64,000 nt of DNA from Vitrella brassicaformis CCMP3155. Taxonomy: Eukaryota > Protista > Chromerida. Positions 1-64,000 of this stretch are shown here, in pieces (positions within the stretch are counted from its first letter, which is position 1; every line of letters begins with the position of its first letter). Below the pieces are notes generated by a model. It searched no databases, had not been told where the DNA came from, and saw only the letters and a program-made list of their open reading frames with translations. The stretch is from contig CDMY01000439.1 of NCBI GenBank assembly GCA_001179505.1, positions 1 through 64,000 on the forward strand, given 5' to 3'. The position numbers and the translations under genes are program-made.

Positions 1-760
1 ACTTGACGATGGCATTCTTTTATCTCGACCGCACTCGGCAAAGGACCCAGCTTCCGCAGAGACATGAACTTCTCCACCCCGCCCCACGTGAAGCCCCCCC
101 TGTCGCCACCCGACCCCGCCGCGGCCTTGACGGCCTTCTCGAAGCAGTCCTTGGCCGCATTGTAGAGGTCGCACATGCGCGAGTCGATCTGTTTGTCTCA
201 CGACGTGGGAATGGGCATCTCATCCTCGGGCGCGACAGTGGCCGTGTCGGGCGCCCCGGCCGCCTTGGCCGCTCTGGCCGCTGATGGGATGGTGGGGTGG
301 GGGATTCTGCGGCCGTTCTTTGTTCCGTCTGTGGCGGTTTGGGGATGAAGGCGTGTGGGTCATCTCGGGCGGTGGCTCGGTCACGACGTCCGCTTCATGT
401 GCCGTCCCAGCATCGGTGGAGGCGTCGTCCACGCCACACGTGCGGCCCCGCTTGAGGAAGTCGTCCACGTCCCTCTTGACGGTGCGGATGTGCTCGAGCA
501 GAGAGGTCACTGAGGGGTCCAACCGGGCGTTGAGCTCATCGAGGTCATAGAAGGGGTCCAGGCCAAGCAGCCCTCTGTCGCCCCCGCCCAGCCCGTCAGA
601 GCTGCGGGCGCTGGCGATGGCGATGCGCTCGATGATCAGACGAGACGCAGCAGGAAAGTCAGACACTCGCATTCTGGGGCAGGCATTCCTGGCACGAGAG
701 TGTGGGGTCAGGCATGCTGGCGCACTGGGCAACCTCCAGATCGGCTGCTTAGACGCGGTC
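1..760 (-). CDS. Partial multi-exon gene of unknown function ('gene Y'), runs off the left edge; has an in-frame TGA at 198-200
   Basis: Protein-like frames LGLDPFYDLDELNARLDPSVTSLLEHIRTVKRDVDDFLKRG and APEDEMPIPTS*DKQIDSRMCDLYNAAKDCFEKAVKAAAGSGGDRGGFTWGGVEKFMSLRKLG; exon structure uncertain. Confidence 0.4.
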
Positions 761-938
761 GCATATCCTGGGGTGGCTCTGGTGGTGAGGGGAGGGGCGG
801 TATGGTCTTGAAAAATGTGCTGAGCGACGGGACTTGACGACCAGCTGCACAGAGCCCTCAATGGCCGTTCTTGTTCGCCACACACGCGCCGACCCAGGAC
901 CACATTTGGTTCCACAATTGTCGGCAGCAGCCGCACAC

Positions 939-1897
939 TCACCCTGGTACCGTCCAGATAAATGCCCACAGTCGCTGCCACCACGTCATTGGGGGAGGTG
1001 GCACCAGACGTCCTCCGCTGCGTGGGGTCGACGCACCGGATGCCGCTTGGCTGTGGGCCGGCGAGGCGGGCTGGATGAGGGGCGAGGAGGGGATCGGTGT
1101 GGGGGAGCCGCTCGGCCGGAAGGCCAGGGCGAGCAAAGGAGGTTGCGCTGTGCAGGGCGGGGTGGTCGGTGAAGTCCCAAACTCCTCTGTATTATTGAGC
1201 TCTGTGTGCATCCATCGATAGCATACGAACGTCAATGGGCAAGTACGTCTTGCCTTACGAGAGAAGTCGGGCATCCTGAGGTTGCACATCCACGGCGGAA
1301 GAGGGGGCGTTCGGCTCCCAGCTGCCTCACTGGCCTCCGAGGGCTCACGGCTGACACCACCTTTCTTGCCGCCGCCTGAGCACACACAGAGTAATTCGCA
1401 GCGGCATGACGTAGGCATCCAGTCTCCCATGCAGCTAACCCCTTGACGAATTTGATGACAATTCCTCAATGCGACCCCGAGACTCTGACGCCAGAGAGCG
1501 ACACACACCCACCTGCGGCAACTCTACTACATCGGCGTCACATCTTACGTTGCATTGCATCAAGCAAGAAGGCCTGTCTGGCGAATTCTGGGTTGGCCTG
1601 CATGAACAGACCTGCGGACGAGCGAAGAGCGAGGAGGGGGTCCATACAGAGTCCACACCCGCAAACGGGGTCCGCTCAAGCCTTTCCCTTACCGGCCTGT
1701 CGTTCGAGGTTGCGGAGGCCTCTGGTGAAGAAGTTGTCCCTCCTCCTGTCCCTCTTCTCAATTTCGATCACCAAGGCCTGCACACGAAGGAGGAAGACGT
1801 GGAGGAAGGGGGGATGACACATGGGAGGAGTGAGATCGGTGCTTGCCCTTCGTTCGTCCTCTGGCGTTGGTTCCGGCTCCTCGATAAAAGACGTCAT
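939..1897 (-). pseudogene. Copy 1 of 'gene X' (unknown Pro/Ser-rich protein with Trp/Cys-rich tail), two nonsense codons
   Basis: Exons MTSFIEEPEP.., ALVIEIEKRDRRRDNFFTRGLRNLERQAGKGKA*, ESRGRIEE.., PWMCNLRMPDFS, ..MTWWQRLWAFIWTVPG*; TGA at 1676-1678 and 939-941 where copy 2 has CGA. Confidence 0.7.
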
Positions 1898-2352
1898 TCT
1901 CTTCGATGACTGACACGCGTGTTGTCACGTCTTCTCGTGTGACTCGAGTGGTCTTCCTTTTCTAGGCTTGCAGCCGTTGGGTTGCCGTTGGACGATCGAG
2001 TCGACGAGGAATTTCGGCCGATAAGTAGGTTTTCTTGCCTTACTTCTCTGTTGAATGGACTTTCCAGACTTGTCATTCACATGCAGTGTCATGTACACAC
2101 AAAACATCCACGTAAAAATGGCCCAAAAAGCAGAGTGACGGCAGAGACCTTAACTGAACACACTCGATCTTTCCCACCCTAAAAAAGCACACCCAAGCCG
2201 ACCTGCCACTTCATCGAGCGACCTAAGAATAGGACCTTTTCACACCGAAAGAGAGAAAAATCCTGTCCTCTCACCCTCGACATGCAAAACACCAAGGCGA
2301 CTTGATCACGGAAGGCAAAATATGTAAAAAAAAAAAAACCCTTCCCCGAGGG

Positions 2353-2950
2353 TCAATGGAGCAAGAGGCACTGCAGAATGAAAAGGCGCAAGGCGCTGCA
2401 GCTGGATGACATGCCGCACTCAGCCACCGCCTCGCTCAGCCGCACGCACGCGTGACAAACGCGACGCCGCTCAAACATTTCTCGCTCCGCGCGACCGCCG
2501 CTCTCTCTGCTGCTACGGCCGCCTTGGCTGCTGTTGCCGCTGATGGTATGTGTGGGGCGGGGTGTGGGGCTCTGCGGCCGTCTTTGTTCCGTCTGTGCCG
2601 GTCTGGGGATAAGAGCGTGTGGGTGGACGGGGGTGGGGGTCACCTCGGGCGGTGGCTCGGTCACGCCGTCCGCTTCATGGGCCGACTCTGCATCGGTGGA
2701 GGCGTCGTCCACGCCACACGTGCGGCCTCGCTTGAGGAAGTCGTCGCTTGACGGTGCGGATGTGCTCGAGCAGAGAGGTCACGGAGGGGTCCAACCGGGC
2801 GTTGAGCTCATCGAGGTCATAGAAGGGGTCCAGGCCAAGCAGCCCTCTGTCGCCCCCGCCCAGCCCGTCGGAGCTGCGCGCGTTAGCGATGGCGATGCGC
2901 TCGATGATCAGACGAGAGGGAGCAGGAAAGTGAGACACTCGCATTGAAAC
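2353..2950 (-). pseudogene. Truncated, frameshifted duplicate of gene Y with a different 3' end
   Basis: Same DPFYDLDELNARLDP exon as copy 1, with an 8-nt deletion near 2745 (tcgtcgcttgac vs tcgtccacgtccctcttgac) and different sequence left of ~2540. Confidence 0.55.
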
Positions 2951-3111
2951 CCTGTGTGGGGCAGGCATGCTGGCGCACTGGGCGACCTCCAGATCGACTG
3001 CTAAGACGCGGTCGCATATACTGGGGTGGCTGTGGCGGTGGGGGGGAGGGGCGGGATGGTCTTGAGAAATGTGCTGAGCAACAGGACTTGACGACCAGCC
3101 GCACAGAGCCC

Positions 3112-4143
3112 TCAATGGCCCTTCTTGTTCGCCACACACGCGCCGATCCAGGAGCACATTTGGTTCCACAACTGTCGGCGGCAGCCGCACACTCGCCCTG
3201 GTACCGTCCAGATAAATGCCCACAGTCGCTGCCACCACGTCATTGGGGGAGGTGGCACCAGACGTCCTCCGCTGCGTGGGGTCGACGCACCGGATGCCGC
3301 TTGGCTGTGGGCCGGCGAGGCGGGCTGGATGAGGGGCGAGGAGGGGATCGGTGTGGGGGAGCCGCTCGGCCGGAAGGGCAGGGCGAGCAAAGGCGGTTGC
3401 GCTGCGCAGGGCGGGGTGGTCGGTGAAGTCCCAAAGTCCTCCGTATTACTGAGCTCTGTGTGCATCCATCGATAGCATACGAACGTCAATGGGCAAGTAC
3501 GTCTTGCCTTACGAGAGAAGTCGGGCATCCTGAGGTTGCACATCCACGGCGGAAGGGGGGGCGTTCGGCTCCCAGCTGCCTCACTGGCCTCCGAGGGTTC
3601 ACGGCTGACACCACCTTTCTTGCCGCCGTCTGAGCACACACACAGGGATGGCAATGGCATGACATAGGCATCCAGTCACGCGTGCAGCTGACCTCTTGAC
3701 GAATTTGATGACAATTCCTCAATGCGACCCCGAGACTCTGACGCCAGAGAGCGACACACACCCACCTGCGGCAACTCTACAACATCGGCGTCACATCTCA
3801 CGTTGCATTGCGTCAAGCAAGAAGGCCTGTCTGGCGAATTCTGGGTTGGCCTGCATGAACAGACCTGCGGACGAGCGAAGAGCGAGGAGGGGGTCCATAC
3901 AGACACACCCTCAAACGGGTCCGCTCGAGCCTTTCCCTTACCGGCCTGTCGTTCGAGGTTGCGGAGGCCCCTGGTGAAGAAGTTGTCCCTCCTCCTGTTC
4001 TCCTCAATATCCATCATGAAGGCCTGCACAAGAGGAAGGAGGAAGGGGGCGCGTTGTCCTTCTCATCGTGGAGTGAGATAATCATTGGGGCTTGCCCTTT
4101 GCTCCTCAAGCGTTGGTTCCGGCTCCTCGATGAGCGACGTCAT
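3112..4143 (-). CDS. Copy 2 of gene X, apparently intact multi-exon gene of unknown function
   Basis: ATG at 4143, GT-AG introns conserved across copies, ends MTWWQRLWAFIWTVPGRVCGCRRQLWNQMCSWIGACVANKKGH*. Confidence 0.65.
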
Positions 4144-4745
4144 TCTCCTTCGATGACTGACGCGTGTTGTCACGTTCTCTCGTATTTCCACTCGAGTGTT
4201 TCTTCCTGTAAGCTAAGCTTGCAGCCGTTGGGTCGCCGTTGGACGATCGGAGTCGGCAACGAGGAGGAATTTCGGCCGATAAGTAGGTTTCCTTGCCTTA
4301 CTTCTCTGTTGAATGGACTTTCCAGACTTGTCATTCACATGCAGTGTCATGTACACACAAAAACATCCATGTAAAAATGGCCCAAAAGCAGAACTGACGG
4401 GAGAGGGCTTCTGAACACACACAATCTTTCACACCCTAAAAGAACCACAACCAAGCCGACCTGCCACTTCACCGAGCGACCTAAGATAGTAAGTATAGGG
4501 CACTTCCACACCGAAAGAGAGAAAAATCCTGTCTTCTTCCCCTCGAGATGCAAAACACCAAGGCGACCTGATCAAGGAAGGCCAAATGTGTGCAAAAACC
4601 CTTTTCCCGAGGGTCAATGGAGCAAGGGGGACTGCAGAATGAAAAGGCGCAAGGCGCTGCAGCTGGATGACATGCCGCACTCAGCCACCGCCTCGCTCAG
4701 CCGCACGCACGCGTGACAAAGGCGACGCCGCTCAAACATTTCTCG

Positions 4746-5045
4746 NNNNNNNNNNNNNNNNNNNNNNNNNNNNNNNNNNNNNNNNNNNNNNNNNNNNNNN
4801 NNNNNNNNNNNNNNNNNNNNNNNNNNNNNNNNNNNNNNNNNNNNNNNNNNNNNNNNNNNNNNNNNNNNNNNNNNNNNNNNNNNNNNNNNNNNNNNNNNNN
4901 NNNNNNNNNNNNNNNNNNNNNNNNNNNNNNNNNNNNNNNNNNNNNNNNNNNNNNNNNNNNNNNNNNNNNNNNNNNNNNNNNNNNNNNNNNNNNNNNNNNN
5001 NNNNNNNNNNNNNNNNNNNNNNNNNNNNNNNNNNNNNNNNNNNNN
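4746..5045. other. Assembly gap (300 N)
   Basis: Run of N. Confidence 1.
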
Positions 5046-5525
5046 GCATCCAGTCACGCGTGCAGCTGACCTCTTGACGAATTTGATGACAATTCCTCAA
5101 TGCGACCCCGAGACTCTGACGCCAGAGAGCGACACACACCCACCTGCGGCAACTCTACTACATCGGCGTCACATCTCACGTTGCATTGCGTCAAGCAAAA
5201 AGGCCTGTCTGGCGAATTCTGGGTTGGCCTGCATGAACAGACCTGCGGACGAGCGAAGAGCGAGGAGGGGGTCCATACAGAGTCCACACCCGCAAACGGG
5301 TCCGCTCGAGCCTTTCCCTTACCGGCCTGTCGTTCGAGGTTGCGGAGGCCCCTGGTGAAGAAGTTGTCGCTCCTCCTGTCCCTCTCCTCCAATTCCCTCA
5401 GGAAGGCCTGCACAAGAGGATGGAGAAGGGGGGATGACACATGTCACGTCAGGAGGAGTGAGATTGGGGCTTGCCTTTCGTTCGTCCTCAGGCGTTGGTT
5501 CCGGCTCCTCGATGAAACACGTCAT
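5046..5525 (-). CDS. Copy 3 of gene X, 5' part only (3' part in the gap)
   Basis: MTCFIEEPEP.. and DNFFTRGLRNLERQAGKGKARADPF.. exons; frame open where copy 1 has a stop. Confidence 0.6.
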
Positions 5526-5700
5526 GTCCTTCGATGACTGACACGCGTGTCGTCACGTCTTCTCTCGTATGTTCCAGTGAGTGGTCTTCCTTTTCTAAGC
5601 TTGCAGCCGTTGGGTTGCCGTTGGACGATCGAGTCAACGACAAATTTCGGCTGAATCATCTTGAGTACACCATTGAAGGCATTTTTATATGACGAGTCGG

Positions 5701-6740
5701 ATGGATATCGTGGCGAACGAGGCGAACGAGGCGAGCGAGGCGAGCGGGGACAGTGGACCTGACGTCTTCTTGGGCGAGCGACGACCACGAGGACTCGGAG
5801 AGGCCCTTGATCCTAGAGGCTTCTTTTCGGTCGACCCAGTTACCTTCACCGGAATCACAAGAGTTTTTCGAGTAGCATATCGAGCAGCAGGTAGGCACAA
5901 GCGGGACACCAAGTCGGGGGAGGCGGGAGGGGAGCGGAGGGGGACACATCTCTGTTGACCTGTTCGATCCAGAAACGGTTGCGCGCGCCAATCCGGAGCT
6001 TATGGAGTACCTGGCGATGCAGGACGCCATGCAAGGTGTGCACACGTACGACGCCAGTGTACTCATATCACGGTGTGTGTTGCCGTCTGTCGTCATGGCA
6101 TCAGAGTCTCGGGGCCGCATTGAGGAAGTGTTGTCGTTGAAGGGATCACAGGGTCACTTTCATGCCAAATTGAAATCGTCCATCAAGTGTTCCTGTAGTA
6201 TATTGTATGCTTCTGCATGTTCAGATGGTCATAAGAAGGGCCGCGAGCCCTCAGAGGGCAGTGTGTCAGGAGGGCAGCGGACGCCCACTCTGCCGCCATT
6301 TATGTCAAACCTGAGAATGCCCGACCTTTCAGGTGAGACGATACTCCACGCCAATAGATAACCTATGGTTTGTGTGTGTTTGCATGCGCACAGCCATCTA
6401 CAGAGAGGAGTTTGGAGAGGCGGCTTCACCGACCACCCCGCCCTGCACAGCGCAACCGCCTTTGCTCGCCCTGCCCTTCCGGCCGAGCGGCTCCCCCACA
6501 CCGATCCCCTCCTCGCCCCTCATCCAGCCCGCCTCGCCGGCCCACAGCCAAGCGGCATCCGGTGCGTCGACCCCACGGAGCGGAAGACGTCTGGTGCCAC
6601 CTCCCCCAATGACGTGGTGGCAGCGACTGTGGGCATTCATCTGGGCGCTGCCCGCTCGGCTGTGCGGCTGCTGTCGGCAACTATGGAACCAAATGTGCTC
6701 CTGGGTCTGCGGCTGTGTTGGAAACAAGAAGAGCTATTGA
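5701..6740 (+). CDS. Inverted paralog of gene X with different 5' exons
   Basis: Exons MDIVANEANE..YRAA / ETVARANPELMEYLAMQDAMQ / ESRGRIEEVL..PFMSNLRMPDLS / AIYREEFG..MTWWQRLWAFIWALPARLCGCCRQLWNQMCSWVCGCVGNKKSY*; splice phases consistent. Confidence 0.7.
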
Positions 6741-7963
6741 GGCCTCTGCGCATGTCGTTGTCGCGTCTCGTTGGTCAGCCTTTTGCTGGCCATTTGAGGC
6801 AGCGGCGTATCGGTGGGAAGGGAGAGTGTGTGTATGATGGGACGCACTGATTTTATGCTGCGGTCTTCCAACCATCCCTTCTGTATTTCTCGGTCAAGCG
6901 GAGGTGCTGGTTGGCTCTGTCGACACTGATTGTGGCCTTGTTTGGTAAGGTTTCCCGTGTGACAGACAGCTTTGGCGATTGAGGATTTAAGTTCTGAAGT
7001 GCACTCTATTTATGAAGTCCATGTCCTCCATCCTTCTAGCGATCCACCATCACTCACCCTATGTGATCATGATGACGTGTACATTCACGCGTGAGATAGT
7101 GAATGTTGTTCTCCGTCTGACATGCAATCACACTCAGCGACGAGCCGACGACCGTCAGCCCGTCGGAAAAACTATCGGCTGATCGTGGTGGGTGGACTGA
7201 TGTGTTGATTGCCATCGACGTAGCCGACCAATCCGGTCAGTTGATGGCATGGGTGTGCATGAGTCGGTTCAACGGAGAGGGGCGCATGTCTCCTACACCT
7301 ACACAGTGCACTGCGTATACCAAGCTGCCGCTTCAACTCACCTGTAAGAGCAACGACACATTTCATGACGTTGCGTGCGAAGCCATAGACTCCGGCACAA
7401 GAGACATATTCTTCTCGCATGTCGGCTGTGCTATGTGTGAGTGAGACACAGCCTGATGAGCATCACTAATCGCCGTCAGATGAGTGGGAGATTTTGGCGT
7501 TTTTCCCATTTAGTGCCAGTTTCGGGTGAGAGAGATTACACGTGACATTATTGATTGTGAGGCTTCGACGCATTGAACCAATTTTGACTGTCAAACACTG
7601 ACTCAATTTCCTCATTCGCCTCATCGAGCCAGGCAGCCTACTGCGAGGCCCTGGTGACTCAGCGCCGAGTCATTCGAAAACGGCTAAGTGGGAGTATCGC
7701 TATGCGAAACCAAACAGTAATGCCGGTCGGAATGAATCGCCCATCTCCCCACAAGCAATGCATCCTCCCCACGCGCACATGCACAGACCCAAACACACTC
7801 AGAGGGGAAGACACCCGTGTAGTGTATGTGCGTATACACCAGGCACCCACGTGTACACGTACAGACAAGATCTAGAACGAGCGTCTGTGTCACTGTACAC
7901 CGCGGCGACAAACGACACTCAATAATTAGCCGCCAGCCTCACAACAGTCTGACGGCCTGCAGC

Positions 7964-8345
7964 TCATCCCAGCTGCAGCCCCTGTGTGGTGCCCCTGATC
8001 CTCTCTACTCCGTCACTGGCGTCGATCTTGAGGAAGTAGTTCTGGCAGTGGAATGCCCTGTGGCACGCGTGGCTGTCCACACCAGAACCTGACGCGTACA
8101 CCACACCCACACGCACCCCACCACCACCACCACCACCAAACACGCAACCCATGAGCACACCGCCCCTCTTTGTGTCTGTCGTCGTGCCTTTCTTGTCATC
8201 TCACCGGCGCAGTGGAGGCACAGCTTCTCCGCGGCCCTCAGCCTCGACTCGTTCACCTCGAGCCGCCGAAGCAGCGCAGCCACTGACGCACCGCGCTGCG
8301 CTGCTCGCTCCACGGCCTCAGAGAAAGCCTTCAGAAACTGACCCT
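7964..8345 (-). CDS. Two exons encoding a B-family DNA polymerase (Pol zeta/delta) C-terminal CysB-like motif; fragment or mini-gene
   Basis: Exons 8345-8205 and 8088-7964 join in phase 1 to give LLRRLEVNESRLRAAEKLCLHCAGSGVDSHACHRAFHCQNYFLKIDA, resembling REV3/POLD1 LE..L..CxxC..C..CxxF; no polymerase core upstream. Confidence 0.5.
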
Positions 8346-8978
8346 CTGAGGGCAGAAAAGAGCACATAAATCATGTGTGTCGTGTGCTGCACGCCAGCGG
8401 TTGTCGTGCAGTGCCCATCTTGGTCTGCTGCGACATCCGACAACGAAACGTAGAAGAAAGGAAGATACTGCACAGACACAGCGACGCACACAGACAAAGC
8501 CAGCAACTTCTTCTCTGTCCCGCAGCGTTTTCTCTTTTCTTCTGTCGCCTCACCCCGTGGACGTGGACGCAGACTTGCTGCCCGTAGAGTGTGTTGCCGA
8601 CGAGCTCTCACCATCAGGCAGCCGACAGATGGGAGATGGGTCGGCCACCGACGGGCGTGGTTGTGGTTGTTCCAGTGGATGGATGGGTCGTTGGTGGATG
8701 TAGTCATGGCTACGATGGTCACTGAAAGGAACGCATCCGGCGGGGCGGCGTCGCTGTGGATCATCAGCAGGGGCGACGAGATGATGAGCGGAAATCAATC
8801 AGGCAGCCATCTCCTCATCTCCTTATCTCCTTATCTCCTTCATCTTTCGTCCCTCTTCCCTGTTGCAGCGGTTTCTGGGAGCACCCCAGGCGACCTGGTT
8901 TCCCTGCAGCAGCGCGTGAAAATCTCGAGCGACACAGCACGCGTGGAAAATGGGACGATGTCAGGTCGTCTGAGAACG

Positions 8979-10254
8979 ATGCGCCTCATCATCGACTTGT
9001 TCATTCTGGGAACTGCCGGCGCTGCGTTCATTTCGCGGCATCTCGCCACAGGACTACTCGCCAGACGCTCGCCCAGACACGTCACTGCGCGGCGGACGCT
9101 GCACGTAAGAGCAACCAGACAGAACAGAAACGTGGCGCCAGCTGACTGTCCTGTGGTGTCGTTACTTGCGGCAGGATGACCAAGAAGAGCGGCCGTGGTA
9201 TTTGGTGGATCGGGAGGCGCGGGTTTTCATCGGTGAAGTGCAGTGCGGGCTTGGCTACGATGCCCAATGGATACATCCTGTACACCCGCCGCTGATTCTC
9301 TACGCGATTGGCTGGCCGGATGATTGGTCTCGGTTGAAGGAAAAGTACTCGAGCCACCTGATCCAGACAAGCCCCGGTGACGAGGACGAGATGACGAGTC
9401 TTGTGGCACACAAGGGCTTCGACATGAGGACCATCAAGGACGATTGGAACTCTGGCCGGCTGCAGGAGCAGATTGAGTTGATGATGCTGATGAAGAAAAA
9501 GATGAGGGGATGGGCCTACAACACGGAGAGGGGCGGAGGGCAGTGGGAATACGAGAATATGGACATCCAAGCGGCGTGCTTTATCACTGGAGGACCGGAG
9601 GTCTTCAATTTTCCATGGGGAGAGGAGGCCTTGAATATCACATGGGGAGAGGAGGCCTTCGATATCACATTGGGAGAGGAGGCCTTCAAGAGGTGGATCG
9701 GCAACAAGGCTGAGGACGAGGCAATGAATGAGGCGCTCCAGTACCTAAGCGACATGAACGTCTCCCTTTTCTACTACAGCAGCAGCCTGCTGGGCATGAG
9801 CACCTATATGCAGACTGGGGCAAGTCTAAAGAAAAGGCTGAATGAGACCGGCCGGCAGAGAGACGAGTATGAGCAGTGGGTTGCTGAGAGGTCAACGACC
9901 GATGACTTTCAGCAGTGGCGCGCCGAGAGAGCTAAGAGAAGAAAGAGAGAGCGCGAGGAGTTGGACGAGAGAGCAGAGAAAGTGATGGCCGTTCAGTCAA
10001 TGTCAGGAACTGGGGCAGAGAAGGCGGCATTGAAGGAGCTGCGCCGCTGGGAACGGGCAGCGGAAGAAGAGGCGGAAAAGAAGAAAAAGAAGCAACAGGT
10101 ACAACAGGCAGCGAAAGCGGTGGAGAAAGAGGAAGAGCTCCGAGTGCAGGAGATCAGAGAGCTACGTGAGGAGCTAATAAATGCCAGGAGGAGTTTCACT
10201 GTCCTTAAGGTTGTAGTGGGGTGTGCTCAGCGCATTGATAACTGGTTCCACTAG
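8979..10254 (+). CDS. Family copy A: signal+transit-like leader, unknown alpha/beta domain, charged coiled-coil tail
   Basis: Exon1 8979-9104 (MRLIIDLFILGTAGAAFISRH..), intron GTAAG..GCAG, exon2 9175-10254 open to TAG. Confidence 0.85.
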
Positions 10255-10484
10255 AGTGTGCTCGGCACACCGATGACTGGTTGTAGTTGGTTATCGGTTA
10301 TTGTGTTTAGCACTAAGTGCCTTCTCACGCCTGCCCTTCGGGCAGAAGATCTGTATTTTTTAAGTCCGACGGCGCCGTCGGCCCTAACTCATAAGGCCAG
10401 GTGAAGATCTCCTCGGCTGCCATGACCTGGACGGGGATGGTTCATCATTGGTGCATCGTCGCGCGTGAGAATTGTCTGACAACG

Positions 10485-11374
10485 ATGCGCTTATTGCACG
10501 TTATCGTCGCCATTGGGTTCCTCGTTCTGGGAGCTGCCGACGCCTCGTTCATCCCGCGTCATCTTGCCATCGAGTTTCTAGTCAGACGCTCGCCCAGACA
10601 CGTCACTGCACGGCGGACGTGGCACGTAAGAGCAACCAGACAGAACAGAAACGTGGCACGTAACGTGGCGGCAGCTGCCTGACTGTCCTGTGGTATCGTT
10701 ACTTGCGGCAGGATGACCAAGAGCCACCGTGGTATTTGGTGGATTCGGAGGCGCGGTATTTCCTCGCTGCGCTGGAGATGGCGGGCTTTACGACTGAAGC
10801 CGTGGCTGATGCACACCCGCCGATGATTGTCTACTCGGGTGGCGCATCCTTCAGCTGGTCTCGGCTGAAGGAAAGGCACCCGGGCCACCTGATCCGGACA
10901 AGCCCCGGTGACGAGGACGAGATGACGAGTCTTGTGGCACACAAAGGCTTCGATATGAGGCACATCAGCTGGGATTGGTACACTGGCCGGCTGCAGAAGG
11001 AGATTGAGGAGATGATGCTGATCAAGAACAGGATGAGGGGATGGACGTACAATGCGGAGAGGGAGGGAGGGCAGTGGGAATACGGGACTATGGACATCCA
11101 CGCGGCGTGTTTTATCACTGGAGGACCGGAGGCCTTCAAGATGTGGATCGGCAACAAGACTGAGGACGAGGCAATGAACGAGGCGCTCCAGTACCTCAGC
11201 GACATGGACGTCAGCGTTTTCTACTACAGCAGCCCGTTGTCGCCGCCCAATCCAAGGATGAACCTGGCAGAGGCTGTGGGAGATGTCGAGAAAGAGGTGG
11301 ACGAGTACAAGCGGGAGAGAAGAGAGTTTGAGCAGTGGGTTGCTGAAAAAGGGAAAGAGGCGCAGTCAGTGTGA
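10485..11374 (+). CDS. Family copy B, intact
   Basis: Exon1 10485-10625 (MRLLHVIVAIGFLVLGAADASFIPRH..), exon2 10712-11374; clearly paralogous to copy A. Confidence 0.85.
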
Positions 11375-12456
11375 TTGGCGAGAGGGATGGAGAATGAGAT
11401 GGCCCTTTTAGATACAACACCCACAAACGCACAACACAGACACTCACACTCACACGGACAGAGAGAGAGATTCCTGTGGAACGAGCGTATGTCTGTGTGG
11501 ATGCGGTGTGCTTGCGGACGGGATGTGAGACTGAGTGTGTGGGTTGGTGATTTTTTCGTGAGGAAACAGCGGCCCTTTATGAATGGATATGCGTCTGTTG
11601 GCTCTCAGAGCGACCTGTCTGCCTTCTTGCATGATCTGGACACACGTTGACGTCTGGACGTGTCACAATGACATATTGGGTGGAGGCGAAAACGGGCGCT
11701 AATTCTTGGCCTCCCCTGCAGTGTGTGTCCGCCCGGCGGTGTCTGTCTGATCATGTGACTCCAAGCGCACAGACACGCACATGCACACACATGCACACAT
11801 AACCTGTCAGTTTCGGATACGTGGGATAAGTGGGCTTTGCACGTGACATTATTGATTATGAGGCTCCGATGACAATGAGCCTCATTTGATGCACCGTGGT
11901 GCGCTGATCACTGTGAACCCATTTCAATTGTCAAACGGTTCGCAATGCCATGCGACGAAGCAACACGCCAATCTTTCGACTCAATCTCGTCTTCGCTTGA
12001 TGGTCTTGTATGGCAACGGCACAGTGCGTGGCCAGTGCGCATTATGCCAACGATATATACATGACAAATTCATTGATGCATCTCTGTGTCCAACATAGCC
12101 GACAGACCCTCATTTGACAGCTATAACCTCAGATACAGAACCTCAAGCACTCACGCGTTTCCCAGCCAAGTACAGACGGACTGGCCTGACCCTCTCTTGC
12201 TCAAACTGAAACGGGGGGGTGGCCTTTCAGCTCCTGGCATGAACGATGGACTTCCTTTTATATATCCATATATATACCCCCGCTTTGCTGCTTCCCAGTC
12301 TCACATCCCTTCCCCAAGCACACCGCATCCACACAGACAGACGCTAGTTCCACATGAATCTCTCTCTGTCCGTGTGTGAGTGTGTGATTGTGTGTGTTGT
12401 GCGTCTCTGGGTGTTGTATCTGAAAGGGCCATCTCATTCGCCATCCCTCTCGCCAA

Positions 12457-13324
12457 TCACACTGACTGCGCCTCCTTCCCTTTTTTCAGCGAGCCTCTGC
12501 TCATACTCTCTTCTCTCCCGCTTGTACTCGTCCACCTCTCTCTCGAGATCTCCCACAGCCTCTAAGAGATTCATCATTGGATCGGGCGGCGACAACGGGC
12601 TGCTGTAGTAGAAAAGCTGACGTCCATGTCGCTGAGGTACTGGAGCGCCTCGTTCATTGCCTCGTCCCCAGTCTTGTTGCCGATCCACCTCTTGAAGGCC
12701 TCCGGTCCTCCCGTGATAAAGCACGCCGCGTGGATGTCCATAGTCCCGTATTCCCACTGGCCTCCGCCCATCTCCGCATTGTACGTCCATCCCCTCATCC
12801 TGTTCTTGATCAGCATTGTCTTGTCAACCTCCTTCTGCAGCCGGCCAGTGTACCAATCCCAGCTGATGGCCCTCGTGTCGAAGCCCTTGTGTGCCACAAG
12901 ACTCGTCATCTCGTCCTCGTCACCGGGGTCTGTCTGGATCAGGTGGCTCGAGTGCCTTTCCCTCAGTCGCAACCAGCTGGCCCGTTCGCCGGTCGCGTAG
13001 ACAATCATTGGCGGGTGCGCATCAGCCACGGCTTCAGTCGTACAGCCCGCCATCTCCAGCGCAGCGAGGAAATACCGCGCCTCCGAATCCACCAAATACC
13101 ACGGTGGCTCTTGGTCATCCTGCCGCAAGTAACGATACCACAGGACAGTCAGCTGGCGCCACGTTTCTGTTCTGTCTGGTTGCTCTTACGTGCAGCGTCT
13201 GCCGCGCAGTGACGTGTCTGGGCGAGCGTCTGGCGAGGAGTCTTGTGGCGGGATGCCGCGAGATGAACGCAGCGCCGGCAGCTCCCGAAAAAAAGAACCC
13301 AATGGCGACGATGACGTGCAATAT
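12457..13324 (-). pseudogene. Family copy B': start codon lost and a 1-nt deletion
   Basis: ATG destroyed by a 6-nt deletion (acg ata ttg vs acg atg cgc tta ttg); frameshift near 12612-12615 (agcttttctac vs agcgttttctac). Confidence 0.8.
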
Positions 13325-14140
13325 CGTTGTCAGACAATTCTCACGCGCGACGATGCACCAATCATGAACCATCCCTGTCCGCCGAGAAACAGGCCCCTCA
13401 GGGGTGTCCGTAAAACAGTAAAGGCGAACGTTTAGGAAAGGCGTGAAACCGGATGGGATTGCCATCGATTTTCTCAACCCACCCTCCCGGTGTAGGGAGG
13501 GGTAGACAGGCCGTGTGCATGCTTTGCATGTACATGCTGCTAGTTTAGTGCGTGAGACAGACAGGATCCCTCCGGGGTTACAGACACGAGTCTCGCTCGT
13601 TAAACACAATAACCAACCAACCATCAACGTTCGGGTTGTACCCTAAAGTTTGCGGGTGATAGCTACGTTACAGAAGCACGTCCAGACGTCAGCAGTGTGT
13701 CCAGATCATGCAAGAAGGCAAACAGGTTGCTCTGAGAGGCAACAGACACATATCCACTCACAAAGGGCCTCTGTCAATTCACGAACAACGGGGTACCCAC
13801 ACACTCAGTCTCACATCCCGTCCGCAAGCACACCGCATCCACACAGACAAACGCTCGTCCACAGGAATCTCTCTCTGTCCGGCTGTCTCTCCAGAGGGGA
13901 GATTATCCCAACCAACCCCCGACATCAGACGCACGCAATCGATCACGCTACACACACAGACAAGCAGACAGACAGACAGACAGACACCCGAAAGCACACC
14001 GCAGCTACAGACACACGCTCGTTCCTCAGAGCTCTCTCTCTCTCTCTCTGTGCGTGCGTGTGTGCGTGTGTGTGTGTGTGTGTTGTGCGTTTATGTGTGT
14101 TGTACCTATAACCGCTATCTCACTCTCCATCCCTCCCCAA

Positions 14141-15106
14141 TCACACCGACTGTACGGCCGTCACTTTCTGTGCTCTCTCGTCCAAATCCTCGCGCTCTCT
14201 CTTTCTTCTCTGGGCTCGATCGGCGCGCCACTGCTGAAAGTCATGGGTCGTTGACCTCTCAGCAACCCACTGCTCATACTCGTCCTTCTGCCGGCCGATC
14301 TCGGCCAGCCTTTTCTTGACACTTCCCATAGTCTCCATCTGGGTGCTCGTGTCCAGCGAGAAGGGGCTGCTATAGCGCAAGAATGGGCCGCTATAGTAGA
14401 AAAGGCTGACGTCCCTGTCGCTGAGGTACTGGAGCGCCTGATTCATTGCCTCGTCCCCAGTCTTGTTGCCGATCCACCTCTTGAAGGCCTCCTCTCCTCC
14501 CGTGATAAAGCACGCCGCGTGGATGTCCATAGTCCCGTATTCCCACTGCCCTCCGCCCATCTCCGTGTTGTAGGCCCATCCCTTAAACTTTTTCTTCAAC
14601 AACATCATCTCGTCAATCTGCTCCTGCAGCCGGCCAGAGTTCCAATCGTCCTTGATGGTCCTCATGTCGAAGCCCTTGTGCGCCACAAGACTCGTCATCA
14701 CGTCCTCGTCACCGGGGCTTGTCTGGATCAGGTGGCTCGAGTGCCTTTCCTTCAGCTCAGACCAATCATCCGGCCAGCCAATCGCGTAGAGAATCACCGG
14801 CGGGTGTGCAGGATGTATCCATTGAGGTTCGTAGCCGGACCATTCCACTTCACCGATGAAAAACCGCGCGCCTCCCGATCCGCCAAATACCACGGCCTCT
14901 CTTCTTGGTCATCCTGCCGCAAGTAACGACACCACAGGACAGTCAGCTGGCACGTTTCTGTTCTGTCTGGTTGCTCTTACGTGCAGCGTCTGCCGCGCAG
15001 TGACGTGTCTGGGCGAGCGTCTGGCGAGTAGTCCTGTGGCGGGATGCCGCGAGATGAACGCAGCGCCGGCAGCTCCCAGAATGAACAAGTCGATGATGAG
15101 GCGCAT
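14141..15106 (-). pseudogene. Family copy A': +2 frameshift at the start of exon 2
   Basis: Exon1 15106-14981, exon2 from 14913; gcgcgcggtttttcatc vs gcgcgggttttcatc in copy A near 14859-14870. Confidence 0.8.
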
Positions 15107-15169
15107 CGTTCCCAGACAGTTTCCACGCGCCGAGCACGCCTTTGCTGGTCGAGATTCATTCAGCGATGT

Positions 15170-15970
15170 CCTGCACACACAGTCACACCAGACAATGGAA
15201 CCACTCCGTGAATGATGATATGCTGTGTCAGTGTGTCAACGGATTGACTGCCTCTCTGTGTGTGTGGCCGTTACGTTGCTTGAATGCGGGCCAGTCACTG
15301 GAGAGCGGTGCGCCCGATGGGATGCCGCAGTGAAGGAAGAGGTTTTGTCCAGTCCACTCGACAGATACGACCGGCAGACACACGTGTGCTGCAGAAACAG
15401 ACAGATCTCACTCTTCCTTTACGTAGCGTTGAGGCGGTTGGATCTCTCACAGATCAGGCAGGCAGGCAGGCGAGCATCCCAGGGGTTCGCTGGTTGGCGT
15501 TGTCTTCTTTCTTTCTTTCTGTCTACTGAAGTACGTCATAGCCTCAAGGCCTTCTCACTCTTCCTCCTTTCCTTTTGGTTTGCGAGCTCCTTCGACACAC
15601 GGCAGCAGGGGCAAAGATGGAAGAAGAACTGGGGCTCAGGAGCGGAGACGCACGGCTTTGGTTTCTCCAGTAGGATACAACGAGGGTTTCGAGAGCCGTG
15701 GTGTCGCGGAAGCTCGCAGAAATCGACCAGCCCATCTCGACGCAGATGTGACCACACGTCACTCATGGCCTCCATCGAGGCTTGGGATGAGCTCAGAGGG
15801 CCATCAAAATCGCCGGAAAGGGCTCATTTGCCAATTGGATCGAGTGAGGATCGAAGTGCGGGTTTTCTCAAACCTGGCATGAGTCGCTCCGCACTGAGGC
15901 CACACGCACATAAAGGCAAAGAACGAAGCGAAACAAACGCCCAGAAGCTTCATGTCGGAAAATGCGAGCT
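15170..15970. repeat. Dispersed ~0.8-kb repeat, reference copy
   Basis: Homologous to 38700-38850 (direct) and to 38940-39252, 40004-40500 and 44490-45010 (inverted). Confidence 0.9.
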
Positions 15971-16144
15971 TGAGTATGATCACAGGCTGAGAGGCGTTCC
16001 AAGACGGCTTACAGAGCTTGAGAAGGATTGTGCAGTTGCTGAGGAGAGTCCTCGTTGCGTCGTCGTGCGCTATCGGTGAACGGTCATCGGAGGCGTTAAC
16101 GCCATCGACCATGGACGTCACGGCGCCTTATCCCGCAGGCCATC

Positions 16145-18229
16145 ATGCTGGTCCCCTTCTCCGGCCGATGCGTCCCTCGGCTCCTCCCCTGCTCGTCCCA
16201 TCTCTGCCTCGTGGCAGTCTTCACCCTCGGCGCTATCGCTCAAGCGGCGCCCCCGAGCAGCTTCCTGTCGTATGTGAAGGACAACAACCTCACGATGACC
16301 GACTTTGCACCGCCCCCGTACGCCTCGCACCTTTCAGGTGCACCAGACCAGCGCAGACGCAACCACCTGGACGACTTTCTTTCTCCCTTGCCGCAAGCAC
16401 CCGCCATACTGACTCCTGATAATGACACGCCGAGCTATTATGTACGGCGCCATTCCTGGGGTTTGTTGACCTCTCCCTTGATCAGCCCGAGTCGAGATGA
16501 ATGCGCTGGAAGTCGTGGTGATCTCATTTCGGTTGCTGCCTTTGGTGGTGACCCCACTGGCGTTGCGGACTCGACAGCCGCGTTTGCCATGGCCATGGGC
16601 GCGGCACTGAAGCGCTGGGACGGCAGCTACTTGGCCGAGTGAGTGAGCCATTGAGCGACTGCATCCAAAATTACTTCATCTCTCGGTGATGGAATTGGCG
16701 CCTGTCTGCGTGTGCAGGGGCATCAAGAACTTGGGCGGTGCGGTGATCTCCCTCGGCGGCGGCCGGTATTCGGTGTCTGCGCCCGTGGTGATCCCCCGGG
16801 GCTATGGTAACCTCCACATGCGTGACGGCACCATCAAGGCCAGCGACACCTTCCCACACGACTGCTATGTGGTGGCTGCTGGGAGCGACGGGTGCACGGG
16901 GGATGACGAGGACCTCGTCAACTTCAACGAGCACCTGTCCTTCTCTAACCTCATGCTGGACGGCAGCAACGTTGCCTATGGGGTGCTGTGGCTCCACCAC
17001 ACCATCGGGGCGGTGGTTGGGACGAACCTGTTCTTAGGGTTTCAGCAGAGGGGCGTCTATATCCGGCTCGGACACGAGGTGACAACAGCCGAGCACCCAT
17101 CGATCCCTCACAAACAGACATCGTTTGTGTGCTGTTGTGGCGGTCAGGTGGTGGTCGAGTCGACGTGGATGGGTCAGTATCTGTTCTCGGACGAGCGCAA
17201 GCAGACGAGCCAGACGGCGACGGCCATCTACATTTCGGCCAACGACCATGTGGTGTCCAACGTAGTCATATTTTCGGCCCTCGTCGGAGTAGTCGACAAG
17301 TGCGTTCTTCGGATCATCCGTCACTCCGGATCACTATCATGTGTCTGATGTCATTTGTTTAGGGGTGCGGGCAACACCTTTGTGGGTCTGCACAGCTGGA
17401 ATGGGTCGGGGACATCTTTCATCTCAACGGGATACAACACGCGCATTCTCGGATGGTACATATGCACACAGGGAGCGACCCAAACGGTGTGGCATGCATG
17501 GTGTGTGTGGTGTATGTGGCTATGGCTGGCAGCTACCCTGACTTCAACGACGTCATATTGGAGAACCCCTACCACGTCACCGTAAGCAAGAATGGATGGA
17601 CGGCAGTGCATTCACGGTGCTCACTCCTGCCACATGTGGGTGCGTGACCACTTAGGTGACAAACAGTTTCTTCCTCGGCGGTGCGCAGATTGTGCTGAGG
17701 GCCAACAGAGACGAGAAAACCGCCCGGCGGCCGCCTGTCATTCGGGTGGGTCCTGCTGCCTCTGCCGCACCTCCAACACACAGCGAATCTAGCTTCATGT
17801 GTGTGTGAGAGTGTGTTTGTCGATGGATTGGTGCATATTCAGGGGTTGATCATCCGCACCAACACCTTCGACTTCAGCGACGAGAGCATCATTCAGCTGC
17901 ATGGCGAGTTCGACAGTGTGTCGGACACCTTCATCGGCGGCAACATCGTCAGCAACAACATGACGGCCGTCAGCACATCGTCCACCAGACAGCTGCACCT
18001 CACAAACGCCACCGAATGGGAATTCGACCTGTCCGATGAGCTGCTGTTCGCGACCATCCAGAGGGTGCAGTATTCTCTGGAGCTTGACGACGGCCAGCCG
18101 CTGGTGCGGCATGCGTCGCGGCCGGCCCGGGGCAATCGGGTGGTGGTCGAGACGGATGTGCCAGTGAGCGGCACTGTGACCATCGCCGTCGACCAGAGCA
18201 GGCTGACAAAGGGCGGCCTCTCGGCCTGA
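16145..18229 (+). CDS. Secreted QUARTET3-like polygalacturonase / pectate-lyase-fold beta-helix protein, ~7 exons
   Basis: Hydrophobic N-terminus; motifs FGGDPTGVADST, GIKNLGGAVISLGGGRY, GTIKASDTFP, GHE, NDHVVSNVVIFSA, FFLGGAQIVL, LLFATIQRVQYSL, RVVVETDVPVSGTVTIAVDQ occur in the same order as in plant QRT3 (recalled, not searched). Confidence 0.85.
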
Positions 18230-18536
18230 GGGACGACTGTGGGAAACGCATCAGTGTGTCTGTGTCTGTGGGCTTACACTCGACTCAGCTTAGCTCGTGT
18301 GTCTTTGTGGACAGTGTGTGTGTGTGTGTGTGTGTGTGCTGGTTGGTGTTTCGTCTCGTGAGGTAGAAGATCGAGACGGTGTCAAGTAGGCTGGTGCACA
18401 CAAACATAGATTTGTACGCCAGCCACATGTCTGTATATGTTGAATTCATTTGTCTGTCAATTGCACACATCGTTCGTACGATCCCTATCAAGTATGTTCC
18501 CTCGTCTCACACGCACACACCCGTTGCCGCCTTCAC

Positions 18537-21500
18537 TCATCCCCTGACCTGCACCGCCTCCCCCTCCCCATTCCCTCTGAACGAAAACTTGCCCATCCCT
18601 GTCGCCACGTCGGGCGGCACAGGCGCGCCCTCTGAAAACACTGACGTCTCCCCGCCTGACAGCATGCTCTGCTGCGTCACTTCCTGAGAGATCTCAGGGG
18701 CCGCCGGGGTGATCGCCGTTTTCTGGGCGTGTGCCGTTGTCCTCTTGGTGAGGGTGTCCGGGGGAAGGGGCGCGTTGGGGCCTAGCTTCTTGGCGATTGC
18801 CTTGGGATCGGACACCACCTCGATGGTCTTCTTCAGCAGAGGGCGGCCTTGAGCGCTGCGTGCAGACCAGACGGAGACACGAGGCCATAGAGAGATTGCA
18901 AGTGGCGTGTTGTTTCGTCCTGTCCGCTCACTCTATCATCTGCTCATGCAGTCGGTCGAACTGTTCGGGCTCGAGCACCTCGGCGATCACCGGCAGCTGG
19001 AGGATGTGGGCCTTGTGTCGCACCGACACGATCTGCTCCACACGCGCAGCCACAGTGGCACAGAGCTCGACGGTCACCGGCAGGGCCAGCCCGGGAGGCA
19101 CCTGCCCATGACACACACTCATTATGGCTGGTTTGTGGCCATGTGTGTGTGCGCTTCACCGCCTGTGGTGTGTAGTGTATGTTGATGAGGTTTGACTGCG
19201 GCCCCTTGACGTTGAAGCGGCACACGTCCACATCGAAATTGCGCAGCTTGAAGTGCAGCCGGTAGATGTGCCCCTGACGCAGAGGACCGAATCTGAGGGA
19301 CGGCGGCTCCACCTGCACCAAGGTGTTGGGGTCGCCCAGGCCCTGCAGACAGACAAGACAGACAAGACAGACACACAGATCGATGCGTGTCTGTATGTCC
19401 CCTGCTCAGCCCGCCCCCCACCTGCATGGATGCGGTGCGCATGAGGTCCATGTTGCTGTCGACGTGGCCCTTGAGGGCGTTGTAGGCGACCATCGACAGG
19501 TGGGGGGTGTCCTTCGGCACCGACCCACGTTGCATCGCCGCACACAGGCCAGCACCCGTCATCCTCAGCGTAGAGACAGAGGGCGCCTTCACACACACAC
19601 ACACACACGCACACACACAGAGGGAGAGAGAGAGGCGTAGTAATTCCAAGGCTGCCTCACCTGCGCGGCGTTCTTCCTGCTGGCGACGGCGGCCACCCTC
19701 ACCCGCCGATCCACCGGCCCCTCCACATACATAGCGGGGTTGAGCGTCATGAAAGGCCTCTCTCTCGGCCGCCCCACCTCCCTCGGTCGACCGTACACAT
19801 CAAACGACGCGCTCTTCTTGTTCGGGTGAGGCGGAAAGGGGTTCTTCTTGGGGGCGGCCACGCCAGGGATGGGCAGAGTGCCGGTCCGGAACGGAGACAC
19901 AGGCGCTTGTGGGGGCAGCACGAAGCCTCGAGACACCTGCAGAGGTGGGGGAGCTCGCGGCTGGGAGGGAGGGGGCGTGTCGAAGTAGGAGGTGGGTGGG
20001 GGCGGGGACGATTTGGTGACAGGACGGGTGCCCTCAGCAGTGAACGGCTGGCTCGGCGGCTGCTGGACAGTGGACCGAGACGGCGGCAGCGGCGCCCAGA
20101 TGTCGTCATCGCCGCCATGCCCCGTCCACCTCTCGGCCTCCTTCCCCATCGACCTCTTCATCTCTCTGTCCTCCCGCACTCGTGCGATCTCCGCCGCTGG
20201 CGTCACCATGGGCATTCCACTCGTCATGAGCCACTTGATGCCCTCCTCAGTCTCGAAATACTTGAGCGACCGGCCCGCCTTCAACACGGGCACCCGTCTT
20301 GGCAATGCCGCAGCGGTCTCGTCGACCCCCAGGTCCCACTGAGGCGGCACTTGGCCTGGTGCGGGTGAGCTGAGCTGGGAGAGGGCGATGGATGGCTCCC
20401 GGGGCAGCCCCAGCTGCTGGGAGGATGGCATGAGGTAGCCGTCCAGGTTAGCATCGCCGTCACCAACTTCTCGGAAGGTCTCTGCGAGCGGGGCTGCATG
20501 GGCAGTGATAGTTTGCGCGGCGTCCTGTGGCTCATGTGGGCTTAGGAGGCTCCGCAGGCAGGCGATGGCTTCGTCATTCCAGTCAGATGCACGCCGGTCC
20601 AGTGATGCCCCCGAGCGCACCGTCAGGCTCTCCAGCTCTAGCCCCAGCGGCATCGGCACTTCCGCATCAGCCAGCAGGGCCATGGCGGCCTCGCTCTCGC
20701 CCTTGGCCTTCTTGCCGCCCTTCTTGCCCTTGGCGCTGCCGCCGTTCTTGTCTCCTTTGTTGTCGGGGCTTGCCGAGTCGAAGTGGTGCGGCGCGTTGCC
20801 GTAGTGCTGCTCCCACGCTGCGTAGGTTTGCAGGGCCTTGGTGAAGGCCGCCCACTGGTCCTCCGACAGCTCCTGATACTCCAACAGATGCCTGCACACT
20901 CACACAGAAACACACACAGATGAGGCACGTGACAATGGTGGGCAGCAGTGGCCGCCCACCGCATGACGAGGGCGTCCTTCCCGTTCGCATTGTTGTGGTC
21001 GTCGGTTTGCTCATCCACGCCGGCCACCACCGGCGGCAGCTTGAGGGGCTGCATGGGCTGACGAGGACCCTTGGCACACGCGTAGTGGTAGATCGTGTGC
21101 AGCCTGCACCCTGCACAAACGAGTGGGACACAGAGACACGAGAAATGCATTTCCCACTTCTATCCCATCTTGGTGTTCCACCCACCCTCAAAAGGAGCGT
21201 CCAGGTCTCTCGCCGGCGGCACAATCATCTCGGGGTTATCGGCCGCTTTCTGCAGCACGTTCCCGGCCTCTTTCTCATGCAGCAGCTCATCCGCCTCGCC
21301 AGTCTGCCCATACACGACGAACAGCCGCGGCCTTGGTGCTTCGGGTGGCAGTGGGAGGAAGGTTCTGTCTGGATGGCAGTAGGGGGTGTTTGGCACACGG
21401 CATCGCGGCGATGACGGCTCGCCACTGATGGCCACCGCGAGCTCGACATTGGAAGAGCCATCGCCGATGAGAGTGAACTTGTTACGCTCCGCGTCCTCGA

Positions 21501-24500
21501 TGCGCACCAGGTTCTCGTCACAGTGGGCCACGTACAGGCCGATGGGGTCGCTCTCCCCCTCTGTGGTGCCCTCTCCTTGCCACGCCACCCTCACATTGCC
21601 GCACCCATTGGACCGCACGAGCGTGCCGTCGGGCCGGCGGAGGCAGGCGCGCGCTGACTTGGGGACCAGGCGGAGAGTGGGACGCGCGGATGAGAGGAGG
21701 GCATTGTTTGGGTCGAAGTTCTCCACCCTCTCCGCTATGATCTCCCGCACCACCTGAAGCTGCGTCTTGTCCGGACAGATGACTCGCGCCTGCATGCACC
21801 ACACACAAACGGCGGTGAAAGAATGAATGCGTGTTTTTCCCATGTAGCACCTCGGTGGTCAGTGCTCCTGCATCTCCTGCCGCGCCGGAGGGGTATGTCC
21901 TTTTGAGGACTGTCTTGGCGTAGCCCTCCTTCTCGACAGTGATGGTCGTGTTGTCGGGCAGCCTCCATGCTGCCGCCGAGGTGGGGGGGTGCTGCGGTAT
22001 GGGGGAAGATGTGACGATACGGGTGCCGTCGCCAAACAGCGCCACCTGAAGAAAGACATCAGACGACAACCATACAGGAAGGAAGCGGAAGCGAGTGCGT
22101 GGGTGGCGAAAAGGCGTTAACTCACACGCTCATCTTTGCCATCGGTTGGTGGGCTCTGCACGATGGCCACCTCTGTCTCGGCCAAAACGACCTTGTCATG
22201 AGTGTGTGGGTCCCTCTGGATGGCGATGGACAGCTCACCCAGAGGGTACTCCAGCCACCCGCCCTCCACCAACACAGCCCCAAAGAACACCTGCGGGTGG
22301 TATACGGGCTGCTCTGCCTCTCCCTGTGTCTCTGCCGCCTGTCCTTCGGCAGCTTCCTCCCCCTCGCTCTCAGCTGCGGGCCCCTGCAGCGACGTCTGGT
22401 CTGGATGGAACCTGCCGAATCGCCTGGCGTCAGGCCGGCACACCAACCAGTGCCCGGGCACCCCCTGCTCCACCCTCCCCAATCCCCACGGGTCTTCACG
22501 CATGTCCTCGTGAGCGCGCCAGATGTTCTTCTCGGTGTCGACCTCGCCCATGCCCTCCAGAGTGTCGCATGCACGTGTGTCGAGGAGGGAGATGAGGGCG
22601 TCGAAAAGGGGCAGGGTGGACGGAGGGGCAGCGCTGCGGCGACTGGTGAGCTCCGCACGAGTGGGGTTGCGCGATGCCAGTGTGCCGTCCTGAATGAATG
22701 AATGAACAGCGGGCAACCGATCACATTGTGAGCGGATGATTAGTTCCTTACCGGGCAGAGCGTCTCGAGTCTCCCCGACATGAGTTCCCTCACCACGACC
22801 CCGCTGCCCAACACCCGCCTCCCGACCTCCTCATCCTCAACACACCCGAAGTAGTAGCGAGCACTCGTCAATCGGCTCCGCGGCTGCTGCCCCTCATCGG
22901 TCCCCGGCACCTCCCCCTCGGACATCTGCAGCCGTGCCTCAATGAGCGCCACTCGAGTGAGCACGTCGTGTGGCGAGGGGAAGAGAAATGGCAGGGCAGT
23001 CGGGGGCGTCATGGCGACCGAGCCGTCCGGCATGCACTGGATGGTGAGGCCTGTGAAGGACGCGTAGGTGAGAAGCACGCCCAGCGGGGAGGTCTGTTGG
23101 GGCCACGAGAGACACGGCTGCTTCAGCTGATCCAGGTCCAGCTGAGGGGCGGGAGGGGCATTCTCGTCGTCGCCAGTGGCCTGCTGCTGCTCTTCATTGG
23201 ATTCAGAGGGGGCAGGCAGATCGTCGGGTGTCCGCGTGACCGCATAGTGCTGACTGTGGTGCATCTGCACGGTCAGCCGCGAATGGTTGTCGAACGTCAG
23301 CCAGAACACGCCATAAGACAGGGCGGAGAGCTGGTCTCGTTCCTTTGGCCGGGGAGGCTCCTCATTGCTGTCTTTGGCCGCAGGCTGCTCTGCCGGTGGT
23401 GTCTCCTCAGCAGCTTCTTCGCCCTCATTCTCTTCCTCCCCCTCTGCGGCCTGTTCCCCAGCTGGCGGGGGCATCAGCTCCTCGACAGCAGCGTCATACG
23501 CCTCCACCGCCTGATCAAATACAAAATAGAGCGAAGAACACTCAAAGGTTTTCCTGACACCTATTCTTACTTGCAAGAGTTGTTCTTTGCGTTTGGCCCA
23601 GGTCTCGTCCGAGTAGATGCCCATAGTGAGGTCCTCCTTGTATATCCTGCCCCACCGCACACAGTGCGTGGCCGGCGGGTCGTAGCCCGGCGGGACCGGT
23701 GGAGGCGCCAGCGGGTCCTTGGGCACCTCACTCTCCTTGGCCGACTTCTTGGCTGTTCACAGGGGAGGCAAGGCAAGCAGATTGTAACGGCCGCTTTTGC
23801 GTTCTGACGTCTGACCTTTCCTCTTTTTCTTTGGGTCGGTTTCTTCCTTCGGCGGTGGGGGAATGGGCGTTGGGAGGAATTCGTGAGTGCGCTGGGCTCC
23901 GTGCTGCTGAGTGGTGACGACCATGATGGAGCCGTCTGCCGGCGTGATGACCTTGGTTGTGTGGCGCAGGTGGTGGTAGCTCTGGGCGGGCAGCTCGTAG
24001 AGCATTGAAGGCACTGGACCTCCCTGGGAACAGAAGACAAAGCCGAAGGAGTGCGAGACATGAAATCAAAACAGTGTTGCACCTACCTTTATGAAGTTCC
24101 GCCATTCGATGAACGAAGGTCTCCCAAGCCACGGTGCATTCCAACAGTGCCAATAACAGCGCCCAGGCAACGCCCTTAATGCAAGACACACGGAGAGAAG
24201 AAAAGATGTCGATTCCGCTCACAGACCCATCCACACTTGCACGCCAAGTGAGCACCGCACCTCTGATGGAAGACCACAAGCAGGGCGTCCATTCGCGGGA
24301 CGTACTGAGTGGCCATGAGCCAGCTGTCGCGGTCCACCACACACTTGCCCATCGCCTCGGCCACAATGCTGGCCGACACACGCTCACGAAACCGCCAGCT
24401 CTGCAGCCCCCAACAACGCTCGGGCTGGACCTGAGGAGTTGTCAGACACAGAATACGCGAGCAGCAGCGTTCGGGCAACCGTACATGCAGCTACCTGATT

Positions 24501-26406
24501 GAGCAGAGTGGTGAGCTCATGCAGCAGAAGAGCGTGGTCAGCGAGACATGCAGGAAGGAAACCCAGAAAGGGCATCAAACGAGACCTCAAAGCGGACCTC
24601 CTCTCGGGCAGCAGCGTGGCCCACTCCGGGAATCGCCTCCTGTCCGGCCCCGGCACGAGCACGTTGTCAGTCATGCGATGACAGACATCCACCAGATGGG
24701 GGCCGCCGGAAAATGTCTGGCCCACATGCCGACAAGAGCCCTGGTCTCGATGGGCTATGACGGGGCAGCGGGCGATGGCACCGACTGAGCCGCCTGTTGT
24801 GGGAGGGGGAGGGGGGCAGGGGGGAGGGGGCGGTGGCAAAGAAGGCGCACTCAGCCGACTGCAACGACCCGACCCAAGGGGTGTGGCTTTCAATTATTTT
24901 CGTCTTCTTCTTCTTTCGTAAGGCTTGCTTACTTTTGTGCGACGTCTAGGTATGACCTTAGCGTGTCGATCTGATTCTCTGCATCTGCCGCCTCAAGCGC
25001 TGCTGAACCCTGAAAGAGAGAATACATACAGGATGACCACGATACACGTCCCAACGGGTAGTCGCCTGGGTCGACCTCTTGGTTGACGGCCACTTGCTCG
25101 ACAAGGCAGTGAAGCAGGACGGGCACATCGTGCTGAAAGGGATCAATCGAGGACACCAGCCGCTCATATACCCTGTTGCCAGCCACCAAAGAGACAAATC
25201 AACTCGCGTGCCCGTTGTGTTCGGCTTTTCACGTCTCTACCTCTGGTCGCTCTCAACCTTGGCCGTCTCATCCTTTTCCGCTTCTTCGGCCTTCTCGCCT
25301 TCACCTTCGTCCCCCTCCCCGCTTTCGTCAGCACCCTCGTGTGCACGGTCATCCACAGCCCCAGCCCCTTTCTCGAGCGACTGAATCGCCACCGACGCCA
25401 TAAAGGCCTCATACTCCCGCCTGTCGTCCTCGATAGCCGCAAGCTCATCGCACAACATGTCCACGAGAGCTTTGGGGCCACCAACAGGCTCGTCGCTTTC
25501 AACAGCCTCTTCTGCCGCAGCAAGGACCCTGGCAGACAGATCCCATCGCTGTATGTAGTGAATCGTTTCGGTTTATTCTCACCTTGCGCAATTGGGTATT
25601 ACTGAGAGTGTGGTGTCGGCCGCTTTGGCCCCCTTAGTGATAAGCTCGTCAAGTGTGAGGAACAGGGAATCCAGCCTCTCTTCTTCAGGCAAATTGTCCT
25701 CGTTCTCATGAAGGGACGCGTATTTCACGTCTGACAGCCCCAGCGGCTCCAGGTGGACAATACCCGAGAAGGGGAGACTCTCGGTGCCAATGAGGCTCTC
25801 CAGCTGCTCCTCAGTGGCCGGCAGATCTTGGGCGATGATCAGTAGGTCTAGTGATGGCTTCGACGCGTCAGCAGCAGGCTCCTCGGCAACTTCCTTGCTT
25901 TCATCGGCGTCTTCCGCCTCTTTCTCTTGCTGCTGTCTATCCATTGCATCTTTCTTGGCCTTGTTGAACTTGCTCCTCCGCCCTGCCGCCACGTGGTCTT
26001 GCGTCAGCCTTGTAAGCACCTCGCCCATCGTGTGTCCAGCCATCTCTGTGGAGTCTTTCGCATCCCTCATGCCCGTCTCCACTGCATACTGCACCAGCAT
26101 GTCCTTGGTCACCACCAGGGTCTTCATCGGCACCTCTGCTGCAGGCTTGTCTGCCAGATTCTCCCTCACGTATCCCATCACCGCCGCCAGAACGTCTGTC
26201 GCCTCACCCGCCGCTTGGGCGTCCTCTCCCTCTTCTCCTGACAGTGTGGCCTCCTTGATGTCGGTGGGGTCATAAGAGCGGGAGAAGAGTCTGATGCAGC
26301 TCGAGAGGAAGGGAGGCTCCTCCAGTGGGAAGTCGACGGTGAGCTCCTCCTCCACATCAGGGACGAGCTTCGCCGCTCCTCCCTTAGGGGCGGCCTTGGG
26401 CGCCAT
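18537..26406 (-). CDS. SPAG17: SPAG17/PF6-like flagellar central-pair projection protein, large multi-exon gene
   Basis: Starts MAPKAAPKGG; C-terminal exon VEPPSLRFGPLRQGHIYRLHFKLRNFDVDVCRFNVKGP..VPPGLALPVTVEL..HILQLPVIAEVL resembles the SPAG17 C-terminal Ig-like domain; many in-phase minus-strand exons over ~8 kb. Confidence 0.8.
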
Positions 26407-26774
26407 GACGCGCTGACGATATCAACCAGATGGGCCCCAGAGGAGGTTTGTTTGAGAAACGAGGAGACTGGGGGCGAAGGGGGGCTGATGATGCAATTAA
26501 GTTTGCAAGTGCGATCACAAAACCACGGCCCGGGCACCTCTTCCGAAACGCTTACGGAGCAATGACAAGGCGCCGTGTCGGCGAGATTTCTCGACGCGCG
26601 AGAGACAAGACATTTTATTTTCTGAATTCACCCATCAGATTTTCCAGCACCGCCGCGCTTTTCCTCCTCCTCGGCCTTCTCGCGGCCACATCTCCTCCTT
26701 TTCATTTCCTTTCGGGCTGCTTGTCATCCTGTGTGGCTCGCCCAAGCCCCTCCCAGGCCCTCCCGCTTGTCCGG

Positions 26775-29700
26775 ATGCCAGCCGCCACTTCTTGTTTCGC
26801 CTCCTGTAGACGGGCAGCCCTCCGCCATTGGCGCCCTGCCGCCTGCCGCGCCCTAGGCGTGGCGTCTGCGTGGCGGCTGCGGGAGAGTACCCGTGCCTTC
26901 TTTCTTTCTCGTGGAAGCCTCCGTCAGGTCAGTGATGTGGTGTGAGCCTGAACTGTGTGTTTGTGCATGGTGCGAGCGAGGCCCTTGTGCGTGTGCACGC
27001 GCCCGTGGCCATTCCTCACGTGTGCGCTCATGCACGGCGCTGATACGTCTGTGTGCAGGTGAGTTTTTGAAAAAACGCCGTCTCATTTTTCGACACGCTT
27101 TGCGACAGGGGAGAAGTGTATCGCCAAGCCGTGTCTTCATTGTGGGTATAGAGGCCGATTCTTCCTGTGCCGCCTCGGAGATTTATTTTTTCAGCGCCCG
27201 CTCGGCCCTTCTGCCCTTCAAACTATCGATGCAGTGCCGAGTAAACATTCAAAGTCAGAGTACTCGTCGCTTCGTCTTGTTCAGGATTGTGTGCAGAAGG
27301 AGAGCTGGTGTCTGAGATGTTCGACGCAGGTCTTTTTTCCTTTTTGTTCCCCTTTTTCTCTCTCTTTTCTTCTCTTTTCTTTTTTGCTGGGCTTCTTTGA
27401 CATTCCTCGTTCCTCAGCCACGGGGTGGGGTCTCTTGTCCTTCTTTCGGCGTGGAGACCGGCTGTCGGCTCACACCCGTGAGTGCAGGAACAGGTAGGTA
27501 GCCACCCTCAGCACACTGGGAGTGTCGGCGGAGTTTTCCTGTCTCGTTCAGAGGTGTGTGCGGGGGGCTCATCTGTCTGTGAGATGTCCTCAGAGAGGAG
27601 GGACGAGGGAGACGGCAGGGCTGCCTCGTTGTCAGACAGCAACACAGGTGGGAAAACAACAGCTTATTCTCATCATTCGCGTGTGCCAGCTTTCTCTCTG
27701 TGTCGATGTCTTCAGGGGCTGAAGAGCAGTCTGCGGAAGCTCTTGAGACACAGCCGATGGAGCTCGTCCTCGTGCCAGGTACGATGCGATTGCTTCCTCG
27801 GTGCCTGTCATTTCTCCATGTGGTCGCCTTTCTCTCAGATGGCCAGCCAGCCATGGCCATGGATCATCAAGAGGCGAGCCGCCAGCTGCCCTGGGCCGGC
27901 CTTGCGGACGGCTGGAGCCCAGAGACGTACAAGGCGACGATGAAGGGTAACAGCAGTACCTCATCAAAAGAACGAACAAGCGTATTGTCTCTTCTCTTCT
28001 CTGTTTGTAATGGATTCGTCAGCCTATGAGCAGTTCTGGCACAACCCCACCTGTGACCCCACATGGCCATCCGACTGCACCGATCCCGTCTCATGCTTCC
28101 TTCAGGCAGAGCTCAGCATCATCATGTAGGCAAAGAAACAAACCAAACAACCGAATTTTCTCTCCGACTGTCCCTTTTCGCACGCTCCTCAGCGCATTCA
28201 ATTACTTTGACAAGGCACGCATGACTCGTGCGAAAGACCTGCTGGGCATGTCACTGCAGCTGGCCGAACAGGTAATGCCAACCTGGTAGACACAGGGGCT
28301 GCACCATTTCAGCTCGAAAGAAGAAGGCGCTGCGGGCCAGCGAGGCAAGGTAATGAGCACGTTGAGCGGACACAAAATCATTTGAGATACGTTCTTTCAT
28401 GTGTATGAAGTGTCTCTGAGGATGACGGGGCTTGGTGGATCATGCAAAGGAACATGGACGATAGCCTCGACTTCCTTGATGGTGAGTGGCGGAATAGATG
28501 GGAGAAATGGGGAGAGAGTGCCTGCGTCCCTTAGGCATGATGACAGCCCTCTCCCTCTACCTGTCGCCAGGACCTGAGGCGAAAAATCTAAAGCTCCTCC
28601 GAAAGGTGGACGAGGTGTTTGGTTTATAGTAGCAATTTCCTGTCTTATCCTCTTTCCCTGTCAGGAGTTGCGGCGGCCTCAAGGCGGGTACGCTATCATT
28701 CGACTGGGGCTGTGATCGCCGAGTACGTCTCGAAGGTGAAGGCCAAGAAGAAGCTCAGTCTTGAGGAGCTGGATCAGCTGGTCTGCAGAAAGACAAAGAG
28801 CTTCAAGCGCATCCGTTGCTGTTATTTTTCTAGATAAAGACGCTCCCATCACGGCTCCAGACATACATGGGATTCTATATCGCGTAAGCGCCACGTATAG
28901 GCGGATCCTTCTAATCTGTATAGGCGTGAAGCGGAAGACTTCAGAGGAGCTGTCAACATCTTCAAAGGAAGCCGCCTAAACGAGTAAGAAAAGAAAGCCA
29001 AAAGTGGCCTTCTGACGGTGATTGTTGTTTGAGTCCCTCCCCTTGTTAAGGAGGGGAAATTTGAGCGAATGGCTCTACAGGAAGGAAAGAGCAACTTACT
29101 TCTTGGAGCCCTTCATCATATAGCACTCTTACAACGATGTCTATGCAATGCTGAGAGGTGAGTCCAGGTTTTGTCGCCTTTGTGTCCAGCGAAGGCCTTT
29201 TGGTATTTGCAGGCTGATCATAGATGGTGCTGAAGAAGACATGAGCGACCGCCGGCGGGTAGTGTTTTGTGTGGTCTGCTTCCTCAGCGGCCACCCAGAA
29301 GAAGGCATTGAGATACGCAAGACATTCCTACACGTCAGCAGAAGTCAAAGCTATGTATCATGTAAACCTCTGTCTGCATTTCAGCGCTGCAAGGTACCAA
29401 AGGGCTCACTATGACAACAAGACGTCTTGAGAATGCTGGGTGAAAAGCCTACGTAAGACAGGCAGGGTCCCATTCACGCCCACAGGCGCCATGTGCAGAG
29501 CTGATGTCGCTTGTCCTCTGTGCAGACCACAAGACGCTCTCCTGGCATGGGTACATGTGTTGTACCACTGCAAGCTGCTCCCAAAAGCCACAGGACACCT
29601 GCCCTTCATATGCACATTTCTCGATGGGGTAGAGGGAAACAAGAGAGCATCTCACTTGATGCTTGCAGGCCAAATTTGCGGCTGGTCTCCTTTGATGTCT

Positions 29701-30520
29701 CGGTCAGATGCAGAAAAAACTGTGTGCGGCATGGCAGAAGTCCGAGAATTATGGGCGTGTGCGGCCCTTCTCCTCAGTAAGCCATCAGTGCTTGAAATGC
29801 TGTCATGCATCGTCTCTCTGTCTCGTCAGCGCTGGCGATGGGTGAGCCAGAGGAACAAGCAAAATGGGGACACAGCAAGTGCCAGGCATACCTGCTGCTC
29901 ACCATATTAAGTCATCATGCGGAGAGCAATGTAAGCAATTTATCTTTATTCTTTCGTGCTCTATTCTTCTGTCGTTGTCTTGTCATGCTTCGTGCTTAGT
30001 GCGATTAGGTCGTGCCGTTGGCTTTCAAGGGACTTCTCATTCTACCGCAGACCGACGAAAAAGCGCACCGAATCCTCGACAGCTCGAAAAAGTAATAATG
30101 CACGAGCGGTGTGCAGGATTTCAATCTTGCAACCTTGATGTATGCAGGGGAGTGGGGACGATTGTTTCAAACGACATCACAAATGAGCTTCGAGGGACAT
30201 GACCTGGGACGGCCTTTCGGATGGCTGGAGCCCAGAGACAAACAAGGCGACGAGAAAGGGTGAGCCATCGCCAATCAAAAGAATGAAAGAGCGTATTGTG
30301 TCCTGCCTCCTTTCTTTGTAATGCACTTGTCAGCCTGTGAGAAGTTCTGGCGCGACCCCACCTGTCACCCCACATGGCCATCTGAGTGCTGCGACCCGGT
30401 GTCATGCTTCCCCTACGCAGAGCTCAGTATTACCATGTAGGCAAAGACAAATGAGACACTCGAATCTCTCTCGACTGTCCCATTGTGTGTCCTTTTCAGC
30501 GCATTCAACGACTTTCGGGT
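26775..30520 (+). CDS. Multi-exon gene or genes of unknown function, partly duplicated and probably decayed; Arg-rich N-terminus
   Basis: Exon-like blocks with AG/GT ends (AEEQSAEALETQPMELVLVP; QLPWAGLADGWSPETYKATMK; FNYFDKARMTRAKDLLGMSLQLAEQ); no complete model could be built. Confidence 0.35.
27890..28210 (+). repeat. Direct repeat of ~30203-30510 (duplicated exon/intron block)
   Basis: Shared ggctggagcccagagac..aaggcgacg..aagggt and accccacctgt.accccacatggccat. Confidence 0.85.
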
Positions 30521-30627
30521 ATCAAGTTTGGTGACGAAATTGGCGGCGACTGCTCCTCATCAAGGCCGCCCGCCAGGAACTGCGCCCTTCACGTCCCAGT
30601 AGAGGGAGAGGGGAGGGGGGGGGGGGG

Positions 30628-30927
30628 NNNNNNNNNNNNNNNNNNNNNNNNNNNNNNNNNNNNNNNNNNNNNNNNNNNNNNNNNNNNNNNNNNNNNNNNN
30701 NNNNNNNNNNNNNNNNNNNNNNNNNNNNNNNNNNNNNNNNNNNNNNNNNNNNNNNNNNNNNNNNNNNNNNNNNNNNNNNNNNNNNNNNNNNNNNNNNNNN
30801 NNNNNNNNNNNNNNNNNNNNNNNNNNNNNNNNNNNNNNNNNNNNNNNNNNNNNNNNNNNNNNNNNNNNNNNNNNNNNNNNNNNNNNNNNNNNNNNNNNNN
30901 NNNNNNNNNNNNNNNNNNNNNNNNNNN
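30628..30927. other. Assembly gap (300 N) flanked by poly-G
   Basis: Run of N with G-runs on both sides. Confidence 1.
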
Positions 30928-31034
30928 GGGGGGGGTGATGGGTGGTGGAGAGGTGAGTGACGGAGAGAAAGGGATGGAACAGAAGGGACCTTCCTGTGCA
31001 CACATGTGGTCTGCTTTCTCTTTGTGTGTCTGCA

Positions 31035-32700
31035 GGCGATGCTGGAGACGACAGGTGAAATCGCTGTCTACATTTTACATCTGCGGGCTTATTCTTCTCC
31101 CTTTTCGACGGACGAAGTGCGCAACCTCTGCCGACAGCGAATGAGAGACGACTGCGATGCTGTGATGCCTCTTCGGGCTGAGGTTCGCAGGTAGGTGCGG
31201 CTTGTCTAGAGAAATAATGGAAGGTGTGGCACATGTCATTCTCGTTTGCATGTGCCATCTGCAGATTCTGCTGACATTGGGTCGCATCAGGAAATCGCCA
31301 TCTCTCGTCGCCTCGTCGCCGTTGTCCTCTCGTTCCGCACCGCACCGCATATTCCATCTGATCAGATACGGCACGCCATGGGCAACTTCTCGTCCGCTTC
31401 GGAGTCGGACATCAGACTCAAGCGGGAGCCTGAGGTCGTTGAGATTTCTTATATGACCATCGTGCTGCGCTCCCATGACTTCATGACGCGCGACCTCGCA
31501 TTCAAAAAGATCGTGGCGGTGGGAGGGAAGGGAGAGCAGCAGATCAGACATGGAACAGCATCATCCGCATGATGCTGTCTGTCCGTCTGTCTGTTTGTCT
31601 GTGTGTGGGTGAGCAGGAGTGCGACCCCGCGAGGGGCGTGTTGGCAGGGGTCGGGCCGGCGTTCCCCTCCCCTAACGACCCGCAGGTGCTCATGGTGGGC
31701 GTGACGCCCGTGGGCGACAAGTACGTCAAAAAGATAAAACACATCGTGGATAACCTCCATCTGGTCGGCCAGCCCTTCCGGGCACCGCTGGAGGCCGAGA
31801 TGTTCCACCACGTGCGTAGGCCACCACACAGACACACACAGACTCATTCTAAACAGATTGGCTGGTTGGTTGGCCTTGCTGTCTTTCAGGAGTTACGGTC
31901 CATCAGTTTGTCGAGGTTCTCTCCGGTAAGAAGAGACGGACCACGAGAAGGGGAGGCAGCGACAAGTGTTATGTTGTCTGTCGTCTGTGATTGTTCTGCA
32001 GATGCAGATGACGGTGCCCTTCGCGGTGAGAAGACGTCTGGCACGGCTCAACTCATTGATGGCCACACGTAGACGGCCGGCATGCACCGCCTTTCTTTCA
32101 TAGATACCAGCGGTGACCTGCGTGGGGCCGACGGTTTCGACGCCGCCTGCGTGGAGCAATGTTCCGCCTGAGTTGCTTGAGTGGAGCGGACACCGACGGC
32201 CGCCTTTATACAAGCTGTACCTGGTTGTGGTGAGGTGTGAGGAGGACCACAATCGCATGCAGGCTTACCAGGCCATCACTGCCGTAAGCAGAAGGAGAGA
32301 AGAGATGTCGGGATGGGTACACGGCATGATGTGCAATGCATGTGTCTGCTGCTGGCTGTAGGCACACAGGCCGGCGAGCGGGTTCCAAGGCACCGTGTTT
32401 CCGCCCGAGATCGTCGTTACCCCACCAAGTGGCTCATCAACATCAAGGCGCCCAAGGGGCGGGAAGCCGCCACTCTGATTCAGAACGTTGTCGACAACAT
32501 GCACCAAGAGATGCGGATCACGAACAAGGCGAGCATCAAACTATACTGACAGGTGAGCAATTCCATTCACTGAGACAGACGGAGCAGACGCACAGGTCGC
32601 CTTCTCTGTCCTTGTGCCCCTCAGAAGTTCACAAAGATGTCGAACATGGAGCTCTTACCGACGGTAAGCCACAGAGACCACAACCGTCGTTGAGCCGCCT
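31035..32700 (+). pseudogene. Decayed multi-exon gene; its 3' module is duplicated at 35059-35590
   Basis: Frameshift before PTKWLINIKAPKG and TGA at 32547-32549 where the paralog reads GCA; 32155-32700 aligns to 35059-35590. Confidence 0.5.
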
Positions 32701-32899
32701 TGTGCTGTTGTGGCCCCTGGCCATGTGTGTGCTTCTTGGCCCATTCCAGGGAGACGGCCAAGAAGATCGCACGAGAACAGACGCCACCATGACGGCGTTT
32801 CAGCGAGTTTTCGCGCCCATCGCCATCGACAGCAGGCAATTTCCTTTGCTCGGGGACGGGGAAGCAGCAACAGCAGTCATGGCGGCGGAGGAGGAGCAG

Positions 32900-34530
32900 C
32901 GCAGGCGGCAGTGTTTGTTGTGGATGAAGCCGGAGGATGTAGAGGTGGCGATGGAGGCGTAAGAAGCGCACTGCAGGGGAGGTGAGCGGGCAGCTACGCA
33001 ATGGCCAGACAGACAGACAGACAGGCAGACAGACAGACAGACAGACAGGGAGACGGCTGCCAGGGTGCTGGAAAAGGGCCGGGCCCGGCGGAGTGGGTCG
33101 CTGCATGGCATCTGCTCTGCGTGTCCTGTCGTCTTTTGCAGAGGCTTGAGGCGGCCAAAGCCCTCGAGACGGCCAAGGTGAGTCATCGGCCAACGCCAAT
33201 CAGTGGAGAGCGCTACGGCCAAGATCGATTTCTGTCCTTGTCTGCAGGCGGCCCTGTACCACCAGACGGGGCTCCAGGTGCCCACGGGCGAGACCCACAC
33301 CTTCGGTGGACAGGGCAGTCTGTGGCGATGCGGGCGGTACATGGTCAAGATCCTGGACACGAAGTGCTCCAGAGGCGGGGTATGCAACGAAACCACACAC
33401 GAATGGGACAAGCACACAATAGGCAGTCACTTATCGTGTCTGCTTGTCTTTGTAGCCGCCCACCGTACACGCACTGCTATCAGATCTTGCCGGAACAGCG
33501 ACTGCTGCGGGCTGACGTGGAAGTGCAAGAAGCGTGAGCTGTGCTGCGGGAGGAGCGTGTGGTGGGTGGCATGTGAGAAGCGGGCAGGGTGATGGAGCGG
33601 GCACAGAGGGGGAGTGTCACCGACCACCGACAGCCGTGTCTCGTGTCTCCGTGTCTCATTTCCCTCTCCGTGCGTCCGTCAGGCATCGCTGGCTACATTT
33701 TATATCTCGTGGTCTCTTTGTCACGTCGCAAAACGTCTTTTCCTATACAGACGGAGAGGACAACGCCTACAGGTAAGCATGAAAGCAGAGAAGGACGACA
33801 GACGGAGATGCATGTGCCGCACACCTCACGGTTGCGTATGTGCGTGCATCTTATGATGCTCAGCGGCCCTCGTCAGTGAGGGCTTGAAAAGGTTGGAAGA
33901 TCGAGCTCACATTTGGCAGGCATCACCTACTCACCCACTCATCCGGCCGGCCGACGGTCTCTTTCTCGCCGCTTCCATCGCATCCTGGACATCGCCCTCG
34001 GCCAGTCTCTTCGGAGGTAGAGTGGTGACTTTAGCAGAATGCCGTCGTGCGTCTTTTCAGCCCCTATTACCACCACGTAAGGCCGCACACATACCGAGAC
34101 GCTGAGACACACGTGTCCCTTGTGAAGTAATACTGGTTGCTGATTCTTTCATTTTGTATCTCGTGGACGCTGTACCCATATTGTTGCCCCGATGGTCAAG
34201 GGAGGCGGGAGGCAGCCACGTTGGATTGGCTTGGGTACCGAGTTTGAGGAATGGTGGAGGGGAGCGATGCATACAGGAGGGGTAAGAAGCTGGGTGACGC
34301 CGTCTGTATGCATCGCTCTCCATTCAGAACATCGCCGTTTTGCCTGTAGCCTTCAAAAAGACATGGTAAGAAGACACGATAGGTGTCGATATGTGACCTG
34401 TCTCTTCTCTTGTCTGTCGCTCATATGTGTATCATGCAAATGCAGGTGACCGTGCCCTATTGAGATTCGTCCACATAGATACGACTGCAGACGGATGGGC
34501 AACACGCAAACAACGCCCGAGGTGGTTCCC
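32900..34530 (+). CDS. Multi-exon unknown protein, possibly a very divergent kinase-like fold
   Basis: In-phase exons AALYHQTGLQVPTGETHTFGGQGSLWRCGRYMVKILDTKCSRG / RPPYTHCYQILP.. / HRWLHFISRGLFVTSQNVFSYTDGEDNAY; later RFVHIDTT. Confidence 0.4.
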
Positions 34531-35049
34531 TTCATACTGACCCCACTCAAAAATGCTGTTCCAGAAATGGAGTGGCTGCCGGTCTGTCTGTCTGTCTGTC
34601 TGTGCAGCGGGATGATGCTGACTTGTACAGGTCGCCACGATAGCCTTCTATATCCTGTAAGCAGTACTCGACAAGGGCAAAGCCTCGATCGTATCAATCG
34701 ACACCTCGTCCTTTGTTGCCTGCCTGCCTCCCTGTCCTGCCTGTGTGTGTGCAGGGATGGGTCGTAGCTCCTTCATGCGTGTTCCACACAGCCCTCCCCC
34801 TCCCTCTCTGCCTGCTCGGTGCATGGTGATGCTTTCTTTCCTTTTTGAGTGACTGACTGTAGCTTAGTAGCCGGGCGAAACTGGGCAAACACAGGCAGAC
34901 AGAGGGAGATACAGACAGAGGGAGATACAGATAGTGAGCGTGGGTGATTCCTGTTGCGTGTCGTCGTTTGATTGTGCGTGAAAGACATGGGACTTGGCCG
35001 TCAGGCCGCTTAGGACATTCCGTGAAACCGCGCTCTCTCGCCGGAATCG

Positions 35050-36830
35050 CAGGAGTAGCAATGTTCCGCCTGAGTTGCCTGAGTGATGCCGACGATCTTT
35101 TTCCATACAAGCTGTACGTAGTCGTGGTGAGGTCTGAGGAGCTCCACAACCGCATCCAGGCCTGCCAGGCCATCACTACCGTGAGTGGAAGGAGAGGAGA
35201 GATGCCGGGATTGGTACACGGCATGATGTGGCTGCTGGCTGTAGGCTATCAGTCCGGCCAACGGGTTCCTTGTCCAGGTCTTGCCACCAGAGAGCGCCGT
35301 GGATGACCCCACCAAGTTGCTCATCTACATCAAGGCGGCCAAGGGGCGGGAGCACGCCACGATGATTCAGACAGCTGTGGAGACTATCCACCAGGACATG
35401 CGGATCACAAACAAGGCCAACATCACACTCTACGCACAGGTGAGCGATTCCATTCACTGAGGCTGACGGAGCAGACGCACAGGTCGGCTTTCTCTGTCCT
35501 TGTGCCCCTCAGAAGTTCACAAAGATGTCGAACATGGAGTACTTACCGACGGTAAGCGACGAGAGACCACAACCGTCGTTGAGCCGCCTGCCTATGTTTC
35601 TTCCTGGCCATGTGTGTGCAGGTTGAGTACTCACAGGTAACAAGAGCACCAACAGAACTCACATTACATCCTCACCGTGTTCAGTGCTGTTTCCCCCCTA
35701 ATCTGCGCGCGTCAGCCGGCGATAGCTGAGGGGACTCAGGTACAGAGGGAAGTCCAAGACGCCAAAACACTTGTGCAACGGCGTGTCTGTGTCTTCGTTC
35801 TGTGTCTGTGTGTGGTCATAGACATCGCCGCCTCAGGTGCTGCCGTTTGCGAGTCCCATCAACATGGTGGGCGCTGGCACAAGTGCAGGGAGGCCACTGA
35901 ATACCTCTTTGCCACTCTCTTTCTGGGCAGGCTCCCCACCGCCGCGGGCTGCCACCGTCCGGTCTACAGCCCGTGAGAATGCAACACGCTCACACGCAAC
36001 ACAATGCACTTGGTGATATATTTCTATGGATGGGTGGCTGCCTGGTGGCACCTTTCAGGAGTGTGGGTCGCTGGTGGGCCCAAAACGAACGTGTGCCTGT
36101 GGATGTCACTCTCTCGCCATGTTGTGTGTGGTGTATGCAGCCGTATGGGGGCGGGCCGTACCCGACCGTGATGCCGCCAATGGTAGGGCAGTGGTGGCAA
36201 GGGTCCCACATCAATCGCATCACATGATGGCATCGTGCGTGCGTGTTGGCTGTCTGTCGTGTTTGGTGCAGCGCCACGGAGCGATGGTCCGGCCTCCTGT
36301 GAGCGACGCCATTGAGCCGACACTCACATGAACGTCTCTCTGTCGTTTGTGGTGCGTGTCAGCAGATGGTGCATACGCCGAGCAGCCAGAACCTACCGGC
36401 CAACATGTACCCACAGTGTAAGCAGACCAACTCGTTATGAGATGGGTGTGGTGGGTGACACGCACATGGGGTCGCTGGACGTGTGCATCTGTCCGTGTGT
36501 GTGTAGACGGTCACGGCGTGCCGCAGTGGGGGCACAGTGGCTAAACTCAACACAAAACAGCCCAACGAAACACCAAGAAGCGGGCAAACGAGAGGTGTGG
36601 GGTGTGGATGCATCGACGGGTGTGGTGTGTGGTACATGTGGCCTCGTGTGCAGATTGTTGCCGAGTTGTACAGGTTGAAGATAGCATGATGGTCAAGTAA
36701 GTGGCAGAGGAGCGAAAACACACGCGGCCGACTCCACATCGATCAATCAATAAGTGTCTTCTCTTCTGTGCCTGCGCCTGTCTGTCTGTGTGCAGGTATT
36801 GGCCCGCCGCCAGCCCTCGGCGTGCTAGTG
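35050..36830 (+). CDS. Multi-exon unknown gene: alpha/beta module followed by short low-complexity exons
   Basis: YKLYVVVVRSEELHNRIQACQAITT / AISPANGFLVQVLPP..ITLYAQ / KFTKMSNMEYLPT joined by GT-AG introns; the upstream frame is broken. Confidence 0.4.
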
Positions 36831-37117
36831 CGTGTGCATACGATATGTATTGACGGGGCGGGGTGTATCATCGATGTTGTGTTGGTGGGCGGATGATGAC
36901 ATGGATGGATGAGCGGTAGGTTCACAGACAGACAGACAGATGGGAGAAGGGGGTCGTGCGCTGCCTGCCTGAGCCTGCCTGCCTGCCTGCCGTTCGGTCA
37001 CTATGGTGTGTGACTGACTAAAGTGGAATCCGATGTGGTGCCCGGCCGAATGTGTGGTGTCTGGATGGATGGGTGGATGGACTCAGTGACAGATAGATAC
37101 AGACAGATACAGACAGA

Positions 37118-37228
37118 CCGCCCCTTTCGATGATTGCTGTGCGTCTATCCTCTCTTATCTACAGCCTGCTGCTGCTGCTGGCTGTAGATAAGAGAGGATA
37201 GACGCACAGCAATCATCGAAAGGGGCGG
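37118..37228. repeat. Perfect inverted repeat: 49-bp stem, 13-nt (TGC)n loop
   Basis: 37118-37166 is the exact reverse complement of 37180-37228. Confidence 0.97.
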
Positions 37229-38699
37229 GCAGATTGATTCGTCGGCTCATAGGAAGCGCGCCAGCGTGGCATCATAAGCCGACGGACAATCCCTTCCATG
37301 ATCGACGGACAGACAGACTGACTGACAGACAGAAATACGCATAGCTCTATGTTTCTGCCTGCCCACCTTTGCCTGATACCTGGGTGGGTGCCTTTGTGCA
37401 TAGTCTGGTTGGCTGCTGTGGTGATGATGTGCGTGTGGGTTTTCGGCTCGGCTGTCTGTCTGTAGTATTTCCGTGATTAGCGATGGATTGACTGACGGCT
37501 GAATGATGGACAAGCTCGATGCTCACTATTGCACTGCAAAGAAGTGTCTGATCCATTCAATGAATAAATGAAGGCGGGGCAAAATCACCCAGACACAGAC
37601 GCGTTAAACACCACCTCTCCGTCCAGCTGCCTCCCCCGCTCCCAATTTCACTCATTCACTCATCCACTCATTCACTCGACCATCTTTCGCTTCCCTCCTT
37701 CCTCACTGCTCCGCCTCTATCATCGGTATGCCGAACCACTGCTGGAAAATAGCAGCTGCAGCGGCCGACGCATACCTCTCATGGTCATCTACATATCTGC
37801 ACAGAGGGATGCGCAATGAGTCCGAACATCTGGACGTCCAATACACAATCGCACAATTGCACTCACACGCACACAAGCACATCTACACACACGACGCAAA
37901 CACAGAATCACACAACAATGGACCCACCCGACACCTCCACCCCCCACCCACCCAGATGCACATCTGGGTGCATATCATCCATCCACGCACCCACACCTAC
38001 ACTGATGGGTGGATGGATGGATGCCTGTGCGCGTCCTCGAGGCAAGCCGCGAGCGGCCAGCATGTATACATCACATATATCCACACACCAATACCCAAGC
38101 GCATCAGCAATTACACATAGAGACCGGCAGCTGTCACGCCACTCCTTTGGGACCCAACGAAGGTGCAGGGAAACCCTTTCAAGACGCCCTGACGTGACGC
38201 TTATCGAATGGTCTTCCTGAAGGGCTTCCAACGCACCCACGGTGCCTGTGAGAGTCAACCCAAATGGAACGCAGCATACAATACCTACACTGCACCAGCA
38301 CCAGCCGCCCAGACGGCCTCATGCACATGGTGCGCATCGATTCATCCCTCGGTAGACGACTCGTGGTGCATGCGAAACGCTGCGAAGAATCACACAACGG
38401 CGCTTTCTTCCTGCCTCCCTTGATCAAAGTGTGTGATGGGCCAACCGTCTCACTCACCGCTGCGCATGGACGAGGAAGGTAACAGGGCGCGGCATGGCGC
38501 TCAAGGCCTGCACGCAGAGAACAGAGCAGAAGCATAAATTCTGAGAGGCGGTCAACACAGCGTAAGAGTGACTCAGTCCATCAGCGATGTAGCGCCACCC
38601 TCTCACCGTGCGATGCGCTTGCAGCACAGCCGCCGGCTGCTCGTCACCAGCCACGCCACAGGAGCTGAGAGGTGGACAGGCATCTGCCGTTTCACTATC

Positions 38700-40500
38700 T
38701 TTCACCTGACAGATCAGGCAGAAAGCCATCCCGATGATTCATTTCCATTCGCTTGACGTTGTCTTCCTTCCTTTTCCCTTTCTTTGTTCCCTTCGTTGCC
38801 TACTGACGCACACCACAGCCTCAAGGCCTTCTCACTCTTCCTCCTTCCTTTTTGCTGCTGATTCCTGAATAAGCGAACAACCCGAATCTATCTCGAGGCC
38901 GTTCTTCCAGCCCTTTCTCCTCTCCTTTCTCCTTTGCGAGCTTGTGGTTCGAGCTCGCATTTCCTGAAATGAAGCTTCTGGGCGTTTGTTCCGCTTCTTT
39001 CTTTGACTGCCGGTGCGTGTGGCCTCAGTGGGGAGCGGCTCATGCAAAAAAATCGCAAAACGAATTTGCCAGGTTCGAGAAAACCCGCAATTCGATCCTC
39101 ACTCGATCCAATTGGCAAATGAGCCCTTTCCGGCGATTTCGGTGGCCCTCTGAGCTCATCAGGAGCCTGAACGAAGGCCGTGAGTGACGCGGGGCACGAG
39201 TTTGGAGAAACAAGTCATGCGAGCTTCTGCGACACCGCGGCTCTCGAAACCCAAGAGGATTCGAACAAGACGGCAACCAAGTGGATGACGTCTTTTCCCC
39301 TACGCCCTCCTACCACATTGTTCGATCAGCGTTTGCCCTGGCGAATCAACTCAACCTGGAGATACATCAGATGGACATCAACACAGCATTTCTTAACGCC
39401 CCGCTGGACAAGCCTGTCTTTATGCGGTGCCCACCTGGATATGAGAAGCCCGGCCATGTTGTTCGTCTACGGAAGGCATCGTGGATGTGTTGTGATATGC
39501 TGTAACTGTTCCATCTGTGCACACACCACACCATTCGTGCTCATGCTTATGCTGATCTGTGCACTTGTCCACTGTGTGTGTGCGTTCGCTACCCAATGGT
39601 CATCTTCTGGATGCCTTTGTGCTTTCTTCGTGATTTTCTTTTCTTGAGCACATGCCGTGATGGTTCGTCTTGAGAGGGGGTGTCAGGATTGCCAGCTTGG
39701 CAAGACGAACCAGTGCGAGCTTGTGAGCTAGGGTAGATTGCTGTGTAACGGAGAGAGAGAGGTGAAGACAAGGAAAGACAAGGGAAGCGTTCTGAGGAGA
39801 CACGATCTTATCAGCCATCACCGAAGTGAGACCTGTGTTGACCACCCTTCATGATGCCATACATGGACAGAAACAACTTTGACTGACTGGCCAGTCCATT
39901 GGTCTTATTAAAGTAAAAGGCACTCTTACTCTGGGACTTACCGCCCAGCAGATCCTCTATTCAGCTAACTACAGGAAAGGTCCTCACCGGCCTTTTTCTC
40001 ACATTGTATCCTAGTGTAGAAAATTAGAGCCGTGTGTCTCCGCTCCGCGAGTCTATCAAATTCCCCCCTGCTGCCGTGTGTCGAGGGCGCTCGCAAACCA
40101 AAAGGGAAGGAGGAAGAGTGAGAAGGCCTTCAGGCTATGACGTACGTCGGTAGACAACGAAAGAAAGAAAGAAAGAAAGAAGAAATAAGACAACGCCAAC
40201 CAGCGAACCATCGGGATGCCTGCCTGCCTGCCTGATCTGTCAGAGTAGAAACGACAGAGAGAATGTCTGTCTGTTTCTGCAGCCCACGTGTGTCTGCCGG
40301 TAGTGTCTGTCGAGTGGACTGGACAAACCTCTTCCCTCACTGCGGCATCCCATCGGGCGCACCGCTCTCCAGTGACCGGCCCGCATTCAACCAACGTAAC
40401 GGCGACACACACAGAGAGGCAGTCAATCCGTTGACACACTGACACATCATATCATCATTCACGGAGTGGTTCCTTTGTCTAGTGTGACTGTGTGTGCAGG
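38700..40500. repeat. Rearranged copy of the dispersed repeat, split by a ~750-bp insert, plus an inverted piece at 38700-38850
   Basis: 38940-39252 and 40004-40500 together are the reverse complement of 15970-15170; the junction is contiguous in the 44.8-kb copy (gaaaccctcgttgtat). Confidence 0.85.
39254..39477 (+). mobile_element. Ty1/copia reverse transcriptase fragment (~75 aa)
   Basis: RGFEQDGNQVDDVFSPTPSYHIVRSAFALANQLNLEIHQMDINTAFLNAPLDKPVFMRCPPGYEKPGHVVRLRKA matches the copia RGFxQ..F.P..HQMDVxTAFLN..M..PPG..LxK block; no LTRs, gag or integrase seen. Confidence 0.92.
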
Positions 40501-41134
40501 TCATCGCTGCTCGAGCTTGGCCTTGGCGCCCAGACGAGTGATGAGAATGCGGTCGTCCCGCTGGAGGGGTGCGTGGCGCCGACGGAGCCGCTCGACCCCT
40601 CCCTGGGGCAGGAGTCACGCTCGAGCATCGCCATCAGGACCCCCACCCTCGCCCACTTCCCCTCTTCACTGCTGGGCGTGCGGCACCACATTCTCGCAGC
40701 TGCTCGCCACAGCCAGACCCATTTGCCCCTTCGTTTCAGTGTGGGTGTGCTGCCGCTGGGACGTGTCTGTTTGGCAAGAGGAGCTGCAAGGAGACGGCGG
40801 AGGCCTCTCCCGCCATGCAGGCGCTTGTCGCGCGTCGGATGGTCGAAGGTGAGTGGGTCGGTGGGGTGGGGCGGATCTGTGGCTCCCCATCACTGCATGA
40901 ATCTCTGTGTCTGTGCGGCATGGCCAGAGTGGGATACGGCCAAGAGCACTCTCTGATGGTGTCCGAAGCCGCCGAGCAGCTGCACCGTCGCGGGCAGGGC
41001 GACCTGCAGTCCTTCGCCAACAAATACCTCAACAAGGACAACCAACAAACGGTATGTCAGGCAGCCAGATGATACGTGCACGACTGTTGATGTCGATGCG
41101 GATGTGTTTGGTGGCTGTGATGCCCGCCTCCAGT

Positions 41135-41457
41135 AGGTCGGCATTGGGTGCTGTTCCTCTGGCTCGAATGAGGGAACGTGCACAAGAATTCGCACAAGGT
41201 GAGACCCAGATTCCCTTCTATCGTGCACACATATCCCAATCTCCCCTTCTCGCCCACCCATTCAGAGCTATCGAGTCTCTGGCATTGACCAAGGACCTCC
41301 TGGAGTGCTTGAAGAGAGACTTGTTCTCCTGGGTCGATTCCCTGCAGTGCGACCTGTGCGGAGGCAAGACGTCAGCTGACCCCTGTGAGGAGGATTTGGG
41401 GCGGGCTGCACAAGTGCCAGGCACTGACATGCGGCCACACTACGCGATCCCCAAGGT
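41135..41457 (+). pseudogene. Peptide:N-glycanase (NGLY1/Png1)-like fragment
   Basis: GAVPLARMRERAQE and LTKDLLECLKRDLFSWVDSLQCDLCGGKT resemble NGLY1 IPV.EL and LL.WFK..FF.WVN...C..CGG.T; the catalytic CGEW/DHVW region is absent. Confidence 0.6.
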
Positions 41458-41530
41458 GACGTCACGGCAACACACAACACATGGCAGGAATGATGGATGG
41501 ATGTGTGTGCGCGTGTGTGTGTGTGTGTAG

Positions 41531-41904
41531 ATGATGTGTGGGTCTCGCGAACAACGACGACTGGTGTGGGTACAGCCGTGACGGTGTGGACTGCGTGTGC
41601 AAGGAGCACGACCGATGTCTGTCTGTACCAACATGGATACCACAAGTGCGGCTGGTGAGTTGGGGGAGGGGGGGAGAAGGCAAGCAGCACGGCACCTGAG
41701 CATTCCCCCTTTGTGATGTCTGTCTGTCTGTTCCATGATTCAGCGACTGGCACTTCATCAGGAATCTCGCTGGCGCGTCGTGTTCCAAGCCAGAGTGCCA
41801 CTTACAAGGCCGCTGCACTTGCTGTCTTCCAAAGAAAGCCCTGTGAATGCCGCTGGGAAGCACTGCGTCCATATCCGTTTCGTCGCTGGAAACCCAACCG
41901 CTGA
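41531..41904 (+). pseudogene. Secreted phospholipase A2-like fragment with several frameshifts
   Basis: DGVDCVCKEHDRCL (His-Asp dyad motif); removing a 4-nt TCTG duplication gives YQHGYHKCG, spliced to CDWHFIRNLAGASC..YKAAALAVFQRKPCEC. Confidence 0.6.
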
Positions 41905-42725
41905 CCACCTCTCCTCAACTCCGCTTGTAGGTGATCAGGCAGGCAGCCATTCTCGGCCCCAGCCGAATCCTTCACCTCTTTTGTCTGTCGCTATGGGCAG
42001 GTGGCTGTCCAACGGGCAGGAGATGGCTGGTCAGCTCAGATCGCCGTCTGCCCGTGCCGATGAGAAGATCTGAGTTTTCTCTGTGTTGTCACGACTTGTG
42101 TTTGTTGTGCCTGCCTTGTGCATGCATGAGTACTTGCGTGAGTTGATGGACTTAGGCAGGCAGACAAGTGGCGGCAACTAAGCTGGAATGCTCTCATGTG
42201 AGTAGAAATTGAAGGCATTGTGTCTGCCTGTGGGTTGGTTGCTGTTTTTTGGAGTCAAGAGTTCGCCTGTCCGTGTGTGTGAGTGTGTTTGTGTGTTGGT
42301 TCGCTCCTGAGACACCACGATCACATCCATTCATTCACTCATCCATTCAGCCAGCCAGCCAGCCAGCCATCTGTCCATCCAAGACCTCACACAGATCGAT
42401 CACAGAGGCGCACCGACACGTACACCAAAAAAGGGGTTCAAGGCAGAACCAAGCATTGGCAAACAACCGAAACGCAGGCATAAAGCTGCATCCTTCGCGC
42501 TGCAACGTATCTAACAGCCGTAGATCCGTACGCACAGCCACTTCGGTCCTGCGGCTGGCGGTGAAATCGAATCCACCGATCGTTTGGGTGGCTCCCTCCC
42601 GCCCTGTCCGATTGACCGGGGGGAAATGAACCGCCAGCCACTTCACTTGTCAATCCAATCCCACCGGCCAGCAGGCAACACCACAACTCCCCCATACACA
42701 TAAGTGCCCAACAGCGTGCAATCCA

Positions 42726-44270
42726 TCATACTACCGATGGCTCTCGCTGACAATTATCACACACACAGACAGCACGAGATCTTCTGCTGGCCTCACTGTC
42801 GTTTACGGCTCGCTCCTCTTTGCTCACCTTGTGAGTACTGCTCGGTGCGGCCGCCGCGACCTTTCGCTGCACATGGGTGCGCCATGCAACCGTCCCGAAG
42901 CGGGATAGAACCGTCATAATAGTGAACAGGGCAGACACAACGAAGAGAAACGGATTTCTGGCCTCCGTCGCCCACATGATCGTCAGCACCAGGACCGGCA
43001 CTTCCAGCAGGGCAAGGAAAGCAATCCAGAGGTGTTAGCAGAGTGAGGGAGAGCCGCGGATCGAGTAGTGAAGAAACAGCGACACCACGTCAGCCAACGA
43101 TAAGCCCAGGATGATCAAGCCGACAGTTTGGTGGCCTTGCGCTTCTTCTTCCAGACGGCTCCTTGTTGTATCGAAGCACTCCTCATCAGCATCATCCCAC
43201 GGCGAACCGATGGGGGGGACCCCACAGATGGATCTTGCACGACGCCATGCAGTGTCCACCATCGACCACCTGATGAATTCCAGCCCCACTGCAGCATCGG
43301 TAATGAAGTCCATGGCCATTCCCACAACGGCCACCAGTTTATAGAAGCGAACGAAGGTGAGAATGTCCATCCGTTTGAGCCGCCGCTTGACCACCGAGTG
43401 GTACAGGATGGGCTCTATTTGCCGAGCCTTGGCTATTCGCTCGGCCGTCGGTGAGGGTCTCCACTCCGCCCGACGGCCGCAGCATGAGAGCCGGTTGTGA
43501 TCGACGTCGAGTTTCCTCTCACCCGTCGGGCTGGTCGATGCACGGACAATGCGTGGCTCCGACAAAACGATAAAGAGGGCCAACTGAAGAGAGACCGCAC
43601 CAGCCACCCACGCCAGTGTGCCGAAGCGGCCGGGGCCAAAGGGATCAGGTTTCAATGACACATAAACCGCGGTCGAGAAGATGCTCCCGGACAGGACGAT
43701 GGCCAGAACGAAAAAGAAGTAGATGATGCATAGAATGCCCCACCAAAGAGGCGGCGTGCACAGACTTCCCAGTCCAACGAGGACCATCAGAGAGGGCGGC
43801 CCCAAACCCACAATCACAAAGGGAACGAACAACAAACTTCCCTCGTGCTTACGGATGACAAAAAGCAAGTAGCTTATGCCGCCCCACCACCAGACTGCAT
43901 AGATCAGGACGAGGCCGATGATGAGAAGGAAATGCCTCATAGGGTAGTCCGTCAGCCACAACATCACACAGTGAGTCTGCAGCACCAGAAAGCCCCACGC
44001 ATCACCCTCCTCAAGCGAAGCATCCCCGTCGCCAAGCGGAGCCCGGCCGTCAACTGCAGGGGTGGAGACCGGTGTCGAGGTGGTGGTGGACACGCCTGAG
44101 AGCCGAGCGCCGCCCTCGCCATCTCCTTGAGCCTCCGGTTGATGCTTCGATGACTTCGCTGACCTTGTCGTCGTGACGTCCACTTCAGAAGCTGATTGTC
44201 TGAGGACGTCTGTGTCTGGGGGATCAGCCGTGGCGGGAGGAGCGACGGTGACGAACGTGGGCGGCTCCAT
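42726..44270 (-). CDS. Intron-poor multi-pass membrane protein (~7-8 hydrophobic segments) interrupted by one in-frame TAA at 43035-43037
   Basis: The 411-aa ORF continues in the same frame after TAA as HLWIAFLALLEVPVLVLTIMWATEARNPFLFVVSALFTIMTVLSRF.. Confidence 0.75.
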
Positions 44271-44489
44271 GCGTGCGTCTAGTCGAAAGGACGATTGGGA
44301 GCCGTGCGAATAGACGCGATGCTTGAAGGCCGCTGTTGTAGATCTGCTGTCGAGGAAGTGAGCTCGGCAGCCAAATCACGGCGGCTTCGCAAGGAGGCAG
44401 ATGCCTGCGTCCACTCGGAGAGCCGATTGGGAGACGAGATCCGTGCGAATAAACGCGATTCCTGACGCAAAGGCCGCTGCTGCTGATCT

Positions 44490-45010
44490 CAAACGCACTT
44501 CGAAGCCCTTTCTCCTCTCCTCCGGTCTCCTTCCTCCTTTGCGCTTGTGGCTCGAGCTCGCATTTCCTCGAATGAAGCTTCTGGGCGTTTGTTTCGCTTT
44601 TTTCTTTGACTGCCTGTGCGTGTGGCCTCAGTGGGGAGCGGCTCATGCAAAAAAATCGCAAAACGAATTTGCCAGGTTGGAGAAAACCGGCAATTCGATC
44701 CTCACTCGATCCAATTGGCAAATGAGCCCTTTCCGGCGATTTCGGTGGCCCTCTGAGCTCATCCCAAGCCTCGATGAAGGACGTGAGTGACGCGGGGGAG
44801 GAGTTTGGAGAAAAACAAGTCATGCGAGCTTCTGCGACACCACGGCTCCGGAAACCCTCGTTGTATTTCACTGTAGAAACCCAGAGCCGAGTGTCCCCTC
44901 TCCGCCACCCTATCAAATTGGGGCCTGATGCCGTGTGTCGAAGGTGCTCCAAACCAAAAGGGAAGGAGGAAGAGTGACAAGGCCTTGGCTAACGTACGTC
45001 AGTAGATGTT
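44490..45010. repeat. Inverted copy of the dispersed repeat (matches ~15520-15970)
   Basis: Shared gagctcgcatttcct..atgaagcttctgggcgtttg..caattggcaaatgagccctttccggcgatt. Confidence 0.9.
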
Positions 45011-45129
45011 TTTGGATCCTATCGTGGTCAAGGTGTGTGACCGCAGTGGCGGCGCAGAAGTCACCAGGATGATCCAGGTCCCGCCAACGTGGCAGGTAGG
45101 TGAGATACACTGACTGATCTGCCTGTAGA

Positions 45130-46720
45130 TGGCAGATTGGGATCCGCTCGCCTGGATCGTCGTGTGTTTGTTCGTTTGTTCGTGGTGCCTGCAGGAACCA
45201 CAGTTCGTTCAGTACGTCAAAGACTTATTCAACATCCAGTATGATTTCCTCGTGAAGGACAGCACAGGTAGGCACAGACAGGCGGACAGAGAGCAGACAG
45301 ACAGCACACACCAACGCGCAAGTTAGAACCGAGACCATCTGTGATTCTCGTTCTCGCTCAGATGTGTTCACCCCTGTGGCTTCCTTCAAGGAGGGCGAGA
45401 CCTACTTCATCGAGCGCACCGGCACTTCGGCTGCGGCTGCAGCTGATACAGTGGCTGCGTCGGGGCCGTCACAGACACCTGCCTGTCTGACGTAGGCGAT
45501 GTGTGTTGCTTTGGTCTGCCTGAACAAACCTGGTCTCTCCTGTCTTCTTTTTCGTTCAGACCATCTGCACTTGCGCCTTCCGGACGCAGAGAAGCTACTC
45601 CTGGTTGGGGAATTCTTCAACTGTGGCCTCGGCCTCTTCGCCTTCAGCGTGTGCTTCCTCTGTCGTGAGCCCATTCGGAAGGCTGTGGGAGAGGTCCTTT
45701 GGGACCTCACGCTCGTCTTCAAAGGACCCAGCACCTGTTTCTGCCCGCGTCCGTGGGTGCGATCCTCTCGGGGATCTGCCGCTGCTGCTGTCTTTGCCGG
45801 ACACCGCCAGCAACCTCGCCAGCAGCAAGAATCGCTGTCGAGTCTGACAGACATGCGGGAACAGCTTCTGAGCATGCCGCAGACGAAGTGTCCGTCGAAG
45901 CTACCCTCCTCATGAGCGAGGAGCCTGTCGGCCCGCTCGACAACGAACACGCCATCGTACAGTGAGATCTACCGGCTGCTCTATTCGTTGTCTGGTTGGT
46001 GACGAGGAGCCGGCGGCTGTGCTGCAAGCGCACCGCACGGTGAGAGGGCGGCGTTATATCGCTGATGGACTGAGTCACTCTTACGCTGTCTTAATTGCCA
46101 GCCTCTCAACAGTCCTTCCCGTGCTCGGCTCTCCCGTCCCGTTTGTGTTCAGGCCAAGCTCCTTCGCCCATCCGCACCTCCAGCACGGCGAGGTGGGCTC
46201 GCCGACCCCGACGTGCGTCCCATCTCCCACTGCAGTCAGACACTACCTACCGTAGAAAATGGCGTTTGGGCGCAGCGGCAATGACCCCTCGCGCAGCACA
46301 CCAAGGGAGAAGGTGAGAGTGAGGGCGGGGTGGAAGTGTGTGTGGCACAAACAGGCAGGTGGCTACAATACACATCTATGCGTGTGATGATATTCGTCAC
46401 TCACGGGTTCTTTATGAATCGACACATGTACTGAACTTCTGTCGCTGTCTGACGCATCCACTAACGTCATCGTGTCCGAAACATGTGCGTGTCCCTGCGT
46501 GTGTCGCACGGATGCCATCTTTGTTGGTTCCGTTCTGTGTTTCCTCTGTGTGTGTCAGGGCTGATTGGTACACGCGGCTCGGCTGGGGATCCTGGTGTGT
46601 CGCAGAGGCTTCGCAGAGTCGACGTGAAGCCGATGGCTTGCGGCACCGACGAGAAGGCTCACCGTTTGGGTATTGGGGCTCATTCCCCTTCCCCAAGACA
46701 GACAGATCAGGGAGGTGTAC
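45130..46720 (+). CDS. Multi-exon hypothetical gene
   Basis: Exons EPQFVQYVKDLFNIQYDFLVKDST and DVFTPVASFKEGETYFIER with GT-AG ends; the downstream frame is uncertain. Confidence 0.35.
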
Positions 46721-47099
46721 ATTGTACATCTAGCTATCTATGTGTGTGTTTGACGTGGTTGGCTGGCTGGCTCTATGGGTCCATCTACGACTGGTTTCAT
46801 GGATGCTGCGTAGCTAGCTACAGACATTTAATTATGCTACGTGCGTGTGTAGCCGATAAAATGCCCACCTACGTACGCAATGCTACACTATGGTACTCTA
46901 CTACACGCCAGGTATCAGCTCCAGCGGATTCAGCTGCACGCCGGCAAAGTCAAGCATACCTGAATCCCACATATCATATCATGCCACACACCACACCATA
47001 GGCACACATCACGAGCAAAATCCATGAACACACATGCATCTGTTCATTCGTTTGTTCGACTGTGCTGACCCCATCCGACGATTCCGCCGTCCGCTATTG

Positions 47100-50000
47100 C
47101 ACCCAAGTGAACAGTCAGCTCCTGAACCGACCGAGCGCCCGACCTGCGCAATCAATCGCACACACCATCAATCACAAAGACTCACAAGCACATGACACTC
47201 ACTCGGCATTGCATACCAGGAGAAGTCGAGGTAGCCGGGGAATGCGGCAATGAAGCTGTCGAACATGCCCGTCCTCACCACACTCATCACCAGCACCCCC
47301 ACAATCAAAAAGTGCAGTAAGGGCTCTATGATCAGCTGCAGAAGCGTCTCGAGCGTGCTGCAATTACATAATGCGGGAGGGAGACACTTCGATCCAATCC
47401 ATGAGGCTGTGAATGCTGTGAATGGGTGGCTGTCGTGTTGTGTTGCGTGTCGATCCGTAGTTCCTACCAGGTGACGAGGAAGTCTCGGTAGACGACTCTC
47501 TCGTCATCATCGCCTTCGCCGCGGTCGGCCAGCCAGTCGGAGAAGACAAACCTGCACGAGACATGTGGGTGCATTCATGGCGTGTGGGAGTGTGTGTCTC
47601 TTGAGGGACCGCCCAGCCAGCCAGCCGGGCTTGGCTTACATGAGTAGGAAGTACACGCAGAAGGAGCACCACAGGGCCGCCAGCACATATCCACACCGAT
47701 CTCGCAACCGCCATATCGACAGCCATCGCAGCTTCTGCATCAGCAGAGAGTGCATCGAAACAGTCGGTCGACAGTGCATCAAAACAGTCGGTCGACACAC
47801 AAAAAGTCTTTCGCCAGTTTGTCTGTCTCTGTGTCTCCTCCTCTCTCCGTCTGTCCGTCACCTGCTGCATGGGGAACAGCCCGCTGTGTTTGCCCAGCAC
47901 GGCGGTGTCAAGCGAGCCTTTGGCTTTGGACGTGAAGTTGGCCGATTGATGCCGTCGATCGCCACCCGTCCCTCCCAGCCCTGTTCCTGGTCGGATGGCT
48001 CCGGCGTGAGCGGGGTAGATGCACGGGGTGCCCTTGCGGAACAGGAAGTAGAGAGTAAGCGGAATCGGCTTGATACCAGAATCACACACACACCATGTCA
48101 TTGATAAAGCAATGCGTCCGTCCTCACACCGTCACCGTTACCTTGGCCAGTATAACCGCCCTGATACGTGAACACAATCCATCCATCCATTCAGAATATG
48201 TGACCGTGCAGTGCAAAAGGCTGGCTGGCGTCACGTCCCCCACCATATCAGTATGGCGAATTGGCGGATGGTGAAGGTGACCTCGAACCCTTCCGCCAGC
48301 TTGAAGTCCGCCAGGTGTCCGTCTCTTGTGAGGTCTCTCTCTCCGTATTGGTAAAAGAATGCCGCGACCAACAGCAGCCCCAGCACCACCGATCCGAACA
48401 CCAACGTCCTCTGCACGGCTGCAAGCGAAAAGACATACAGAAGAAACAAGCTTTACTTTTCTCGGCCGGCTTGATGCCTGGCTTGGTGCATGCCTGTGAG
48501 TGAGGGGTGAATGATGAACAGCTGCAGAAGTGGGTGATCCCGACGACACACCTCGCTGAAGAGGCGGGCCTTAGGCCACTCGATGTACTCGATTCGCCGC
48601 AGCGTCCTAGCCGTGATCGCGTCGACCTCTCTATTCACCTCCTCCCACGCTTCCTTGGCCGTCATGCGTATGGGCGCGCTGATGGTGTCTCGCCGCCCGC
48701 CTCGCTGCGCGGTGGGTTTGGTCGGGGGCTTTGTGGGAGGGGGTGGCTCTTGCTCTGGGTCGGGGAGCGACCGCTGCGTGTGGTGGTCCTCTTGCGCATT
48801 GTCGTGATTCTTGGGACTCAGCGGCTCCTTCTCCGTGCGCTTGACTGGCGAGCTGCAACCAGACAGGGCAGGCACCGGTAGACAGCAATGAATGCGATGC
48901 GCCTGTTCATCGACCCGTCCACCAATCCAACCTACCTGAGAGAGAGAGACGAGAGCATCTCCAGCACCTTCTTTGGTTTGCCTTCGCCTTTCTTCTGCCG
49001 ATCATCCTCATCGAACACAGCCACGCTCAGCCGCCCTTTGCCGCTCTCGCCGCTTTGAGACGCACGCTGCCGGGAGACATAGCCCTTGATCGCGTCATTG
49101 AGGTGCCGGTCGTCGCGTGCGAGGCCGTAGCTGGTCGGCTGTGCGGGATCTGCCGCCGACCGACTTGACGACATGACCTCGGATGGCTCGTCCTCGGGCT
49201 GCCTGACAGCGCCTATCTTGACTGACAGGAAGCTGACCTTGCCCCGCCACCATCGCTGGATGAGCAGACAGGCGGCTTGCTGCCGCTGCACTTCTGTTCA
49301 CAACAAGCAAATGTAAGCACATAAAGCACATGTACACAGATAGTATACGCAAGAAGTGACAGTGTATAAGCGAGGTCCAAAGGCAGCAGGCAAACAGACC
49401 TAGCAGCAGGCGGGCACGCAGGGCATCCCGAAGGACACCAGATCTAAATAAAGAGACGGTACACCCAGCACATGCAGATGGGGATGTGCCTCGCCATTGA
49501 TCGTACCTACCTGAGGAGATCGACCTCTTCTCGGTTGCAGCAGCCCTCAACGAAGTCATATTCCTCTTCTGCGTGGTGGGGCTGGTGTTGCTTAGGGCGG
49601 TGTGCTTGTCCATGTGCGTGCTGGTCGACCCCCCTCTGGTCCCTTTGACGGTTGCTCTCCATTTCGGGTCTCACTGCTGTCGACATCTGCATCCCTCCCG
49701 TCCTCTCCTCTTCTGACGACGCATCCACGTCATCGTGACTGCCCCTCAACCGCCGCCGCGGCTCCGTTACTCGCACAGAAAGGCTCTCAACGGGCTCAGT
49801 CTGGTCGGCCTCGGTCTTCTCCTTGCTCATGACATTGGTGAAGTGAGACGGAAGCCCCCGAGTCTTCTCTAAGTGCTCGTGGAAGGCCTGAAACACCATC
49901 TCCTGCAAGGACGGTACGCTCGACTTGACCCCCGCTATGATGGACCGGCGGCTCTTGGGCATGTGAGGGCCTCTGCGGGGGGTATTGGCAAACTGCGCAG

Positions 50001-53000
50001 CGATGCTGCCGAAACGGCGACTGCATCAGACACAGGCGAGAGATTGTGTCTCCGTGTGTGCAAGGAAGCCCTGACCTTCGTTTGGGAGTCTGCATGGCCA
50101 CCGCGGGATTGATGGTGGCCTCCATCTCCTGCCGGGCCTGGCTGAACTGCACCGCCACCAGCCTTAGATCGATGCCCTGCTCGAGGCTCACTGTGATGTA
50201 CTGTCTCATAAGGCGGATAGTCTGGAGCTCCTTGAGGTGGAGGGTGGCCTGTCTACCCGTTATGCGGTTGAAGGTCAGCTGCAGAGCCTGGCAGGGGTAG
50301 CTGTTGCAGCAGCAGTCGTAGCACCGACCGAAGCACTCCTCGCGCTGCTGACGGAGATACATGTCCTGTAACCATGGGAAAGAAACAAAGGATGGCGTCG
50401 ATGGATGCTCATCGATGAACATCCGTTACGGCCTTTTACTTGTCTGTATCTGGCCTCAAGCAGCCGATCAGACAGGTGCAAGTCCACTAGGTCACTATCA
50501 GACACCTTGTGCCGCATGTCGGACCAAAAGGCGAGGAGGAGACATATAACCAACACTGCAGCAACGAAAACAAAACACAATTCCACCTTTTCTTTCCCAT
50601 TTGTTGTCAGCTCACCGCCGCCCGCCACCGCGACGAACTGTGCTGCTGCATTCTTGTTCCATGCCGCCGCATCACCCAGCCGTTTGACTGAGCCCTCGCT
50701 GCCTTCAGCCACCGACGTCACACTGCTGTCCTCTATCACCGTACGGAACAACACACTGAACTCGCTCAGATGATGGCATTGGCAGACCACCGCATCAGCC
50801 GTCGAGGCGTTGGTATCGACCACACAACCTACAAAGCACAACACACCTTGCATGTATACGGGACGCATGTGGTGTGTTTGTGATACCATGGTGACTGACC
50901 TTCAGCGCTCCATGCCTTGTCGCTGGTCGACCAGAACCCACATCCCACTTCATCCCGCTGCACCAGGGACCCGTTGGCAGTGAGGTTGACCACACGGGCA
51001 GCCACATTCGCCGGACGGGGTAGCGTCAGGACAGCAGGCGCCGACAGTGCGCTGCCGTCCAACTTGACCTCTTGATTGCATCTTCTCACAGCCACGGTTG
51101 ATGAGCCGCCCCTGGCTGACCAGTTGGTCGTGTTGGTGTCATTCGTCTGAAAGAGCCCCTGCTCCCAGAAGACAAGCTGGGCGGTTGGAACGGGCAATCC
51201 GCCACTGATGACAGCACAAGGATCAACTGTTCCGCCGACCTGCAGCCGCCTCACTGACAGGCGGCTTGTGTCATTCAGAGAGGGCAAGACCACCCCCAGA
51301 TTGGCGTTGTCCGAGCTCGAGAGGCTCAGGCCATTCTGCGGATCCAGGAATGCGAGAGACATGTTGCAACTCTCTCCGGCCACTTCAAGCTGCTGCGAAG
51401 GGCCGCCACCGAGCGCAGAGAGAAGGACGTCACCCAATCGACCTGTGGACTCCCCAACACGCTCGGCAATCTCATATGCGCTGCTGCCGTCATGCATCAG
51501 CATCGCGTTATGTAGTTCCTGCGGTATCGCAGCTGCAGACGAGAGAAGCGCCTCGGCGGACTCGCGGACTCTGGTCTTGTCGCGGGCTGTGAGAGAAGAG
51601 GGCGCCTGCCACTCAGAGAGGGTCTGCCGCTGTTGTTGCTGCGTCTGGAGGGCGGGGAGGGACGCGGATGTCTCGACGACGCTGTCGAGGATAGACGCAC
51701 TCTGTCTGGCCATCGTCGCGTCATATCTGAGCTGGCCACGGTTGTCTGAACGACAAAGGGATGGCTGGAGCGTACAAGGGCATCGAATTGGGTGGCTTAC
51801 TTGATTGTCTCACGGAGCCGATGGTGACATTCAGGCTTGTTGCGGCAAGCAGGACCTCCCCTGCTGTGGTCGGCCGCGATGTGAGTCCACGCCGGCGACC
51901 CGCAAGAGTCTGAAAGAACACACATGCGTACACAGGAAGGCACACATGACTGTCACACACAGATGGATGTACGACAGCACTCACTCTGTTGAGGCTCGCA
52001 AGCACCGTTTTGATGACTTGCTTCTCCTCTCTCTGCAGCAAAGACGGGTCCTCCGCGGCAGATGTGGCCACGGTAATGGTCGCCAAAAGCTTGTTTTGAT
52101 ACTCCACAAAAGCCTCGTCGCTATCGTTTCCTGGGGTGGTGGGAGGATCCTCGTCTGGTGAGAAGATCAGGTCCTCTGCCCTCTGGATCTCTGCTTTCTC
52201 AAGCCGACTGACGTCCTGAGAGACAGCATCCAATGCAACACTGGGCTGTCTCATTGCTGCACTCAGTGCATGACCATACCGTCACCCACCGTGAGACGAT
52301 CCACGTCATCCGCGATAATGTCAAAATCCAACACTGGGGGGCTTGTGGTGGTCGAGGGGGCCTCTGTGGTCGTTGGCTGTGCACTGGTGCTGGTTGATGT
52401 GCTGGGCAAGGGTGTGGTTGTGACTTGAGCAGTGGTACTGGGATCACTCGTCGTCGTTGTTGTACTTGTGCTGGTGGTGCTGCTCTTGGTGGTTGTCGAT
52501 GTGCTTGTCGTGCTGCAAAAAGGGGGACATTTCATGCCTGTGTCTCCCGCCCACACAGGCCCTCTCGCAGCTGACCTTGTTGTGGTTGCTGGGCTGGGAG
52601 TGGTTGACGGAATGACAGTCGTCACCTGACCGAGAACACACACAAACGGTGTGGCCGGTGGCTGACCGCATTTGCGCATATGTCCCACAGGTTCAGGTGT
52701 GGTGGAGACACTCAATGGCAGAGAGGGGCCGGCTGCACAAGAAAGCGGGCATCTCACCAAAACACAGACAGGCAGTGGTATGCTGGCTCCCTCACCATAG
52801 TGCAGGGCTATGACCGCCGATCGGTTCTCCGCAGCCAGCTGGTTATCGGCGAAGTCAACAATGGCATGCGATTTGTTGAATTGGAACAGGAACATACTCC
52901 CGTTCTTCAATGCTGCCTCTGTGACGTTCACATCCACCCGTAAAGCCTTCAGGGCCACAAGGGCCCTGGGCGAGCTGACGTCGGTCACACTGTAGTCGAA

Positions 53001-55075
53001 CGCCGTGCTGTTGGCCGCCGTCATGTTGACCAGGCGCCGTAGGTCGGACACGGATCGGCGGACCAGCTCGTCGAAAATGATGTCGACGCTGAAAGAGGTC
53101 GTGTTGAACGAGGTGGCATTCTGGGCAATCCACGCATGAGGCTCGTTTACATCTGAGGAGCGGGGGCCAAAGAGGAATCTCACCAAATGCGAAAGAAAGC
53201 AGTACACAATGCAGTCAGTCCACGCCAGTGTGTCTCCCCACCGTGGACTGGGCCGCACGAAAGGAGTTCAGAGACCGCAGCGTCAGAATGCCCCTCCTTG
53301 CTGATGGCCCCCGAGTGCAGATAGCAGCCATTCGAGGAAGAGCCAACGGAGTCACTCTTGACTGTGTAGTGAGTGCAGCCGCTGAAAGCACACACATACA
53401 CACACAGATGCACCCTGTTGTTTGGCGACTCTCTGGACCGGATACCTTTTGTGGTGGCACTTGAGTGCGCAGTCGAAAGGCTTGAGCACCTTGGGGTAAT
53501 GATCCAGCTGAGTGGCCGTAGACCACTCCTGTCTGTCGATGCGACACCCCCTGTGAATGACCAGCGGCATCGACGGCAGGCTCCCCTGTCCATCGCTTTG
53601 CCCATCAGCCAGCCCCTCAAGAGCCATAAGCGTAAACAACCCTTTCGCAGGGGTCGGATCGATGGTGACCGTGGCTGTCATGTCACTCTCAGGCCAGTCT
53701 GCCACCGAGACGTCAGCACTTGTGGTGCCGAGCACCACAAGCCGCTCCGGTCTGAATGTGCCCTGGTCAACTGGTACGGAGAACTTGACAGTGATGCTGA
53801 AGGATCCAGTCGAGGCGAAATCATTCACGTTAGGCACCGTCAAAGCGACAGCTGGAGCAGGGGCTGACAGACACAAAAATTTTCTCGCCAAATGGAAGGC
53901 AATTTGTGTCTCTCGGCTTACTGCATTCGCCGGCTGGGGACGGCTCGACCTCACAAATGTAAGGCTCCGACGAGCCACAATCTTCAGAGAGCAGAGCCGC
54001 CATGTGTCCGTGGTCGTGCTCATGTGCGTCCCAGTGGATCGCTGCGCAGTCGTAATCGCTGTCGCCGTGGGGATGGTATGGCTCCCATTCGGCCTCGTGG
54101 ATGTTAGCCTGGTGGTACTCAGAGCTGGGCGTCCAGCTGCCTGGCGTCAGGATGCCCTCACGGTCTGCACGAGGGAGGGCACACAAAGGAGACACCCGTG
54201 GTCCTGTTTCTGTTTCAGTGCCCGGCCTTGCCATCCTGCTGCACCTCTCTCGGCGCCCCCGAAGTCCGGGGTAGAGGGCTCCGAGAACGACCCACTCTCG
54301 TTCTGATGCCACCAAAGAGAGGCCAGGCCAATTGATCGTCGCCACATGACGCCATCCATCCCAAGAGTGTCCTTACTCGTCTGTAGTCAACCCATATGTG
54401 GGCGTGTGATGAAGTCTGCCCCCTGATGAACTCCTGCAGCCACCACAGCTCGGCAGGGTCACTCAACGTCACCTGCACGCGAAGGATGCATGGATGGCTC
54501 GTCGAATGAATGGCGATTTCTTGGCTTGCCTACCAGGTGGTCATAGTCTCCGGCGGCCCCTGCCACATTGCAGGCTATCTTTGCACCGTTGAAGCTCTTC
54601 TGCGGCGACGTGAACAGCTTATAGCAGCTGCAGGAGCCCTTTCGATGACGAAAACCATTCGGGCAAATGCCAGTGTGGGGCGTTGCCGTGGCCGCAAACA
54701 CTCCACAGCGGAAGCCTGCAGTGCAAAAGAACAACACGAGGTGAGGCTGGGAGGGAGGGGGGCGGGTGTGTGATGGATGGATGGATGGACGGCACTTGCC
54801 ATAGATAAGATACTGGCCGATGATGAGCATCGACACGCTGTAGGCCCAGAGAAGGCCCTCCAACGTCAGGAGGTCCATGATGGCCCGCCAACTCTGATAA
54901 AGATTACTACACAAGATGGGGGGAGTGAGGGGGGAGCGTCGAGACGCGAGCTAACGCGAGAAACCCTGATGAAGGGAATTTCTTTTGTCCATCCATCCAT
55001 CCCTTTTCATCCATGCGTCATCGTCGTGCGTCCAAAAGCATCCACCACACAAAGACAAAGCCGCTCACTCACCAT
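47100..55075 (-). CDS. Polycystin-1-like GAIN/GPS receptor A: C-type lectin, Ig-like, PAN-like and mucin stalk, then GAIN-GPS and ~5 TM, with an IQ-containing loop
   Basis: CPNGFRHRKGSCSCYKLF..ACN and DC..YICE (C-lectin); Thr/Ser tract ~52330-52620; CGFWSTSDKAWSAEG/C..VVCQCHHLSEFSVLF (GPS); TM1; IQRWWRG; HPLLQLF..RTLVFGSVVLGLLLVAAFFY resembling the PKD1 TM2 region. Confidence 0.85.
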
Positions 55076-57787
55076 GCAAGCAAAGCAGTGAGTGGCCAGA
55101 CAGCTAGGCACAGGCAGGCAGGCAGGTAATTAAGAAAAGCACAACCGCCACCTACCTAAATGGAGGAAGAGAGAGAGAGGGATGCCGGCAGAAGGGGGTG
55201 TGGGAAAAAGCGGTCGTCCGTCCGTCCATGATTGCTCCCGTCGTGTCGCAAAACTGCCTCCTCGCCCCAACAGACAGCCACTCACAGCCAGCCAGCCAGC
55301 CGCCAACACGCCCACAGACAGACACCCACACTCACGCGCACACACATGTCGTGCAGCCACTCAAACAGCAGTCCCCAGGAGCGCAGTGCCATGTCACTTC
55401 GGATCGCTCACCACTGCGCCCTCATTACACACACACATCACAAGACAGACAGACAGACACACATGTATCCCTCTAGAAGTGCGGATGGACGATGGACACA
55501 CCAGGATGGAAGCAGAATCTCACGACAGGTAGGTAATACAGAGGCGAGAAGAGGCTAGACGAGGAGAAAAATCAGCGGGCGGGCGAGGCGAGAGAGAAAA
55601 ATCTGTTGTTGGTCTGTCTGGTCGGCATCAGTCGTGAGGCAGTCACCCCGGAGTGGCATCCCCACCCGCCTCTCGCACAAGCACCCACACATACACAACA
55701 CTCCAACGATTGGCTGGCTGGCTGGCTGGCTGGCTGAGGGGCGGGCCTGCCTTTGGGTCGCTGACAGACATACACGCACGTGTAGGAATGCTCTCTTCGG
55801 CTCTCTTGTGCAGGTGAGTGACCTGGGATGCCTCTCACCTCCCCGTCGCAATCCCGGATAACAACGACTGACTCTCTCCCTCCCTCCCTCCCTCCCTCTC
55901 AACAGTGTGTATACGCATTCGATATTCGATCCAGCTGCTTTGTCCGCGCGCCCTTCCCCTGTTCCTTGAGCCCCTGCTCCTTCACGTCAGATGGCATCAC
56001 TGCAGACCAAGCGCTTGGCTGCGTTGCCTGGCACGTTGGTCTCCAGCCACGGCCACCGTACGCAAAGGGCCAGGAGGCTCAAAACCACACGACTCGTCGT
56101 ACGGGACGCCAGAAAAATGACAGCTCATGGTGTACGCAGCAACACGAGACGGACCCGGGCACGAGAGAGAAGTAGACGGACGACGTGGGTGGATGGATGG
56201 ATGGATGGAGGTATGAACGACACGCGACGCCACCACATCACAGCACAAGAGAGTGGCAGCAGCCCGACCTGGGTGAGCCGGTCGGTCGGCGGTGTAGGCT
56301 TCGAGTGGAGTGGTGTCCGTCAGCAGCACACAAAACTCCATCGTCTCGACGACAGACACTTTGACACCCACTATACCATGCAGACAGGCAGAGAAAAGGG
56401 AGAAACAGATAGATAGACAGACAGACGGAGGTTTCCACTCGCAGCGACAGACAAAACCGATATGTGTGTGTGCATCTAAGTATGTATGTGTGAAGGATTG
56501 GCCGGCCTGCTCCCTGGACGTCGCCGGTGCGACCCTCACCAACCTGAGAGCGAGAGGTCCCATGTGTGGGGAGAGGCACACACGGCCATCTCAGCTTCAG
56601 TCAGGAGAGGGGCGAACGAGCGATGAACCACGAGCACATGGCGGCAGTCTGACTCTTCTACATACCCAAACCACTTTCACGCACGCACAAAGAGAGGAAG
56701 ACCAGGTCACGACACGATGCCCTCAGCCACCCACACGCAGCACTCACCCCCCCACTCATCCGACCATGCCCCCCCCCCTCACTCCTTTCTCCAGCGCCTG
56801 TCTGTTGGATAAATTGCACCCATTAACATACACTCAGACAGGGATGCTGGATCGGCTCAGCAGTTCGGTTGATCCACCAAAGGCCAGCCAGAGGTCATGT
56901 GTGTGTGGTGTGGTGTTGTGTGTGTGGATGGTTGTGGACGGACGAGGCTGTAGCCTTCCTGCACGCGTGAATGCAGCGGATAGTCACCGGCCGAAGGTAG
57001 GGAAAGGCAGAACTCTTTTGCAAAAGCAAGGATGCGATGCGATGCACTCACACATGTGGATTGGATGGATAAAAGAGGTCGATCGCCGCTTGCACTCTTG
57101 GGCGAGAGAAGCCAGCAGCAATACAGAGAAGAAAAACCTCCTCTCTCTCTCCCTCTCCCCCTCTCGCCTCACACACAGTACAACTTACAGGAATACCGTA
57201 CGTACAGAGGAAAACGAGAACGGGCAGTAATGTTCCGTGCCTGCCCTGCAGAGAGCCAGCCCTGTGTGTGTGCGCAACCAGCTGTTGTCCCTCCGTCACG
57301 ACCTGCACACGGCACCACTCACCGCCAGGACGCTGGAGTGAGTGGTCAAGTGCGCAGCTGGCAAGGGACAACAGCCAAGTCGCACTGGGCTGGTCTGTGT
57401 AGCCTGACTGTATGGTATGGATGTGTGTGTGTATGCGCTCTGTTGGTTGACGACCATACACACACACACGCGCAGCTCTCATATGTACAGACACCAACAG
57501 AAGGATAAAAGCACTTCATTCAGTGGGTTGCCGTGTCAGTCCCTCCCCACCCTGCCCCGCCCTGCCCTGCCCCCCACGCACACACATGACATGCAAGTAT
57601 AGGAAGGACACATCAGATGAACGAAAACCCTCTCATCCGTCCCTCCATCCCTCTCTGCCTCCACCCCCTCACCTCGACTACATGCACTGCCCCCTACACC
57701 CCCACATACACTCACCCAAAGATTCTCACGCCCACCATGGCCATGGCCACCCACCCAGCCACGCCCCGCCACGCCCCCCCACTCAGA

Positions 57788-58928
57788 TCACATGGCCTGG
57801 ATGGGCGAGTCGGTCAAGGCAGACTTGTTCTTGATGACCATCCAGTCGCCCGAGAGCCGGTCGCTGTCGGCGTGTGAGATGGGGCTGTTAAAGGGGCTGG
57901 GGAGGAGGAAGGTCTTGCCGCCCTTGGACGACTTGCCGGTTGTGTGGGGGGCCATCTTGGCCTTGTTGGACTTGCTGATCATGCCCGTCACCGACGGCAG
58001 GTCGCTGCCGTCGTCCACGTCGTAGTCACCCTCAGACGACTTGTCCTTCTCCTGACACACACACAGACATACATACAGACAGACCGACACACATGCAGAA
58101 AGAGGCCGATGCACGATCGCCCGTCGTGTGCTCTCTCCCCTCCTCACCTTAATTTCTCCCTCGCTGACGACGAGCCAGTCGCCCGACACGCGATCGCTGG
58201 TGGCCGACTTGGGTGTGCTTGGGAGTGAGGGCGGGGGGCTGCCGCTGGTGCTGAACATGCCCTCGTCGCCCAGGATCTGCTTGGAGATGGCCTCCGCGGA
58301 GTTGCGGAAGAAATCGGTCATGTTCTTGAGGACCTCGCCGCGGTTGGCCGACGGGCTGAGGGGCGGGCGGCGGTTGGAGGGGCTGCCGTGCTGCACCAGG
58401 TCGTTGCCTAGCGTGAAGTATGGCTTGTTGCACGCCACGCTCTTGCCCTCGCCGGACACGTCCTCGCCAGTCAGGACGATCGTCGAGTGGTGGCTCTCGC
58501 TCCCGTGCATCGACGACACGCTCCGGAAGTTGGCGCGAGGGCCGGCAGCGGGGTAGCTCGGGGCCTCAGGACCGTTGACCTCAACCTCGCAGCAGCACGT
58601 CCTGAACACCCACAAAGACAAGAGACGTATGGCGACACGTGTCTCGTGCCCGTTTTGCCTGCCCTCCGCTCTGTGTGTCTGACCAAAGGTAGAAGCCCGG
58701 GATGGTCGCGGTGCGGGGGCGCACTTGTGACGAGTCGATGAAGGGTGCCGTGGAGGACGTGAAGAGACCCGGTGAGGGCAGCGTGGTGTTCTCGGCCCCG
58801 TCGAACCCGCTGTGTGCCGAGCCCATGTAGCTGGTCAGGTGATCTCCATCTTTGTAGTGCGCAGGCTGTTGTGGCGGCGACTGCGTGTCCAAGAGCATGG
58901 TGCTGGCCATCTCGGGGGTTGTGTCCAT
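57788..58928 (-). CDS. Ser/Pro/Gly-rich disordered protein with two SDRxSGDWxV(V/I) repeats
   Basis: Three exons MDTTPEMAST.. / ..CCCEVEVNG..EGEIK / EKDKSSEGD..QAM*; an upstream start is possible. Confidence 0.65.
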
Positions 58929-59317
58929 GATCACACAACACAGCACACGAGCCCAACCTGCAGGACGACGCACAAACAAGACCTCAGCGAAGCCGATGCC
59001 GCCGTGCGTATGCATCCAGGCGGTGATGCAGGGCACACCTGGCGACTCTGCCTGGCTGATCTGCCACCCCCTCCCCCTCCTCCGCCTTCCAGTGAGCCCG
59101 CCCACCTTAAAGTGTTTCTTTTTTTGGAGATGCAACGCACAGGATGGCTCTGGCTGTTGGAGAGAGTCGCAGAAGGGGAGAAGAAAGGGGTGGGGAAAGA
59201 AGAAAGTTGGTGGGGAAAGAAGAAAGTTCTGGAAAAGCTCGCATTACGAATTACGGATACCCTGACCCTACTACCCAAAATCTCGACGTTTCATCTTCAC
59301 TCCCTTCCTCCGCGTGA

Positions 59318-62300
59318 ATGCAGCGAACCGACGCCTTCCTCGCCCTGTTTGCCTTCAGTGCCCTTCTTGCTCTCACAAATGCTGCCCCCTCTGTCACGAT
59401 TTCGCTTCCGGAGGGCAACGTCACCAACCAGCAGTCTGTCCCCATCGACTTCCGCTTCTCGGAGCCGGTTCGCCAGTTCAACGACTCGGCAACATTCATC
59501 GACCTCAAGTGCAAGCAGTGCAGCATTGATCTCACCGAGCTACCCGACGGGCGGTCCTTTTCGGCGACGCTGAACATCGAACACAGCGAGACGGAGGATG
59601 ACCTCATCACCGTCACCCTGACCGACGCTGTCACCGACCTTGCGGGGAACCCCCTCGAGCCTACGAATGTGACCATCGCTTTCAGTGAGCAAGGGGCCCG
59701 GCCCTGTGCATCTGGCGGCAGCGAGGGGGCACCATTTGCATTTCTGTTTCTCATGCGTGCCATGCAGGTGGAGCTATCGAGATCGAGCTGCTTTCCGATC
59801 CTGCTCTTCCGCTCTACAAAAATCAATACTTCACAAACGGGGCCACAGTCACTGCCATCCTCCGCTTCGACACTGACGTGGTCGATGCCGTCATCAGCTT
59901 CCAGAACGGTCTACGACTGATCGAGCCTGATGGGACCACGGTGTCTTCACAGACGCCCGTTTTCTCATCGGAATACACGGACTGTGGGGAGGCGTCAGCA
60001 AAGAAGGCGTGTCTCAATGTGACGTATACCGTGCTGACCGAGGGACTGTGGACGGTGGAGCTACCCAAGGACAGCGTTGCTGACATGGCGGGCAACCAAA
60101 ATGACAAAGTAGACATCGTCTTCTCTGTGGGTAAGTCAGAAGAGCCTGTCTGAGCAATCTGTTGCTCTGCTGTTCCATCTTGTTTTCTTGCTCAGATAGG
60201 ACAGGTCCGGTGCCGCGGTTCTACTCTCTGCTTTCAGACGTGGGTCTGCCGGACATGTCCGTCTCAGTCAATTTCCAGGAGAAGGTCACCGGAGTGACAG
60301 TCGATGATTTCACCTTCACCGGCCCACTCACGTACACCAATCTGGCTGTCAAGGAGCGGCTGGACGAGGCATGGACCTTCTCGTTCGACGCGACGAATGA
60401 GGGGTCGACCACGATCGGGGTCGTGTGCGCCGGTAGCGATATTGTTGATGTCGCTGGGAATCCATGCGTTGACGATGCAGAGAGCTCCATCAATCTCACC
60501 TACAGTGAGCCAATAAAGAAGCAGACAGAAGAGATATCACATCGTGCTAGATGACGAAGACCGTCTGTGTCTCGCCATTTGTAAAACAGACTCCAGTATT
60601 CTGACCTTTCTCTGGGAGGGAGGCTGGGACAAGTGGACCAACCAGCAGACATATACGCGAAATGGAACCTTTACATGGGCTGTCCAGTCGTTCCCGGTGG
60701 GCATCTTCTCTTCTGACGAGGCCACGCTTGTCGACGCCCAGCTGAATGCCGCGAAAGACGAAGTTGTTTTCACAATGGACTTCGATCAGCCTCCAGAGGA
60801 CACGACGCTAAACGCTACGCTTCTCGTCTATGGGGACATTGACGACACTGCCGGGATCACTCATCTGGTTGGTGCGCGTACACGAGTGAAGTACGACCCT
60901 TGGCCGCCCGATGCACGCATTGAGATCGAATATACGGGAGAGGGCAAGGACCCCAAGGACAAGGACTTGCCGTATTCCGTCTGTCCCCCAAACGACCTGC
61001 AACTGCGATTCTTCTTTTCTGAGGACGTCCGCGACTCGATCAGCCTCCAAGGTGCAATCGGCATCAGCGCTTCGGCGGGCGCCGAAGCCATCGCCCCCCA
61101 AGTGACAAACAACTTAGCGTCACCGCAGGCTGGCGAGTACGCAACAGAGCATACCTACACTGTGCACCTCGCTCCGGGTAATGCAAAGGCGATCAACGGA
61201 TTTGTCGACTTCATTTTACCGGAAGGCTCAGTCTCCGACCGGGCTGGCAATTCAAACAGAGCAGAAAACAAGACCCTCTTCATCGGTGAGCAAGGCAGTT
61301 TATTCGTCGAGGAGAGGAAAAACATGGCTTTCTTTGCACTTAGATGGTGTTAATCCTGACTGCGCCTTGTCTCTCCTCGAGCCGGCCTCACCGGATTCGT
61401 TTGTCGTGGAAGCTGTGTCCAGCCTGGCTTGTAGCGAGACTATCAAAGACTGTCGAGATCACGCGTTCCTGCTCATCATCCTCGACCAGCAGGGCCAGCA
61501 GGTTGTCGGCACAGAGACAGAGCTCGGAATCGGGCAACACGTTGACAGGACGGAGACAGGGGAGAAGCTGCTGGTCAACAGGAAACTGCATGAGGACCAG
61601 CTGCTGAGGGTCAAGAAGAAGGCTTGCCGCGACTATGCTGGCAACCGGGGACCAGCGGCCAATATAGAAGTGGTCATACCGAAGCTCCCTCCAGGGGCGA
61701 CCCTCCCTCCAGCAAGTGGGCGAGAGCACTTTTGTCCACGACCATTTTTGCCTCATTGCGCTCGCGTCTCCATTTAGACACCTTCAGTCTGGTGAAGAAC
61801 CTTACTGGGCCTGGTGGGAGAACTGACGTCTTCGACATTGATATGGAAACTGTAGGTTTTCCAAGAAGCGAGACATGTGTTCACGTCTGCGTTGCTTGTG
61901 TTTTGAAGGTTACGGATGATATCGATGCCATAAGTGACCCGGACGGCATTGCGGAAAGCGAGATCACCCGAAGTGCAGATGTGCTGTTCGAAGACCTCCC
62001 CCCTGATCTGGGCAGCGCATTCAGCCTTCACACACACAAGCTATATGCTGCAGTCACACTGGTACGCAAGGGAACGGGCCGAAGTCCCAGCCATGGAGAT
62101 GACTGCATTTGAATCAGGCAAGCACAGCTAAATACAGGCCGGATGAAATTCCTGAAGGCCGGCCGCGACCCACAGGATCGATAGGCAAAGGCGAAGAGGA
62201 TGGTGATCCTGTCTATATCATGGCTCGAGACCTCTTCAGCTCGCTCATTCAGGTATGCACTCATGCACACATCGATACCCAGAGCGTCGCATGCATGTCA

Positions 62301-64000
62301 GGCGTATCGGCTGCGCACGGCGAGCTTGACGGAGGTCCCCATATCCTCGGCTGAAGCTCTTCTCTCAGCCAAAGCGGTGGAGACAGCCGTGGATCTCTTC
62401 GAGTCCACGACAACATTTGACGTGCCATCGGGGCAGAAAGGGGCGGAGATATTCGATCTCCAGGTCGACATTACTCGCCAAACAGTGGAATCATGGCGAC
62501 TTGAGGACTGGGTACAGAATGTCTCGAACCCACGAATGACCCCCGTAACGCTCAGCCAGAAGGAGCGCAGCAAGATCCGCCAGGCTGTAGAAACCTCACT
62601 TACGTCTGCTGCCTCCCTCGGGAGACAAATCGGAGGCCTCCCAGCCACCGTGGGACCAAGCGAGACCGCCACCCTCACACGAAATATCGGCGAGTCTACT
62701 GGCCGCCTTGGCGATTCCTCTCTCTACCTGCTGGGTGATCCGGAAAGCACTCTGGAGGTGTCAGGGAGGTAAGACGCAAAGAGGCTGCATTCGCGAAAGC
62801 TGTAAAGATGATGTGTCATTGATTGCAGCAAGCTGGACTGTCAGATGGCGCTGCGGGTGGTGAATACCTCATCAAGACTTGCTCTTAACATCTCGGGCAC
62901 GAATGTCTCAGTCGCGGTACCAAATGTGACGATCCCAGTCCCAAGCGCAAAATCATCACGCCGCCTCCGGCGACATCTTCAAGCAAGCCAGCCTCCCCAA
63001 TGCGCGAGTCAGCTTTCAACTCCCTCAGGGCAGTTAATTTGGTGGCGAGATGGTCTGTACTCGGGCGGCAGACAGGACGACACAGCGGCGGTCGACGCGA
63101 CGGTCGAGAGCATGCTGAACAAGCCACAGAGGGAGCTGGAGACAAGCGCTTGGGAGGGCAAGGGCGGCACCCTCACGGCCGCGGTGAGATGCATAGGCAG
63201 ATTCACCAAAGGCCCGCACCTCCAGTGTCTCACCGTATGCAGGCGAGATATTGCGACGAAGAGGTCCCGTTGCAGCTGCAGAGGACGGAAGAGCCTATTG
63301 TTTTGCACATTCCCAGACCTAACTCCGACAGCAACAGCCGCCAGGGCACTTTTGGCGATGAGTACGGGGTTGTGAAGATCAACGGGCGGCTGGAGGTGAT
63401 GAACACGACCCAGGCAATGAAGCACGGGCGTCCATTCATCATCACGACGCAGCTCGCATGTGGGTACTTCGACTATGCAACACAGCAATGGAGCACGGCA
63501 GGTACAGACGGTCAGACGGGGAGCAGCGGTATCTCTACTTTTTACCATCGTCGTGTCTCTGCTTCCAGGCTGTTATCAGAACACCTCCCTGACAACCGCC
63601 GACACAATCGTTTGCGAGTGCTATCACCTATCAGACTTCAGCGTCGTGTTCAGGTCCACCTCACCCCACAAATGCAGGCAGAAATGAGTGGCTCCCGCAT
63701 GTTTGGCCTTCTGTGCAGTACGGTAATTAGGGACAGCAGCTTCGCCAGCGTCATTGCTGAATCACAGGAGGCGCTTAAGCGACTGGCAGATACCCGCGAG
63801 TGGGAGAAGAATGTGGCTGCACGATTCATCCTTTTCGAGGTAGCGATCATGCTGCTCTTCCTCGTCCTGGCTGTCTGGTGGGACCGCACGCACAAGTGAG
63901 CAAAGCTCAGCCAGCGGAGGCATCTTGCACAATCTCCAGATGTTGTCAAAATGTGAACGTGCAGGATGTCAGACGATGATCTGATGGACATGTGGATGAC
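59318..64000 (+). CDS. Polycystin-1-like GAIN/GPS receptor B with tandem bacterial-type Ig-like repeats; runs off the right edge
   Basis: Signal peptide MQRTDAFLALFAFSALLALTNA; repeats ending DLAGN, DMAGN, DVAGN, DRAGN, DYAGN with FSEPV/FQEKV; GESTGRLGD shared with receptor A; CGYFDYATQQWSTAG/C..IVCECYHLSDFSVVF GPS; TM ILFEVAIMLLFLVLAVWW. Confidence 0.88.

What the first reader, a model, noticed from the sequence alone, without database searches (positions are those of the whole stretch)
47100..55075. Polycystin-1-like autoproteolytic receptor with only ~5 TM, no PLAT and no channel half; IQ-containing loop instead
Seen: C-type lectin, Ig-like, PAN-like and mucin segments, then a GPS with an intact HL/S cleavage motif (~50764-50772). 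After that come TM1, a long cytoplasmic loop containing IQRWWRG (~49250-49290) and about four more hydrophobic segments ending near 47.1 kb. Known: polycystin-1 has GAIN-GPS, TM1, PLAT, TM2-5 and then a 6-TM channel-like domain, and is cleaved at HL/T. Inference: this is a stand-alone version of the N-terminal 5-TM half, with a calmodulin-type site where PLAT would be. It could be a glycan or mechano-sensing receptor class in an alveolate alga.
Basis: partly seen in the sequence, partly recalled or inferred. Interest (0 to 1): 0.72.

Follow-up and report, generated by a model that had tools for sequence, protein, structure and literature searches.

The report
Self-cleaving adhesion receptor, novel five-helix tail
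A 28-exon gene of the alga Vitrella brassicaformis encodes a surface receptor of about 1,944 residues that joins binding modules and a self-cleaving GAIN domain to a five-helix membrane part matching neither adhesion GPCRs nor polycystin-1. It is one of about ten such genes, found so far only in this species.

Summary
On the minus strand, 54878 to 46901, a 28-exon frame without stops encodes about 1,944 residues. In order it has a signal peptide, a C-type-lectin-like head, Ig-like and Apple-like segments, a mucin stalk and a GAIN domain. The GPS is intact (HL|S at 50772-50764). Then come TM1, a ~530-residue loop with IQRWWRG (49261-49241), four more helices and a 54-residue tail. There is no PLAT, no 7TM and no channel half. 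A plus-strand spliced transcript lies 35 nt past the stop.

The window is Vitrella brassicaformis contig CDMY01000439.1. The public annotation cuts this gene in two (1,725 aa and 230 aa) inside TM3. The cut falls at an intron that is spliced in the mRNA of the neighbouring paralogue, so I read it as one gene.

About ten Vitrella paralogues share the same post-GPS chassis under different ectodomains. No relative was found outside Vitrella.

The family's GAIN profile and fold match adhesion-GPCR GAIN domains. The five-helix part matches nothing known. "Polycystin-1-like" is therefore an analogy of layout, not shown homology.

The joined spliced protein was not searched or folded. No RNA covers this gene. 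Cleavage and calmodulin binding are inferred.

The parts
46901..54878 (-). Whole coding region: 28 exons, 1,944 codons, stop at 46901-46903
   Evidence: The model was built from splice sites and frames and refined by homology. It has no internal stop. The annotated start at 54878 and end at 46901 agree with it.
54800..54878 (-). Exon 1: start codon and hydrophobic signal peptide; GC-AG intron follows
   Evidence: A hydropathy peak covers residues 3-21. The donor reads gcaagt.
53922..54715 (-). Exons 2-5: C-type-lectin-like domain, split by three introns
   Evidence: Pfam Lectin_C is sub-threshold on exon 5 (E 0.06, profile positions 57-106 of 107). The cysteine and tryptophan pattern is visible in the translations. 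phmmer against PDB found nothing.
53242..53863 (-). Exons 6-7: Ig-like (bacterial Big-type) segment, then a Cys-patterned Apple/PAN-like segment
   Evidence: Pfam Big_5 is sub-threshold (E 0.12). PAN is not detected in this gene, though Pfam PAN_1/PAN_4 are on record for paralogues P0005, P0008 and P0010.
52290..52732 (-). Exons 9-10: Thr/Ser/Pro-rich mucin-like stalk
   Evidence: Seen directly in the translation.
50616..52215 (-). Exons 11-14: GAIN domain (helical subdomain A, beta subdomain B, GPS) and the stalk up to the start of TM1
   Evidence: These exons align with the paralogues' GAIN regions. The family profile hits the GPS of adhesion GPCRs in PDB. An AF2 model of paralogue P0001 residues 800-1245, with these exons in its alignment, matches the latrophilin and BAI3 GAIN domains (Foldseek E 1.5e-7, prob 1.00).
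50758..50784 (-). GPS core CQCHHLSEF; predicted cleavage between Leu1067 and Ser1068 (HLS = 50772-50764)
   Evidence: Pfam GPS scores 23.4 bits against a cut-off of 22.5.
50644..50766 (-). Predicted tethered peptide (SEFSVLF) and conserved stalk of about 41 residues before TM1
   Evidence: The pattern [ST]xF[SAG]x[LV]F is conserved in all paralogues. It aligns with the HLTSFSILM of ADGRF1.
50527..50643 (-). TM1, including a 60-nt in-frame GT-AG intron (50615-50556) removed on homology
   Evidence: With the intron removed, TM1 is collinear residue for residue with P0001 and no paralogue has the insertion. If the intron is retained, a hydrophobic helix is still there.
50076..50365 (-). Cytoplasmic juxtamembrane exon: Cys cluster and the conserved motif ..TLHLxELxxIR..
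   Evidence: It is conserved in the paralogues. It is also present in the transcript-derived P0006.
49241..49443 (-). Conserved helix of about 35 residues ending in the IQ-type motif: mini-exon 49443-49400 plus the start of exon 49293-48936 (IQRWWRG = 49261-49241)
   Evidence: Pfam IQ is sub-threshold here (16.2 bits) and in three paralogues. The helix is conserved in all paralogues.
48494..48668 (-). Conserved cytoplasmic pre-TM2 module (W..VN.EVD .. RR.EY.EW .. RRDHP); GC-AG intron follows
   Evidence: It is 67% identical to P0001. Invariant columns are listed.
48351..48407 (-). TM2
   Evidence: Hydropathy score 2.33. It aligns with the TM2 of the paralogues.
48030..48287 (-). TM3 with an invariant Lys-Pro, spread over three exons including the 19-nt mini-exon 48160-48142 (AVILAK)
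   Evidence: Alignment. The intron after the Lys (48141-48069) sits at the same position as an intron spliced in the mRNA contig of P0001.
48069..48141 (-). Intron at which the public annotation cuts the gene in two (model A ends at 48124, model B starts at 48101)
   Evidence: Searches give the two called genes (1,725 aa with Pfam GPS, and 230 aa = P0013). The last 219 residues of P0013 are exactly the end of my model.
47542..47686 (-). TM4 (crosses one intron), preceded by a basic stretch
   Evidence: Hydropathy score 2.45. Alignment.
47249..47357 (-). TM5: one long helix with a conserved Glu/Gln-Pro
   Evidence: Hydropathy. The AF2 model of the paralogue shows a single helix of 39 residues here, but the model is low-confidence.
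46901..47248 (-). Cytoplasmic tail of about 54 residues in two small exons (47143-47070, 46959-46901) plus the end of the TM5 exon; no further helix
   Evidence: It is collinear with the paralogues' C-termini, ending ..LIPGV against ..LIPGL in P0001. It is identical to the end of P0013.
46000..46866 (+). Neighbouring plus-strand spliced transcript, not part of the gene; it bounds the 3' end
   Evidence: RNA contigs of runs X1 and X2 show GT..AG joints at 46038>46152 and 46310>46557.

Best explanation
**What it is.** This is one gene. It encodes a receptor of about 1,944 residues that belongs to a family of about ten genes seen so far only in Vitrella brassicaformis. Each member has a different adhesion-type ectodomain, followed by a GAIN domain and a conserved C-terminal chassis. 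In this gene the ectodomain is lectin-like, Ig-like, Apple-like and mucin segments.

**The chassis.** It runs: tethered-peptide stalk, TM1, a loop of about 530 residues, then a four-helix module with a short tail. The loop carries a Cys cluster and a conserved IQ-type helix.

**Likely mechanism.**
- The GAIN domain cuts itself at HL|S in the secretory pathway (inferred from an intact motif and fold).
- The N-terminal fragment of 1,067 residues stays bound non-covalently (inferred).
- Ligand binding or pulling on that fragment changes how the peptide SEFSVLF and its stalk sit against the five-helix bundle (inferred by analogy with adhesion GPCRs and polycystin-1).
- The signal passes to the large cytoplasmic loops, where the IQ helix could bind calmodulin or a related EF-hand protein (inferred).

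**What is shown.** The gene structure, the GPS, the family-level GAIN fold, the five hydrophobic helices, the absence of PLAT, 7TM and channel parts, and conservation of the chassis across paralogues.
For: **Gene model**
- Searches give 28 exons with no stop.
- Every post-GPS exon is collinear with paralogues P0001, P0003 and P0005.

**GAIN and GPS**
- Pfam GPS is above its cut-off on one exon.
- The family GAIN profile hits ADGRF1, ADGRL3, ADGRG3 and latrophilin-1.
- The AF2 model (pTM 0.66) matches 4DLQ and 4DLO at E about 1e-7.

**Five helices**
- Five helices follow the GPS in this gene and in all eight paralogues scanned.

**No known post-GPS domain**
- Pfam finds none except sub-threshold IQ.

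**One gene**
- The annotation split lies inside TM3, 22 nt apart.
- It falls at an intron position that is spliced in the full-length mRNA contig of P0001. That contig, L002, carries an ORF identical to the 2,238-aa protein.
- The transcript-derived P0006 also carries GAIN-B through the C-terminus in one ORF.

**End of the gene**
- The C-terminus is homologous to the paralogues' ends.
- A convergent plus-strand transcript reaches 46866.
- Repeats lie further down.

**Family range**
- Searches return only Vitrella proteins.
- A metagenome scan found none.
Against: - No RNA contig covers 47000-52000 in the two small RNA runs laid. Splicing and expression of this particular gene are therefore unproven.
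- The public annotation calls two genes.
- The 60-nt intron in TM1 and the two GC-AG introns rest on homology alone.
- The model of the four-helix module is poor (pLDDT 54), so helix count and packing rest on hydropathy and alignment.
- IQ, Lectin_C and Big_5 are all below Pfam thresholds.
- The GAIN fold was modelled on a paralogue about 30% identical, not on this gene. Its spliced protein has no reference and was not joined for any search or fold.
- Self-cleavage needs more than the motif, and some GAIN domains with intact motifs do not cleave.
Confidence: 0.75

Rival explanations
1. It is a true but very divergent member of the polycystin-1 (PKD1/REJ) family. It would keep only the GAIN-TM1-loop-TM2-5 half, having lost PLAT and the six-helix channel-like half.
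For: - The order of parts is the same as the N-terminal half of polycystin-1: GAIN, TM1, a large cytoplasmic loop, then four helices with a sizeable TM3-TM4 loop.
- For two paralogues, the nearest Pfam-named ESM-Atlas cluster to the four-helix module is the same PLAT-bearing cluster, at 0.79 and 0.78. Six of the ten best named hits share that family or clan.
- From my own knowledge, sea-urchin REJ proteins show that helix number varies in that family.
Against: - Pfam finds no PLAT, REJ or PKD_channel at E <= 1.
- A profile of the module finds no PDB chain at E <= 10. From my own knowledge, PDB holds polycystin-1 and PKD1L3 membrane parts; I did not confirm that here.
- The GPS profile's best matches are all adhesion GPCRs.
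- Atlas scores under 0.8 are reached by a third of shuffled proteins, according to the tool's own note.
- The two queries are paralogues, so they are not independent.
Confidence: 0.15
2. The public annotation is right and there are two genes. One would be a 1,725-residue GAIN protein ending after two and a half helices. The other would be a separate 230-residue membrane protein.
For: - Two gene models are on record, at 54878-48124 and 48101-46901.
- No RNA read bridges the junction.
- Another paralogue, P0012, is also annotated as a stand-alone C-terminal protein.
Against: - The cut falls in the middle of TM3.
- Model B starts at an ATG inside an intron, and its first 11 residues match no paralogue.
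- The homologous intron is spliced in the mRNA of P0001.
- P0012 has a GPS-bearing fragment called 1.4 kb upstream, so it too looks like a split model.
- P0001 and P0006 carry both halves in one ORF in RNA.
Confidence: 0.06
3. The gene is an unexpressed or decaying duplicate of the family, so its reading frame has no present function.
For: - No RNA contig lies over 47000-52000 in runs X1 and X2, while the neighbouring paralogue's mRNA was assembled whole in a public RNA run.
- By my hand count, about 8 of the 66 positions invariant in the other paralogues' C-module are changed here.
Against: - 28 exons keep frame over 5.8 kb with no stop and with usable splice sites.
- The GPS cysteines, tryptophans and HLS are intact.
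- Most invariant positions are kept.
- The RNA runs are small (25-28 million letters), are kept only as contigs, and contigs drop rare transcripts.
Confidence: 0.1
4. Same protein, different output. The conserved four-helix module, with its invariant Lys-Pro in TM3 and Glu/Gln-Pro in TM5, would oligomerise into an ion- or solute-conducting unit. The GAIN fragment would gate it and the IQ-bound calmodulin would modulate it, rather than the protein acting as a scaffold-type receptor.
For: - Polar residues are invariant inside TM3 and TM5.
- An IQ motif next to a membrane module is typical of calmodulin-regulated channels (my own knowledge).
- The low-confidence model shows a beta hairpin in the first outer loop.
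Against: - No pore-type motif or channel family was detected.
- The model is too poor to read packing.
- Matches to channels in fold searches lie at noise level.
Confidence: 0.12

Closest known systems
Adhesion GPCRs (class B2; e.g. latrophilin/ADGRL, ADGRF1, BAI/ADGRB)
   Same: - Both have a modular adhesion ectodomain with a mucin stalk.
- Both have a GAIN domain with four Cys, two Trp and H-L-S/T at the cleavage site.
- The hydrophobic peptide after the cut (SEFSVLF) resembles the TxFAVLM type.
- These are the best sequence and fold matches of the family's GAIN domain.
   Different: - No seven-helix domain follows. Pfam 7tm_2 is absent, and five helices are arranged as 1 + 4 around a ~530-residue loop.
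- The stalk between the cut and TM1 is about 41 residues. The 2012 GAIN paper gives 5-6 linker residues after the cleaved strand (PMC3321182).
- According to PMC12716839, the GAIN-7TM link is restricted to holozoans.
Polycystin-1 family (PKD1, PKD1L1-3, PKDREJ, sea-urchin REJ proteins)
   Same: - Both have a GAIN/GPS before TM1.
- Both have a large cytoplasmic loop after TM1, then four helices.
- Both have a C-type lectin in the ectodomain.
- Both are non-GPCR GAIN proteins.
   Different: - No PLAT in the loop, no REJ module, no TOP domain and no six-helix channel-like half.
- No sequence-profile match to solved chains.
- There is an IQ-type helix in the loop instead.
GAIN-domain proteins of other protists (Tetrahymena has more than 8; also Dictyostelium), reported by Arac et al. 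2012 (PMC3321182)
   Same: These are GAIN domains outside animals, including in another alveolate.
   Different: The passages I read of that paper describe the GAIN and GPS parts of those proteins, not their membrane parts. No ciliate protein was recovered by my searches with the Vitrella module. Kinship of the membrane parts is therefore unknown.

Membership tests
GAIN-domain autoproteolytic proteins | GPS motif: four Cys, two Trp, His-Leu-Ser/Thr at the cut | tested here: met
   Pfam GPS scores 23.4 bits against a cut-off of 22.5 on one exon. The motif CGFW..W..C..CQCHHL|SEF is read directly.
GAIN-domain autoproteolytic proteins | Whole GAIN fold: helical subdomain A plus beta-sandwich subdomain B enclosing the GPS | tested here: met
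   Met at family level. The AF2 model of paralogue P0001 800-1245 had this gene's exons in its alignment (pTM 0.66, pLDDT 60.6). It shows five long helices followed by strands. Foldseek matches 4DLQ at 1.5e-7, 4DLO at 2.2e-7, and also CELSR1, ADGRL3, BAI2 and GPR110. This gene's own spliced GAIN was not folded.
GAIN-domain autoproteolytic proteins | Actual self-cleavage | not testable with these tools
   This needs expression of the domain and of a Ser1068 or His1066 mutant.
Adhesion GPCR (class B2) | Seven-helix secretin-like domain directly after the GAIN domain | tested here: not met
   Pfam finds no 7tm_2 or any 7TM family at E <= 1. Hydropathy gives five helices, arranged 1 + 4.
Adhesion GPCR (class B2) | Hydrophobic tethered peptide right after the cut | tested here: met
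   SEFSVLF here and [ST]xF[SAG]x[LV]F in all paralogues. It aligns to the ADGRF1 peptide. Agonist activity is untested.
Polycystin-1 family | PLAT domain in the loop after TM1 | tested here: not met
   Pfam finds no PLAT at E <= 1 in the loop exons or in the post-GPS parts of seven paralogues.
Polycystin-1 family | Eleven helices with a C-terminal polycystin channel-like half (PKD_channel) and TOP domain | tested here: not met
   The protein ends 54 residues after TM5. The paralogues end the same way in RNA. No PKD_channel is found. No coding continuation lies downstream.
Polycystin-1 family | REJ module before the GAIN domain | tested here: not met
   Pfam finds no REJ on this gene's exons, on full-length P0001 and P0003, or in the precomputed Pfam lists of the other paralogues.
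Polycystin-1 family | Sequence or fold kinship of the membrane part with TM1-5 of polycystin-1 | tested here: inconclusive
   The profile search against all PDB chain sequences gave 0 hits at E <= 10. The fold searches are uninformative because the model is poor. There is a weak Atlas lead to a PLAT-bearing cluster at 0.78-0.79.
IQ calmodulin-binding motif | Match to IQxxxRGxxxR in an accessible helix | tested here: inconclusive
   Pfam IQ scores 16.2 bits here and 12-16 bits in three paralogues, against a cut-off of 20.3. The core IQxxxRG is present, and the helix is conserved in all paralogues. Binding is untested.
C-type lectin-like domain | Match to the Lectin_C profile | tested here: inconclusive
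   Only the last exon of the domain could be scored alone: 14.5 bits, E 0.06, cut-off 22.6. There was no PDB hit by phmmer. The domain is split over four exons, which were not joined.

The most novel reading that the evidence does not exclude
Vitrella would have built, independently of animals, a third class of GAIN receptor. Adhesion modules and a self-cleaving GAIN domain with a tethered peptide would be coupled to a lineage-specific five-helix module that is related to neither the seven-helix GPCR fold nor polycystin-1. That module would report to Ca2+/calmodulin through a conserved IQ helix. The GAIN tethered-peptide switch would then be a portable device that works on unrelated membrane modules.
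Probability: 0.35. Interest if true: 0.75.

Novelty: new variant of a known kind. Interest (0 to 1): 0.55.

Why it matters
- **A different partner for GAIN.** GAIN domains are studied almost only as parts of adhesion GPCRs and polycystin-1. A recent survey states that the GAIN-7TM link is restricted to holozoans (PMC12716839). It also says structurally complex N-terminal fragments appear restricted to holozoans.
- **What this family shows.** A chromerid alga has about ten genes that pair elaborate, variable ectodomains and an apparently cleavage-competent GAIN domain with a different, conserved membrane part.
- **If the tethered peptide acts on this five-helix module.** That would show the switch does not depend on the GPCR fold. 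It would also give a small natural system for asking what a GAIN domain needs from its membrane partner.
- **Annotation.** The public annotation is corrected: two gene models should be merged here. At least two other family members look mis-modelled.
- **Limits.** The proteins are already in public databases under automatic names, and no function has been tested. The finding is solid but of moderate reach.

Tried and rejected
1. **RNA support for this gene.** The only RNA-like runs (X1, X2) cover 46000-46866 and nothing over 47000-52000.
2. **Full HMMER search of 1.84 billion representatives with the GAIN exon.** It gave four hits. Two are Vitrella paralogues. P0002 and P0004 are low-complexity or Sushi-repeat chance hits.
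3. **Fold of the four-helix module.**
   - AF2 gave pLDDT 54 and pTM 0.37.
   - Foldseek against PDB had a best E of 0.9.
   - The Atlas shape search gave TM <= 0.28.
   - No fold was assigned.
4. **ESM-Atlas feature search.** Unnamed clusters from arthropods, giant viruses and ciliates scored 0.90-0.92, with low recognition. I treat these as generic membrane-protein likeness. The PLAT cluster at 0.78-0.79 is kept only as a lead.
5. **PhoLip_ATPase_C hit on P0013 (18.6 bits, cut-off 28.3).** Rejected as hydrophobic-helix likeness.
6. **Sub-threshold Pfam hits on single exons (WSN, SOG2, YdaT_toxin, DUF3054, V_ATPase_I).** Rejected as chance.
7. **The 411-residue multi-helix ORF at 43035-44270 as a possible "channel half".** Rejected for four reasons:
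   - it has its own ATG;
   - it has no Pfam match;
   - a plus-strand transcript and repeats separate it from this gene;
   - the paralogues end where this gene ends.
8. **Ectodomain likeness to paralogues.** None was found outside the GAIN domain.
9. **Metagenome scan with the module alignment.** The first try failed for lack of conserved columns. The second found no relative.
10. **The annotated 1,725-aa protein itself.** It could not be fetched as a reference. My count through the same exon is 1,725 codons before the annotated read-through of 5 codons, so the two models differ by about 5 residues somewhere.

Full report
**Source and setting.**
- The window is the first 64 kb of contig CDMY01000439.1 of Vitrella brassicaformis CCMP3155 (GCA_001179505.1). 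Window and record coordinates coincide.
- GC content is about 57%. Genes are rich in short introns.

**Check of the observation.**
- I read the sequence and set splice sites by frame and consensus. I then corrected three sites by alignment with paralogues:
  - a 44-nt mini-exon (49443-49400) that restores the frame before the IQ exon;
  - a GC-AG intron after ..HPSLT (donor at 48493);
  - a shorter exon ending at 48244, so that TM3 reads as in the paralogues.
- A 60-nt in-frame GT-AG intron inside TM1 (50615-50556) is also removed on homology.
- The result is 28 exons, 5,835 nt and 1,944 codons with no internal stop, from the ATG at 54878 to the stop at 46901.
- Pfam finds GPS above its cut-off on a single exon (23.4 bits).
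- Hydropathy gives a signal peptide and five helices after the GPS.
- Pfam support for the ectodomain labels is weak because the domains are split by introns. Lectin_C has E 0.06, Big_5 has E 0.12, and PAN has no hit.

**A rule I followed.**
- The spliced protein has no reference. It was never handed to a search or fold tool; every search used single exons by reference or database paralogues.
- I joined the exons only inside one local script, to count codons, stops and hydropathy. The script printed only 19-residue hydropathy windows and short motifs, never the whole protein.

**Relatives.**
- A full HMMER search with the 271-residue GAIN exon found only two real relatives, both from Vitrella.
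- P0001 (2,238 aa) is encoded in this same window, on the plus strand from 59318 and running past the window end. It is the object of the neighbouring note s1-242865. The two paralogues lie head to head, with one small gene between them.
- Three word-seeded searches added P0003, P0005 to P0011 and P0012. All are Vitrella proteins with automatic names such as "GPS domain-containing protein", "Apple domain-containing protein" and "GAIN-B domain-containing protein".
- That makes about ten loci.
- A scan of JGI metagenome contigs found none.
- A search of the paper library found no paper that joins Vitrella with GAIN, GPS or polycystin terms among those listed.

**The conserved chassis.** All members share the following, in order:
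- the GPS with HL|S or HL|T;
- the peptide [ST]xF[SAG]x[LV]F;
- a conserved stalk;
- TM1;
- an acidic juxtamembrane motif;
- a Cys cluster followed by ..TLHLxELRxxR..;
- a helix of about 35 residues ending in AAxxIQRxxR;
- the module W..xN.EVD..RRxEYxEW..RRDHP;
- TM2, an outer loop, TM3 with an invariant Lys-Pro, and an inner loop with GRHSGxF;
- TM4, an acidic outer loop with YxDF, TM5 with Glu/Gln-Pro, and a tail of about 55-80 residues.

The ectodomains differ. P0001 has Big repeats. Others have PAN/Apple and DUF4215. This gene's head has no detectable likeness to any of them. In the C-module this gene is closest to P0001, at 33-67% identity per exon. By my hand count it keeps most of the 66 positions invariant in the others.

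**One gene or two.**
- The public annotation has two models: 54878-48124 (1,725 aa, Pfam GPS) and 48101-46901 (230 aa, P0013).
- The last 219 residues of P0013 equal the end of my model exactly.
- The cut lies in the middle of TM3. Model A reads through a donor to a stop, and model B starts at an ATG inside the intron.
- In P0001 an intron lies at the same point (after ..ISK). It is spliced in the RNA contig L002 (Logan, ERR558152), whose ORF is identical to the 2,238-aa protein.
- The transcript-derived P0006 also spans GAIN-B to the C-terminus.
- P0012, a 458-aa "stand-alone" C-module, has a GPS fragment called 1.4 kb upstream, so it is likely another split model.
- I therefore read one gene, with the caveat that no RNA covers it.

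**End of the gene.**
- The last two exons are collinear with the paralogues' ends.
- RNA contigs of two runs show a plus-strand spliced transcript over 46000-46866, 35 nt from the stop.
- Further down lie dispersed repeats and a separate ORF with no family match.
- There are no channel exons.

**What the parts are.**
- *GAIN.* The family profile hits the GPS of ADGRF1 (5.5e-8), ADGRL3, ADGRG3, ADGRG6, CD97, latrophilin-1 and BAI3. An AF2 model of the P0001 GAIN region (pTM 0.66) has five long helices followed by strands. It matches the GAIN domains 4DLQ and 4DLO and six others at E between 1e-7 and 1e-4.
- *Post-GPS part.* Pfam finds nothing but sub-threshold IQ. A profile of the four-helix module finds no PDB chain at E <= 10.
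- *Four-helix module.* Its AF2 model is poor. Three structure searches give only noise.
- *Hint towards polycystin-1.* The only one is a PLAT-bearing Atlas cluster as nearest named neighbour, at 0.78-0.79 for two paralogues. That is within the chance range stated by the tool.

**Mechanism.**
- Shown: the architecture and its conservation.
- Inferred from what is established for GAIN domains (PMC3321182) and adhesion GPCRs:
  - self-cleavage at Leu1067|Ser1068;
  - a non-covalently held N-terminal fragment of 1,067 residues;
  - a C-terminal fragment of 877 residues whose first residues act on the helix bundle when the ectodomain is engaged or pulled.
- By the positive-inside rule, with the ectodomain outside, the long loop, the TM3-TM4 loop and the tail are cytoplasmic. 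The IQ helix therefore faces calmodulin.
- The rivals are listed with their tests in the rival explanations.

**Comparison and novelty.**
- The protein works like an adhesion GPCR or polycystin-1 at its outer half.
- It fails the defining membrane-part tests of both families.
- GAIN domains in protists are known, including more than eight in Tetrahymena (PMC3321182).
- A 2025 survey states that GAIN and 7TM are linked only in holozoans, and that complex N-terminal fragments appear restricted to holozoans (PMC12716839).
- A conserved GAIN-plus-five-helix family with rich ectodomains in a chromerid is, as far as my searches show, undescribed. It is a new variant of a known kind.
- Interest is moderate: a real, clean architecture with a corrected gene model, but no functional data. 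Possible kinship with polycystin-1 remains open.

Noticed in passing
window 59318-64000 (+), continuing to 67589 of the record; locus L001 10001-18272: This is the neighbouring paralogue P0001 (2,238 aa: Big_12/Big_5 repeats, GAIN, the same five-helix chassis). It lies head to head with this gene, with one 314-aa gene between them. Its mRNA is assembled whole in a public RNA run.
   Followed up: yes
window 46000-46866 (+): A spliced plus-strand transcript (introns 46039-46151 and 46311-46556) has no matching called gene at these coordinates. It may be a 3' part of the 127-aa gene called at 44774-45668, or an unannotated RNA. It converges on this gene's stop.
   Followed up: partly
window 54799-54716 and 48493-48419 (-): Two introns appear to use GC donors (gcaagt, gcatgc). 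The second is required to match the paralogues residue for residue. Gene predictors limited to GT-AG would mis-model such genes in this genome.
   Followed up: partly
L004 7936-8547 and 10001-12220 (contig CDMY01000459.1): Another family member seems to be split by annotation into a 149-aa GPS fragment and the 458-aa protein P0012. Its tail differs from the rest of the family.
   Followed up: partly
P0007 versus P0006: The genome model P0007 lacks the Cys-rich juxtamembrane segment that its own transcript-derived version P0006 carries. An exon has probably been missed in the annotation.
   Followed up: no
window 38940-39210 / 44543-44813; 38547-38653 / 45993-46099: A 271-nt direct repeat (94% identical) and a 107-nt inverted repeat (91%) flank the region downstream of the gene. 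They are probably copies of a dispersed element.
   Followed up: partly
window 43035-44270 (-): An ORF of 411 residues has about six hydrophobic segments and no Pfam match. The annotation calls only 250 residues of it.
   Followed up: partly
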